Made by a program: the position numbers and the translations under genes
Shown: piece by piece, positions 1-64,000 of the stretch
Numbering within the stretch: the first letter of the stretch is position 1
Layout of the letters: each line of letters begins with the position of its first letter
The notes under the pieces: generated by a model
What the model saw: only the letters and a program-made list of their open reading frames with translations
The model's database searches: none
What the model was told of the DNA's origin: nothing
Origin: Ostrea edulis
Taxonomy: Eukaryota
DNA length: 64,000 bases
Reading direction: 5' to 3'
Assembly: GCF_947568905.1 (NCBI RefSeq)
Contig: NC_079173.1
Coordinates: forward strand, 33,852,001-33,916,000

Positions 1-186
1 TTTTGTAATTGATGTGTAGCACCATAGAGCTCTAAATGATCGACAATCGATCATTGGCGACAATCATTTCATCACTTTGCAACACTATTAGGCACTTTAG
101 CTGATTTAACAAGTACTGATCAATTACTATATTATACTGATAAATTACTATAATATATATAATGATTATAGTTACAGGGGACATAC

Positions 187-1766
187 CACTTGTTATTTTG
201 CGGGTATGGGCCTCCGAAGCCTTGGCAGGGATGTATACAGCTGTTGAAAAGTCATCCAAGTTGGTTTCCAGGGTATGAGGAAGGCAAGTCGAGTCACCAG
301 AGGATGATGATGAAGAGGAATCATGACCTTCAAAGGAGTTGTCGAGGCAGGAGGAGGAGAGGGAACTGTCACTATCCTCCTCACCAAAGTAGATCCCGAT
401 GATCTCCTGGCACAGTGCCTGTTTACTGACTTCAGGCTTGTCCTTCAGGAGAGGAGCACAGTCGTCTGGATCACTGTTGTACCGATTGTTGCTAACCCAG
501 TAAGCTGTGTTCTGCATGGACAGCTGGACATCGGCCGGTGACTTAGAAGAATCTGAAGGGAGATCTGGAATCATACGGGCTGCGGCATTCTCCAGGACTT
601 CTCGATTCAGACTCCGGTTTCGGACTTGAAGGATGGGACTGCGAAGTTTGGACCTGCTCTGTCTTTCACTCTCACTCCTGCGGAGTTTGGGAACAGGCTT
701 TGGAACGACATCTGGCTCGCAGTATGAGATTCTGTTCCTTGGAAGAGAATCATTTGATGCAGTACTCCTACTGGAATTCAGAGAGTCCATGGAATCACTA
801 CCGGTGTGGAAAGATTTGAAAGCACCATCACGGTTTGAAGAAAAGTTAGATGATCCCACTTTAACTGTGGAATTTGGTTGGCCATGGCTCCTGGCATAGG
901 TCGGCAAAGGAGTGACAAGCTGGCGATGAGGCGTTTTCCTGATGACACTCCCATTGGTCTTGATGCGGTTTCCCTTATTTACAGAATTTGTATATACAAT
1001 TGGATTCCTGGACTTTAGAGAAGCAGCAGGAAGAAAGCACTTGTCCTGGGTAAAGAAACTAGAGCACTCATCAAGATCACTGTCGGAGTCTGTGGAGGTA
1101 CTGCGTTGGGATGTTGGAGTAATTGTCCTGGATGTTGATTCCAAGTCTGAATCCGAACCAGAGGAATAATTTGCTTGCACACGATCTTCCAGCTCAGAAT
1201 CACTGGAAGAACCATTACAGGAATCACAACTGCAGGAATCACTAAGTGTGTGGAAGGAGGACGCTGAATTGTCCTGTCTGGAGTTCTCACTTTCCACATC
1301 AGCAGAAGCCGCATTATCGTCTGCATTGCCACCTGGATCCTCCAACAGTGAGTCATCCTCCGGGGAAGCTATCGGGGCACGACCCCGGGACTCCTCCCGG
1401 ATAACGTCTGGAATGTCCGACACTACTCGAGACATGAGACTGGATGATGAGGTGGTGGTGGAGCCTAGTCCACTGTCCAGAGAACTCAGGCTGCTACGAA
1501 TGGATAGATTGTCTCCCTTGGAATCACCGCTGATCAGCGAATCGCTGTCACGGCCTGAGTCAGTGTCTTTAGGAACATCGCCAGGAGTTAGAGGAGTGCT
1601 GTCTTCTCGGAACAACTTGATGTTCTTCTTGCGGAAGCTGGGAATGAAAAGGAGGGTGCGGCGCTTGGTAAGTTTCTTCATCTTGCGCACCTCCTGTTCG
1701 GAGAAGGCTTCTGGGTCATTGGACTTCATTGGCTGGTACTCCTCCGTTGGCTGGTACTCCTCCGTG
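187..1766 (-). CDS. Large internal coding exon of an unidentified Ser-rich, probably disordered protein (gene 1); gene continues beyond the left edge of the window
   Basis: Stop-free reading frame of about 526 codons, GC-richer than its flanks. Acceptor tttgtgtttcag|CACGG at 1767/1766 (phase 2) and donor AAGTG|gtatgt at 187/186. Contains a basic motif KKLTKRRTLLFIPSFRKK and long Ser/Asp tracts. No family recognised. Confidence 0.8.
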
Positions 1767-4700
1767 CTGAAACACAAAATCAGTAGAGCTTACTCATCCT
1801 GTTTACTGATTACCAAAGAATTTACATTTTTAACATTGTTATTGCAACAAGCCCTTGCTTGGTCTGTAAATCCAGATTAATTTTTTTTTTAAAAAGTTCT
1901 TAATTTGGCACTAGGTTTCATAACATGCAAAAAAAAATGTAAACATTGCACTTCACAAAACGCTGCACGTAACATGCAAAACTTTACATACATCTACACT
2001 AAACATGTTTTTCCAACAGACAATATGACTGTTCCTAAAACTTTCAAGTACAAGCTACTGTTATTTTAACATTTTATCAGTTTTAGAATCAACATCTAGA
2101 TAAATTTAGTCCTGTAGACTATACTTAGCTTCAGGCTGGACATTGTAGTGGCCATACAAACTAATTAAGGGCCTGCTGCTATATATAGACAAACAAATGT
2201 TGCTAAACAACCCACACAATGAAGACAGGTTAATAACGTGTACAGGTTTCTTGTTATAACATTTATCATCATTTCCCTTTCCTCTGTCTGCTCATCTTAA
2301 TAGTCACATAATCTCATGGACTAAAGTGGACATTTATCATGTTTATTGGGCGACATTCTATAAATTATAGACGAAATAGAAATCTGCAAGAATCATAATT
2401 TGTTTATCATTGTTCCAAGTCTGCAAACTTGAGCAACAGATTTTTCATGGTCGGTAGCTTCAGTTTCCTTTCTGTTTTTATACTCCCATGTACAATGTAC
2501 TCTACTTGCTTTAATATCGAAATTTGAAAGAAATATATTCATCAGATTAAAGTTCCATCACTGCTTGTTTTGGTACCTCAATTATTCTCTCTCTCTTGTC
2601 CTGACTTGATGTCCTGAAAAACCTGCAGTATTCCCTTTTTACAACATCTCTACAAATACCCATTTGTTCAATGTACCTGCAAGGTTCTTCTTAACAAGCA
2701 CTTGCACTTTGTCTATCAACAGTTTTTGCACCAAGTAAACCCCAGGGCAGTCAATACAACATGCAAAATCGTCTACATACAAACATAGCTCTACATGAAG
2801 TAAAAGTGAGTGTAACATTCTTAATTTCTACTTATCAAGGATCAGACAGAAAGAAATATATATATACTTGTACAATGTTCAAGCTTATTAATTCACTGAT
2901 ACATTTTCAATATCCATGCAATAATTATCAGATTAGAGGGTCATTTTTTCAATCTGATTAAAAATAGCTCTATAAGCTCCTTAGACAGGTCAGATGTTGT
3001 TAGAAGCATAGCGGATTAAAAACAGCTAATTAAAATTAGATTGTAATTTTTATAGATTATTTTGAGATTATTGTAAATTGATTTTAATGATCCATCATAA
3101 AAATGGATGAAAATAATTTTCACTATCATAAACTTAAGCTGAATAGCTGTAAGCAAATTACATGTAGTTCTAAGCTCTGCCTTATTGTCTTTATGTAAAT
3201 TGAAAAGATCAAAGTAAATTAGAATAATAAACATACAAAACAAAGAGTGTAACCTACCCTATCAAAAAGTCATAAAACCATCAAAATGTATTTCCTATCT
3301 ATAAAATATTCCAATCTATAAAAACAAGACTGCCCATAAAACAGTAAGCTTTCTCCTGGTCAAACCTCCACTTTTATCTATATCTGACATACTATGCTTA
3401 AGAAAATTGGAAACTGGTATGAATGACTCCCCCCATGGGTCTGTCATATTTCCCCACCCCCTGTGGAGAGAATCTGTATATTGGGGTGGGAACAGAAAAG
3501 ATAAGATTTCCCCACCCCCTGTGGAGAGAATCTGTATATTGGGGTGGGAACAGAAAAGATCAGATTATTTTTGTATTTTTGTAAATCTTATTTATATGTT
3601 ATGTATATATTTTGATATAGCATCTTAATGGGTTAAAATAGAATGAATTCATACTCTTATCTACACAAAGGGATAAATATTGTAATAACACTGGTTGATT
3701 TTAAGAGCCCCCTCCCCCTCCTCTATACTATACTATATAAAGTGCCTGTCATGACGAATTTTGTGTCTTCACTTCAATATTGAACCTACAGTGTCCTACA
3801 GATAAATTGTCCTGTTATAAACAACCTCATATAAGTACCAGTGCCATCAGTAGATCCTAATTTCAAACACTGTCACTCTCAACACTACAACCTTCCTGCA
3901 AATAATCTGACTTGAAATGAAATGGCAGCCGATCCCTTGTGGGTCTATGACAGTTCCCTATTGATACAGGGTCTGCAGGTATGAGGAGATTATGGGGTGT
4001 GAACAAAACCCTTGAGATCACAGCATTTTAAAAGTAAATTTTCAATGCCCTTAGAAAATAATTTGTCAAAGTCACAATTACTTTTAAAACTCCCAGGTTT
4101 TTACTTGAATTTTTCTGAAAACTGAAGGAGAGATACTTCTACATATATTTAATTTTGATAATATGAATGTTTTTAATCAATTATGGCATATGAATTATAA
4201 ATTCTGTCTGAATCAATCCTAGACCTGTCTCAGTCACGTAACAACCAGTCAGAGCTGAAGTTCTTCATCAATTCTTTAAAGCAGGTATTGAGAAATATAA
4301 AGCCGATTTTGAAACCATCTGAGGATACCATTAACTTTTATATCCGATTCACTCTATTTTAAAATGAATTTGATCCTAAAAAGGAAGATGTTTCATCTTC
4401 TTAAAAGGCAAGTCAATTATTTGCGACATCTTCCATGTACAACTACACATAACCTTAATGGAAATTGACCTTTGACCACAATATATTGGGAAGCATGAAT
4501 ATTCAAAAACTCATTTTTCATGTATTCAAAAATGTTGATTTTTCCCACACCAATAGGTGAAAAATACTCATTTACTGTTCAAATAGACACATTAGTACAA
4601 CACTGCTCTACATACAAAAACAGGGTACACATTACATATACATGTATAATCGTGGAAAGACTATCCTAAACTACATGTTAATATAATTATTTCATACAAT

Positions 4701-4799
4701 GCCATGACACATGACACCCTGTTTCAGGACCATGACACAATGAAGCACATCCATCCATCTTAGCAGTTAATATATAAAATATAAAATAATAATTTTTAC

Positions 4800-4950
4800 C
4801 TTAGGGAAGCCCCACCTTTCACCTCAGAAATAGCAATTTGCCCTTTCTCATGCTCACCCTCTCTCCTAGTTACTTTCCCTGTCATTAATCCCCCCTTCTT
4901 TTTCTGTTTGGACTTGTGGCCACTTGATTTTTTATCATCCATACTTTGTA
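4800..4950 (-). CDS. Possible upstream exon of gene 1 (…MDDKKSSGHKSKQKKKGG…GASL)
   Basis: Open frame ends CTA AG|gtaaaa at 4800, phase 2, which matches the phase-2 acceptor at 1766. No convincing acceptor found, so the 5' boundary is approximate. Confidence 0.35.
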
Positions 4951-5631
4951 TGACTTTGTTGTAATGGCAGACTTCACATGTACACATTATATAAGAAGAT
5001 CAATCTAAGTATTATTCAGAACTCAAAGAGTAATCATATAGGCACTAAATTAACATTTAATTAGTTAATGCAGTACTTACAAACACAGGGGGAGCCTGTC
5101 CAGTATAAACTTCATTATTAACAACCAATTAAAACACCATCCCACACTTTTTGACACTTTGAATATAATCAATTAGCAGTTAAAACTGATGTACAGGGGG
5201 ACTGGTTGACACTTGAAAGGGGATTCATTTGGACCAACCAGAAGCTGTGATTTTGCTACTACCCCTCAGATAGACCAATCAGGGACTGTGTATCCCCATT
5301 TACCTGTACAGGGGAATGTTGTTTTAACAATTAGCAATCCAGAGCTCCCCATTAATACCCTAACTTCTGTATAGATTGATTGGAGGGGCCTACTGCCACA
5401 AGTATCCAGGTATACAGTTCCCCACAGGTAAAACAAGAATACTCCAGATATAAATTAATATTTTCAAATTCAATGACACAAATACTTGTGATGAATACAT
5501 AAACTGCTTAATTATAGAATTAGGATGGTAGTTGTTAATGATATCAATAACAAATTTATAAAACTATGATGAAAGAGGACTGATTGGAGTATTGGTATCA
5601 AGTCATATTACACATGATATAATGGTTATAA

Positions 5632-5953
5632 GGCCAAGTAAAATTAATTAGTAGATTATCATTCAAACTTCACAAAAAAATGGTGGGAGATCTTATTTTT
5701 TATTATTTATTTTTCGCCATGGTATTCTTGACCTCGAAAATGCCTTCTCTCATTGAGAAAAGGCTTTATAAATCATAATTACATGTGTATTTGGGTTTCT
5801 AAAAGGCAAAGTGAAACAAAGTACGTTTACGATACCGAACCGGACATAAAAATATCCGGAAATCGTAATTTTGAAAAATAAAAAAAAATCGGGGCGGGGC
5901 GATTTTCGAGGGGCGGGCGGGAATGATAATCTACTAATTAATTTTACTTGGCC
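5632..5953. mobile_element. PIF/Harbinger-type (Tourist-like) MITE
   Basis: TIR of about 33 bp (GGCCAAGTAAAATTAATTAGTAGATTATCATT) at both ends, flanked by a TAA duplication (5629-31 and 5954-56). Confidence 0.8.
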
Positions 5954-6839
5954 TAACCAATAATAATCTACACATTTCTATACTTTTAAATTTAATTGTG
6001 TTTTCATTGTATACATATTACTTATATGTACTAATTTATCATTTAATGTCTAAAGTTTGAATCTTTCAAATTTATAATTATAATTAATTAATTATATAAT
6101 TAATGTAAACTATTTGTAGATGTGACTTGATATAAATAATAAGAGATCTTTATATTGGTAAACTGTTTGCTCTTTCTTACATAGATCTCTAGTTTACATA
6201 TTATCCTAGTTATGGTGTACCTACAGAAGCCTGCCCCCCTGGGGATTAATGTACCTGTTTATTCCAGGTACACAGGGTGACACCTGTTCCATTAAGGTAA
6301 AATAGGTGTCAATCTTACACCTATTGACTACCTTACACATGTAATTAGAAATCTCTTATACTAACAATCAAATTGACATGTTGATTAGTGTTTAAACACA
6401 AAAATAACATGATCATGAATTAGAAAAATAGGAGTGACTAACATCATGCAAAACAGGTTCCCTTTATTCTGCTGCTCCAGACAGTATAATATTAGTCATC
6501 ATTGATGGGGAATGAGGAACCAGTTTTCACTACCAGGTTCATTTGTTTAATATATCAGGTGGGGACAAGAAACATTGGTGCACGCACCAAAGTTATGGGC
6601 CGAACAAATTTCCAAGAGAGTATCATTGTTTCCATAAACTAAAACTGTCTCGTAAACATATTGATTGGACAAGTGTCCAAATTCGACCCATTAACATACA
6701 AAATGAACAGTAATCTTTTACTCCTTAAAGATCTGTGAACTACGTGTATGTCCAGTAGGCAAAGGTTCTCCAGTGGACTTTTTTAAAGAGCAGTCTGAAC
6801 CTTAACCTTAAACCATTGTGACCTCAGAATAATGTGTTT

Positions 6840-6985
6840 ATATGCTGCTTTACGTCTCATTCTCGAATTTTTCACTCTTATAGAGACGTCACCTTCGGGC
6901 GAATTGAGCAGTGAGGGTTCTTTATCGTGCTAACGCCTATCGTGACACAGGACCATGGCTTACAAGCCTCATCTGAATGACCTAA
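6840..6985 (-). mobile_element. Degraded SINE fragment
   Basis: Shares the gagacgtcacc and gagcagtgagggttctttatcgtgc blocks with the SINE copies at 14252 and 30888. Confidence 0.55.
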
Positions 6986-7577
6986 AAATAATAGATATGG
7001 GTTATTCTGCTCCTTGGATGTTATAAGTTTGATGAATATTTACAATGTTCATTATTGGAAAATATTGAGCTTTTATCACTTGAATATATTAAGCAAACAT
7101 TTTCTAATGTGCAAAATAATTCAACCAATGACTGTTGCATGAATACTGCATTAATTTAATTTCACACTTTCCATATTAAAACTGTGACATTTAATTTGGG
7201 TTATCCAAATATCATAACCTTTCGCTATGAAATAAATCAGATTTATTCAAGATTGAAAATTTTATTGGCACAACCTGTGACAATATTTAACAAAATAGTA
7301 TAATGCAATAATCAAAACATTCTTTAGCACCCTTGGAATTATGCATTTTTCAAAACAAAACAAAAATGACGCCACCTCTATAAATAGGTCAGCAGATAAG
7401 CGCACGTGACCTGTGTGTTACACAAAAAAAACAACAACAACAACAACAAAAAAACCAAAAAACAAATGTTTAAAAAACACCACCGAATTACTTTACATAC
7501 AAAATGAAAACGTATCATGATAATCAGTAATCCAACTTAAAAAAAAAATACACACTCATCCCGCAGAAACTCATACG

Positions 7578-7612
<35 letters not shown>

Positions 7613-10371
7613 TGTGCCGGCCCATAATGAAATTCTGGCAAGAAAAGTTCTCTGTTAAATTCTTATCAGGGGTCTATGAAAAAATTTGGCCCTTGTCAAA
7701 ATAAAGATTATTTTTAAACATAATACTTTTCCTAAAGGCTTACATTTTGTGATTTTATTATCATATTGTATAAAATAGACTGTTTACGACGAAGGGGGGG
7801 GGGGGGGTATTGTACTATATCTTCATTGGGGATTATGTACTGCACTAGACACAAATAATATTGCACTATATCTTCATTGGACTAGATAGTAAGACTGAAA
7901 CAATTCACAGAAATATTGATACTGTTCTCAATATAAACGTTCAATTTCAATGTTTTATTCATTCTGACTCAATTTTCTGTTCATCAGGCTCAGCCGTACT
8001 TATTATTTTTACCCGGATAGGGAACAAAATAGTGTCAAATAACGTTCAGACTGTTGTTTACCTTGAGTCTGATGAAAATAATAATGCACTTTATTGGTTT
8101 GAACTACAGAGCCAACACGTATCTTATCATTTGGCAGTTTGGAAACATTTTGCTTTTTGATAAGATTTTGAATGTGAATCTTGGTAATTAAATTTTTCTT
8201 CAATGTTAATATTGGTTTCTTCTGTAAATTGTATTGTATTGAGAGTATTGAATTGTGGCATTTAAGTATTACAATACGTATTGTATCATGAAGGAGGCGT
8301 ATCGTTTCAGCCCTACTAGATGGAGATAATATAATTAATAAATGTGCACAGAAATTTATATCAATCATGCCTATAGATCACTCACTAACACATTTATTTA
8401 GCATACAACCTGATAGTGAAAGTTGATAACAAGTGTTTAATCAAGCAAAGAGAGCATTTCCTGCTTAAGCAGATTAGATGGGAGATTTCTGTAGTTGTCA
8501 ACTCAGCATGCATTGTTATTATAACTTACAATTATAGACCTACAGGATTTAAATATTTTTTATGGATACAACTGTCACGAAATTGTCAAAGTTCATACAA
8601 TATAAATACATCAGCAAGTTCTCCACAGAGGGAACAGCACCCCACCCCCCTTTTTTTTAATCTGGTGCCCAAAGCCCATTTAGCAATCCATTTGATGCTC
8701 TGCCCCCAACCAAGTTTCGCCTTGACATATCTGTGAAATAAAATGGTGATATGTCTGTGTTTCAGTATGGTGACCAGTTCTATAGATCTCTATTGTTTAA
8801 TCAGTACTCCAGTGCACTGCTTCACCACACACCACTGGTCAACAGGAGAAAACAAAGTGGTCTTTCACAGGAACTGTTCATAAACAGCAATTATTTTGAA
8901 GAGTTTTTTTGTCCTTCTTCCAAGGTAAAATAACTGTCTATCAATTACCTTAATGGACAATTAAACTATCACAGAGAACATTTAATATGTAAACATGATT
9001 GCTGTAATCATCTCATGTTTGTTTTGGAATATTTTCTTTATAAACTGTGTCATTATGATGTATTTTATTGATGAGCTGTATAGCTTAAAGTTAATGAAGA
9101 ATTGAGTATCTAAAAGACCCTAAAAAATATTCTATATTCTGTAAACATAAGAGATTTTCAAGTCTAATATATCGCCTTAGGCATATAATGTGCTGTGCAT
9201 AGAAAAATCACAAGAGTGACCACTCTAGGTCTGTACATGTCATAATATAGAATGGAAATGAATTACAAATTCAAATCATTGAGACAAAATAAAAATCTTT
9301 TAAAGAGTGTAATTTTTAGTCTAAATCATTTTTTCCATTGATATGTATACATAATATAGGGATTAGTTAGCAGCTACAAATGTTCATCTCCAGAACTGTT
9401 CTGTGGATATTTTAGTAGACATTCACAATGTTCATCTCCAGAACTGTTCTGTGGATATTTTAACAGACATTCACAAATGTCTATATAATATTGTACATAC
9501 TGTAGAAGATTTCCAATTTTTTTAACACTGTAAGTATATATGATAATGAATATTCAATAATTTTATAATAATGATGACTCAACAATATTGTACATGCTAT
9601 TAGTCTTTATAGTATTATAGCTATTCAAAGAAGAAAAAGTAACCAACGTCAAGTGTGAATTTCTTGTATGATAATGAGAGGAAACGAATGTCTTTCCAAG
9701 ATTAAATGGTTAAATTTCTTTTGATCATGTTAATGTAAATTAGACCACAGACATACTATTTGAAATAGGAAGGGGGTCTTTGGGAGTCATTACTTTTGTC
9801 TCGCGCCTTTACAAACGCTACTGATGATAATCATAATGGCTGTGTTAAAAATAATTCCGAGATTTTCATTAAACATTGATAAATGTAATGACTAAATTAG
9901 CCTATTTGACGCATCTTTTCACTGTCTCAACCAAAATATAAAAGATCATAAAAATCATAATTTTCGGTTAGATTCTATACATTGCAAACAGCAGCCCTAG
10001 ATTTACAAATCAGTAACCCCCAGTAGCTAGGTGGTAGTGAATGTCGCACAGTAGCCCGAGTAGGCTAGACGATTGTTACAATCAACAATGTACATCACAT
10101 CACACATACAGCACTAATATTTATATTGTGTATACTTTATATAAATAAAACAACATGTGGAAATACTTCATAAAACATATTTTCAATTTATTTATCTTTT
10201 ACTGCAGTGCATATATCGCATCATCAGCTCGCTAAAGCATCATGTAGTTGAACCCTTTGTTTTACCACGTGCTAACATTCCCGATTTAATGTGTATGACC
10301 TTGATACAAATGAAAATATATGAAGTAATGATAAAAAAGGATGGTATATCTAAGTAAAATTATGTTCTTAC

Positions 10372-10437
10372 CGTATAAATTCATTCTGGAAGTCCGCGGT
10401 TTTCTTTCGAGAAATGTTTGTTTTCTTTCGGAGCCAT
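10372..10437 (-). CDS. Candidate first exon of gene 1
   Basis: CpG-rich patch with strong donor TACG|gtaaga at 10372/10371. An ATG at 10437 reads MAPKENKHFSKENRGLPE* and its stop overlaps a second ATG at 10384 (MNLY, phase 1). Linkage to gene 1 is inferred. Confidence 0.3.
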
Positions 10438-10670
10438 TCAAATTTCGCGTCCATACCCACAATGCATCAGCACTAATCTACGGGCGGTAACCGTGCCTTT
10501 GTTCGCATGTATAATTTTAAGATAATCTCGCTGATCAAATAAATGATTGCACAATCAATTGTCGAACACAGTACTTTTGATGTTCTTTTACATGAATGAC
10601 TTATCACTACGCACTGGGGGAAAAACAACAACTTTGATTTCAATGGTGTTTTTCTAGTCACTGCTAACGT

Positions 10671-10992
10671 CAGGGCCGTAAATTACATGGAGGCGGAGGA
10701 GGCAGCTGCCTCCTCCAACTTTTGAGCCAAAAAAAATTAAAATTTAAAGTTCATTTGAATTTATGTTGTTTCCAATAACTAAGAACATGATACCTCCCTT
10801 AAAAAGCATTCCAAATCTTTCTTTTAGAATGAGTTAGTCAAGTAACATCTTAGAAGGCCCTAGAATCAAGGATTTTGCACGAAACGTGTTCAGTGTGCAC
10901 AAAATGTGCTCAGCGTCTGGGGGCCTGGGCGGCCCCCAGACCCCCGCCTAATTTCCTGCCTCCTCCAAATTGAAGGTTAATTTACGGCCCTG
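10671..10992. mobile_element. Non-autonomous DNA transposon (MITE) with CAGGG termini and 5-bp TSD (hAT5-like)
   Basis: Perfect 15-bp TIR CAGGGCCGTAAATTA; AACGT duplicated at 10666-70 and 10993-97. Confidence 0.8.
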
Positions 10993-11508
10993 AACGTCGA
11001 ATTAAAACAAACACCTAGGCTAGTAATTAAATGCAGTAAGAAATTCAATAAATGAATACTAATATAAAGCTGGTACATGTGCCTTTAAAAAACTTTAAAA
11101 ATTAAAGAAATTCGATTATCTTCGTGAAAAAATTCATTGGACATGTAGGCTACATCAAAATCTGCTTTACGTCTATGCTCAAAATGTCAGTATATTACAA
11201 TTAGTTACTGTCACCATTTGATCATTTTCTTTCTTTCTTTTCTTTTTTGTCCCCCCCCCCCTACTTGTCGCCACTGATTCGTTAGACTAGAAATTTTAAC
11301 TTTATACCGCAAGAGTTTTAAACTATTTCTTTTGTATCGATAAATGTCAAAATATTGAACAGGTTCGTTACTGCCAATTAAATATATGAAAAAATATACG
11401 CATCCATTGTTTGAAATCCTCTACGAATATATGAGCCCACTTGCTGCCATCGAGAATTAGGTACTAGTACCGTTCATAGATACATGTACTCCCCGTTTAA
11501 TCTAGATA

Positions 11509-12277
11509 GGTATTCACGGACGGATCAGCCACAAATGCAATAAAAAACGGAAGGGCTGGTATATACATCCAATATCCAAATGGAGAGCGACAATCTGAAG
11601 CAATACCAACAGGCTTGCATTGTTCCAACTACAAAGCTGAAGAAAAAGCCATCAGACATGCTGCACATACCATCACAGACAAAGTCAATATCACAATTCC
11701 AGTTGTTTTCCTTACAGATGCTCTTGTCTGTATTACAGGGCTTGACAAACAACAAGCTACCATCACTAGAACAGGCGCTATTTAACATTCAAAGTCGCAT
11801 AACAGTGCTACAATGGATCCCTTCGCACTGTGGAGTCTATGGTAATGAACAAGCTGACATTCTCGCAAAACAAGGTGCTGGACAACAACAGGAGGAAACC
11901 CCAGTCTGCCTTGCAGAGATGAAAACCATAATCAAATCTCTGTACAGAAAATCCAAACATCAAGACAGTTACCACCATCTGTCGAGACCTGAACAAACCG
12001 TCATATTCAGACTGAGGACAGGACACAATAGACTAAACAAACATCTGAACAGAGTGATGAAAGTGGTACCATCCCGAATGTGTCCCTGTGGTGAGGCAGA
12101 ACAAGATACAACACATATTCTACAGACATGCAAGAACCATCAGACATTGAGATAAAGGATATGGCCATTACCAACAACCATCCAGGAAAAGCTATTTGGA
12201 ACAGTGGAGGACTTACAGAAGATCACCAGATTCGTAGAGGAAGCAGAAATCCAAGTGTAGAGACGAACGACAAGAAG
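11509..12277 (+). mobile_element. 5'-truncated non-LTR retrotransposon: RNase H domain plus C-terminal CCHC region (I-group like), pseudogenised
   Basis: VFTDGSATNAIKNGRAG at about 11510, NYKAE, FLTDA, a 1-nt frameshift near 11725, then QWIPSHCGVYGNEQADILAK, RLRTGH and CPCG…HILQTC. Premature TAA at 12153 with the frame continuing to 12260. Ends in caagaag; near-TSD ATCTAGATA / ATCTCGATA. Confidence 0.88.
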
Positions 12278-13111
12278 ATCTCGATATGGAAACTTGGGGA
12301 ATGATTGTATTATTATTTCTATGCAGCCATTTATGATTACAATTTGTCCAATTTTTTTGAAATTCTAAAACTTAGGCCTAGTTTTCGTTCTAATTTATAA
12401 CATTGTTAAGGGTGTTACACGTTGATTTTTGTGTTAGTATGCAAAGCAAAATAAGATTCACGTATTTGTAGAAATGAATTGTTACTATGTTCAACTTGTA
12501 TCTATAGACATTTTGTATGATATCTAATTTGGTACATAATAATTCAGTATCTGCAGGGTGACGGGGAGGGTGACAGAGTGACGGGGGGGGGGGGTGATAG
12601 GTGACGGGGAGGATGAAGGGGTGATGGGGAGGTGAAAAGGATAGTGATGGAGGTTGCCCCCTCCTTTAACTGAACATTTAAAAAACAAAAAAATGTCATT
12701 TTGCAGTTTACAATCACCCTTTGGGCAATACCGAGTCTTAACACGTATGCCAGAGCCCCCCTTCTCTCACTTTCTCTCTCTCTCTCTCTCTTTCTCGATC
12801 TCCCTCCCCCAAACCTACTAAGTGATGACGTCCTCACAATGTGTAGAAGAGAATACACACATATTATTCTAAAGGCAAAAAAGTACTATGTTAGGTATAG
12901 CTATAGGGATACCTATATAAGTTTATATAATACTCTCTTTCGAATTATGAAAAAGGGTTTTTGAGAAAGAATATTAGTAAGGACATGTCCTCACATCACT
13001 TGTCCTCACTAAGCTAATATTTTGTATCTACATCTTTCACATGTTGTAGATCACATTTAATGAGGGCGTAATTGTGAGGACATTTTTTTTGTCACAGTGC
13101 AATTTTGTCCT

Positions 13112-13149
<38 letters not shown>

Positions 13150-13493
13150 AAAACCTGTTACGTGAGGACGTCCTCACAATGTCTAAGAGAGAATATACCC
13201 ATATCTTATTGTAAAAGCAAAATAAGAAATGTCCCTATTTCAGAATTATGATGTTCCTATATGGTGTACTTCTGTCCTAGGGACGCAGGCTAAATGGTCA
13301 AGGAAATACATATAATTATATCAATTTCTTCTTTAATTGTATCATTTCTAAATTCATAAAACATCATATTATAATTATAGATATTGTCACACAACAAACA
13401 ATGAGAATAACTTTTACATATACAAATACACACACTTTGTAATCGTTATTTACAGATTTCTTAGAAGAAGCATTGCACGTGATATCTAATCAT

Positions 13494-13762
13494 CTACAAC
13501 ATCGGAATGTCTCTGGCTTCAACTCTCAAACTTTCGGGTAACTCCCTCCTTCTTCGTTCTCTTTCTCGCTCAATCGCCTCGTGATAATAGCCGTAATATT
13601 GCCCTCGGTCGGACCTCTCCAGTGGGACAAAAGCATCGGCTTTGGGCCAGGAGATGTCCTGGAGCTCTCGCGGGGGCATACTGGGAAGGTCACGTGTGTA
13701 ACCGAAGAGACGGCATTCTGGTACCCCGGACTGTAATACACCGATATCCTTGTGATAGTAAC
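13494..13762 (-). CDS. Gene A, coding exon 2 (last): GYYHKDIG…EARDIPML*
   Basis: Acceptor tttattttag|GT TAC at 13763/13762 completes the phase-1 codon from exon 1. Open to TAG at 13494; GC-rich relative to flanks. Confidence 0.82.
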
Positions 13763-14251
13763 CTAAAATAAAGCAACCAATGACTGTGTGTAGGGCTTAG
13801 ATGTAGCTCTTTAAATAGGCAAATATTGGGATATACCAGAGAGCTTATTTTGCTGTATTCTTGCATCGCCGTCTCAAAAGTTTATTTTTAAAAAAAATCA
13901 AATTATAGGTACAAATAGGCCTATACGTTTCAAAATACAAATGTAATTATATCCCCATGCGAAATGAAGTGAAAATTCACAGCTTCATATAATTTCGTTG
14001 CAATGTGTTCCTAATAAAATGTATCGTAATTGATACGCTTTGGTTTGAGGCCAGAAATATCTAATGGTAACTGAAATGAAATACTACTAATGCTAAGTTC
14101 TTGGTAAACCTGACACCCTTCTAATCCGACTGTTTCATTCAGTCCGGCAGCTGTTCGGTTTAGAGAAGTTTCACTGCATTGGCAGAATGGCTTTCAAATA
14201 TTTTCCCATTTTTATAGAAGTAAGATTTTGTCATTGTAAATATTGCAATAA

Positions 14252-14483
14252 GATTGATTGATTGAATATTGTTTAACGTCCCTCTCAAGAATATTTCGCT
14301 CATATGGAAACGTCACCAATGCCGGTCAAGGCCTAGGGTTGCAAAATTTAGGCCTATGCTCGGCGCTTATTATCGTGCCACACCTGCTGTGATACGGGGC
14401 CTCGGTTTTTGCGGTCTCATCCGAAGGACCGCCCCATTTAGTCGCCTCTTACGAGGACCCATTTTAACCCGGATCCCTACGGG
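14252..14483 (-). mobile_element. SINE of the family also at 29586 (bivalve Meta/Deu-domain-like)
   Basis: Reverse complement aligns with 29586-29849 (cccgt.gggatccgggtt … cagcaggtgtggcacgataa … gcataggcctaaatttt) and ends in a (CAAT)n tail. Domain naming is from recall. Confidence 0.75.
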
Positions 14484-15019
14484 ATATTGCAAAACAGTTT
14501 TGAATATATCGCGATACGTAAATTGATAGCATTACCTGGCTCTAATCGTGAACATTCATTTAAGACCTGAAAATACTCTACAATCATTTAAACCATGTTT
14601 GTATGCATCATCATGATTTATCATATACAGCCCCTCTTAAATATGTAGATATATATGACGGTAACCTCTGCAGGACCCCTATAAATCCCAGCTTAATACA
14701 TCATCAAAGTTTCTCCCAAGCTAAATCACTATTCGCTAGTTATCAGATTGAACTTTCAGTACATATAAAACCTTTTCCATAATCCTTTAACACGCAGTCA
14801 AACACACAAAACAATTGGAAGTTTTCCAATGATTAAAACAGGAAATTACAGAATTTTATAGATTAATAATTTGGGTGCACATCGTTGTATTCCAATTTCA
14901 CCCCCCATGTATTTATCGTCTCTTTTCCCCTGCCTGCTTCATGAACACCACAACATCATTCAGCTCCCACCCCTAACTTTAATCAATGTAACCCCTATCT
15001 CCCGCCCTTTACATTTTGA

Positions 15020-15140
15020 CCCTCCCTATTTACCAGAGGGCGTGTCTCTCTTTTTCAATAAAATCCTCCCTATTTACCAGAGGGCGTGTCTCTCTGTCTC
15101 AATAAGACCCTCCCTATTTACCAGAGGGCGTGTCTCTCTG
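15020..15140 (-). repeat. 44-bp triplication spanning the gene A exon 1 donor
   Basis: cctccctatttaccagagggcgtgtctctct occurs three times, giving GT donors at 15121, 15077 and 15033. Confidence 0.9.
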
Positions 15141-15386
15141 CCTCATGAAGTTCACCCACTCATCCTCGCTCTGCATCTCCTTGGCGTCTCGTTTAGTGTC
15201 TCTAGGCAACGATCGGTACTGGTGATGACCTATCCAGCTCCTCTCGGAGGGTACGTAGTGGGCAGGGCCATTCCAGATGAGTGACTTGCCATCCCCACTG
15301 AGATAGTTGTGCATGGGGGTAGCGTTGTGGGGCCCTCGGTCAAATAGTCTTGCACCGGCACTTGTTGCATATTCCGGGTGTTGCAT
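15122..15386 (-). CDS. Gene A, coding exon 1; uncharacterised 177-aa protein, join(15386..15122, 13762..13494)
   Basis: 88 codons plus 1 nt, donor CTCTG|gtaaat. 58/85 aa identical to gene B exon 1 with no gaps, which supports coding constraint. Confidence 0.88.
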
Positions 15387-17836
15387 GGTGAATCTATATG
15401 CATTGAAGCAAACTCATGTTTGGTTATTTGAAATAGAAATAGACATATTAGTATGTACTTAACTTGATCTATATATACTAGCCAGTTTGTAGGAAATCTG
15501 TGATAGATCGGGACCGTAGGAAGCAATTTCAAAGTGGATATGTAGGAGGCAACCCACTCAACAGTGTTGATCATAAAAAGGTCACCTGATTATCACACTG
15601 TCCTCTAAAGAGAATATCACACAAGTACACGTAGCCATGAGCAACATATTAAATGTTGATGAATGGTCGATCACTGAAACTTGACTCAATGGTAACCGAA
15701 ACTTGATTGAATGGTTACCGGTTACTGAAATGTCCCTTCCATTCAGTGAACTCAAAGGCGACTTGAAAGTACTTTATCAGTGATGAGTAAGTTATCATTC
15801 AGTCATTAGTATAATGGTAATTTCTATCATTTTAGTACATCACATCACATCACAGGGTGAAATCTAACCTTTCAGTGACCTTTCCGTGACCTTTCCGTTC
15901 AGTGTTCGATTTCACCTTGTGATGCACGAGGACATTTTCTAAACTCTTTGAACTGGATGGTATCAATTTTATTCTTGATCATTCCCATTCCTTGTAATAT
16001 TGTAACAGACACTGTAGAGTTTCTGCTGACAATCGAGCGCGGTACCTCCGGCACGACAGTCTAGTGTTCTTCTGACTGAGCTGAAGGGTTAACACATTAG
16101 CCAGAGGTAATTAATAGAAAGATTCTTATCTCCAACAAAACACTGTCTTAAAATAATTAATAAGACTAATTGACAAACAGATACAAAAAGATACAATTAA
16201 TGATTTTTCAGGAAACATTTCTTCTTAGTTTTTCACATTATAAAAGAAGTGGATCAAAGGAAGTGTAGATCAATGTGATGTCAGGTGCCTGTGATTTGTG
16301 TTGATATTTAAGCTAATTCCTTTGGATGGGATGGTCAACGAGACTGTTTATTTATACTTGTAAATATACACTACATCTCCCAAGTCTAGAATGATGCATG
16401 TGTATAGACACACCCCCACCCCCGTCCCCGCACGCACTCTGTCTCGGTGTGTGTACAGGAAGAGTTACCGATCTTTACACGTGACACAAATGCATTTAAC
16501 AGACCTGGCACATCGTTTTCAAAGCAGGGAGGGTGGATGGAGGGGAGGGGGGCGGGGCGGAAGAGAAAAGATTAAAGAATTTACATATGTGTGTAGTTGT
16601 ACATACCTATTCTGACCAATGAATCAGACGTAAATTACAATGCATGTTGTAAAGAAACGAAAATTCTGTACATAATTGTCTTATATCTACTAATTAATAT
16701 TGTCAACGAAAATTCTGTATATAATTGTTGTCCTATATCAACTAATATTGTCAACGAGACTAAGGACAGCAACGTCCGTTTAAAATTCTTACCTGGAACA
16801 GGTGTAAATGTAAACACAGGGGATATTGATCCGGTTACTAAGTATGTATTGCAATGTAAACATCCGGTTGTGACTTGTCCGTAATGCGATATTAGGAGCT
16901 AGAACACCCAGACAAGCCATTTAAGACGGTGAATATGCCTCATTTTGTCTTATCACACAGTAACTATTTAATTAATGGATTCTCTATCTTATGTTAAATC
17001 TTGTATGTACGTAAGACGACACAGCCATAAAATACACACACCAAGTATAAAAGAAGGGGGGGGGGTGTACTACATATATAATGTATGGAGTATATAATTG
17101 AACTATACACTCTGGAAAATACCGGATAATGTGGATATGGCACATACATGTACAGTATATACAGTATGCAAAGAGATTAAAGTCCGATGGAAGTAAAATT
17201 TGCAGATATTGAGCATGCAGCCCCATAAGAATGAAGGTGGGCGTACCCCTCCCTTCGGAATAAATATGAAATTCATATATGGATATCAGTAAAATGTTCA
17301 AGAGTATATGCCCTCTACATGAACACTTTGAAATGCCTTGGCCTGTTGTATTACATTAATTATAAAGGTCTTATACCGATTAACTAGGCACTGCACGGTC
17401 AATTATTCTAGAGATTAAATTTGTGTTAAGATAGTTACATATGTACGTCTTTGAATCGTTTCTTTTTGATAGACATCTGAGATATAACAATGGGTATTTG
17501 GCATGCACAACTAGTCTGATATGTGACTTTCGTTTAATACAGCCTTATGCATGCCCTTTTGACAGTAATAAAAATAATAGGATCATGCACGTGCATATTC
17601 ATGTACGTTTCTAGAACTAAACTCGGTATATTTGGAGGATTTTCAATTAGGGGAGGGGTGTAAATTAGATCCCCTGTACTTATATACTTATGTTTGGCTT
17701 CTACATCTTTACATTTATGCATCTTAAAAGTAGCATTTAAAATGGATAAGTAAGGGTACCTTTAATACAAGCACAAGTACTGGATCCTCCACTCTAAAGT
17801 CTAGATAGTTTGTCGCAACTAATGAAATGCGTAAAC

Positions 17837-17989
17837 ATTCAGATGAAGATTTCACATTTATTCCAAAGCGCTTTCGCTCTACAGTACTTTGAGCAGTGGG
17901 ATTTGACAATCGCTGTTGCTTTTCAAATTCCACTATAAGAGCCGTAGAGCGAAAGCACTTTGGAATAAATGTGAAATCTTCATCTGAAT
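17837..17989. repeat. 153-bp foldback element (46-bp near-perfect inverted repeat), probable MITE
   Basis: attcagatgaagatttcacatttattccaaagcgctttcgctctac pairs with gtagagcgaaagcactttggaataaatgtgaaatcttcatctgaat (1 mismatch). No clear TSD. Confidence 0.75.
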
Positions 17990-18026
17990 TTATATACATA
18001 TTTACTGTTACCTTTCCTTAGCCGCC

Positions 18027-18300
18027 ATGCAACGACCCGAGTACGCGACAAGTGCGGGAATAAACATAAGACTCAGAGGACCACACAATGCCACGCCCCT
18101 TCACAACTATCTGTCAGGTGACGGGAAGTCTCACGTGTATATGGGTCCCGCCTACTATGTTCCCTCAGAAAACCGGTGGATAAAGTTCCATGAATACCGC
18201 TCAATTCCCCGGGAATCAAAGAGAGATGCGATTCTGATGGAGTCGGAAGACCAGTGGGTAGCCTTCCAAAGGAAGAGGGATGCCGAAAGTCATCCAGGAG
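18027..18300 (+). CDS. Gene B, coding exon 1; uncharacterised 172-aa paralog of gene A, join(18027..18300, 22720..22964)
   Basis: GCCGCCATG start context; 91 codons plus 1 nt; donor GGAG|gtaagg; gap-free homology to gene A exon 1. Confidence 0.88.
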
Positions 18301-18639
18301 GTAAGGCTATCAACAATCTAATCAAAATTAATTAAAACAAATGTAGCAATCAAAGGATCTAATTTTAATTAGATTGGGTTTCTGTCAGAGGAATTTTCAT
18401 GAAAATGACACGATGTCCAATTTTCTCAGTGTATACTGAGAATGAGGCATATATCGTGCAAATCTTTCTTTTAGTGCTTCAATTCATGAAAATAAATGTA
18501 TGTACTGAAGGTAAATAACTAAAACAATAATATCTGTAACATAAATACTATTGTACTATTTTTACATAATCTCTAGCTGAAAATGTCATCATTGGTATAC
18601 ATGTAATAGTGTAAAGGCTGTTAACGGGGGGGGGGGGTA

Positions 18640-21600
18640 ATAGGGGGTATACATGATTGATGAGATGGTAGTGGTCAATTAACAGGGAGTATGTGGGGGT
18701 ATACATGATTGATGGGATGATTGTGGTCAATTAACAGGGGGTGTGGGGGTATACATGATTGGTGGGATGGTGTTAACAGGGGGTGTGGGGGTATACATGA
18801 TTGGTGGGATGGTTGTAGTCAATTAACAGGAGGTGTGGGGGTATACATGATTGGTGGGATGGTATTAACAGGGGGTGTGGGGGTATACATGATTGATGGG
18901 ATGGTGTAGTCAATTAACAGGGGTGTGGGGGTATACATGATTGGTGGGATGGTGTTAACAGGGGGTGTGGGGGTATACATGATTGATGGGATGCTGTAGT
19001 CAATTAACAGGGGTGTGGGGGTATACATGATTGGTGGGATGGTGTTAACAGGGGGTGTGGGAGTATACATGATTGGTGGGATGGTTGTAGTCAATTAACA
19101 GGGGGTGTGGGGGTATACATGATTGATGGGATGGTTGTAGTGAATTAACAGGAGGTGTGGGGGTATACATGATTGATGGGATGGTTGTAGTGAATTAACA
19201 GGAGGTGTGGGGTATACATGATTGATGGGATGGTTGTAGTGAATTAACAGGGGGTGTGGGGGTATACATGATTGGTGGGATGGTTGTGGTCAATTAACAG
19301 GGGGTGTGGGGGTATACATGATTGGTGGGATGGTATTAACAGGGGGTGTGGGGGTATACATGATTGGTGGGATGGTGTTAACAGGGGGTGTGGGAGTATA
19401 CATGATTGATGGGATGGTGTAGTCAATTAACAGGGGGTGTGGGGGTATACATGATTGGTGGGATGGTGTTAACAGGGAGTGTGGGGGTATACATGATTGA
19501 TGGGATGGTGTAGTCAATTAACAGGGGGTGTGGGGGTATACATGATTGGTGGGATGGTGTTAACAGGGGGTGTGGGGGTATACATGATTGGTGGGATGGT
19601 TGTAGTCAATTAACAGGAGGTGTGGGGGTATACATGATTAGTGGGATGGTGTTAACAGGGGGTGTGGGGGTATACATGATTGATGGGATGGTTGTGGTCA
19701 ATTAACAGGGGTGTGGGGGTATACATGATTGATGGGATGGTGTAGTAAATTAACAGGGGGTGTGGGGGTATACATGATTGGTGGGATGGTGTTAACAGGG
19801 GGTGTGGGAGTATACATGATTGATGGGATGGTGTAGTCAATTAACAGGGGGTGTGGGGGTATACATGATTGGTGGGATGGTGTTAACAGGGAGTGTGGGG
19901 GTATACATGATTGATGGGATGGTGTAGTCAATTAACAGGGGGTGTGGGGGTATACATGATTGGTGGGATGGTGTTAACAGGGGGTGTGGGGGTATACATG
20001 ATTGGTGGGATGGTTGTAGTCAATTAACAGGAGGTGTGGGGGTATACATGATTGATGGGATGGTTGTGGTCAATTAACAGGGGGTGTGGGGGTATACATG
20101 ATTGGTGGGATGGTGTTAACAGGGGGTGTGGGAGTATACATGATTGATGGGATGGTGTAGTCAATTAACAGGGGGTGTGGGGGTATACATGATTGGTGGG
20201 ATGGTGTTAACAGGGAGTGTGGGGGTATACATGATTGATGGGATGGTGTAGTCAATTAACAGGGGGTGTGGGGGTATACATGATTGGTGGGATGGTGTTA
20301 ACAGGGGGTGTGGGGGTATACATGATTGGTGGGATGGTTGTAGTCAATTAACAGGAGGTGTGGGGGTATACATGATTGATGGGATGGTTGTGGTCAATTA
20401 ACAGGGGGTGTGGGAGTATACATGATTGATGGGATGGTGTAGTCAATTAACAGGGGTGTGGGGGTATACATGATTGGTGGGATGGTGTTAACAGGGAGTG
20501 TGGGGGTATACATGATTGATGGGATGGTGTAGTCAATTAACAGGGGGTGTGGGGGTATACATGATTGGTGGGATGGTGTTAACAGGGGGTGTGGGGGTAT
20601 ACATGATTGGTGGGATGGTTGTAGTCAATTAACAGGAGGTGTGGGGGTATGCATGATTAGTGGGATGGTGTTAACAGGGGGTGTGGGGGTATACATGATT
20701 GATGGGATGGTTGTGGTCAATTAACAGGGGTGTGGGGGTATACATGATTGATGGGATGGTGTAGTCAATTAACAGGGGGTGTGGGGGTATACATGATTGG
20801 TGGGATGGTGTTAACAGGGGGTGTGGGAGTATACATGATTGATGGGATGGTGTAGTCAATTAACAGGGGGTGTGGGGGTATACATGATTGGTGGGATGGT
20901 GTTAACAGGGGTGTGGGGATATACATGATTGGTGGGATGGTTGTAGTCAATTAACAGGAGGTGTGGGGGTATACATGATTGATGGGATGGTGTTAACAGG
21001 GAGTGTGGGGGTATACATGATTGATGGGATGGTGTAGTCAATTAACAGGGGGTGTGGGGGTATACATGATTGGTGGGATGGTGTTAACAGGGGGTGTGGG
21101 GGTATACATGATTGGTGGGATGGTTGTAGTCAATTAACAGGAGGTGTGGGGGTATACATGATTGATGGGATGGTTGTGGTCAATTAACAGGGGGTGTGGG
21201 GGTATACATGATTGATGGGATGGTGTAGTCAATTAACAGGGGGTGTGGGGGTATACATGATTGGTGGGATGGTGTTAACAGGGAGTGTGGGGGTATACAT
21301 GATTGATGGGATGGTGTAGTCAATTAACAGGGGGTGTGGGGGTATACATGATTGGTGGGATGGTGTTAACAGGGGGTGTGGGGGTATACATGATTGGTGG
21401 GATGGTTGTAGTCAATTAACAGGAGGTGTGGGGGTATACATGATTGGTGGGATGGTGTTAACAGGGGGTGTGGGGGTATACATGATTGGTGGGATGGTTG
21501 TAGTCAATTAACAGGAGGTGTGGGGGTATACATGATTAGTGGGATGGTGTTAACAGGGGGTATGTGGGGTATACATGATTGATGGGATGGTTGTAGTCAG

Positions 21601-22075
21601 TTAACAGGGGTGTGGGGGTATACATGATTGATGGGATGGTTGTAGTAAATTAACAGGGGGTGTGGGGGTATACATGATTGATGGGATGGTTGTGGTCAAT
21701 TAACAGGGGGTGTGGGGGTATACATGATTGGTGGGATGGTGTTAACAGGGGGTGTGGGGGTATACATGATTGGTGGGATGGTTGTAGTCAATTAACAGGA
21801 GGTGTGGGGGTATACATGATTAGTGGGATGGTATTAACAGGGGGTGTGGGGGTATACATGATTGATGGGATGGTGTAGTCAATTAACAGGGGGTGTGGGG
21901 GTATACATGATTGATGGGATGGTTGTGGTCAATTAACAGGGGGTGTGGGGGTATACATGATTGATGGGATGGTGTAGTCAATTAACAGGGGGTGTGGGGG
22001 TATACATGATTGATGGGATGGTTGTGGTCAATTAACAGGGGATGTGGGGGCATACATGATTGGTGGGATAGTTGT
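18640..22075 (+). repeat. G-rich minisatellite, alternating about 42-bp and 48/49-bp units (about 75 units), in the gene B intron
   Basis: Unit core ttaacagggggtgtgggggtatacatgattg(a/g)tgggatggt, with or without gtagtcaa. Confidence 0.95.
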
Positions 22076-22719
22076 AGTGAATTTAATGCGATTTGACACT
22101 TATCTTTCCGTTGTTTTCTTTTCCTGAAATGTTTGTTTGTAGAATAAACACAATTCTGACAGAATTTATCAGATAAAATGAAAGTAAGCAGCTTCCTTAA
22201 CGTGTACCTCTCTCTTTCAAACGTTTGGTAGCGGATTAAGAGGGGGGACACACCCCTTCCCTTTTGTGACAAAAACAAACTGTAGTGTGATTTGACATTA
22301 TACATACAAACAAGTGCATGAACACAAACAAATCAATTATTTGTTATTTATTATATATAAAGTATAACTAAAAATAACACATGAAAGTAGCCTAAAAACC
22401 CTGTAGCCACCACCCACTTTAATAAATCCTGGATCTGCCACTGTATTACATGCATGTATGAGTGTGTGCATGCATCTGAAGTTGAACCTTCTCATGTGTA
22501 CACGGTGATTGAAATGCAATTATATACAGATATATATTACATATCATACAATACACGCACCCTGTTTTTCATGCATACATGTATTTTTATTGTCAGAAGA
22601 TATAGGTGCTGTATGTGCGGTAATGTAATATCTTATGGAGATTGGTTAGTGACCTTCATTTTACCTACAGATTTTTACAAACATTTTTGAGTTTGAACGT
22701 AATTGGTTTCCTTTTGTAG

Positions 22720-22964
22720 GAATCACGATGTCCGGTAAACCAGAAGCTTTCACCGGAGTTCCGGTCCCTACGTTACTTCCATGGCGGAAAGATGCCTGGA
22801 CCAAAAATTGGACAGGTTCCGGATACTTTTTGCCATCAGGAAACAAATGGTTCCATGATCAGGACTCGCCAGCTATACCCAGAGAATCTCTGATGTTCTA
22901 TAACGAGGAGGACTGGATCAAATTTAAATACATGACAGAGAACCAATCACTAGCCAATAATTAA
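22720..22964 (+). CDS. Gene B, coding exon 2 (last); second diverged copy of the shared module
   Basis: Acceptor tttccttttgtag|GA ATC completes phase 1. WTGSGYFLPSGNKW…IPRES…NEEDWIKF mirrors YMGPAYYVPSENRW…IPRES…SEDQWVAF in exon 1. Confidence 0.85.
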
Positions 22965-23244
22965 GTGATCATGTGACTTGATTATAAATTTCCAGAATAA
23001 CTGTTAATCTTCAGCAACTGGTTACCCTACTGAGGTTCAATTGTCTGTCTTTCATATTATAGTCAATGATATAAATCTATTAATTTCTTTATTGAATTTT
23101 TTCAGTATTTAATGTTTATCTAAAAAATGATAAAATATGGTTTATATCAAGTGCTTTCCTTATAAATGTTCATATGCTTTCCCTCTGTACCTTCACACAG
23201 CTAAAATAGCACACAACAGCTAAAATAGCACACAACAGCTATTT

Positions 23245-23900
23245 AAAGTAGCACACAGCCAGAGTACCATACACCTGAAGTAGCACACAGCCAGAGTACC
23301 ATACACCTGAAGTAGCACACAGACAGAGTACCATACACCTGAAGTAGCACACAGACAGAGTACCATACACCTAAAGTAGCACACAGACAGAGTATCATAC
23401 ACCTGAAGTAGCACACAGACAGAGTATCATACACCTGAAGTAGCACACAGCCAGAGTACCATACACCTAAAGTAGCACACAGCCAGAGTATTATACACCT
23501 GAAGTAGCACACAGACAGAGTATCATACACCTAAAGTAGCACACAGCCAGAGTACCATACACCTAAAGTAGCACACAGAGTACCATACACCTGAAGTAGC
23601 ACACAGACAGAGTATTATACACCTGAAGTAGCACACAGACAGAGTACCATACACCTGAAGTAGCACACAGACAGAGTATTATACACCTGAAGTAGCACAC
23701 AGACAGAGTATTATACACCTAAAGTAGCACACAGACAGAGTATTATACAACTGAAGTAGCACACAGACAGAGTACCATACACCTGAAGTAGCACACAGAG
23801 TACCATACACCTGAAGTAGCACACAGCTAGAGTATTATACACCTGAAGTAGCACACAGCCAGAGTATCATACACCTGAAGTAGCACACACACAACTGAAG
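23245..23900. repeat. 32-bp minisatellite, about 20 units
   Basis: Unit gtagcacacag(a/c)cagagta(cc/tt/tc)atacacct(g/a)aa. Confidence 0.95.
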
Positions 23901-24166
23901 TAAGCATGGTAGAAGGTGTCCATGACTGCAAGCAGCTAATTTAATCTAATATGATAATAATATAATTCCACTAATCTCACAGACAGTGTCAATAAATAGT
24001 TCACGATTTCACTCATCTCACAGACAGTATGTCGATATACTAGTATAGCTCACGATTCCACTCATCTCACAGACAATGTAAATGAATATGATTGTACCAG
24101 CATGAACAGAATATCTCACGAATCCACGCCATCAACTTGTCTCACAGAGAGTGTCCATAATTAAAT

Positions 24167-24404
24167 GGCCTAGTTCGATCATCAACTTTAGTAACTATTG
24201 TTGAACAGAATATGATTGAACTGCCTTTGGCCGGAACCAGAGTGTCACTGCACATGTCTGGTCTACCACACATCAACCTATGCATAGAGAATGTTCAACT
24301 TTAGTAACCAAACATGCGCACTAAAGGCCCGGAAGCAAACTAGGCATGCGCAATGAAGTCAACTAGACAACTATATGTACTATGGTTGATGATCGAACTA
24401 CGCC
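24167..24404. mobile_element. Small MITE with 20-bp TIR
   Basis: ggcctagttcgatcatcaac pairs with gttgatgatcgaactacgcc; AAT on both flanks (possible 3-bp TSD). Confidence 0.6.
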
Positions 24405-24903
24405 AATAAGACTGTACCATCATGATCAGAATTAGCCTACTGAAACGAAACAGATTGTATAACCGAACTCTTTTAATTATAATATTTAAAAATGGTATCT
24501 TAGGCCCCTGTGAAAGTTACCACATATAAATAAAATTCCCCTCCCCTTTGATGTAGGCGGATCCAACGCCGGCGACCCCACCCCTCGTTTAGTGTGTTTC
24601 CCCACACCTGTAACCCTCCGTTCTGAAATTTATGGATCCGAAACTAATTGCACATGGTATTTAATCATCTTCGGATATGTACATGTACTTTGTGCTTATT
24701 CACAACCCCCTTCCAACTTTTAAAACTTTGTATCAGTCAAGCCGAATGCCTACATCAAAGGGGAGGCGAATTCTATTTATATGTGGTAACTTTCACAGGG
24801 ACCTAAGATACCATTTTCAATTATTATAATTAAAAGAGTTGTTATACAATCTGTTTCGTTTCGGTAGATTTCGTTTCGTACTTTACAGGTACCCGTCTTT
24901 TAA

Positions 24904-25798
24904 AGGGGCATGGACACAATTTAAGCTTAAAATTTTCAAATTTTATTTTTTTCATTTTTAATGTTTAGAATGCTTAATTAAGGCATTTCTAATGGTCAGC
25001 AAAAATTTGAATGTCAGTTGTCAAAGTATATGGGAGATACAGAGCTCGCAAGTCTTTGTCATGTGAACAGGCCTCGTGGGGTACTACTGAACAGAGTACG
25101 TTAGAGTACGATAGAGTACTTTATAGTACGCTAGTAAAATTTCAATATTTAATGCAATTCAATTGTTTATTTGTATGTATACCACTTAAATAAAGATGAT
25201 TATAAAATAATAGTGCAATATTTGTCAAAAGTATTTGGTATTTTAGCGATATTTTGACCAGAAAACATTAAATGTATTGAAGATTTACGGCATCCCGATC
25301 CCGATTATTGTTTTGTTTTGAAAAAGTATTAAATTTGATCGGGATCGGAATCAAACGGTAAACTTTAACTTACAATAATTCCTAAAATAATGAAAACAAA
25401 CACAATATATTTCAGATGTACATTTATTAGGTTAAACTAAAGTAAGAACATCTACGAAAAGCAGTTAAATTGCATTAAATTATGAAATTTTACTAGCGTA
25501 CTCTAAAGTACTCTATCGTACTCTGTTTAGTAGGACCGGGCCTCGTGCCATGTTTTTGTTTACATATGTTAAATATACTAGTAAAGGTTCGTTTAAAGCA
25601 GATTTGTCAATTTACAATTTTGAAAGCAGTTTCTAGTTTTTAGCACAAATCATTTTGTTTTACAAATGCTATTTTCTATTAAGCAATCCATATGTAAATT
25701 TAAAAAAAATGGCACGAGCCTTGTTTACATAACAAAGAATTGCGAGTGCTGCATCTCACTTGTAAAAGAATTTCCAGCTCAATCGTGTCTATGCCCCT
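24904..25798. mobile_element. Kolobok-like non-autonomous element (TTAA TSD) carrying a nested MITE
   Basis: TTAA|AGGGGCATGGACACAATT … AATCGTGTCTATGCCCCT|TTAA. Confidence 0.75.
25079..25538. mobile_element. Nested MITE with 9-bp TSD (Mutator- or Merlin-like)
   Basis: GGCCTCGTG duplicated at 25070-78 and 25539-47; long imperfect TIRs (tact.aacagagtacg … agtacgctagtaaaatttca). Confidence 0.75.
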
Positions 25799-25889
25799 TT
25801 AAGACCTTACAAACAATGCAAATAACAATCATTTTTATGTCCCTGGGCATATTGCTTTGCACCTTTCAGTCCGTCGGTAGACCACGTTC

Positions 25890-26500
25890 GCTCAATATCT
25901 TGAAAACCATTCACTTGATTTTCCAAGTCAAAAGGTCAATCCACTCTGGACATAGGAAGACATTGTCCGCTCAATATCTTGAGAACCATTTTGCTTGAGA
26001 GACATCAAACTTGGTACATCCTAAGTAGATGACCCCCTATTGATTTTGAGGTCACATGGTCCAAGGTCAAACTGGACTTAGGAATATACTGTCCGCTCAA
26101 TATTGAGAACCCTTTGCTTGACAGACATCAAACTTGATACACTGGTATATCTTCAGAAGAAGATGACCTCTATTGATTTGAAGTCACATGGTCAAGGGTC
26201 AAACTGGACATAGGAATATACTGTCCACTCAATATCGAGAACCCTTTGCTTGACAGAAATCAAACTTGGTACACTGGTACATCTTAAGGAGTAGATGACC
26301 CTATTTGATTTTGAAGTCACCTGGTCAAAAGTCAACCTGGACATAGTAATATAATGTCTCCTATATTTTAAGAATCATTTCCTTGATTGACACCACACTT
26401 GGTACACTGGTACAACATAGGGAGTAGATGACCTCTATTGATTTTGAGGTCACATGGTTAATCCATTCTGGAGATATTGTCCACTCAATATTTTGAAATG
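25890..26500. repeat. Degenerate tandem array of about 125-bp monomers (about 5 copies), Helitron/Helentron-associated satellite type
   Basis: Recurrent gatgaccc.tattgattttgaggtcacatggtcaa.ggtcaaactggacatagga and gacatcaaacttggtaca blocks. Family assignment is inference. Confidence 0.6.
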
Positions 26501-26922
26501 ATTTGGCACTACTATCAATCTATTAAATTAACATACTAGTGTTGAATACATTTATTTATTTCATATCTGAATTCATGCATCAATCACAATGACTATCACA
26601 TCCTTTACAATCAACAAGCAAAATCACTATACGCTGCTGAAAATATCATTATGATGATTGTTGAAATTATTAAAATTGTGACCTTTAGTGACCTGACTAA
26701 TGAGTAAAATACCTGTTATCTGTATTCATAACAAAAGATAATCATTGTACAAAAAATACTGTATAAAATCTTAATTAAAAAGAACAATCAATTTGTGACT
26801 GATTTTACATTTGAAAAACGGATCACAATTACTGAAATCACAATATTTCAGGTTAACTTCTACATACAAGAGAGCAAATGCAAACTGCAGATTTATTCTG
26901 AGAGTTCTAGCATTCCCAAGAT

Positions 26923-27018
26923 TCATTCACAACGGTCAGGATGTGCCCACTGGTCAAGTGACTTCCCAATCTTTTTCTTTACAGCCTCTGTGGCATCTGT
27001 CAACTCGTGGACAACCTT
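26923..27018 (-). CDS. AKR exon 8 (KVVHELTDAT…WAHPDRCE*)
   Basis: Acceptor actttgcag|AAG, phase 0; TGA at 26925-26923; AATAAA on the minus strand about 26 nt downstream. Confidence 0.85.
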   Translation of the reverse strand, partial: KVVHELTDATEAVKKKIGKSLDQWAHPDRCE

Positions 27019-27084
27019 CTGCAAAGTGTTCAGTAAAACAGATAGTCAAAACAGGTTCATTATAATGACATTAATATCACAACA

Positions 27085-28165
27085 TGTCTATCTGTAATTC
27101 TGACCTTGTTCATCAACATGTCTGTAAGTCTATCTGTAACTCTGACCTTGTTCATCAACATGTCTGTAAGTCTATCTGTAACTGTAACCTTGTTCATCAA
27201 CGTGTCTGTAAGTCTATCTGTAACTCTGACCTTCTTCATAACATATCTGTAAGTCTATCTGTAACTCTGACCTTGTTATCAACATGTCTGTAAGTCTATC
27301 TGTAACTGTAACCTTGTTCATCAACATGTCTGTAAGTCTATCTGTAACTGTAACCTTGTTCATCAACATGTCTGTAAGTCTATCTGTAACTGTGACCTTG
27401 TTCATCAACATGTCTGTAAGTCTATCTGTAACTGTGACCTTGTTCATCAACATGTCTGTAAGTCTATCTGTAACTGTGACCTTGTTCATCAACATGTCTG
27501 TAAGTCTATCTGTAACTGTGACCTTGTTCATCAACATGTCTGTAAGTCTATCTGTAACTGTGACCTTGTTCATCAACATGTCTGTAAGTCTATCTGTAAC
27601 TGTGACCTTGTTCATCAACATATCTGTAAGTCTATCTGTAACTGTGACCTTGTTCATCAACATGTCTGTAAGTCTATCTGTAACTGTGACCTTGTTCATC
27701 AACATGTCTGTAAGTCTATCTGTAACTGTGACCTTGTTCATCAACATGTCTGTAAGTCTATCTGTAACTGTGACCTTGTTCATCAACATATCTGTAAGTC
27801 TATCTGTAACTGTAACCTTGTTCATCAACATGTCTGTAAGTCTATCTGTAACTGTAACCTTGTTCATCAACATGTCTGTAAGTCTATCTGTAACTGATCT
27901 TGTTCATCAACATGTCTGTAAGTCTATCTGTAACTCTGACCTTGTTCATCAACATGTCTGTAAGTCTATCTGTAACTCTGACCTTGTTCATCAACATGTC
28001 TGTAAGTCTATCTGTAACTGTGACCTTGTTCATCAACATATCTGTAAGTCTATCTGTAACTCTGACCTTGTTCATCAATATGTCTGTAAGTCTATCTGTA
28101 ACTGTGACCTTGTTCATCAACATATCTGTAAGTCTATCTGTATCTTTAACCATGTTCATCAATAA
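27085..28165. repeat. 42-bp minisatellite, about 25 units, in AKR intron 7
   Basis: Unit tctgtaactgtgaccttgttcatcaacatgtctgtaagtcta, highly homogeneous in the centre. Confidence 0.95.
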
Positions 28166-28199
28166 ACGAAATGTGTTTGTGAAACACAAATGCCACCGA

Positions 28200-28411
28200 T
28201 AATGGCCAATTCCAAAGATGGCCAATGTCACATGGACAAATTAATATCTTGGTACCAGTAGAAAGATCTTCTCACAAGAAATGCTCAGGTGCAATATGAA
28301 AGCTCTAATATTTACCATTTAGAAGTTATGACCAATGTTAAATCTTTTTAAAAGTAGGTTAGACTCCAAGGTCAAAGGGTAAAAAATGATGGTACCCACG
28401 GAAAGGTCTTG

Positions 28412-28452
<41 letters not shown>

Positions 28453-28455
28453 TAC
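28200..28455. mobile_element. Interspersed repeat remnant with two diverged monomers about 141 bp apart (Helentron-type internal repeat)
   Basis: gaaagatcttctcacaagaaatgctcaggtgcaatatgaaagctcta versus gaaaggtcttgtcacaaggaatactcatgtgaaatatcaaagctcta. Confidence 0.45.
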
Positions 28456-28555
28456 TGCTCATACTATTTCATGTATAATTTGTTGTTGTATATACTTTAT
28501 ACCAGGTCCTATGAACTGAATGGTTCTTGGTCAATAAACAATAAAATACAATACA

Positions 28556-29050
28556 ATACCTGAGGAAGGTGTATAATTAGCCTGAGTTTACCCGAGAAAG
28601 GTGTATAATTAGCCTGAGTTTACCCGAGGAAGGTGTATAATTAGCCTGAGTTTACCTGAGGGAGGTCTATAATTGAGTCCGAGTTTACCTGAGAGAGGTC
28701 TATAATTATCCCGAGTTTACCCGAGGGAGGTCTATAATTAGCCTGAGTTTACCTGAGGAAGGTGTATAATTAGCCTGAGGAAGGTATATAATTAGCCCGA
28801 ATTTACCTAAGGGAGGTCTATAATTGAGTCCGAGTTTACCTGAGGGAGGTCTATAACTAGTCAGAGTTTACCTGAGGAAGGTATATAATTAGCCCGAGTT
28901 TACCTGAGAGAGGTCTATAATTATCCCGAGTTTACCTGAGGGAGGTCTATAATTAGCCTGAGTTTACCTGAGGAAGGTGTATAATTAGCCTGAGTTTACC
29001 TGAGGAAGGTGTATAATTAGCCTGAGTTTACCTGAGGAAGGTCTATAATT
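28556..29050 (-). repeat. 32-bp minisatellite made of the AKR exon 7 / intron 7 junction (about 15 donor copies)
   Basis: Minus-strand unit AATTATA(C/G)ACCTTCCTCAG|GTAAACTCAGGCT equals the last 19 exon nt plus the first 13 intron nt. Confidence 0.93.
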
Positions 29051-29193
29051 TCACAGTTCTCCACCATTTGCTCCGGTGTTCTAGCGCCCACTATGGCCAC
29101 TGGTACATTAGGCTGGTTCACCAACCACGACAACGCTGCCTTCGCCATGGGAACATTGGCCTTTTTGCATATATCACTCATCTTGGTAATTGC
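29032..29193 (-). CDS. AKR exon 7 (AITKMSDIC…SWLVNQPNVPVAIVGARTPEQMVENCEIIDLPQ)
   Basis: Acceptor acaattccag|GCA, donor CCTCAG|gtaaac; AKR-type AL.W…IVGART.EQ motif. Confidence 0.92.
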
Positions 29194-29305
29194 CTGGAAT
29201 TGTTTGTAAATCTCAATGTATTTCTAGATCATTATGAACATGGAACTTTCCTTACAGACACCTGCTTCCATTGAAACAATTATTCCAAATGCACTGTTAT
29301 ATATA

Positions 29306-29480
29306 CAGTTGAACTTAGGTATTTTGAACATCGATATCTCAAATACCATGAATATTTTGTAGTGAGTTGGAAGTACCAACTACATTTTCTGTTTACATTT
29401 TATCCTCAATATCGTGAACCCTTACATATCTCGAAGTTTTTTCTCAGCCCCATTGAGTTTGAGATAACGAGGCTCGACTG
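29306..29480. mobile_element. Tc1/mariner-type MITE
   Basis: TA|CAGTTGAACT … GGCTCGACTG|TA; imperfect TIRs with a TA duplication. Confidence 0.65.
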
Positions 29481-29585
29481 TATCTTTAAACTAGCTGTCC
29501 AGATTTAGTGTTACAGTTGCTGTGTAAAGGTTTAATCACTTGTTGCACAATGTGAAATGCTTGAAATTTTACATCTGTATCGAGT

Positions 29586-29849
29586 CCCGTGGGGATCCGG
29601 GTTAGAGTAGGTCCTCAGTACCCCTTGCTTGCTATAAGAGATGACTAAATGGGGCAGTCCTTCGGGTGAGACCGCAAAAACTGAGGTCCTGTGTCACAGC
29701 AGGTGTGGCACGATAAAGATCTCTCCCTGCTCAATGGCCATATGTGCCAAGCATAGGCCTAAATTTTGTAGCTCTTCATCGGCAGTGGTGACATTCTCCA
29801 TATGAATGAAATATTCTTGAGAGGGACATCAAACAATATTCAATCAATC
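29586..29849 (+). mobile_element. SINE (same family as 14252-14483)
   Basis: Aligns to the reverse complement of 14252-14483; (CAAT)n tail. Confidence 0.75.
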
Positions 29850-29929
29850 TGTATCGAGTGCTAATTCAAAGTGAACAGGCCAATTCCAATCAAGCCAAAT
29901 CTGACTATAAACAGGTAAAGGCCTGTATA

Positions 29930-30312
29930 TATAAGTCGGATTATACAGGTATCGCTGTATATGTTGCAATATAAAGGTTTCAATATATATGTCAGATTAC
30001 CAAGTTTCATCGTACATGTCAAATTAGCAAGGTTTCATTGTATATGTCAGATTAGACAGGTTTGACTGTACATGTTGGATTAGACAGGTGTCACTGTCGA
30101 CTATACATGTTTCACTATATATGTCGGATTATACAGGTTTCACTGTGTATGTCGAATTATAAAGGTTTCACTGTATATGTCAGATTATACAAATTTCATT
30201 ATATATGTTATATTATACAGGTTTCACTATATATGTCGGATTATACAGATTTCACTGTATATGTTGGATTATACAGGTTTTACTGTATGTTGGATTATAC
30301 AGGTTTCACTGT
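29930..30312. repeat. Degenerate tandem array (about 31 bp, about 12 units) of a mariner-like right terminus
   Basis: Repeating gtcggattatacaggtttcactgtata; the reverse complement starts TACAGTGAAACC, a TA|CAGT terminus. Confidence 0.6.
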
Positions 30313-30887
30313 ACTTTGGGCTATTTCTGAAGCCTCTTTGACTAAGAAATCAAAAGGTATTTCTTCTCTCCCATCTATAATCTCCATGGAAAGAGAAGAT
30401 GAACAATCGAATGGTACTCTCTTTATTCAGATCACAGATACAGGATAATATTGTTTCATCTGGTTGATTGAATACTGTGACCTTGACTCAGAAATCTATA
30501 AGGACCTCTTTTCCCCACCAAATTGCAATGCATGTACCGAGAATGAGGTAGCAAGATCAAATGATATCTCTTTCCATTGTATTGTTGATATATGATCTAT
30601 TGACCTGGGGATCAATATGCGAGTATGTTGAGGTAGCTAGGTTATAAAAAATTTTGCGAGGATAAAATCTGCGAAACAGTGATGTCATAGTTGAAATAAA
30701 TATAGGTATATCACTAAGTATATATCTTTAATTCTGATTTTATTTTCATGCAAGATTTATTCAAACATAAAATAAACCATGCAGCTACTAACATCGAAAG
30801 AAATATAAAATGTTATACTGATGTTGTGTAATTTGTGTCTGATCAGTATGATAGTAAACTGATGGCGTCATAACTATACATCAATTG

Positions 30888-31185
30888 TATCTCGCTTAAC
30901 GTCTCTCTTGAGAATCTTTTACTCATATGGAGACGTCACCAAGACCGGCGAAGGGCTTCAAATTTAGGCCTTTGCTCGGTGCTTATGGCCATTGAACAGT
31001 AATTGTTCTTTAGCGTAACACACCTACTGTAACACGAGACATCCGTTGTTAAGATCATCTCCGAGGACCTGTGACATTCACACCTGATGCTGAGCATCTG
31101 GTGATGGAACTGCCACTACCTGTTTTAACGACTTAAAGTCTGTCGCGGCAGGGATTCGAACCCCGTACTTCTGCATGCGGGGAAC
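30888..31185 (-). mobile_element. tRNA-derived SINE, near full length
   Basis: B-box-like gggattcgaacccc at about 31151; 3' half shares gagacgtcacca … tttaggcct.tgctcgg with the other SINE copies. Confidence 0.75.
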
Positions 31186-31958
31186 TATACATCGAGTGAT
31201 ATTGACACATGTAAAGATTTTGTTAACTGTGACATGTAAATATCAACAAAATATGGAGGATTTGAAATATATGCAATGGAGTATACATGTATAATGTGAA
31301 ACACTGAGAATTTATTGATATTATATAGGTATGTTTTCATTCTGTTCAACAGAAAAAGATTCTGTACTTCATCTGATGTTCCTGTCACATACTGAAATAA
31401 AACTGCAAAAGTATAACACTGTGCTACATACTTTTAGAGCCTTTTTATACACCGTGTGAAAGATAAAAAAAAAATAACAAACATGACAATTGCTGCTAGA
31501 ATCATCTGATAAGAAAAATTTCAAAGAAAACTAATTTCGTGTTTAAATATTCAATAATCATTTCTTACTGAAAGCGGTAGGATTCTAGCAGCACTTTTGA
31601 TATACTATGGGTGTTTTACCGTCATCATTGCCAGTTAGATCAATGTTTAAATCCTGGGGTAGTATGTTACTTTTCCATTTTCTATTAATGTACATTCGTG
31701 ATCTATTTATAACAGTCATACAATGACGTCATACAAAAGCACATATTTGTCATGTTGTTATGATACAAAATGTTCTCATGTGAACAACCACAATAGTTTT
31801 ATAGTGTTAATAGCTCCTTCCCTCTGTGTAGGACATTATTTAAAGACTGTATAATTTACGTGCATAAATGGAGTATGACCTGCCTTAACATACCCCGCAT
31901 TAAAGGCAGCTTTTCCCTCTTACCTCTGTTACAATCATGGGACTAAAACATGAAATGA

Positions 31959-32152
31959 TACTCTATAGGGGGGCCTGCAGTACTTATGAATGGTCCCGTT
32001 ACTCTATAGGGGGGCCTGCGGTACTTATTAATGGTCCCGTTACTCTATAGGGGGGCCTGCAGTACTTATTAATGGTCCCGTTACTCTATAGGGGGGCCTG
32101 AAGTACTTATTAATGGTCCCGTTACTCTATAGGGGGGCCTGCGGTACTTATG
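31959..32152. repeat. 41-bp tandem repeat, 5 units
   Basis: Unit actctataggggggcctgc(a/g)gtacttat(t/g)aatggtcccgtt. Confidence 0.9.
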
Positions 32153-32283
32153 AATTTCTATACTCCCTGTCACAATGAATTATGAGAGGATATCAACAGT
32201 ATCTGAAAATTTGATGATTATATACAATATTTTTTTTTGGATTTACATGCATGTACATTTTATTTTAAATGGCCTATGAATAC

Positions 32284-32335
32284 CTCAAACACTTCTTTTT
32301 CTGCACCCTCTTGCCCATGCCTTGCTAAATGACAG
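32284..32335 (-). CDS. AKR exon 6 (52 nt; (S)CHLARHGQEGAEKEVFE)
   Basis: Acceptor tttttcttgtttcag|C, donor TTTGAG|gtattc; bridges phase 2 to phase 0 exactly. Confidence 0.85.
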
Positions 32336-32543
32336 CTGAAACAAGAAAAATATACCATTGTTGCTCAGATATTTAATAATTTTGGTGTTGCATAAAATAA
32401 CTTTAATTAACACTGTGCTTAATTTTAACACACACACACACAGAAAGAGAGAGATAGAGAGAGAGAGAGAGCGATACTATATAAAGTATTATGCCACAAA
32501 ACAGAAGAAATAGGCCAGTATTAAGGTCACCAACTAAATCTAC

Positions 32544-32722
32544 CTCTCTGGAGAGAAGAGTTTCCCACGTCTTCTGCCCATAGGTATATCATCCACCTTC
32601 AGGAACCTCCCTGACAGAAGACCCTGCTGTAGCGGTGAGTAGGCAAGGATGCTGACTCCATACTTCTCACACACAGGTATAACTTCATGTTCCACCGACC
32701 GCCACAGTAAATTATAGCCAAT
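32544..32722 (-). CDS. AKR exon 5 (IGYNLLWRSVE…ILAYSPLQQGLLSGRF…FSPE)
   Basis: Acceptor ctgattgtag|ATT, donor GAGAG|gtagat (phase 2); AKR YNLL.R..E and AYSPL..GLL.G motifs. Confidence 0.92.
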
Positions 32723-34090
32723 CTACAATCAGTCAGGGGCATAAATACGTCAATATAATACTGACACAGACCGCCACAGTAAATTATAGCCAATCTACAA
32801 TCAGTCAGGGGCATAAATACGTCAATATAATACTGACACAGACCGCCACAGTAAATTATAGCCAATCTACAATCAGTCAGGGACATAAATACGTCAATAT
32901 AATACTGACACAGACCGCCACAGTAAATTATAGCCAATCTACAATCAGTCAGGGGCATAAATACGTCAATATAATACTGACACAGACCTCCACAGTAAAT
33001 TATAGCCAATCTACAATCAGTCAGGGGCATAAATACGTCAATATAATACTGACACAGACCGCCACAGTAAATTATAGCCAATCTACAATCAGTCAGGGGC
33101 ATAAATACGTCAATATAATACTGACACAGACCGCCACAGTAAATTATAGCCAATCTACAATCAGTCTGGGACATAAATACGTCAATATAATACTGACACA
33201 GACCGCCACAGTAAATTATAGCCAATCTACAATCAGTCAGGGGCATAAATACGTCAATATAATACTGACACAGACCGCCACAGTAAATTATAGCCAATCT
33301 ACAATCAGTCAGGGGCATAAATACGTCAATATAATACTGACACAGACCGCCACAGTAAATTATAGCCAATCTACAATCAGTCAGGGGCATAAATACGTCA
33401 ATATAATACTGACACAGACCGCCACAGTAAATTATAGCCAATCTACAATCAGTCTGGGACATAAATACGTCAATATAATACTGACACAGACCGCCACAGT
33501 AAATTATAGCCAATCTACAATCAGTCAGGGGCATAAATACGTCAATATAATACTGACACAGACCGCCACAGTAAATTATAGCCAATCTACAATCAGTCAG
33601 GGGCATAAATACGTCAATATAATACTGACACAGACCGCCACAGTAAATTATAGCCAATCTACAATCAGTCAGGGGCATAAATACAATATAATACTGACAC
33701 AGACCGCCACAGTAAATTATAGCCAATCTACAATCAGTCAGGGGCATAAATACGTCAATATAATACTGACACAGACCGCCACAGTAAATTATAGCCAATC
33801 TATAATCAGTCAGGGGCATAAATACAATATAATACTGACACAGACCGCCACAGTAAATTATAGCCAATCTATAATCAGTCAGGGACATAAATACGTCAAT
33901 ATAATACTGACACAGACCTCCACAGTAAATTATAGCCAATCTATAATCAGTCAGGGACATAAATACGTCAATATAATACTGACACAGACCGCCACAGTAA
34001 ATTATAGCCAATCTATAATCAGTCTGGGACATAAATACAATATAATACTGACACAAACCTCCACAGTAAATTATAGCCAATCTACAATCT
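32696..34090 (-). repeat. 72-bp (some 69-bp) minisatellite made of the AKR intron 4 / exon 5 junction (20 acceptor copies)
   Basis: Minus-strand unit TGTGTCAGTATTATATTGACGTATTTATGCCCCTGACTGATTGTAG|ATTGGCTATAATTTACTGTGGCGGTC; repeat starts counted at 32701, 32773 … 33991, 34060. Confidence 0.95.
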
Positions 34091-34661
34091 ACAGGGGCAT
34101 AAGAGAATAATCATAACAATACACAAAGTGGGGCATCCCCTCAGCAATTAGTCAGAGACAAAGGAAAAAGATCATAATCCAACATAATATGTACAAACAA
34201 GAGCTTCTCAAAATGGAGAATCCCCTCGACAATCAGTCAGGTGCATAAAAGCATAATCATAATATAATCCGTAAAGCGGGGAATCCCCTCAGCAATCAGT
34301 AAATGTAAGTTTATTTTAATATGAAGTTCCACCTTGACCTTTCACTTTATAATCAATAGGGTTCCAACTAACAAAGCTAAATGTGAAATATCAAATCAAC
34401 TGAGCAAAAATATGGCCTGAGTGTCTACAACCTAAATGTTACACACAATTTGTACTGTTTTTCAATTGGGGGAGGGGCTAATTTTCAACAACAAAAATTT
34501 GTCCGACTCCGGTATTACACTTCTTGTTTACATTTCCGGTATAGGAACGTGAAAAGTCACATGAAGAAAATAGATTTATATGGTTTTCTTAATTTCTCGC
34601 GTTCTTACAGACGTAAATCTTGAAGAAGTTAGGTACATGTATATTTCTGTTATATCCTTAA

Positions 34662-35178
34662 AGGGACTGATTCACGATTTTACCCAAAATTTAGTTTTTC
34701 ACTTTTAATGATCAAAATCTACTGTCTAATGTGTTTGAAAGATTTCACATGAAAATTAAGGTTATACATCATCACAGAAGCTCAGTTTAGAGAGTTTATT
34801 ATTTGTTTTGTAAATAAAGATTGCAGTATGCTATTGTTTACAAAATTTTCAAAAGAAATGGATATCGATCTAAGTATTATTATATCTTTCACATTTCAAG
34901 CATTTTTGGGGTGAAATGTGTCATCTAAAAGTTAAAATTTGTTACTATGCAAAATTAAGATGCATTATATTGCAAAATTAATATTTCACTTGTTTGTTTG
35001 TTTACATAAAAAGACTCGAGTCTTTGTTTACATAACACATATTTAAGGCTAAAATATTACTTTTATTCTTGCATTCAGAAGGTCAAAATTTTGGCTCTCA
35101 ACATTAAATGAGCTATATTTCTAATGTTTAACATCAAAAATGAAAAATATTTTTATCAAAAATCGTGAACCAGTCCCT
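34662..35178. mobile_element. Kolobok-like MITE, copy 1
   Basis: TTAA|AGGGACTGATTCACGATTTT … AAAATCGTGAACCAGTCCCT|TTAA. Confidence 0.8.
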
Positions 35179-35288
35179 TTAAGTTAAAGCTTAACCTGGA
35201 ATTAGTGTATGAAAATAGCAAAGATTGATATCCATCTGCCATTAAATGATGTGGATCTGTTGGGAAAAAAAACCTCGTTTGTCTTTAA

Positions 35289-35801
35289 AGGGACTGGTTC
35301 ACGATTTTTGAAAAAAATATTTTTCATATTTGATGTCAAACATTAAAAAATATAACTGATTAAATGATGACAGCCAAAATTTTGAACTTCTGAACGCAAG
35401 AAAAAAAGCAATATTTTAGCCTTAAATCTGTGTTATGTAAACAAAGACTCGAGTCTTTTCATGTATACAAACAAACCAGTGAAATGTTAATTTTGTAATA
35501 TAAAGCATTCTAATTTTGCAAAGTTGCAAATTTTAACTTTTAGATGACACATTTTACCCGAAAAATGCTTGAAATGTGAAAGATATAATAAACTTAGATC
35601 GATATCCATTTCTTTTGAAAATTTCGTAAACATAACATACCGCAATCTTTGTTTACAAAACAATTAGACTCTCTAAAATGAGCTTCTGTAATGATGTATA
35701 ACCTTGATTTTTATGTGAAGTCTTTTAAATACATTAGACAATAGATTTTGATCATTAAAAGTGAAAAACAAAATTTTGGGCGAAATCGTGAATCAGTTCC
35801 T
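35289..35801. mobile_element. Kolobok-like MITE, copy 2, inverted relative to copy 1
   Basis: Same TIR and TTAA flanks; the interior is the diverged reverse complement of 34662-35178. Confidence 0.8.
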
Positions 35802-36531
35802 TTAATATTTTTCTCAGAAAATAAAAATTAAAATCCTCCCATCCACTCCATACTTTTTGCTGACCCTGGATGATAATCTACTAATTAAGTTGAATTGGCC
35901 TAAGGATGATTTTTTTAAGGGGGGGGGGCTCATTTTCATAATTTGCTTAGTACTAGGGACATCCATACAAATTTTCATAATTTTCTTTGGAGTTAATTTA
36001 GAACACACAAAGAAATTAGAATTTTCTGTGAACAAAAGATTACAGTTCTGAAGACATCTACCAAAGATGGATAACTCATCCAGCACAAAATCAAGATCTC
36101 GTGAACAATGCTTTTTTTCAAATCCCTCAACTTCATTCAACTAAAATAAGTGATTTTACAGAACATTGTTAAAGTATTTGTCAAAATTGTGTAAAATTTG
36201 AACTTTTCTTTTTCATGACAAGGTGCACAAAAGATATTATCATTGATGTTTTGATAAATAAAAACTTCAAAATATCATTTAATCTGTCTTCAAGCATCTA
36301 TAAAAACTATATTCTATATTTTTGGAAACTTGCCATTAATGGATATAAAATTTGCAAATATTGCATGAATTACATGTAGATGAAAAGCAACAGCATTAGA
36401 TTTGAGTTTGTTGATTATTTTTGAAAATGATAACAATCATCAAAATACAATATAGTATAGTAACTGATTGATCAGCTCAGGGTTGGAAATTGAGCTAGAT
36501 GAAAGTCAGCCATTTCGATTTAAGCAGATAT

Positions 36532-36641
36532 TCCCTGTAATCTCAAACAGAATGAGAGAATTTTACCTGGTTTGAGACAGGTTTAACTCCCTGTAACCTC
36601 AAACAGAATGAGAGAATTTTACCTGGTTTGAGACAGGTTTA
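36532..36641 (-). repeat. 56-bp tandem duplication spanning the AKR exon 4 donor
   Basis: AAACCTGTCTCAAACCAG|GTAAAATTCTCTCATTCTGTTTGAG occurs twice, giving exon ends at 36623 and 36567. Confidence 0.9.
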
Positions 36642-36781
36642 CCGCCGGCATCCACAAAGTTCTTCATGTTGACTGGTCCAAAGTTCGAGACTCCATAGTA
36701 TTTGATCCGTCCCAGAGAAACCTGTCGATTCAGCTCCTTCACGGAGTCTTCCATATTGTCCAAAAAGATGGGAAAGTGTAC
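36623..36781 (-). CDS. AKR exon 4 (VHFPIF…GRIKYYGVSNFG…KPVSNQ)
   Basis: Acceptor tatttacag|GTA, donor AACCAG|gtaaaa; catalytic His and the G.I…GVSNF signature. Confidence 0.92.
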
Positions 36782-38422
36782 CTGTAAATAATCAGGCTAT
36801 TCCATTTGAATCTACCCACGGGGGTGGAGAGAGGATGTCACTGACGGTGGTGGGGGAGATTGTAAAATATTGAAAGGGAGGGAAGGGACAGATTAAATTT
36901 TTTATGGGGGTGGGGGTGTTTCAGCCAATGAATATGAGTTTATACAATGTTTGCAATGAACTTTGTCCTTTTACAGGTGACTTGATTTACTATTATACAT
37001 GCCCCAAACAGCTTCAGAACTAAAGTTCTTTTAGAGGGGAGGGGGGTGGAGACATATCACAAATCTCTGTTCCAATGGCATTCATTTTTGTAGTTACTGC
37101 CCTTACACCAGAAGTAGGGTGCAGTGCTTACCGATAGGGTCCAAAGATTCTGATGAAATAGTAGTAACAAATAGGATATTATAAAGCGTACGGTGCCAAA
37201 ATCTTTATTATGGGCTGAGTTTTTACAGGTTAATGTTTCATTTCTCTTATATAATAACAAAGTTTATTCGATTTTACGAAGAACACTTTTTAGAATATAC
37301 ACTTCGTTAAATTGAATTGATGGAAAGTGAGGAGTACTATAGACCTATACCCAGTAGGCCTATCTGGTGCTTAATTCTGTCCAAGTAATGGTACTATTAA
37401 TACCAACACTTTATGAGTAATCGGCCGTTAAAAACTAATACTAAATAACAGACATATGGAAACAAAAGTAGGATGAAAACATAATTATCAATATACTTAT
37501 AAATTAACTATTTTTGCCAATACGCTCTGAAACGCTTAGTCCAGTGTTACTGTTTGCACCTTTGTTCATATGTGAGGTGAAGTCCATCGTAAGCTAGAAT
37601 AGAATCTCACTTGATTAATAAATATCATAAAATGAATTAAAAAACCACTTTCATTTTTGATAAACTGCCCTGAAATAGCAAAAATGAAAGTAAAGTGGCG
37701 GATCTAAGCCAGTTTTCTTCCTTTTTTTAATGACAACTTAAGATAATAAGATATGAAGTTAATCCGTTGTTTATCGATGCTTGATTTTGATCTTACAGAA
37801 GAAATAAGATTTGATAATTGTTGAATGAATAAAATATGCCTGTTCGTTTCTTCAATCCATGATTTTAGTCTTGAATCAGCCTTACGGAAATTTCCAGAAC
37901 AAAGTGAGGCAACGTCGTACCAATCGCACATGCTTGGGCCTTTCCGGCAAGCCTAGGCCCATATTTATTTTATGAAGATTTATAATCATTTATAATCTTA
38001 GACCAAGCCTGCTACATTTGATGTCATAATTAGCCCCTTTTGAAAAATCTAAATACTGTACAAGTATGAGATACAATTTATATGATTGTAAGCTTATCCA
38101 CAATACAATGCTTCAATGTTGTTTTTGATCATTTTTGCATACACTTGTATACAATGTATTGAGAGGTTTTCAGTAAGATAAAAATACTAGGCATGAAAAG
38201 AACGCAAATTACATCAAGACAAAATCAGATCTCGGATCCACTCCCGAGTTTGTTATGTTGCTAAGCTTCCTTCACAAGCTACACATACTGTAACTATACA
38301 CCAGATTCCAGGGAATGGAATCAAAGATATTATTTCAATCAAATTGTCCAAAATGGAAACAGAATTCACTTCCATACTCTATCTTTTGCAACACATTATA
38401 ATGCATGTATCTCAAAGTTCAC

Positions 38423-38608
38423 CTGCAACAGGTCGACGTACGAAGTCTTGAGCTTATTGAGACTCGTAGTGACAGCTTCATCGATCTGCTGGGCCGTGTA
38501 GGGTGGGGTGATGGGCCCCTCACGGAATCCAAACTTAGTGGCAATAACTGCGTCCTGTCTCCTGCCCTCCAGGGCAGCCCCCAAAACCTCCTCAGACCCT
38601 GCATAACC
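38423..38608 (-). CDS. AKR exon 3 (GYAGSEEVLG…IATKFG…SLNKLKTSYVDLLQ)
   Basis: Acceptor ttttatactcag|GGT, donor TTGCAG|gtgaac; catalytic Tyr and Lys; SL..L.T.Y.DL motif. Confidence 0.93.
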
Positions 38609-38854
38609 CTGAGTATAAAAATAACATCTTACATGCCAAATTCTGGATGTTCAACAAAATTTGCCATTGTCTTTTAAAATTTAAGATTCCATATTCAAGA
38701 AATTTTATGCACAATTCATAGAAATATCTATCATCAAAAATTAACAATTTTCAGTATACTTTTCAGAATTGCAAAATACTATAAAAGTTGCCTCCCTTTT
38801 CAAAAAAATGTTTCTGTTTTCCCTCAAAATCCTTTGTAACTTATGAAATAATAA

Positions 38855-41320
38855 ATATTAACACAATCTACCTTATCAGGGAAATAATTAATATTAACAC
38901 AATCTACTTTATCAAGGAAATAATTAATATTAACACAATCTACCTTATCAGGGAAATAACTAATATTAACACAATCTACCTTATCAGGGAAATAATTAAT
39001 ATTAACACAATTTAACCTACCTTATCAGGGAAATAATTAATATTAGCACAATCTAACTTATCAGGGAAATAATTCATATTAACACAATCTAACTTATCAG
39101 GGAAATAATTAATATTAACACAATCTAACTTATCAGGGAAATAATTCATATTAACACAATCTACCTTATCAGGGAAATAATTAATATTAACACAAATATC
39201 TACCTTATCAGGGAAATAATTAATATTAACACAATCTACTTTATCAAGGAAATAATTAATATTAACACAATCTACCTTATCAGGGAAATAACTAATATTA
39301 ACACAATCTACCTTATCAGGGAAATAATTAATATTAACACAATTTAACCTACCTTATCAGGGAAATAATTAATATTAGCACAATCTAACTTATCAGGGAA
39401 ATAATTCATATTAACACAATCTAACTTATCAGGGAAATAATTAATATTAACACAATCTACCTTATCAGGGAAATAATTAATATTAACACAAATATCTACC
39501 TTATCAGGGAAATAATTAATAACACAATCTACCTTATCAGGGAAATAATTCATATTAACACAATCTACCTTATCAGGGAAATAATTCATATTAACAGAAA
39601 TATCTACCTTATCAGGAAAATAATTAACATGAACACAATCTACCCTATCAGGGAAATAATTAATATTAACACAATCTACCTTATCAGGGAAATAATTAAT
39701 ATTAACACAATCTAACTTATCAGGGAAATAATTAATATTAACAAAAATATCTACCTTATCAGGGAAATAATTAATATTAACACAATCTACCTTATCAGGG
39801 AAATAATTAATATTAACACAATCTACCTTATCAGGGAAATAATTCATATTAACACAAATATCTACCTTATCAGGAAAATAATTAACATTAACAGAATCTA
39901 CCTTATCAGGGAAATAATTAATATTAACACAATCATCCTTATCAGGGAAATAATTAATATTAACACAATCTAACTTATCAGGGAAATAATTAATATCAAC
40001 AAAAATATCTACCTTATCAGGGAAATAATTAATATTAACACAATCTACCTTATCAGGGAAATAATTCATATTAACACAATCTACCTTATCAGGGAAATAA
40101 TTCATATTAACACAATCTACCTTATCAGGGAAATAATTAATATTAACACAATCTACCTTATCAGGGAAATAATTCATATTAACACAAATATCTACCTCAT
40201 TAGGAAAATAATTAACATTAACAGAATCTACCTTATCAGGGAAATAATTAATATTAACACAATCTAACTTATCAGGGAAATAATTAATATCAACAAAAAT
40301 ATCTACCTTATCAGGGAAATAATTAATATTAACACAATCTACCTTATCAGGGAAATAATTAATATTAACACAATCTACCTTATCAGGGAAATAATTAATA
40401 TTAACACAATCTACCTTATCAGGGAAATAATTAATATTAACACAAATATCTTCCTTATCAGGGAAATAATTCATATTAACACAAATATCTACCTTATTAG
40501 GAAAATAATTAACATTAACAGAATCTACCTTATCAGGGAAATAATTAATATCAACACAATCTACCTTATCAGGGAAATAATTAATATTAACACAATCTAA
40601 CTTATCAGGGAAATAATTCATATTAACACAAATATCTACCATATCAGGGAAATAATTAATATTAACACAATATACCTTATCAAGGAAATAATTAATATTA
40701 ACACAATCTACCTTATCAGGGAAATAATTCATATTAACACAAATATCTTCCTTATCAGGGAAATAATTAACATTAACACAATCTACCTTATCAGGGAAAT
40801 AATTCATATTAACACAATCTACCTTATCAGGGAAATAATTAATATTAACACAATCTACCTTATCAGGGAAATAATTCATATTAACACAATCTACCTTATC
40901 AGGGAAATAATTCATATTAACACAATCTACCATATCAGGGAAATAATTAATATTAACACAATATACCTTATCAAGGAAATAATTAATATTAACACAATCT
41001 ACCTTATCAGGGAAATAATTCATATTAACACAAATATCTTCCTTATCAGGGAAATAATTAACATTAACACAATCTACCTTATCAGGAAAATAATTCATAT
41101 TAACACAATCTACCTTATCAGGGAAATAATTAATATTAACACAATCTACCTTATCAGGGAAATAATTCATATTAACACAATCTACCTTATCAGGGAAATA
41201 ATTCATATTAATACAAATATCTACCTTAGGGAAATAATTAATATTAACACAATCTACCTTATCAGGGAAATAATTAATATTAACACAATCTAATTTATCA
41301 GGGAAATAATTAATACAATC
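38855..41320. repeat. 36-bp minisatellite (33/39-bp variants), about 67 units, in AKR intron 2
   Basis: Unit acacaatctaccttatcagggaaataattaatatta; higher-order block duplications are visible (a rare variant caatttaacc recurs at about 39010 and 39342). Confidence 0.95.
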
Positions 41321-41750
41321 AACCTATATTTTTTCCCCCCAGATTTAATTGATAAAACTTCAGACTCCTGTGCTTTGGCTTGATCTTTAAACAGAATAAA
41401 AGTATGCCTACCATTTAATTATCCCGAACAGTCGGAAAAACTATGAGATAATGGGAAAACAGTGACATATAATGATGGACCTCAGCTTGACCAAGCAAAG
41501 GGAAATAACTTCTACGAATATACCACTCGACTATAGATGATTGTGCTGTAACTAAGTTTTACATCTTGCAATATGATACTACAGTTGCACACACAAACTT
41601 TCCCAATGGAAACCATAAATCAAGGAAGTTTGTCCACAAATATTCCACTATGGGAAGTTTGTCCACTTATTATGAGAAGTTTGTCCACTTATTCCACTAT
41701 GGTGTGATATACAAAAAAAAAGAAACAACAATTACAGAAAGATGTCTTAC

Positions 41751-41813
41751 CTCTGCGGTGTCGAAGAAATTAACACCAATCTCAAAACATTTGTCAACTA
41801 TTGCTTTAGATTC
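41751..41813 (-). CDS. AKR exon 2 (ESKAIVDKCFEIGVNFFDTAE)
   Basis: Acceptor ctatttttcag|GAA, donor GCAGAG|gtaaga; G.NFFDTA motif with the catalytic Asp. Confidence 0.93.
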
Positions 41814-42996
41814 CTGAAAAATAGAAAACATGCACCATGATAAAGAAGAGCATAGCCTGAGACGTACTGATGTAACATAGCAAACCAGAGGCCCACAGGC
41901 CTTACCAGTCACCCGAGTATTACTGATGTAACATAGTAAACCAGAGGCCCACAGGCCTTACCAGTCACCCGAGTATTACTGATGTAACATAGTAAACCAG
42001 AGGCCCATAGGCCTTATCAGTCACCTGAGTATTAGTTAAAAGTATCACTAGTCCCACAGGCCTTATCAGTCACCTGAGTATTAGTTAAAAGTATCACTAG
42101 TCCCACAGGCCTTATTAGTCACCTGAGTATTAGTTAAAAGTATCACTAGTCCCACAGGCCTTATCAGTCACCTGAGTATTAGTTAAAAGTATCACTAGTC
42201 CCACAGGCCTTATTAGTCACCTGAGTATTAGTTAAAAGTATCACTAGTCCACACGCCTTATCAGTCACCTGAGTATTAGTTAAAAGTATCACTAGTCCCA
42301 CAGGCCTTATCAGTCACCTGAGTATTAGTTAAAAGTATCACTAGTCCACAGGCCTTATCAGTCATCTGAGTATTAGTTAAAAGTATCACTAGTCCCACAG
42401 GCCTTATCAGTCACCTGAGTATTAGTTAAAAGTATCACTAGTCCACACGCCTTATCAGTCACCTGAGTATTAGTTAAAAGTATCACTAGTCCCACACGCC
42501 TTATTAGTCACCTGAGTATTAGTTAAAAGTATCACTAGTCCACACGCCTTATCAGTCACCTGAGTATTAAAAGTATCACTAGTCCACAGGCCTTATTAGT
42601 CACCTGAGTATTAGTTAAAAGTATCACTAGTCCACACGCCTTATCAGTCACCTGAGTATTAGTTAAAAGTATCACTAGTCCCACAGGCCTTATCAGTCAC
42701 CTGAGTATTAGTTAAAAGTATCACTAGTCCCACAGGCCTTATCAGTCACCTGAGTATTAATTAAAAGTATCACTAGTCCACAGGCCTTATCAGTCACCTG
42801 AGTATTAGTTAAAAGTATCACTAGTCCACACGCCTTATTAGTCACCTGAGTATTAAAAGTATCACTAGTCCACAGGCCTTATCAGTCACCTGAGTATTAG
42901 TAAAATACGTATCACTAGTCCCACAGGCCATATCAGTCACCTGAGTATTAGTTAAAAGTATCACTAGTCCCACAGGCCTTATCAGTCACCTGAGTA

Positions 42997-45900
42997 CAGG
43001 GCTCGAAATTAGCGAAAAATACTCGCAAAATGCAAGTACATTTGAAAAATAGCGAGTAAAAATAGTGGGCACTCGAAAATCTTAGCGAGTGGTGATTTAC
43101 AAACTATGATCGTATCGTATCCGTTTTATACGGTGATGCGCTATTCGCTTGTCTAAAACTTGCACTCTGAATCATACAAACGCACATGAACGACATATTT
43201 GAACAACCGTTTCTATCCGGATTTTTCTTTTATGATTTTTTAAAGAAAATCGGAGTCAAATAAATGCTTTACAGGTCGGACATCGTGCATCACATTATGA
43301 TGAAAAATATAGACATGTGCCACGAGTCCTGTTCACCTATAGGGGTCATTAAATTGAATTCCAAGTATGAGGTTTTTCTTTTTCGTTTATCTTTTTAAAA
43401 AAATCGGAGTCTATGTTTTACCAAGTCTTCCGGTAGTTATTTTTATCAGAATCATGAGAATGTCCTATCTAAATTAATTTATTCTCATATTGAGGTCGGG
43501 TTGTAGTGATGACATGGGTGCACTGCTCACTGCGTAGATGATTATCAAAAAAGTTCATGGGGCTCGTGACCACGAGTTCAGGATTCGCTTTGAAAAATCA
43601 CTAGTGACAACCTTGATGTGGCATGAAATTGCGGTAAATAGGTTGTGGATTAGAGGTGCGATAATCAAGAGACCTAAATATTGCACCATATGACTCGCGT
43701 AACTTAGTGTCTTGTCCAAATGATGCCTGTTGACCCACTAGGCTCAGTAATGATGGGGAAAATCATTGAATTAAAAAAAAACATGAAAAAAGAGCACTGC
43801 TTTATTATTTTAATTTAGCTTGTAGGTTTTAATTTTAGCCTGTCGATTTTTTACCCACAGGCTAAAATTAGCCTGTGGTAGAAAAAGTTACAGACCCTGA
43901 AACGTGCTACTACACCAGTTGCACGGTACGGTTCGGTACGCTTTATGAACGGTACGGTTCGTTTTCTGAACGGTACGGTTCGTTTCTTGAACGGTACGGT
44001 TCGTTTCTTGCACGGTACGGTACGCTTCTTGAACGGTACGGTTCGCTTCTTGCACGGTACGGTTTGCTAAAAATAGCTGCACGCTTTGTGAACGGTTTGC
44101 ACGTTTTATTAATGAGGTGGGAGTGGCCTGAACGCTTTGACTTCGTATACATTGTACGTTTCGATAGTTTGTTTTCACTCGATCGGTCTTATTCGGCTCT
44201 TTGATTATCGGTTGCAGGATTTGTGGTTGTGTTAGAATGTGCACATGGGGAAATGAGACGTTATTTTTTATTGCTTCGATGGAATAATTCCATATTGATA
44301 ACGTACATAAAAGTTATGAATAAAAGTTTTTAGAATTTGCTTAAGTCTAAGTCTTAATGGTTGTTATTACGTTTCAATTTGTTTTTCATTTCTCATCAGA
44401 CATTTATTAATTTACGATTTTATAAAAAGTTGTTACATGAACTGCTCCCCGACATGGGCGTGCGTAAGTGTAAAAACAAAGCGTATTAAGTTTCCGGATA
44501 TAAATTACAGTGCCTAAATTGGAAAAGTTTTTAAGAAGAAGTGAATTTTGTTTTGAATACACTAAAGTCGCAAATGACACAATGATTATTTTCTGCACTT
44601 CACATTTATCACATTCATCGGCATTATGAAAGATCCAGGATATCTGCACGTGAAGTTTGTACGTCCTTTTTTGTCAGCATTCAGTCATTCATAATTAATA
44701 ATGTTAGATATCTGTTGCATTTGTCTTTGAATCAAATAAAATGATGATAATACATATATATTCCTATCCTTTATCACGCGAAGTCCGATTTTCATTTCCC
44801 TGACTTTATTTTTGATCACTGAAAATTGAATTTAAAAAAATTAACAGAAAAGTAAGGCAAGTGTATAGTTTGCAATAAAAATGTTTCATATACCTTTTCT
44901 ATATATTGTTGAAATACTTGAAAATGCTGAAATGAATAATTTTTTGCGGCCGATTTGATGCTTTGCATCAATTTAACTTGTTTACATTCTTTTACACATG
45001 TATGTATCTATTTATTTCTCTGTCGATGTAATTAAAAATTGTTTATTAGTGTATATAATAAATCCGCCAATCTACATCTATCTATATGGGTCCGTTATCA
45101 ATGTAGAAGAGAAAAAGATATGTCAAAATTATTGCTAATAAAGTAATGAAAATATTACAGTGTAGAACGTGACAATTTTTCTAATCGGTTTAGAAATTTC
45201 TCATATGATTCAGACACTGTACGTAGGAAAGTACATATTGAATACATTAACGCTACAAATATCAATTTCATCTTCTTACGGCAAGCCCTGTGCCATACGT
45301 GTAGTAGCATTATCAGGGACGTCGACGTCCCTGATTATATGAAGAAATTAAATATGCTACTTGTAAGTACTATTACAGTATTGTAGTTAACTTCACCCTT
45401 GAATTTAAAAGAATTGATTGAAACAGAAATTCCGTTAAAACAACGAAATGCCCCTTGGTTCACTCTTTAAAAGTCTGCAAGTGAAATATACATCCACAGT
45501 ACACAGGACTGGCTGCAGAAGCATGCATGCAAAATCCGTGCAGTGATCTGACGTCTATTTCTGTTAACAGTTCACAGTATAAAACGAATTTTTATGCATA
45601 ATTCAGTCAAAACTTGGGTACTTGTTGATAACATACATACACATATATGCACTGAAACAATGTGACATTTACGGAAAGTAATTTAAAAAAAAAAGAATAT
45701 CAAAGATGTTTTAAGCATCTCGGTGATTTTCACAGTTGATAACCCAGATGTTTGAGGATAATGCTTCGAATAGCCAGCGATAGTCTACAACCTCCTTTCC
45801 CATCGGGCGCCATTGTGAAAATAATATACTGTGGCTGAAAAAGTGGGTCACGTGACATAAATTGCACGCTTTCTGCACGGTACGGTACGCTTTCGGGCTT

Positions 45901-46135
45901 TTGGGGGCGGGGTTTGCATAATATTATCCTGCACGCTTTCTGAACGGTACGGTTCGTTTCTTGAACGGTACGGTTCGTTTCTTGCACGGTACGGTACGCT
46001 TCTTGAACGGTACGGTTCGTTTTTTGCACGGTACGGTACGTTTTTTGAACGGTACGGTTCGTTTCTTGCACGGAACGGTTCGGTTCGTTTTTAAGGCGTA
46101 GTAGCACGTTTCAGGGTCTGTAATTTCGACCCCTG
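42997..46135. mobile_element. Non-autonomous DNA transposon with CAGGG termini and probable 5-bp TSD (hAT5-like), about 0.9 kb without its nested insert
   Basis: CAGGGCTCGAAATTA … TAATTTCGACCCCTG; flanks GAGTA / GAATA (1 mismatch). Confidence 0.72.
43891..46120. mobile_element. 2.2-kb non-autonomous Tc1/mariner-like element with 21-bp subterminal tandem repeats
   Basis: TA|CAGACCCTGAAACGTGCTACTAC … GTAGTAGCACGTTTCAGGGTCTG|TA; arrays of cggtacggttcgtttcttg(a/c)a inside both ends. No transposase ORF seen. Confidence 0.8.
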
Positions 46136-46934
46136 GAATATTAGTTAAAAGTGTCACTATAGTCCCACAGGCCTTATCAGTCACCTGATTATTAGTTAAA
46201 AGTATCACTTTAGACCCACAGGCCTTATCAGTCACCTGATTATTAAAAGTATCACTAGTCCAAAGGCCTTATCTGTCACCTGAGTACTAGTTACATGTAA
46301 TAGTATTACCAGCCCCACAAGCCTTATTGGTCACCTGAGTATTAAAAGTATCACATGTCCCTGGGTCAAGCCTTATCAGTTAACTGAGTATTAAAAATAT
46401 TACTAGTCCCACAGAGTATATTCTTTTCTGCTTTTTCTAAATATGCATTTAGTTTTTATACTGCATCAGCAAACTTAAAGATTTTTGAAAATTTGTCAAC
46501 TTTTGACAGTTTTTGCCCCACTCCTAAGGGTCTAGGTGTGCAGGAGAACTGAAATTTACAATTTATGTCCGCCTTATCTTAAAGATGCTTCATACCAAAT
46601 TTGAAAAGAATTGGATGTTAGTTATATAATCATATAAGTGAAAATTACAGTGAAGAGCTAGTTTTGTTCAGAAAGACAAGACAGAATGCATAGCTTTAAT
46701 TTAAAAAAAATCACTTAAGTCCCTCAAGTAAATCAAATAAAAGGAAGAACGGAGGGCATAGCTTTAAACAATTTTCCAAATTATAAAGGAACCCGTCCTT
46801 GTACAAAACAGTGCTGGTCCACGAACCGGACTCAATCCTTAGGCCAGCTATGGCTAATTTCAAAGACTGTACATGTATTTACCCGATAAATGACAGTAAT
46901 AATATCCAGCTGCACCTTAACTGAAGTTAAACAT

Positions 46935-47140
46935 CCCTATAAGTGTGGACCATTAGAAGCACTCATTCAGTACCAGACCTATAAGTGTGGACCATTAGAA
47001 ACACTCTTTCAGTACCTGACCTATAAGTGTGAACCATTAGAAGCACTCATTCAGTAAGTGTGGACCATTAGAAACAGCCATTCAGTACCTGACCTATAAG
47101 TGTGAACCATTAGAAGCACTCATTCAGTACCAGACCTGAG
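46935..47140. repeat. About 42-bp tandem repeat, about 5 units
   Basis: Unit cctataagtgtggaccattagaagcactcattcagtaccaga. Confidence 0.85.
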
Positions 47141-47304
47141 CTGAACCCTTTCTGACCTCCATATATGTACAATTGGGTGTAAACCCCTCATACCTGTACA
47201 GGTACATACACTTTACAGAGGTGGTAAATTTCAGTAACTGTCTCTAAACACATGCAGAAATAAAAGTAGATTAGACAGGTTTAGATTTTAAATGTAAATA
47301 TGTC

Positions 47305-48590
47305 CTGTGAGTATGGGAATCCTGTGAGTGTGAGTATCCTGTGAGTGTGAGTATCCTGTGAGTGTGAGTATCCTGTGAGTGTGGGAATACTGTGAATGTG
47401 AGTATCCTGTGAGTGTGAGTATCCTGTGAGTGTGGGAATCCTGTGAGTGTGAGTATCCTGTGAGTGTGGGAATCCTGTGAGTGTGACAATCCTGTGAGTG
47501 TGAGTATCCTGTGAGTGTGAGTATCCTTTTATCCTGTGAGTGTGAGTATCCTGTGAGTGTGGGAATCCTGTGAGTGTGGGAATCCTGTGAGTGTGAGTAT
47601 CCTGTGAGTGTGAGTATCCTGTGAATGTGAGTATCCTGTGAGTGTGAGAATCCTGTGAGTGTGACAATCCTGTGAGTGTGAGTATCCTGGGAGTGTGAGA
47701 ATCCTGTGAGTGTGAGTATCCTGTGAGTGTGAGTATCCTGTGAGTGTGAGTATCCTGTGAGTGTGGGAATACTGTGAATGTGAATATCCTGTGAGTGAGA
47801 ATACTGTGAATGTGAGTATCCTGTGAGTGTGAGTATCCTGTGAGTATCCTGTGAGTGTGAGTATCCTGTGAGTGTGAGTATCCTGTGAGTGTGAGAATCC
47901 TGTGAGTATCCTGTGAGTGTGAATATCCTGTGAGTGTGAGTATCCTGTGAGTGTGAGAATACTGTGAATGTGAGTATCCTGTGAGTGTGAGTATCCTGTG
48001 AGTGTGAGAATCCTGTGAGTGTGAGAATCCTGTGAGTGTGAGTATCCTGTGAGTGTGAGTATCCTGTGAGTGTGAGTATCCTGTGAGTATCCTGTGAGTG
48101 TGAGAATCCTGTGAGTGTGAGTATCCTGTAAGTGTGAGTATCCTGTGAGTGTGAGTATCCTGTGAGTGTGAGTATCCTGTGAGTATCCTGTGAGTGTGAG
48201 TATCCTGTGAGTGTGAGTATCCTGTGAGTGTGAGAATCCTGTGAGTGTGAGTATCCTGTGAGTGTGAGTATCCTGTGTCAGTGTGAGTATCCTGTGAGTG
48301 TGAGAATCCTGTGAGCGTGGGAATACCGTGAGTGTGAGTATCCTGTGAGTATCCTGTGAGTGTGAGTATCCTGTGAGTGTGAGAATCCTGTGAGTATCCT
48401 GTGAGTGTGAATATCCTGTGAGTGTGAGTATCCTGTGAGTGTGAGAATACTGTGAATGTGAGTATCCTATGAGTGTGAGTATCCTGTGAGTATCCTGTGA
48501 GTGTGAGTATCCTGTGAGTGTGAGAATCCTGTGAGTATCCTGTGAGTGTGAGTATCCTGTGAGTGTGAGTATCCTGTGAGTGTGGGTATC
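47305..48590. repeat. 17-bp minisatellite (11-bp deletion variants), about 75 units
   Basis: Unit tcctgtgagtgtgagta. Confidence 0.95.
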
Positions 48591-50319
48591 TCTTAACACC
48601 TGTTGTATTATCTCATCAGTCTTAGTTTACAGGTTCCCCTACCTTTAAATGTCTTCATGCAAATTTAAAGTACAAATGTGAAGCTTTCATAGATGTTGTA
48701 GATTAAATATAATCATAATGCTGTTGACTCTGATGTGTTTTGCATAATAAACATGTTATAAGAAAATGTGTTTAGTTCCTACCAACTTTCTAAGCACATG
48801 TGTTACATGTAGTTTATTATTATTTTTTATTTTAAAACACTCTAAACGTTTAGATCAACTACTATTCATATTACATGTATGCAATACTACTTGCTGTGAA
48901 TTTCATTATTTCAAATTGAATAACTAATATGACCTTGAAATTTTAAAAGTTCTGCTGATTTTACATTTCCTATCTCTCTCTGATTCCGCTATCTCGATCT
49001 GTCTGAGAGCTGTCTGATTTCGCTATCTCTCTCTTGGGGGGTTTTATGAATGACATTACCATATGTCTACACAGACCAAACAATGACCTACTTTGATATG
49101 AAAGATGTGCTTTCCAGGTCAACTATCATGAGGCCCAGCCATGGGAACTCATGAAAATATTCTATAACTATTAAATAATAATCCCCGAGTTGTTGCAATA
49201 AAATAATGCTCTTGTTGACAGAAGACTTTAGAATTTATGTGATTTATCATAATTACATGAAGACTAGATCTACATTAAAAAAAGATGCATAAGCAGCCTT
49301 GAATTCAGACTAGTAGAATTTCAGTTTATCTAGACTAAAAATATGGGGTTTTATGAATTTTTCTTTATTTCGAAATCTATTTGAAATGAAATATATACAT
49401 GTAGTTGATGGTTTTTTTGCTGAATTTTCAAATCTTCACTTTAAATATCATGAACAATTGAATATGGAATTTTTTTTTTTTTTGAAATAGTTTCCAATGT
49501 CAACCATGCCATTATGAAAATTCATTAAACACATCTTATACTTTCACCCAAAATTAATTTCTTTCATGTATCCTCAATTTCTCCTTGATCTAGACTATTG
49601 AACACATATTGAAAGGGGGTCTTTTCTCTCCGTCCTCTCACCCTTTATAGTCTGATAGCCCCCTTAACTTTCCTCTCTACCTCCCAACCCTCTCCCTTAA
49701 CTTGTCTTTTCAGTTTTCGGGGACTAATCTCGACTAAATTCACTATCAAAATTTGGCATATATATTTCTCCTAGAAAAAAGTTCTACCAAATTCCTTTTC
49801 CTTATCAATGAGTGAAATAGTCCCAATCAGGCTTAAAAAGAGGTAGAGACAATGTTTTTATAGGTCTTTTCAATGACACTTCCTTTATTTTGCTCCAGAT
49901 GCAAGATTTTTGTTAAAAGCAATTTCTGAAAATCCATATGGGTGAAATAAAAATTCTAAAATATTTTATTTTACCTGAGACTTTGACCCCCTGAACCTAC
50001 TAGCAGGGTACCTGACAGTCCAAGAATTCAAACTTATTTTTCCTAATTCCTCAGAATGGGTAGTTTTCCTAAAACCTGGATCAGTCCCTGCCTTTGTTAA
50101 TACTGTATGATGTACATCATATTACTTATTTAGAAGTATAATATGATGTACATCTGATACAGACCAGGAAGGCCCTGTGATATGCGTACAGACTTTCAAT
50201 ATCAAACCTATCTGTGGTTAATGTAAGGTTAAATGTAACTGTAAACACTGTAACAGAGATTGTCGTGTAACCCATGAAAATTTACCATGAAAAAATTAAT
50301 ATTTCTCCCTGTTTGTTGT

Positions 50320-50565
50320 ATGTCATATTGCATGTAGATGTTGGTCGTTGGACAGAGAGGCGCTTGCCACCTGATCTCCGGCTAGGATCTATATGAAATA
50401 CCAGATTGCATGAATCTTAAATATTGCTGCATGTTGTTTTATTATTTTAATGTTGATGTATATGTTTTATATTCGGTAAAAAGCTCTATAGAGCTTATGT
50501 TATTTGTGTTTTATACATGCCGAATTGAAATAAAGTTTTCTTATCTTATATCTTATCTTATTACC
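50320..50565 (+). mobile_element. Probable 3' remnant of a LINE (short repeated tail)
   Basis: AATAAA followed by (TCTTA)-type repeats at 50530-50565; no coding sequence recognised. Confidence 0.4.
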
Positions 50566-50660
50566 CTTGGTGAACCTCATTGTTCATGATTCAGTTGTAT
50601 GTTCACTTTGCGACCTATATACTTTTTTATAAAACAAGTACTTGCTGAAATAACACCTAC

Positions 50661-50780
50661 CTCTGGAGTTTGAGCATCCCAATTTACAGTATCTTCACCC
50701 CCATTAAACTGCCAACATCCTAGGCAAATTCGTGAGACTTTTAAATCGGTCCCTGGTAAAGTGATGCGTGTAGCAGCCAT
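50661..50780 (-). CDS. AKR exon 1 (MAATRITLPGTDLKVSRICLGCWQFNGGEDTVNWDAQTPE)
   Basis: ATG at 50780; AKR N-terminal L.VS.I.LG.W motif; donor CCAGAG|gtaggt. Confidence 0.92.
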
Positions 50781-51184
50781 GTCGAACTCAAAGTGAAAGT
50801 AAAACCGGAAGGGGTGGGTGTAAATGTAGTCCGGGACATATGTCCCGCGATGTCCGATATTGATGTTTGCCGATTTATCGTTATACATTAGTTTTTCTTC
50901 AATTATCTTACTGAATGTACTTTAAGACGATCACCAAGAGTCTTCATTGTGAATTTGGTGTGTGGAAATTGCCTAATTATTTAATAAATGGCTTTTATTT
51001 TTTCTTCAGGGTGTAAAGGTAGTCCCGAAGATTTTACGAAGAAAACACATTTCCGGTTTTTGTTTTTGCCTTGTTAATAATTGAAGTAAAACCTTTTCTG
51101 TGTTTTATGTTGCTTTTGCTCTTGTTTAGATATTGTTTGATATCATGATAAAAAGATTTACGAAATATTCAGCATGTTATATGA

Positions 51185-53162
51185 GACCAAAAAAAAATAA
51201 TATGTTTGTTTCAGGTCGCCTCCGATTTCAAAAAAGGGTCGGTAGGTAGGCTTTTTTTTTTTTTTTCAATGTATTTTTTTTTTTTTCAAATAAATATGTG
51301 CCTTCAATGAAAATTTGATAGTTAAAGTAGTTTAATGGATAAAAAATTGGTTCAGAGCACAATGTTTAATTGACAATATGCACAATATATGATTGAGTTT
51401 TGATATACATTTACAATAAATGTCTTAGCATATTAAAATTGTAAGACATCATATATGGAGCAGAAACCGTACGCATTTTTAAAGGTGGTACATATTATGA
51501 TAAATAGTTTATTATTCATAAACATTGTCATTTGTTTGTAATCAATGTGTCAGCTACTTCTACCCAAAACACAATATTCAACCACATACACAATACATTT
51601 GACAAAACACATTGTATAGTATATAGTTCATACAATGTTTATTAGGCTAAAGACTACCCTTGCACTTGGTTTGAGTGACTTTGTACATGTACATATTCTC
51701 GTGGAAGTCCTATACTTCCACCAAATAGTTCTTTATGATTACTTACATGCTTTGACATACTACAAGTAATATATAAACATAGTTTAGGCGTTCAATTAAT
51801 TTCGTTTTTGAATAAATAATTCGTGGCTTTGAACACTCTGTACAAGTTACCAGTGAAGGGATTTTTTTACCCCTTGAATCCAGGGGCCAGGGCCTTCAAG
51901 TTTGGGAAAAATAGCAATATTTGATTGAAATTGGGAAAGTTTTATACAAATGAATAAGAAAAACAAGCAAAAAGTTAACCATTTGATATTTTATTATCAA
52001 TGTGGCTGGCTTAAACAAGCTTTCATTTCCGGTCTTTAGCAAAGAAAAAACTGTCACAAATGTTTTGCAACAGAGTGACACTGAGGTTGGATGGCCCCTC
52101 GTGGTATATTCTCATCAAACCATCCAATTTGGGAATTTTTTGGCATCATTTTAGGAAAAACATCTACTTTTCAGCATTGTCCATGATTAGGAATGGGGCC
52201 AAATTTCGGCACTCTACCAGGGATTTATCAGCCTATTTTGGGAAACGCCATTTTTTCATTATTGGGAAAATTTAATCGACAACTTGCTGAAATTGGGAAA
52301 ATATATTAAATTCCAAAATAACCTTTAATTTTCACAGAAACACAACACAGTGTTAACATGGTCAGACCGCATCAGCAAATTCTAATAATACTGTCCAAAG
52401 ATATGTGTTTACAAGTCTATTAAAATGCATGGAGTGCAAATAATACTCATTGAGGAAAAGCCTCTCACTACAGAGGCAGTAGAGACATGAACAATGCAAA
52501 GAAGTTCCAGGAAACAGAATGCACGATTTTCGATTTAAAAACAACACAATTTTTTAAAAATTTTATTTTTGGGAAGTTTTACCCGCAAATTGGGAAAATT
52601 TGAGCCTACTTTCGATTGGGAATGGGGCCGAATATCGGCCCCTGAGAAGGTACTGATAAATCCTTGTCTACAGACCCTAAAAAATCCCCGCAGTGCACGG
52701 GCGTTTTGGGTTGAAAAGAGTGAAGGATCATTAAATTTTCTTCATATGTCGCAGGAACTGCTACTGGATCCAAGTGTGAGATAAAGAATAAAAATGTTCG
52801 ACTACGAACGGGGTCTCGTTTGGTGCAAGCCCTCACTTCACGTCCGCACGACTGTCCACCTTAAAATCTGCGCCTTGAATAGGTCGCTTAATATCGATTT
52901 GTGCAAGACAGTTGTCATAATATAATTGGGGTTCTGATACTGGCATTTAGGTAACTTTATTGCCGACACCGAAGCAGCTTCTAATAGACGTGCCGCCATT
53001 GTTGTCGTCGGTATTGTTAACTCGTACCAAAATGATTTCGGGTAATAGTTCGTACATCGATAAATTGAAATCGGAAAATTGAGAAAAAAAAAAATATAGG
53101 GTCGGTGGATATATTTAGGGTCGGTCGGGCGACCGGAAACAAACATATTTTTTATTTTGGCC
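51185..53162. mobile_element. PIF/Harbinger-like non-autonomous element nested in the MULE
   Basis: TGA|G(A)CCAAAA…ATATGTTTGTTTC.GGTCGCC pairs with the reverse complement ending GGCC|TGA; 3-bp TSD TGA. Confidence 0.7.
52218..52666. mobile_element. CAGGG-ended MITE with 5-bp TSD nested in the Harbinger-like element
   Basis: TCTAC|CAGGGATTTATCAG … CTGATAAATCCTTG|TCTAC. Confidence 0.7.
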
Positions 53163-53659
53163 TGAATGCTCGTCCTTCTTTTTATGGGACATCGCTTCGG
53201 TGGTTGACTCGACACGAAGAGTGTAAAATTAAAACCGGAATAAGGTGACAGTTTCAACCCGTATTATGAATAGCTATACAAGTGATTTTAAGTGTAATAT
53301 ATTTAGTAAGGAAAATTAATTACAACTGATATAAAGTACCATAAATAATAAGATTTGGTATCAATATATTTTGTTATGTTATTCCTACAGTCACTTATTT
53401 TTTAATTGTTAAATTATAACTGAATAGTGCTATAGATTATGCCGGGTTTAAATTTGTTATTTTAAATTTACAATCATGACATTCTGTGATATTTTATACC
53501 TGAATAGAAATACATGTAAATATATAAAAACTGCCCTCTCTATGGAATATCTACAGTTAATGTAGGTGTTGCAGTTTGTAATGAACAGGGACGGATCCAG
53601 GAATTGTGGCTACGGGGGGGGGGGGGGGGGGGGCACTTTATGAGGCAGGGGATCTGGAT

Positions 53660-53806
53660 TTTATAGGACTTGATTGCAATCTACCTGACATCTTTGACAA
53701 TATGACATCATGCGACATCTGTGAAAGGTTGTACCACAATCGTTGCGTGAATTTTCAAGGCGATTATTCACAAAGCTTCTCATGGTGTTGCGGATGTTGT
53801 TCTTAG
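53660..53806 (+). pseudogene. PHD-finger-like coding remnant inside the MULE
   Basis: DCNLPDIFDNMTSCDICERLYHNRCV…FSWCCGCC* fits C-x2-C-x4-H-x2-C…W-x-C-x2-C. Confidence 0.55.
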
Positions 53807-54933
53807 TGCTTATACATGTAGCATTAGCAGTAGACCTACTGTAGTATTTATTTTTAGTGTGTATGATAGTGCTAAAGAAATTTTAAATTAAAACAGGCAG
53901 AACATAAATAATTTCATTCTAAAATACAAATTTTTTTCCACTTTTAATGATCAAAATTTTCTTGCTTTTTCAAATTTTAAGATGCTTTAAATTACAAAAT
54001 TAACATCTCACTGGTTTGTTTATAAACATAAGAAAACTCTTTAATTACATTGCCGAAATTAAAAATCTAGATATTTCATTTTGAAAATAAAATACAAGAA
54101 AAAAGTAAATATATGATTCGGTGCAGATTTAGCAAACTATCAAATAAATAATATATATATTTCATTTTTAAAATAAAGTATCAGAAAAAAGTAAATATAA
54201 GATTCCGTGCAGATTTAGCAAAATATCAAATTAATAAAACTATGACTCTTTAGAGGGGTGGCCTCCACGTGGCAAGAGCTGGGCATACTTTACATGTTTA
54301 ATTAACTTACGGCTGACAACCCCAATATCAATTTTATTGATCTTTCCACGATATTGTATATGAATTACAATTACATTGAATTTAATCGTCTAACATTGCT
54401 TTTGGATAGTAATAATAATAATAATAATAATAAATTAGTCTTTAGATGAACTCGGATTTAATGTTTTCATATCAGTCCGATTCTCTCATTAGTATCTCAT
54501 TTAACTGCGATGTCCCGAGAAAAAAAGGATATAAAAACCCGTTAAATGTATTGATTAGTGAGATTATTTCAAATAACCAGATAAAATAGCCTATTATGAT
54601 TATCAATTGGACACAATATTTAAAGATTATAAGTGCTTTGTACTTAAACAAGGCAAAAACAAAAACCGGAAATGCATTTTCTTCGTAAAATCTTCGGGAC
54701 TACCTTTACACCCTGAAGAAAAAATAAAAGCCATTTATTAAATAATTAGGCAATTTCCATACACCAAATTCACAATGAAGACTCTTGGTGATCGTCTTAA
54801 AACACATTCAGTAAGATAATTGAAGAAAAACTAACGTATAACGATAAATCGGCAAACATCAATATCGGACATCGCGGGACATATGTCCCGGGACATATGT
54901 CCCGGACTACATTTACACCCACCCAACCGGAAG

Positions 54934-55280
54934 CCGACGTAAATGTTAACTCAATCCAAACGTATTCTCCGGAATAGGCCGAGTGATGTTCCGATTGTCC
55001 AAACCTTGCTTATATTATGGGACTTTCCTTATGAGGTAGGCTCTCCAATTTTTGTGAGGTGTAAATTCAAGTACTGTGTTTGAAATTTTGTGAGTAAAAA
55101 ACACGAAAGAAGGATTTAAATATTTTTTTGAATTGGGTGATTTGGCTTTTGACCAGCTGATTTTGCACGTGCTTGACTTCGATGTAAACAAACTCACGCC
55201 TTGCTGGATGGGTATGTATTTTTGATGTGAAAGTAAAACTTCTGAGACGTTTACTTTAAGGAAGCAGGGTCGGTTCAAAG
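54934..55280. promoter_or_regulatory. Probable displaced native upstream/promoter region of the AKR gene, possibly bidirectional
   Basis: Contiguous with the AKR 5' flank once the MULE is removed. CpG-richer, with a second CCGGAA and GCACGTGC; plus-strand donor-like sites ATGG|gtatgt (55211) and AAAG|gtgagt (55280). Confidence 0.4.
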
Positions 55281-55556
55281 GTGAGTAATTTTGGTAAGAA
55301 CATATAAGCAGAATTAATAGAGCGGTGCAATCAATATAACACTCCTCGATTCGCTCCCTCCCCCTTTTTATCGTCGCTACACGAGCTGGAGGAGCAATAA
55401 AAAAGAAAAAGAGGTGCAGATCGAGGAGCTGATTTTAATCAGATTGCTATATACAATGGCATGAGAAGAAGAGGTCCATGGGCCACAATGCTCACCTGAG
55501 TAACATTGTCAGATCCTCAGTTTCATATAAGAGTCCCACAGACACCCCACGTTTTC

Positions 55557-56083
55557 GGTGGGCGGTAAATCTAGTACTGCCGACTCCCGATGGTCCCGGA
55601 TTGCGATGTTTTATAGATAATATTAAAACCGGCGAACAGAATTACTTCATTCTTTTCGGGAACAATCTTTATGTCCAAATTGATTCACACAATTAAAAAA
55701 AACCAAACCAAAATGATAAGTAGAAATTCTTAAACTTGAAATGTCACCTACTCAAAAGCGGTAAATCTAGTACTGTGTTATAAATACAAAAACCGAAAAC
55801 GGACACTTTTCATTCAATACATAAATTTTATAAAGATACTTTTAAAAAAAACTTTTTAAAAAAACCGATGTTGAATAAATCTTTATGTTTAACTGGAAGT
55901 ATTTCTTCTTTTTCATAGTTTTAATGATTCCAAAATATACATGTAGGCCTATATAGTGTACTGCCGACTCCCGACTCCCGATGGTCCTGGTTTGCGATCG
56001 ATGATTTATAGATAATATCAAAACCGAAGAACAGAACAACTTCATTCTTATCGGGAACAATCTTTATGTCCAAATTGATCCAC

Positions 56084-56151
<68 letters not shown>

Positions 56152-57371
56152 TTAAACTTGAAATGTCGCCTACTCTAAAGTGGTCATTTATAACCAATTT
56201 TCCACTTCGGATGAAAGTGAAAACCTTTACATAGCAAATTAGTTTAATTACCATCTAATGCACGGCAAGCCACATTGCCTTTAAATTTTGAACGAAAAAA
56301 GTCTAGGTGTAAATTAAAATTTCCGGGGGGTGGGGGTGGGGGTGTTAATGGGGGCAAATCAATAAAAAAAAAAAAAGACATTTCGAAATTCCAAGTGGGT
56401 GTTCTATTATTTAAGACAAAATCCATTAACAATTTTTGTTGTTGAATATTATATATTTGAATTTAAAATCATATATTTTTAGTATATTTTCTAAAATCGG
56501 GTTTGAATTTTCTTTCTTCTAATAAGAAATTTGAAGGACCAATTTTACATGTATACAAAAAGAAATCAATTTATCTTGATTTTCTAATGATTAAAATTTA
56601 CACATATTAAAGCTCAGAATTTGTTATACATAACTGTTAATTAAATAATCAAAACATTGTTAAAAATTATATATCAACAAAACCACATACATTTTGAATA
56701 TTTTCTGTTATTATAAAAAAAAAAATTAAATACCGTATCTTTTATTTTTATTCTTAAATAGAATTATTTTTTGCGATAAATAAACGTATGCACATTGAAC
56801 CAAAACAGAACACATTATGATTTAGTACGTTTGACTAAAAAACCATAACAAATCGGGCTATATGTAAAATGGAATATTTCTTCAAGTAATAAATGTGTAA
56901 TTAAAATTCATCAAATTAAATTTAATTTGTAATGAAGGCTTTCCGGTAGGACTACATCCACGTCGTAGAATCGGGGAATTTAAAACACATAGTTCATGTG
57001 GCTAAGAGTTCTGTCATAATTTAGAAACACAAAGAATGCCTAATAATGGTAAATTTTATTAATTTTTAAAAGTAATTTGTTTCCATTTTAATGGTATATT
57101 TTTCTTTGGAGCACATTGTGTTATGAGCTATGTTTGTTAACCGTACCTGTATCGGTGTCCGTTTTCGGTTTTTGTATTTATAACACAGTACTAGATTTAC
57201 CGCTTTTGAGTAGGCGACATTTTAAGTTTAAGAATTTCTACTTATTATTATTGGTTTTTTTTAATTGTGTGAATCAATTTGGACATAAAGGTTCGCCGGT
57301 TTTAATATTATCTTTAAAACATCGCAATCCGGGACCGTCGGGAGTCGGCAGTTCTAGATTTACCGCCCACC
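55557..57371. mobile_element. 1.8-kb Mutator-like non-autonomous element
   Basis: TIRs of about 250 bp beginning GGTGGGCGGTAAATCTAG; perfect 9-bp TSD CACGTTTTC at 55548-56 and 57372-80; internal partial duplication of the TIR and a (TA)n tract at about 56090-56148. Confidence 0.88.
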
Positions 57372-57552
57372 CACGTTTTCTATAAAAATGTAGTATATCT
57401 ACCGGACAGAGTCCCACTGAATTCCAACCCAGGTGCGTATTGGCTCTCAGTTTTCAGTGTAATTCCAAAATAACAAGCAAGAAACACAGTTTATAATTTA
57501 TTAAATGAAAACATGCATTTAGAAGTTTTTCTAACTAAACATAATTCCTAGA

Positions 57553-57801
57553 TAGATTGATTGATTGTTTGTTGTTTTCCGTCCAACTCAACAATTTTTC
57601 AGTTATCTGGTGGTGCCCAGTTTTTATTGGTGAAAGAGAGAACCCAGATACAATGTACCTGGGAAGAGACCAACGACCTTCCGAAAGTAAACTTGGAACT
57701 TTCTTACTTTCGCGCGAACGGGGTTCGAACCCGCGCCGACCAGAGGTGAGAGGCTGTGTGATTTTGAGCGCGATGCTCTAACTACTCGGCCACGGAGGCC
57801 C
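57553..57801 (-). mobile_element. tRNA-derived SINE (a different family from the copies above)
   Basis: Minus strand starts GGGCCTCCGTGGCCGAGTAGTTAG (A box) … GGGTTCGAACCC (B box) and ends in (CAAT)n. Confidence 0.8.
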
Positions 57802-58347
57802 TTTAATCCCTAGAAGTAGTGTATTTAACAGAAATGAATGAAGAAAAAATAATACCTTGAAATGGCCAAGAAGGGAAAGCTCGATCCACAGACCAACAAA
57901 GAAAGGGCCCTGAGTTTTAGTAAATGGTCGAATTCATATAAAACAACCCGGAAAAATATTCAGTTTACTACATTTCCCTCATCATAAGATCAATTATAAT
58001 GATTTGTTATTTATATATAAACAAACATGATAAAATATCGTATACACATGATTACATTTTATATCACAAAATATAAAGTTCATGAATCACAATGTTCCAA
58101 TTCATATTGTCCAACTAAATTTAATACTGTCTTTACACAATATCACAAAAATTCATACAGCGTTCAGATTAGAATTTCCAAAAAATGTAACCACTGTCTT
58201 CCCTAGATATTCACAATACATCCACCATTTCTCATGTTACGGTGCTCTGTAGGTACATTGGATTTACTTGAATTTCCTTCAAAAGTCGTCTTCTTCCTGT
58301 TCATTACGTCGTTGTGGAGTAAGTTCAGGAATGAGTATGGCCTTCGG

Positions 58348-58398
<51 letters not shown>
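58348..58398. repeat. (TA)n microsatellite
   Basis: About 25 TA units. Confidence 0.95.
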
Positions 58399-58401
<3 letters not shown>

Positions 58402-58849
58402 GTTGATTTTCCCCCAAAATGACTGTAAACTAGCAATGATGGCATCTCTATCTAGTTTTATAGGGCGATCGTGGATATTAGCTACTGGAACGGAGACTGT
58501 TTTATTTTCTGGTTTTACTATTGATTTAATTGTTCATTTTGTGGTGCTTTTGATGGTTCTAGAAAACCTTTGCCATCCCGGTATTCACTGTCAATATAAC
58601 CTGGAATAAACATTTCAGAGTTAGGAGATACATGTACGGAAACATACTCAGACACTCTAACTCTGGCACACGAATATATAAAGAATGGAAATAATATTGT
58701 ATGTTATTGACAATATGATGCATATTCTGTAACCATAAGACAGCTGTGGCGTTCCATAAATAAACACGGCTCTTATGGGCATAGATGGACAGAATCCTTG
58801 CCTATCTTGAGTTTACGACTTTTTGTTATCAGGACTGCAGACTTCTGAC

Positions 58850-59085
58850 TTAAAAAATCCATTCCCAAGATACCCTTGAGTCGACCATCAAGTCTACCAA
58901 CGACCATTTGATGATTGTACCCTGTTAGATACAGAAGTCAGATTTTCCTAAAACAACTAGTTCAGTTTCCCCGGCCGAGGTCAGCGTAATTTCAACACTT
59001 CGTAGCTAGGGTTTCCTGACTCCTAACTGATTGAAACATTTCTCAGATATCAAAGTGATGGGAGATCCTGTATCAACTACTAAAC
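58850..59085 (-). mobile_element. Degraded LTR-retrotransposon aspartic protease fragment
   Basis: LVVDTGSPITLISEKCFNQLG motif followed by stops. Confidence 0.6.
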
Positions 59086-60779
59086 TGCATTGTAGCGCAC
59101 CGTGCGAGATGATGCCTTTATTTATTTTGAGTACATATACACCACAAACAACACGTGATATAAAGCAATCATAAGCATTGTTTGACAAAACACACACTCG
59201 TGATACTTATATCATTCCAAAATACTATAAATGTGCTTCCCTCGCCGCCCAGGAAAAACCATAGATAACAAGAGCAACGCCAACGTGGCATAATACGCCC
59301 GTAGATTTTGCTCAAGGAAAACATATTTTAGTGGGATTCATATTTTAGTGAAGTTAGCACTGTCCTATGTGAGCTAATTCATTATTATGCTTGTAGAAGT
59401 GGATAGGGTTAGGGTCTTTATTGTTATGATGGAGAACATGCATCATCTGGGATAGTCAAGGCTGTGAACTGTATGATCAAATCTGAAATAGAACTTCTAA
59501 CTGCTCAATTGAATTTAGGTGTCCCATACAGAAATAAAACACTTACACAAAACAGTCTTCATTAGTGAAAAATATTTCATAACAAATCAACATTCATAGC
59601 CAAGTAGGCTTCTATACATTTTCATCGAGGCAGGTGTTTATCATCACATGACTGTCGAGGCAGGTGTTTATCATCACATGACTGTCAAGTGAAAGTTTTT
59701 TTTAGAAACAATGAAAATGATTGTAATAATCGCAGAAGTGGAACAATATCGGTTATGTTTAGGTCAATCCTTTTCATATTGAAAAGAAGTCTTAGAAGCA
59801 AGTTCTCCGATAAAAGGGAGTTTGAAATGCATCTAATGCAGCATACTTTTTAATTTTCGAGAGTACACAAAAATTATGAGATGTGGGAAGGGGTTTCTTT
59901 TTTGTCAGAAATAACTCACAGCACTTATCTGATATATCAAAGTAACAAAATATACATTTTTTATATAAAGCCTTAACTTATGGTTTACCATCCTCTTTAA
60001 TGAGGCCTATATTTTATTGACTATTATCCTGTTGAAATGGGAAGAAAAAGACAAATAAGACATTCACATGTGTAAACGAGTGACAACTAATTGGTGCAAT
60101 AATACATTTACTACAAAATGACAAGCTGAATGAATATACAAACATTTTATAGTACTGCAAAAAATCTTAAGGGTGCAAACTGGATTTTCTTTAAAAATAT
60201 ATGGTCTAAAAATGCACTAAGTTTCAAAAATTTAAACACTACTTTTGCACAGTTCTTATGAATACAGTTATTATCCAGAAGAGTCTTGCATCCTTAAGAC
60301 TAAAGCAAGCATGATCTTTTAGCCAGACTCATTGCTACCACACAATGAATATGCATAGGAAGTATATGAATGGTAATAATTCTTACAAATGACTGATATT
60401 AATGATGTGATCACATATATAAAAGTGTATGTTACAAAGCAACATCTATTAAGCTGATGAAAGAAAGGAAAAGCTTTTTCAGACAGTTCACTACAGCTAC
60501 AATAGCAATGGCTGTTTCTAGTGCCACCACGGAGAGGATCCTCATTACACACTTGTAGCCGTAAAATGTATAATGAAGACAGATCATGCAGAATGATACT
60601 CCATACAATTTGATTTCATGTGTTTATTTCAGTAATTAGTTTCAGTTTGAAATGGTAAAAAATATTGAACATAACTATTTTTGTAGAGGCAGATCACCAG
60701 TTTTTTTGCAGGAGAATTTCAAATTATATAGAAATATCTCTTCAATAAAGTATAACTTGGATGTTCACAAGCTATACTT

Positions 60780-61460
60780 GGCACCAAATTATCAAGTGAA
60801 GCATGCCATTTAACAGTCTTGACCTTTTAAACTTGAAAAAGAAAAGTAATGGCATTCCTAGCCACAACAGTTTTGTTTGTATCCTGCTACAACCACCTTG
60901 ACCTTTGACCTTGAGAAACAATAGGCTTCCTCCACTTGGAATAAGGTGTATGCGTATTAAATTTGACACTCCTAGCACCAACGGTTCGGTCTGTATACCT
61001 ACAAGGTTTTCCTACTAAGTAAACCTATGACCCTGACCTTTGACCTCTGACCTTGAATAAAATAGGCATCTTCTTCTCATCATGGTGATCAAATATACCA
61101 AGTTATAATTTCCAGGAGCTTACGGTTCGGTTTGTATCCTGCCCACAAGGTTTTCCTAATAAGTGATACTACGACCTTGACCTTGAAAAACAATAGGCAT
61201 CTTCCTCTCATCATGGTGATCAAATATACCAAGTTATAATATCCTGGAGCTTACGGTTCGGTTTGTATTCTGCCCACAAGGTTTTCCTAATAAATGATAC
61301 TACGACCTTGACCCTTGACCTTGAAAAACTATAGGCATCTTCTTCTCATCGTGGTGATCAAATGTACCAAGTTGTAAAGTCCTAAGGCTTATGGTTCAGT
61401 CTGTATCCTGCCCACAAGGTCCGGACAGACGGACAGACAGACGGACGACGCCATTCCATC
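60780..61460. mobile_element. Helentron/HINE-type non-autonomous element: about 4 tandem monomers of roughly 130-150 bp followed by a GACA/GACG microsatellite
   Basis: Recurrent gaccttgaccttgaaaaacaataggcatcttc.tctcatc.tggtgatcaaat.taccaagtt…; terminal ggacagacggacagacagacggacg. Confidence 0.6.
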
Positions 61461-62309
61461 TTTTTCTTCGACGTCTTCGACAGGCGTATAAAAACCACAA
61501 CGTTTGTGAAAAACTATGGAAGCCTGTGTGTCCGCGGCAAAAAACAGTGCGAGGTAACAAAATAAATGGCGGACCCTCATTTTTACAAAAACGAAATTGC
61601 TTTTTCAATTCAAATATAACTAACATAAAAAAAATTGACTTGCTCTAGAAAAGCGTACGCTAAAAAGTGACAATACAGCCCCGATATTCTCAATCGAACA
61701 CTAATAATAATATACTGAAATCTCATTGGTCATTGCTATGTAAACTTTTCAAAATAACCCCACGACACTTCCGCTATTGAAATTCTAACATGTCGTTAGG
61801 ACAAATATTTCTCGCTATACTATTGTAACGCGAGAAATTACAAGTCCACACTTCACGATTATACACCTAATAATAAAATGAAAAGACAAACAATTGACTA
61901 AACTGCATTGTAGCGCACTGTGCGAAATGACCTAGAAAAGCACCAAAGAAAGGAAGTGATTAAAAGAAAAATGTGCACGTACGAATGAATAAATAAAACT
62001 AAAGACCTAGCTTCTTTGACACTTGTAAACGATTTTCATTAGAATCTTTAACATAAATGTTTTTTTATTTTGTCTAGCCGTGTAACTGAGTTTTTTATTT
62101 TTACATATAAACTTTGCGTTGCCAGGCGACCTGAAAATAGGTTTGAAAATAAAATGATCAGAAGACAAATCAATCTTTGCTTCAGACACAAAACGTAAAA
62201 ACATGCTATAAGGACAGCTGCAAGTAAAAGCCTTCGATACAAGTATTTCAGAACCTGAAGCTCATCTGTTTTAGATCGATGAATAATGATTTTTAAATAA
62301 TCTGCTTCA

Positions 62310-64000
62310 ACTGTAACTTAGGACTAGTAAACTTCAGTGAGAGATACATTCCAAATCTGGCAACTGAGACGGTTGACAAAGAAGAACTCAACATTTGTTT
62401 GGGGAGAAAAACAGAAGCGGAGTTTTGAACTTTTCGCAACTGGAAAGGGGGTAAGTGACCCAGACCAGAAGAAAGCATTGTTGTTACATTGTGCTGGGCC
62501 AGACGTGCAAGACGTTTACTTCACGTTAACAGAAGTTGATAGTGAACATAGTGACACAGTATACACAGTGGCGGTAAAACGTTGGACAAGCATTTCGAGA
62601 ACAAAGTAAATGTGTCGTATGAACGATATGTGTTCCGGAAAATTACGCAAACTGACAAGGAAACTGTGGAGCAGTTTATTATAAGACTGAGACAACAAGC
62701 AGTGTTCTGTGACTTTACTAATGTTGACGAACATATTCGGGATCAAGTTATTGAAAAATTCCGATCTCATATAATTTGAGAGAGGGAAAAATTTAACGTT
62801 AACACAGTTGTGAACAGAATTCATGGAGCCGGAGCTAAGCCAAAATGCATAGGTGAGACTGTGATAAACATGATAAAAAGTGTTTCCGATGTGGAAAACA
62901 AGGACACTTTGCAAAGGATTTGTCATGTTCCGCAAGAGATCAGAACTGTAAAAAATGTGGCAAAATCGGACATTTTATGAAATGATGTATGACCAAATCG
63001 AAGTCAGGTAGACGTAAAGCAGACATACGAGGGAAAGTTCAGATGCTAAATTATGGATTACAAGATGACAATGTGAGAGATGTGTATGCATTTAGTGTTG
63101 GTATATCTGGGAAATCCAGTGACAGAGCCAAGGTCTGTGTTGGAGGTCACCCAGTTGAATTTATTATTGACAGCGGTGCATCAATGAATATAATTGACAA
63201 AGAACAGTGGGAAGATCTGAAAAAGAAAAAAATGTCATTCAGAAAAATGTGTGAAAAAAATGTATGCGTATGGTGCAACAGAACCATTAAACTTGTTAGG
63301 AAAATTCCATGCACAGATTTCTATTTCTGACACAGACAACTGGAGTGAAGCTGAAATCTTTGTGCTAAATGGAGGAGGACCAGCATTGTTGGGAAAAGAT
63401 ACTGGAATGAAGTTAGGCATTTTGAAACTTGAAGTTAATACTCTGACATCAGATAACATCATTCGTGAATTTCATGACGGTTTTGATGGCATTGAAAAGT
63501 TGAAAGACTTTAAGTTAAAACTGCATATTGATAAACGTGTGAAACCTGTTGCACAAGTGATGTACCGTATTCCGTATAGTTTGAGGAACAAAGTAGGTCA
63601 GCAACTAGAAGGACATGAATCACAGGATATAATTGAGAGAGTCAATGATCAAACACCATGGGTTAGTCCAGTCATTGTTGTACCAAAACCGAATGGTGAC
63701 ATTAGGTTGTGCCTGGACATGAGACAAGTCAATGCTGCGATTGTTTCTGAAAGGCACCCTATACCCACAGTGTATGAAATTCTGTATAACGTCAATGGAA
63801 GCGAAATATTTAGTAAACTTGACCTCAGGAATGGTTACTATCAAATCGAGTTAGAAGAATCATCGAGGGAGATCACTACTTTTGTGACATACAAAGGCTT
63901 ATACCGATACAAAAGACTAATGTTTGGTATATCATCTGCTCCTGAAAAGTATCAACAAGTGATTTCTCAAGTATTTCATGACTGTGAAGGAGTACAGAAC
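62310..64000 (+). mobile_element. Ty3/Gypsy retrotransposon, degenerate gag-pro-RT, running off the right edge
   Basis: Gag KKALLLHCAG and YERYVFR…Q…E.VEQFIIRLR; CCHC knuckles [13 protein letters not shown] at about 62881; protease FIIDSGAS; RT PWVSPVIVVPKPNGDIRLCLDMR … FSKLDLRNGYYQI … LYRYKRLMFG. Several frameshifts and stops. Confidence 0.93.

What the first reader, a model, noticed from the sequence alone, without database searches (positions are those of the whole stretch)
13494..22964. Head-to-head pair of paralogous genes encoding an unrecognised protein module
Genes A (minus) and B (plus) diverge from a 2.6-kb interval. Their first coding exons are 58/85 aa identical without gaps and both end in a phase-1 intron, but their second exons are unrelated. 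I cannot assign a family. Small size, aromatic/Pro/Arg-rich composition and short repeated modules resemble ciliary or sperm microtubule-inner proteins, but that is only an inference. An inverted duplication followed by exon replacement would explain the arrangement.
Basis: partly seen in the sequence, partly recalled or inferred. Interest (0 to 1): 0.7.

Follow-up and report, generated by a model that had tools for sequence, protein, structure and literature searches.

The report
Oyster trochin and its ancient paralogue
The two back-to-back genes are real and expressed: one is the flat-oyster copy of trochin, a known spiralian-only gene of larval ciliary bands, the other is an unnamed ancient sister gene, and they have stayed head-to-head in molluscs and a ribbon worm.

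Summary
Two divergent genes share a first coding exon (61/93 aa identical, E 2e-45), and each ends at a phase-1 GT donor.

RNA-like contigs show that both genes are spliced. They also correct the models:
- Both genes carry a further 5' non-coding exon inside the "2.6-kb interval".

The family is not unknown. Gene A (177 aa) is the orthologue of trochin (Wu et al. 2020, Nat Commun 11:4171). Trochin is spiralian-specific and is expressed in prototroch and ciliary-band cells. It has no Pfam model, no solved relative and no known biochemistry.

Gene B (172 aa) is a trochin paralogue. That paper lists its Crassostrea gigas counterpart as a separate gene and never links it to trochin.

The second exons are not replaced. 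They show no direct similarity (E 0.4), yet each matches the C-terminal half of annelid and bryozoan trochin (E about 4e-9).

The duplication is ancient. Synonymous sites are saturated, and the same head-to-head A(-)/B(+) pair exists in Pinctada, Potamilus, Haliotis and the nemertean Lineus.

The paralogy and the conserved pairing were not found described in the held literature. A microtubule-inner-protein role is untested. The scan had not noted this on other DNA.

The parts
13494..13762 (-). Gene A (trochin orthologue), second coding exon, phase 1. It encodes G/YYHKDIGVLQSGVPECRLFGYTRDLPSMPPREL...YYGYYHEAIERERERRRRELPESLRVEARDIPML, with the stop at 13496-13494. The 3'UTR runs to at least 13432.
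   Evidence: Joint 15122->13762 in contigs of runs X1 and X2. Acceptor tattttag|gt. 64% identical over 88 aa to residues 90-177 of Mytilus trochin P0025, E 7e-44.
13763..15121 (-). Gene A intron, 1359 nt, GT..AG, phase 1. It holds a very high-copy interspersed repeat at about 14252-14454.
   Evidence: joint table and depth table.
15122..15393 (-). Gene A first coding exon. ATG at 15386, acceptor catatag|attcaccATG at 15394/15393, and 88 codons plus the first base of a split GGT codon.
   Evidence: 70% identical to Mytilus trochin residues 1-88, E 8e-46.
15019..15145 (-). 44-bp tandem array (2.9 copies) that repeats the end of A's exon 1 together with its donor site. Only the first copy is used.
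15394..16880 (.). Shared upstream interval. It must hold gene A's unlocated 5' non-coding exon and both promoters.
   Evidence: The contig of A runs on for 15 nt beyond the acceptor at 15394. B's 5' exon starts at or before 16881. This part is inferred.
15631..15645 (+). X-box-like (RFX-type) site GTAGCCATGAGCAAC. A second site, GTAACCGGTAAC, lies at 15714-15725.
   Evidence: These are 2 of only 3 strict matches in the 64-kb window, where 0.55 are expected. The sites are not alignably conserved. This is a lead only.
16881..16928 (+). Gene B 5' non-coding exon (at least 48 nt), with donor acg|gtgaat.
   Evidence: X1 contig of 579 nt: 33 nt lie at 16881-16913, followed by 15 diverged letters that match 16914-16928, and the contig then joins to 18021/18022.
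16929..18021 (+). Gene B intron 1 (in the 5'UTR), 1093 nt, GT..AG.
18022..18300 (+). Gene B first coding exon. ATG at 18027, and 91 codons plus the first base of a split GGA codon.
   Evidence: Hits to the orthologues P0001, P0009, P0014 and P0018.
18301..22719 (+). Gene B intron 2, phase 1, 4419 nt. A 3.4-kb G-rich minisatellite at 18643-22083 fills most of it.
22720..22964 (+). Gene B second coding exon (acceptor ttgtag|ga). It holds the second copy of the trochin module, ending ...FYNEEDWIKFKYMTENQSLANN*.
   Evidence: 94% identical to residues 93-170 of the spliced 172-aa orthologue P0001, E 4e-57. Internal repeat of exon 1.

Best explanation
Gene A is the flat-oyster orthologue of trochin. 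Gene B is an ancient trochin paralogue that has no name.

Both encode proteins of about 175 aa built from two copies of a module of about 50 aa. The motif is G-x-G-Y-Y-x-P-S-x-x-x-W ... L-P ... I-x-F-x-S-E-D-x-W. AlphaFold2 predicts it as a hairpin, a strand and a helix.

The two copies arose by an inverted duplication of an already split gene, because both keep the same phase-1 intron. This happened before molluscs and nemerteans diverged.

The first exon stayed similar under purifying selection. The second exon diverged:
- Trochin kept the L-x-L-x-G-Y ... YYGYYHE part and lost the final NEEDW helix.
- The paralogue kept the NEEDW helix and a canonical second module.

The pair has remained head-to-head. 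The inferred reason is that both genes are driven from one short shared upstream region in multiciliated (ciliary-band type) cells, where the proteins act in or at the cilium.

Shown here: identity, gene structure, transcription and splicing, homology of the second exons, the age of the duplication, and conservation of the arrangement.

Inferred: shared regulation, a ciliary site of action for B, and any biochemical role.
For: Identity:
- A's two exons are 70% and 64% identical to Mytilus trochin-type protein P0025.
- A's exon 1 is 51% identical to P0103. By length, N-terminus and C-terminus, P0103 fits the 173-aa Macrostomum row in the trochin alignment of PMC7441323 Suppl. Fig. 3.
- The C. 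gigas trochin in that figure is 177 aa and ends ...ELPESMRVEARDIPML, like gene A.
- B matches the CGI_10005225-type protein P0001.

Expression and splicing: exon-only contigs with GT..AG joints in two runs, for both genes.

Homologous second exons (hhalign):
- A's C-half against annelid and bryozoan trochin C-half: E 3.5e-9.
- B's C-half against the same: E 5e-9.
- A's against B's directly: E 0.41.

Motif census:
- A-type proteins have YYGYYHE only.
- B-type proteins have NEEDW only.
- Annelid and bryozoan proteins have both.

Age and constraint:
- dS is not computable (saturated) for A against B and for oyster against Pinctada. dN is 0.12-0.34.
- dN/dS is about 0.05 against a closer oyster.
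- Substitutions against the RNA contigs are 7 synonymous to 3 non-synonymous.
- Orthologues, not paralogues, group together within molluscs.

Synteny: A(-)/B(+) head-to-head in Pinctada, Haliotis, Potamilus and Lineus. The ATG-to-ATG gaps are 7.2, 2.8, 7.9 and 0.85 kb.

Ciliary context: trochin in situ hybridisation in ciliary bands and in oyster single-cell ciliary clusters.
Against: - No tissue or cell-type information exists here for either gene in this species. The two runs are only guessed to be RNA, and their sample labels are coded.
- B's expression in ciliary cells is not documented in anything I could read.
- The partner is not within 10 kb in Octopus, Opisthorchis or Macrostomum, so the pairing is not universal.
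- The tree of the first module does not resolve the deep nodes. It does not by itself put mollusc B with nemertean and flatworm B.
- No alignable non-coding conservation was found upstream.
- The X-box-like sites are absent under the same criteria in Pinctada and Haliotis.
- The AlphaFold2 models are confident only for the first module (pLDDT 79-89). They are poor elsewhere.
Confidence: 0.85

Rival explanations
1. One reading: a fairly recent local inverted duplication, after which one copy acquired an unrelated second exon (exon replacement or exon shuffling).
For: The second exons show no direct similarity (hhalign E 0.41). The first exons are 66% identical.
Against: - Both second exons match the C-terminal half of single-copy annelid and bryozoan trochin at E about 4e-9, over overlapping columns.
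- Both exon types are conserved across phyla, together with the same arrangement.
- dS between A and B is saturated.
Confidence: 0.04
2. The head-to-head adjacency is a historical leftover of the duplication with no function. The genes are regulated independently, and the linkage survives only because rearrangement is slow in these genomes.
For: - The intergenic distance ranges from 0.85 to 7.9 kb.
- No alignable non-coding conservation was found.
- The pair is not seen within 10 kb in Octopus or in two flatworms.
- Piovani et al. report trochin in the ciliary clusters of the oyster larva but not of the flatworm.
Against: - The same orientation and adjacency are kept in four further genera spanning two phyla.
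- The flanking genes differ in every species: nicotinic receptor, granulin, EFCAB5-like. Local gene order has therefore been reshuffled around an intact pair.
- Both transcripts appear together in both RNA-like runs.
Confidence: 0.25
3. The high similarity of the first exons, against unrecognisable second exons, reflects gene conversion between the inverted first exons (concerted evolution) rather than selection.
For: Inverted repeats 2.6 kb apart can in principle convert each other. The contrast between exon 1 and exon 2 is striking.
Against: - A of oyster is closer to A of Pinctada and Mytilus (77-78%, 70%) than to its own B (67%), and the same holds for B.
- Within molluscs the tree groups sequences by type, not by species.
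- dS between A and B exon 1 is saturated, so there has been no recent conversion.
Confidence: 0.04
4. A functional sub-hypothesis from the reader: the proteins are axonemal microtubule-inner or microtubule-associated proteins of long compound cilia.
For: - The proteins are small and mostly predicted disordered on their own. They are rich in aromatic, Pro and Arg residues and have conserved short motifs.
- There is no signal peptide or transmembrane segment evident in the sequences.
- The mRNA is restricted to cells with long motile cilia, and it appears when the cilia appear.
- X-box-like sites lie in the shared interval in 3 of 5 species.
Against: - No sequence hit to any chain in the PDB, which includes solved axonemes.
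- No fold match: best Z 2.3 and no Foldseek match at E <= 0.001 (best 1.2).
- No localisation or proteomic data were found.
- Trochin is absent from other ciliated cells such as foot and apical plate. That argues against a general axonemal component.
Confidence: 0.2

Closest known systems
Trochin (Wu et al. 2020, Nat Commun 11:4171; PMC7441323)
   Same: Gene A has the same length as C. gigas trochin (177 aa) and the same motifs throughout: NYLSGDGKS, YVPSE, SEDxW, LxLxGY, YYGYYHE and the tail ...ELPES.RVEARDIP.L. It is 64-70% identical to the Mytilus orthologue. Gene B shares the N-terminal module and, at profile level, the C-terminal half.
   Different: Gene B lacks the LxLxGY and YYGYYHE signature. 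It carries a canonical second module ending in NEEDWIKFKY. Among trochins, only the annelid, brachiopod, phoronid and bryozoan proteins keep that ending. B was listed (CGI_10005225) but was neither named nor linked to trochin. No expression pattern for it could be read here.
Lophotrochin (same paper)
   Same: It is spiralian-specific, small, and co-expressed with trochin in ciliary bands. Its biochemistry is unknown.
   Different: There is no sequence relationship. Lophotrochin has a DUF4476 N-terminal domain, while trochin-family proteins hit no Pfam model.
Ciliary and sperm microtubule inner proteins (CFAP, SPMIP and CIMIP families)
   Same: Small size, composition, short conserved motifs, low stand-alone fold confidence, and expression tied to motile cilia.
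   Different: No sequence or fold similarity to any solved chain. The family is restricted to Spiralia and to a subset of ciliated cells. A luminal location has never been shown.
Conserved bidirectional (head-to-head) gene pairs in animal microsynteny
   Same: A divergent orientation and a short interval are kept across phyla while the flanking genes change.
   Different: Here the two partners are paralogues of one lineage-restricted gene, not unrelated housekeeping genes. No shared promoter element has been shown.

Membership tests
Trochin family (Wu et al. 2020) | Full-length sequence similarity to the trochin proteins of Suppl. Fig. 3, including the N-terminal NYLSGDGKS...YYVPSE...SEDxW block. 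| tested here: met
   Gene A exon 1 against Mytilus P0025: E 8e-46. Against Macrostomum P0103: E 9e-25. Gene B exon 1 hits the same set (and the HMM search). The alignment in the paper was read.
Trochin family (Wu et al. 2020) | The trochin-type C-terminal half (LxLxGY ... YYGYYHE), which marks orthology with trochin proper. | tested here: met
   Met for gene A (motif census). Not met for gene B, which has NEEDW but no YYGYYHE. B's C-half is still homologous to annelid and bryozoan trochin at profile level (E 5e-9). B is therefore a paralogue within the family, not trochin itself.
Trochin family (Wu et al. 2020) | Restriction to Spiralia, with no detectable relative outside. | tested here: met
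   A profile search of 1.84 billion representatives gave 79 hits at E <= 1e-3. Every hit that carries a name is from a mollusc, annelid, nemertean, flatworm or bryozoan. No Pfam hit and no PDB hit. Caveat: many hits are unnamed transcriptome or metagenome contigs.
Trochin family (Wu et al. 2020) | mRNA specific to ciliary-band or other specialised multiciliated cells. | not testable with these tools
   Known from the literature only: Tritia, Capitella, Platynereis and Terebratalia, and the C. gigas single-cell atlas. Here I could show only that both genes are transcribed and spliced in two runs of unknown tissue.
Microtubule inner proteins of axonemes | Sequence or fold relationship to a protein seen inside doublet microtubules in solved axoneme structures. 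| tested here: not met
   hmmsearch of the family profile against all PDB chains gave 0 hits at E <= 10. Foldseek against PDB gave no match at E <= 0.001. VIA-align gave a best Z of 2.3.
Microtubule inner proteins of axonemes | Physical location in the microtubule lumen. | not testable with these tools
   This needs localisation or cryo-EM of spiralian cilia.

The most novel reading that the evidence does not exclude
Trochin and its paralogue may be a pair of complementary half-degenerated copies of one ancestral two-module ciliary-band protein.

The supporting pattern is this:
- Lineages where only one gene type was found (annelids, brachiopods, phoronids, bryozoans) keep both the YYGYYHE part and the NEEDW helix in one protein.
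- Lineages with the pair (molluscs, nemerteans, flatworms) have split these parts between two genes. The genes are held head-to-head by one bidirectional promoter, possibly RFX-dependent, so that they are made together and act as a heteromer in compound cilia.

This would be a rare case of a conserved paralogue pair, more than 500 million years old, tied to a clade-defining structure. It would give a direct handle on what makes spiralian ciliary bands special.
Probability: 0.25. Interest if true: 0.6.

Novelty: new member of a known kind. Interest (0 to 1): 0.38.

Why it matters
Trochin is one of only two named spiralian-specific genes tied to the ciliary band, a candidate shared trait of a whole super-phylum. 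Nothing is known about how it works.

Four points from this work give concrete experiments on the origin and function of a lineage-specific gene:
- Trochin has an unrecognised sister gene.
- The two genes share a repeated 50-aa module.
- Their 'unrelated' halves are diverged homologues.
- The pair has stayed head-to-head from bivalves to a nemertean.

The experiments that follow are a co-expression test, a dissection of the shared promoter, and a heteromer test.

For annotation, this work fixes both gene models in this genome. It also removes the claim of an unknown family.

Tried and rejected
- Pfam scans of the four exon translations and of five full-length orthologues found nothing above noise.
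- A PDB sequence search with the family profile gave 0 hits.
- Two AlphaFold2 models were built: a 5-sequence B-type alignment (pLDDT 56) and a 53-sequence alignment on annelid trochin (pLDDT 57). Only the first module is confident.
- Foldseek against PDB and VIA-align wide gave no credible fold match.
The acceptor I considered at 13718 (accag|) is also wrong. The RNA joint puts the acceptor at 13763/13762.
- The weak tblastn hits at 12152-12362 (E about 6) were treated as noise.
- Phylogenetic footprinting of A's upstream region against another oyster contig (L013) found no alignable conservation.
- RFX and FOXJ1 motif scans found two strict X-box-like sites in the window. Support in other species is inconsistent, so this is kept as a lead only.
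- The tree of the first module leaves the deep branches unresolved. It cannot date the duplication by itself.
- Rfam and tRNA scans of 12500-23600 found nothing.
- A literature search by gene identifiers found no papers.
- I could not tell whether gene B is one of the four genes that Piovani et al. named prototrochin, ciliarybandin, mullerin and trochophorin. The identifiers appear only in a figure.
Every search used single exons by reference or natural full-length orthologues from the databases. Across the junctions I computed only CDS lengths and single-codon effects.

Full report
WHAT IS THERE

The window is G000:C10:33852001-33916000 of an 895-Mb genome. Earlier notes of this scan call it the flat oyster. 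I did not verify the species. The window contains no N.

ORF listing finds the two first coding exons at 15114-15386(-) and 18027-18335(+). They are 61/93 aa identical by BLASTP with one gap, E 2e-45. Ungapped, they are 59/88 identical. A six-frame search of the whole genome finds only these two copies, plus a weak third match that is gene B's own second exon.

Both exons end at a GT donor after the first base of a Gly codon, so both introns are phase 1:
- A: tct g|gtaaat at 15122|15121.
- B: gga g|gtaagg at 18300|18301.

TRANSCRIPTION AND GENE MODELS

Only one reads call was allowed, with at most 6 kb. I laid four runs on 12400-18399.
- Two runs (X3, X6) cover every bin and behave as genomic DNA.
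- Two runs (X1, X2) are labelled 'RNA?' and come from a 1-2% diverged organism. They cover only the exons plus repeats.

For gene A, one 649-nt contig (X1) and one 377-nt contig (X2) join 15122 to 13762. This skips 1359 nt with CT..AC on the plus strand, which is GT..AG on the minus strand. Gene A's second coding exon therefore begins at 13762 (acceptor tattttag|gt). The acceptor I first suspected from the sequence (cag| at 13681) would have given another frame.

The CDS is 534 nt, or 177 aa plus a stop. The contig continues to 13432, which is 3'UTR.

At its 5' end, the A contig stops following the genome at the acceptor catatag|attcaccATG (15394/15393) and runs on for 15 nt. A further 5' non-coding exon must therefore lie upstream. 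I could not place it.

For gene B, a 579-nt X1 contig has these parts:
- It covers 18021-18301.
- It runs on for 250 nt beyond the stretch I laid, which is exon 2.
- Its first 48 nt lie at 16881-16928, and the last 15 of them are diverged.
- The donor is acg|gtgaat and the acceptor is ttccttag|ccgccATG.

B's exon 2 (22720-22964, acceptor ttgtag|ga) fits phase 1. It is 94% identical to residues 93-170 of P0001, a spliced 172-aa orthologue from transcript assemblies. B's CDS is 519 nt, or 172 aa.

Both 'first exons' are thus second exons of their transcripts. The real distance between the two promoters is under 1.5 kb, not 2.6 kb.

All searches used single exons by reference or natural full-length orthologues.

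WHAT FAMILY

Pfam gives nothing for the exons or for five full-length orthologues.

The word-index protein search with B's exon 1 found 22 relatives. The named ones are 'hypothetical' proteins of 171-176 aa from Pinctada, Potamilus and Haliotis.

Because the family stayed open, I ran the one profile search against 1.84 billion representatives. It gave 79 hits at E <= 1e-3. Every hit that carries a name is spiralian:
- Bivalves, gastropods, a chiton and Octopus.
- The annelid Dimorphilus.
- The nemerteans Lineus and Tubulanus.
- The flatworms Macrostomum, Opisthorchis, Clonorchis, Paragonimus, Dicrocoelium and Hymenolepis.
- The bryozoans Bugula and Watersipora.

This distribution recalled the spiralian-specific genes of Wu et al. 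2020. In the supplement of that paper (PMC7441323), the alignment of trochin (Suppl. Fig. 3) contains several matching rows:
- Macrostomum. By length (173 aa), N-terminus and C-terminus, this fits my P0103.
- Annelid sequences of my 'both-motif' type.
- A 177-aa Crassostrea gigas trochin whose C-terminal half reads like gene A's exon 2, down to ...ELPESMRVEARDIPML.

Gene A is 70% and 64% identical, exon by exon, to the Mytilus orthologue P0025. Gene A is therefore the trochin orthologue.

Supplementary Data 1 of the same paper lists CGI_10005224 (A-type) and, with the next identifier, CGI_10005225. The latter is nearly the same as P0001 and is B-type. The paper never calls them paralogues.

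WHAT IS KNOWN OF TROCHIN

- Trochin has no detectable homologue outside Spiralia by PSI-BLAST or HMMER.
- Its mRNA is specific to the prototroch in Tritia.
- It marks ciliary bands and a few other ciliated structures in Capitella, Platynereis and Terebratalia.
- No biochemical function, localisation or structure has been reported in the library I could search.

ARE THE SECOND EXONS UNRELATED?

Directly, yes. BLASTP gives E 0.5. A shuffle test gives z = 0.4. Profile-profile comparison of 11 A-type against 15 B-type C-halves gives E 0.41.

But both profiles match the C-terminal half of the annelid and bryozoan proteins:
- A-type: E 3.5e-9, probability 96%, columns 16-91.
- B-type: E 5e-9, probability 96%, columns 19-118.

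The motif census agrees (alignment):
- A-type proteins carry L-x-L-x-G-Y and YYGYYHE but no NEEDW.
- B-type proteins carry NEEDW-x-K-[FY]-K-Y but no YYGYYHE.
- Annelid, bryozoan, brachiopod and phoronid trochins carry both.

B's exon 2 is also a clear internal repeat of exon 1 (tblastn E 3e-6; z = 12; E 6e-8 within P0001).

The ancestral protein thus had two copies of one module, and the two second exons are diverged homologues. Exon replacement is not needed.

HOW OLD, AND UNDER WHAT SELECTION

- Nei-Gojobori dS is not computable (saturated) for A against B exon 1 and for every oyster-Pinctada comparison. dN is only 0.12-0.34.
- Against a closer oyster contig (L013), dN/dS is about 0.05, with dS 2.5.
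- Ten substitutions between the window and the RNA-like contigs are listed. Seven are synonymous and three are not.
- Within molluscs the first-module tree groups sequences by type, not by species, so there is no concerted evolution. The deep nodes are unresolved.

SYNTENY

I fetched 10 kb on each side of named orthologues. The same arrangement, with A-type on the minus strand diverging from B-type on the plus strand, is present in four other genera:

| Species | Locus | A-type (-) | B-type (+) |
|---|---|---|---|
| Pinctada imbricata | L004 | 2770..2010 | 10001..12558 |
| Haliotis asinina | L005 | 7142..5924 | 10001..12667 |
| Potamilus streckersoni | L006 | 2082..720 | 10001..13985 |
| Lineus longissimus (nemertean) | L007 | 9146..8454 | 10001..11063 |

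In Lineus only 854 bp separate the two start codons.

The outer neighbours differ in each species. The pair has therefore been kept while its surroundings changed.

No partner lies within 10 kb in these genomes:
- Octopus, Opisthorchis and Macrostomum.
- The single 'both-motif' gene of Watersipora, which sits beside a TTL-domain gene and a BAR-domain gene with no family partner.
- The single 'both-motif' gene of Dimorphilus.

STRUCTURE

AlphaFold2 with 5 B-type sequences gave two modules of moderate confidence, at residues 40-85 and 120-165. Each has three short strands and a helix. The N-terminus and the linker are disordered.

With 53 sequences on annelid trochin, the first module is confident (pLDDT 79-89). 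It forms a hairpin, a short helix, a strand and a helix. The rest stays below 50, apart from a C-terminal helix.

Neither Foldseek against the PDB nor an exhaustive VIA-align search (best Z 2.3) finds a related fold. The family profile hits no solved chain. The microtubule-inner-protein idea therefore has no direct support, and it is not excluded.

REGULATION (LEAD ONLY)

Two strict X-box-like sites lie at 15631-15645 and 15714-25, inside the shared interval. They are two of only three such matches in the 64-kb window, where 0.55 are expected.

Looser X-box matches also occur in the Lineus and Potamilus intergenic regions. None occur in Pinctada or Haliotis. The upstream region does not align with another oyster's.

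VERDICT

It is wrong on three points:
- The family is known. It is trochin.
- The exons were not replaced.
- The duplication is ancient.

What appears new relative to the papers I could read:
- Trochin has a conserved paralogue.
- The two share a repeated module and homologous second exons.
- They form a head-to-head pair conserved from molluscs to a nemertean.

Interest is moderate.

Noticed in passing
window 15019-15145: A 44-bp tandem array (2.9 copies) repeats the last ~24 nt of gene A's first coding exon together with its GT donor. The RNA-like contigs use only the first copy, and the later copies would read into an in-frame stop.
   Followed up: partly
window 18643-22083: A 3.4-kb G-rich minisatellite (units of 42-46 and 91 bp, GC skew 0.57-0.77) fills most of gene B's phase-1 intron. 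It produces the many spurious 60-90 aa ORFs on the minus strand.
   Followed up: partly
window 14252-14454 and 12800-13200: Two interspersed repeats of very high copy number. In a DNA run the summed contig depth is about 1e6 and 1e4, against about 16 beside them. The first lies inside gene A's intron. Both also appear in the RNA-like runs. No tRNA or Rfam match was found.
   Followed up: partly
window 23246-23600: A 32-bp tandem array (11 or more copies) lies just downstream of gene B.
   Followed up: no
window 15631-15645 and 15714-15725; L007:9825; L006:9896: RFX-type X-box-like sites lie in the interval between the two genes. Similar sites with up to 2 mismatches occur in the Lineus and Potamilus intervals, but none in Pinctada or Haliotis.
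   Followed up: partly
L008 (Watersipora) and L007 (Lineus): The single bryozoan trochin gene lies directly downstream of a tubulin-tyrosine-ligase-domain gene. The nemertean pair lies upstream of a gene with an EFCAB5_C domain. These are possible ciliary neighbours and were not examined.
   Followed up: no
L012:10001-10723 (Dimorphilus): The annelid trochin gene lacks the phase-1 intron shared by the mollusc A and B genes. Its only intron splits the RGPK / YYGYYHE region. The 173-aa cluster members (P0057, P0124) read through that intron.
   Followed up: no

What the first reader, a model, noticed from the sequence alone, without database searches (positions are those of the whole stretch)
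28556..29050. AKR exon 7 donor array: every 32-bp unit reads as a complete recursive splice site
The minus-strand unit is …GGCTAATTATACACCTTCCTCAG|GTAAAC. It has a CTAAT branchpoint consensus with its A about 18 nt before the AG, a pyrimidine run, CAG, and immediately a GT donor. This is the YAG|GT ratchet-point architecture of recursive splicing. Splicing from the real donor to any distal unit regenerates the same exon end plus a fresh donor, so the intron could be removed stepwise with no trace in mRNA. Alternatively, direct use of donor 2 gives …DLPQVNSG* with the stop 17 nt before the last junction (probably NMD-insensitive), an AKR lacking its last 31 aa.
Basis: partly seen in the sequence, partly recalled or inferred. 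Interest (0 to 1): 0.8.

Follow-up and report, generated by a model that had tools for sequence, protein, structure and literature searches.

The report
Splice-donor minisatellite in oyster AKR gene
A 32-base tandem repeat has copied the end of an oyster reductase gene's exon 7, with its splice donor, about 15 times into the next intron; this is a known, usually harmless kind of repeat, and stepwise "recursive" splicing through it is possible on paper but has no evidence here.

Summary
The array is real: 16 units of about 32 bp at 28557-29050. Unit 1 is the last 19 nt of exon 7 of an 8-exon aldo-keto reductase gene plus the first 13 nt of intron 7.

"Every unit is a complete recursive site" is overstated. 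Of the 15 downstream units:
- 11 read YAG|GT, and 7 of those also have a branch-like motif.
- 3 read CGG, and one has lost its GT.

AG|GT is automatic, since all 7 exons of this gene end in AG.

The only junction-spanning transcript contig, from a close relative, shows the plain one-step join 29032 to 27018 from donor 1. No RNA contig lies on the array. Only contigs were served, so lariats, intermediates and rare isoforms could not be tested.

This is the known class of boundary-spanning ("mirage") minisatellites: human F7 IVS7, IFI6, CBS and amphioxus Adh3. In those the first donor is used and the copies stay silent or nearly so.

The scan has already noted the same kind on other pieces of this oyster genome. 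This gene alone has three such arrays.

One new point: two other deeply diverged bivalve lineages also carry extra copies of this exon end plus donor at the start of the same intron.

Verdict: a tolerated by-product of a repeat-prone genome. Recursive splicing is neither supported nor excluded.

The parts
28557..29050 (-). 32-bp minisatellite of 16 units. Unit 1 spans the exon 7/intron 7 border and units 2-16 are intronic copies of exon end plus donor.
   Evidence: TRF. Unit table.
29032..29193 (-). AKR exon 7 (54 codons, phase 0 at both ends). Its last 19 nt, 29050-29032, belong to unit 1.
   Evidence: Pfam PF00248, E = 2e-08. Splice sites read. 338-aa open model.
27019..29031 (-). Intron 7 (2,013 nt), GT..AG.
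   Evidence: Joint 27018<->29032, skips 2013, in a transcript contig of run X5.
26923..27018 (-). Exon 8 coding part (31 codons plus TGA stop).
   Evidence: Homologous exon in L001 and L007.
26542..26922 (-). 3' UTR, ending at a poly(A) site after 26542.
   Evidence: RNA contigs of X1 and X3 cover 26542-26971 and 26542-26921 with 0 mismatches and a T20 loose end.
27086..28162 (-). Unrelated 42-bp x 25.7 minisatellite in the same intron.
   Evidence: TRF.
28163..28470 (.). Very high-copy dispersed repeat inside intron 7.
   Evidence: Summed contig depth of 1e5-1e6 in X7, with many partial contigs and joints.
36532..36641 (-). 56-bp x 2 duplication spanning the exon 4 donor (exon ends CAG at 36623). 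The second copy has an intact CAG|GTAAAA.
   Evidence: TRF. Sequence.
32693..34102 (-). 72-bp x 19.7 array that copies the exon 5 acceptor and the first bases of exon 5 (exon starts at 32722).
Evidence: TRF. Sequence.
26542..50780 (-). Whole AKR gene. Coding exons: 50780-50661, 41813-41751, 38608-38423, 36781-36623, 32722-32544, 32335-32284, 29193-29032 and 27018-26923.

Best explanation
This is a boundary-spanning ('mirage', F7-IVS7-type) minisatellite. A tandem duplication that straddled the exon 7/intron 7 border of an aldo-keto reductase gene was amplified by slippage or unequal exchange to 16 units. The result is 14 more GT donors in the first 472 nt of the intron (one more unit reads GC).

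The gene is still made correctly because the spliceosome uses the first donor, which sits in its native exon context. The copies act as silent or nearly silent pseudo-donors and leave with the intron in one step.

Shown here:
- the array and its register;
- the intact 338-aa gene model;
- expression of the gene in the window's species;
- the canonical donor-1 junction in a close relative;
- similar border duplications in other lineages and at two other borders of the same gene.

Inferred:
- the copies are silent in this species;
- the array has no function of its own.
For: - Array structure and register.
- Higher-order periods of 151 and 215 bp and shared variant blocks (units 4-5 resemble 11-12). 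These are typical of minisatellite turnover.
- A transcript contig joins 29032 to 27018 with 56 nt on the exon 7 side, well past the 19 repeated nt, so donor 1 is unambiguous. No RNA contig lies on the array.
- The gene model is open across all 8 exons, and 3'-tag RNA contigs match the window at 100%.
- The same gene has two more border arrays, at the exon 4 donor and the exon 5 acceptor.
- Roughly ten minisatellites crowd its introns.
- The motifs decay: 3 units read CGG, 1 has lost GT, and branch-like motifs are missing in 4.
- Relatives have 1-3 extra copies of this exon end at the same place, and some have decayed.
- Known precedents show first-donor use: F7, LMNB2 and PDGFA use only the authentic donor, and IFI6 and CBS add the next two (PMC1557585). 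Amphioxus mirages do not disturb splicing (PMC3087553).
Against: - The junction contig comes from a relative (organism A, about 96% identical in the 3' UTR) whose own array status is unknown.
- The window species' RNA contigs stop at 26971 and do not reach the junction.
- Contigs drop rare isoforms and cannot show lariats, so silence of the copies is not demonstrated.
- Copies of this exon end persist or recur in three deeply diverged lineages (third-codon identity about 50%). That is more than one might expect for a purely neutral accident, and it leaves room for a mutational hot spot or a weak benefit.
Confidence: 0.75

Rival explanations
1. Recursive (ratchet) splicing. Exon 7 is spliced in register to the YAG of a distal unit. 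This regenerates the same exon end plus a fresh GT, so the array is removed in several steps and leaves no trace in mRNA.

A weaker form is re-splicing. If a downstream donor is used first, donor 1 can later splice to the unit's YAG, now joined to exon 8, and restore the normal mRNA. That would make the array self-erasing and therefore tolerated.
For: - 11 of 15 downstream units read YAG|GT.
- 7 of these also have yTnAy 17-21 nt upstream.
- Pyrimidine content in -23..-4 is 11-13 of 20, equal to the gene's real acceptors at 10-14 of 20.
- Unit donors are as strong as real donors of this gene, with 7 of 9 consensus matches.
- The array RNA is unstructured, so it is accessible (z = +4.2).
- Recursive splicing at AG|GT exon ends and in shorter introns has been reported in human (PMC10156609).
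- Both donor-side border arrays of this gene sit on CAG-ending exons: 2 of the 3 CAG exons and 0 of the 4 GAG exons. This is not significant (p about 0.14).
Against: - There is no intermediate, lariat or array-containing RNA contig.
- The step to unit 2 is a 32-nt intron, with the donor about 15 nt from the branch. That is implausible from general knowledge of minimal introns.
- The AG is lost in 3 units and the branch motif is absent in 4, and copies in relatives decay. There is no constraint on the acceptor half.
- AG|GT and the pyrimidine run are by-products of the donor consensus and of the DLPQ codons.
- The intron is only 2 kb.
Confidence: 0.12
2. Alternative donor use as a product. Donor 2 or later is used in a meaningful share of transcripts. 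This gives an AKR ending ...DLPQVNSG without the last 31 residues, or sends the mRNA to decay, as a way to tune AKR output.
For: - In human IFI6 and CBS, the two pseudo-donors next to the authentic one are used constitutively (PMC1557585).
- Unit donors 2-7 are identical to donor 1 over -3..+8.
Against: - No contig with exon 7 plus a unit plus exon 8 was found in the RNA run that covers the junction.
- In F7, identical pseudo-donors are not used at all.
- The truncated protein would lose the C-terminal segment that is conserved in relatives (exon 8 homologues in L001 and L007).
- Every downstream donor gives the same premature stop, so copy number adds nothing.
Confidence: 0.08
3. The array is a U1 snRNP landing pad. 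Many intronic U1 sites next to the real donor would raise exon 7 definition or suppress premature cleavage in a repeat-laden gene.
For: Fourteen GT sites with 6-7 of 9 matches to the donor consensus lie within 472 nt and sit in unstructured RNA. This is inference only.
Against: Nothing tests this directly. The same genome makes such arrays at acceptors too (exon 5), where this logic does not apply. Copy number and unit length differ freely among relatives.
Confidence: 0.03
4. The array is an assembly artefact, inflated or collapsed.
For: Short-read contigs of the DNA-like run X7 break inside the array. One 451-nt contig leaves the window's arrangement after 29013.
Against: An independent 195-nt contig matches 28783-28977 with 4 differences, and other bins of the array are covered. 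Units carry ordered variants and a higher-order pattern. Relatives have homologous copies at the same place.
Confidence: 0.02

Closest known systems
Human F7 intron 7 37-bp VNTR (Borensztajn et al. 2006, PMC1557585)
   Same: The first monomer of the minisatellite spans the exon 7/intron 7 border, so the authentic donor is followed by identical pseudo-donors. Only the most upstream donor is used physiologically. Using a later one gives an aberrant transcript.
   Different: - F7 copies only 4 exonic nt, and its junction reads TGG|GT. There is no AG, so no acceptor-plus-donor look.
- F7 has 5-9 copies against 16 here.
- In F7, first-donor use was proven with 50 constructs. Here it rests on one contig from a relative.
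'Mirage' minisatellites of amphioxus (Adh3 and globin genes; PMC3087553, citing Canestro et al. 2002)
   Same: Both are tandem repeats of exon-intron borders, at donor or acceptor side, with several in one gene and units of 10-160 bp. Many but not all units keep AG/GT. Regular splicing is undisturbed. Concerted evolution occurs within arrays.
   Different: The phylum differs (mollusc here). The array is longer and lies in a genome where the scan's earlier notes report the kind at many genes. Somatic or allelic instability was not examined here.
Human IFI6 (6-16) 12-nt and CBS intron 13 31-bp border minisatellites (as summarised in PMC1557585)
   Same: The donor is reiterated 15-25 times by a border-spanning array.
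   Different: There the next two pseudo-donors are used constitutively. Here no such use was seen, though the data cannot exclude it. A 12-nt unit could never act recursively.
Recursive splice sites / ratchet points (Drosophila long introns; human sites incl. distal exon ends, PMC10156609, PMC6110457, PMC8605326)
   Same: Both have a juxtaposed acceptor and donor (YAG|GT) after a pyrimidine run. Splicing to the site would regenerate a 5' splice site.
   Different: - Known sites are single and conserved. They are mostly deep in long introns and are supported by lariats or sawtooth read patterns.
- These sites are tandem copies 32 nt apart, right beside the donor of a 2-kb intron.
- They are partly decayed and have no RNA evidence.

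Membership tests
Boundary-spanning ('mirage' / F7-type) minisatellite | Head-to-tail tandem array of 10-160-bp units | tested here: met
   32-bp period, 15.7 copies, score 648. 16 units listed.
Boundary-spanning ('mirage' / F7-type) minisatellite | The first unit spans a real exon-intron border, so the splice site is reiterated in the intron | tested here: met
   Unit 1 is 19 nt of exon 7 plus 13 nt of intron. The border is fixed by the reading frame, Pfam and the spliced contig.
Boundary-spanning ('mirage' / F7-type) minisatellite | The authentic (most upstream) site is used and the copies are silent or minor | tested here: inconclusive
   A donor-1 junction is seen in a close relative's transcript contig, and there are no array-containing RNA contigs. 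The window species' RNA contigs do not reach the junction, and contigs hide rare forms.
Boundary-spanning ('mirage' / F7-type) minisatellite | Copy-number instability or polymorphism | tested here: inconclusive
   Not measurable in this species from short contigs. In lineage B, L009 has 3 copies and L007 has 2 copies of the homologous about-100-nt unit.
Recursive splice site (ratchet point) | Pyrimidine tract, then YAG, immediately followed by a GT donor | tested here: inconclusive
   Met by 11 of 15 downstream units, and 7 of these also have a branch-like motif. Not met by units 9, 11, 14 and 15.
Recursive splice site (ratchet point) | Splicing intermediates: upstream exon joined to the site, lariats ending at the site, or sawtooth read density | not testable with these tools
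   Only Logan contigs were served for all runs, and the single read-laying run is used.
Recursive splice site (ratchet point) | The segment removed in each step is long enough to be an intron; typically long host introns | tested here: not met
   The host intron is 2,013 nt. Unit-to-unit steps are 32 nt, and the first feasible step is 64-96 nt.
Recursive splice site (ratchet point) | Evolutionary conservation of the AG|GT core | tested here: not met
   A-to-G changes destroy the AG in 3 units. Copies in L001, L008, L007 and L009 have lost AG or GT.
Aldo-keto reductase (Pfam PF00248) | Significant match to the family profile along the protein | tested here: met
   Four exons match consecutive parts of the profile (positions 53-276, E from 2e-08 to 4e-04, three of the four above Pfam's cut-off). 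The 338-aa model is open.

The most novel reading that the evidence does not exclude
Donor-side border minisatellites persist in this oyster genome preferentially where the exon end itself looks like an acceptor (pyrimidine run plus YAG). There, any in-register splice between a unit donor and a unit acceptor restores the exact exon end, whether it happens recursively before the main splice or as re-splicing after a wrong donor choice. Such arrays would be self-erasing and escape selection.

This would make recursive or re-splicing a genome-wide tolerance mechanism for splice-site minisatellites. It could also explain why this border has kept or regained donor copies in three deep lineages.
Probability: 0.12. 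Interest if true: 0.6.

Novelty: new member of a known kind. Interest (0 to 1): 0.28.

Why it matters
As it stands this is one more example of a described repeat class in a genome that is full of them, so it matters little by itself.

It does offer a natural experiment in 5' splice-site choice. Ten donors identical over -3..+8 (units 1-7, 10, 12, 13) lie 32 nt apart in an expressed housekeeping-type gene of an invertebrate. The F7 'oriented scanning' rule has not been tested in invertebrates.

If in-register recursive or re-splicing were shown, it would explain how a genome can litter its exon borders with functional-looking splice sites at no cost.

The cross-lineage recurrence at one border is a small new observation about how long such duplications last.

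Tried and rejected
- **Full-length protein searches.** The 338-aa spliced protein has no single reference, and I did not type it. So I could not do an exact look-up of annotated isoforms, including a ...VNSG-ending one, or fetch full-length orthologue loci. The exon-7 ORF search was the substitute.
- **Big representative search.** The protein is clearly an AKR.
- **Secondary-structure masking of the pseudo-donors.** Rejected. The array folds worse than shuffles (z = +4.2).
- **Array origin.** I considered whether the ancestral donor is at unit 16 (CAG|GTATTG). It resembles the intron start GTATT... of lineages A and B. I could not resolve this against a later deletion at the array's end.
- **Gene conversion into the exon.** The window's exon end codes IID, where relatives have IVD or VVD. 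Conversion from the array is plausible but untestable with one sequence per lineage.
- **Literature.** The search for recursive splicing plus minisatellite found no paper linking the two mechanistically. One search failed on a syntax error.

Full report
**What is there**

On the minus strand the window carries an 8-exon aldo-keto reductase gene.
- The coding exons are 50780-50661, 41813-41751, 38608-38423, 36781-36623, 32722-32544, 32335-32284, 29193-29032 and 27018-26923.
- Four exons hit Pfam PF00248 in consecutive profile positions.
- The spliced model is an open 338-aa frame.
- Exon 7 ends ...GAC CTT CCT CAG at 29032 and is followed by GTAAAC. The last exon starts at 27018 behind ...TTTGCAG.

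Tandem Repeats Finder reports a 32-bp period, 15.7 copies, 85% matches and score 648 at 28557-29050. This is far beyond chance. Cut in register, there are 16 units. Unit 1 is the last 19 nt of exon 7 plus the first 13 nt of the intron.

**How complete are the units?**

I scored each unit against the gene's seven real donors and seven real acceptors.
- Donors: CAG|GTAAAC matches 7 of 9 consensus positions, the same as the real exon 4 donor and average for this gene. Units 2-7, 10, 12 and 13 are identical to donor 1 over -3..+8.
- Unit 8 is TAG|GTAAAT, and unit 16 is CAG|GTATTG.
- Units 11, 14 and 15 read CGG|GTAAAC, so they have no acceptor AG.
- Unit 9 is a 22-bp unit reading CAG|GC.
- On the acceptor side, pyrimidines in -23..-4 are 11-13 of 20, against 10-14 in the real acceptors.
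- A yTnAy motif 17-21 nt upstream is present ahead of units 2, 3, 4, 6, 7, 10 and 16 among those with YAG|GT.

So 11 of 15 downstream units have the YAG|GT core and 7 have all three elements. 'Every unit' is overstated.

The look is also largely automatic:
- All seven exons of this gene end in AG before GT.
- The pyrimidine run is the Leu-Pro codons of a DLPQ that is conserved in all relatives.
- CTAAT is created at the joint between units.

**RNA evidence**

The run search returned four 3'-tag RNA runs labelled mollusc metagenome, two probable RNA runs of 'organism A' and DNA-like runs of 'organism B'. All are kept as contigs. Laid on 26500-29300:
- X1 and X3 give contigs 26542-26971 and 26542-26921 with no mismatch and a T20 loose end. 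The gene is therefore expressed in the window's species, with a poly(A) site after 26542. These contigs do not reach the junction.
- X5 gives a 127-nt contig with the joint 27018<->29032. It skips 2,013 nt, with ends CT..AC (GT..AG on the gene's strand). 56 nt lie on the exon 7 side, well past the 19 repeated nt, so donor 1 is used.
- X5 also gives an 812-nt contig that covers exon 7 and then leaves the genomic sequence.
- X5 differs from the window by 16 substitutions plus indels in the 3' UTR, so it is a close relative or a divergent haplotype.
- No RNA contig lies on the array.
- The DNA-like run X7 has a 195-nt contig on 28783-28977, which supports the array as real DNA.

Contigs cannot show lariats, intermediates or rare isoforms.

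**Feasibility of recursion**

From donor 1 to the YAG of unit n, the removed piece is 32(n-1) nt, and the donor-to-branch distance is about 15, 47 and 79 nt for n = 2, 3 and 4.
- From general knowledge of minimal introns, the step to unit 2 is not feasible, the step to unit 3 is borderline, and later steps are feasible.
- The array RNA is less structured than shuffles (z = +4.2), so the sites are accessible.
- Human lariat data show recursion at AG|GT exon ends and in small to medium introns (PMC10156609).

In-register splicing therefore cannot be dismissed on principle. Against a selected role:
- three units have lost the AG;
- four lack the branch-like motif;
- the host intron is only 2 kb;
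- the sites abut the donor.

**Relatives**

A word search with the exon-7 ORF found five clusters of genomic ORFs, 86-92% identical. Their contigs were fetched as L001-L010.

By exon-7 nucleotide identity there are three deep lineages:
- the window (W);
- A = L001-L006, L008 and L010, which are 92-95% identical among themselves;
- B = L007 and L009, which are 98.8% identical.

W is 78-80% identical to both, with third-codon identity about 50%. All three carry extra copies of the exon-7 end at the start of intron 7.
- In A, CTCAG|GTA recurs exactly 32 nt downstream of the real junction in L001-L006 and L010. This is the window's period.
- L010 adds three 24-nt units, each with CTCAG|GTAA.
- In L008 the +32 copy has decayed.
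- In B, an about-100-nt unit that includes 33 nt of exon 7 is present three times in L009 and twice in L007. The last copy has lost its GT.

So this border has carried a duplicated donor for a long time, or has regained one. Unit length and copy number turn over, and individual copies decay. This fits minisatellite dynamics, perhaps refreshed from the constrained exon. It shows no constraint on the acceptor half.

**Context**

The gene's introns hold roughly ten minisatellites. Two more span borders:
- a 56-bp x 2 duplication of the exon 4 donor, whose second copy has an intact CAG|GTAAAA;

Earlier notes of this scan report the same kind at several other genes of this genome, called an oyster there. 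I did not check them.

**Comparison with the known**

The class is described.
- Borensztajn et al. list human F7 IVS7 (37 bp x 5-9, first monomer spanning the border), IFI6, CBS, LMNB2 and PDGFA. They show that in F7 the pseudo-donors are functional but never compete with the most upstream one. In IFI6 and CBS the next two are also used (PMC1557585).
- In amphioxus such arrays were named 'mirages'. They occur on both sides of exons, keep AG/GT in many units, and do not disturb splicing (PMC3087553).
- No paper found links such arrays to recursive splicing.

**Verdict**

The thing is a new member of a known kind. Its most likely behaviour is first-donor, one-step splicing with silent copies (about 0.75).

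Appreciable recursive or re-splicing (about 0.12) and meaningful alternative-donor use (about 0.08) remain open, because only contigs were available.

The most novel reading still allowed is that acceptor-like exon ends make donor-side arrays self-erasing and therefore tolerated. A genome-wide count of YAG- versus RAG-ending exons among donor-side arrays, and raw nascent RNA reads, would test it.

Noticed in passing
window 36532-36641 (minus strand): A perfect-looking 56-bp x 2 duplication spans the exon 4 donor. A second intact CAG|GTAAAA lies 56 nt into intron 4.
   Followed up: partly
window 32693-34102: A 72-bp x 19.7 array copies the exon 5 acceptor and the first bases of exon 5. The homologous intron in L001 has no such array.
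   Followed up: partly
window 28163-28470: A stretch inside intron 7 is a very high-copy dispersed repeat. Summed contig depth is 1e5-1e6 in the DNA-like run, and it is also present in RNA-run contigs. The element type was not identified.
   Followed up: no
window 27086-28162: A 42-bp x 25.7 minisatellite ends 68 nt upstream of the exon 8 acceptor. Each unit holds two TTACAG acceptor-like motifs, but it is not a copy of the exon 8 border.
   Followed up: no
window 29032-29050 versus L001, L007-L010: The window's exon 7 ends in codons for I-I-D-L-P-Q, where both other lineages have I/V-V-D-L-P-Q. The window's exon end is identical or nearly so to its array units, so the array may have converted the coding sequence.
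   Followed up: partly
window 26542: Poly(A) addition site of the AKR mRNA, seen as T20 loose ends in two 3'-tag RNA runs. The 3' UTR is about 381 nt.
   Followed up: yes
window 18643-22083: A large G-rich 42/91-bp array of about 74 copies, with GC skew up to 0.77, lies in the neighbouring locus.
   Followed up: no
L009:313-556 versus L007:334-468: Two near-identical relatives (98.8% in exon 7) differ by one about-100-nt border unit, 3 copies against 2. This is copy-number change on a short time scale.
   Followed up: partly
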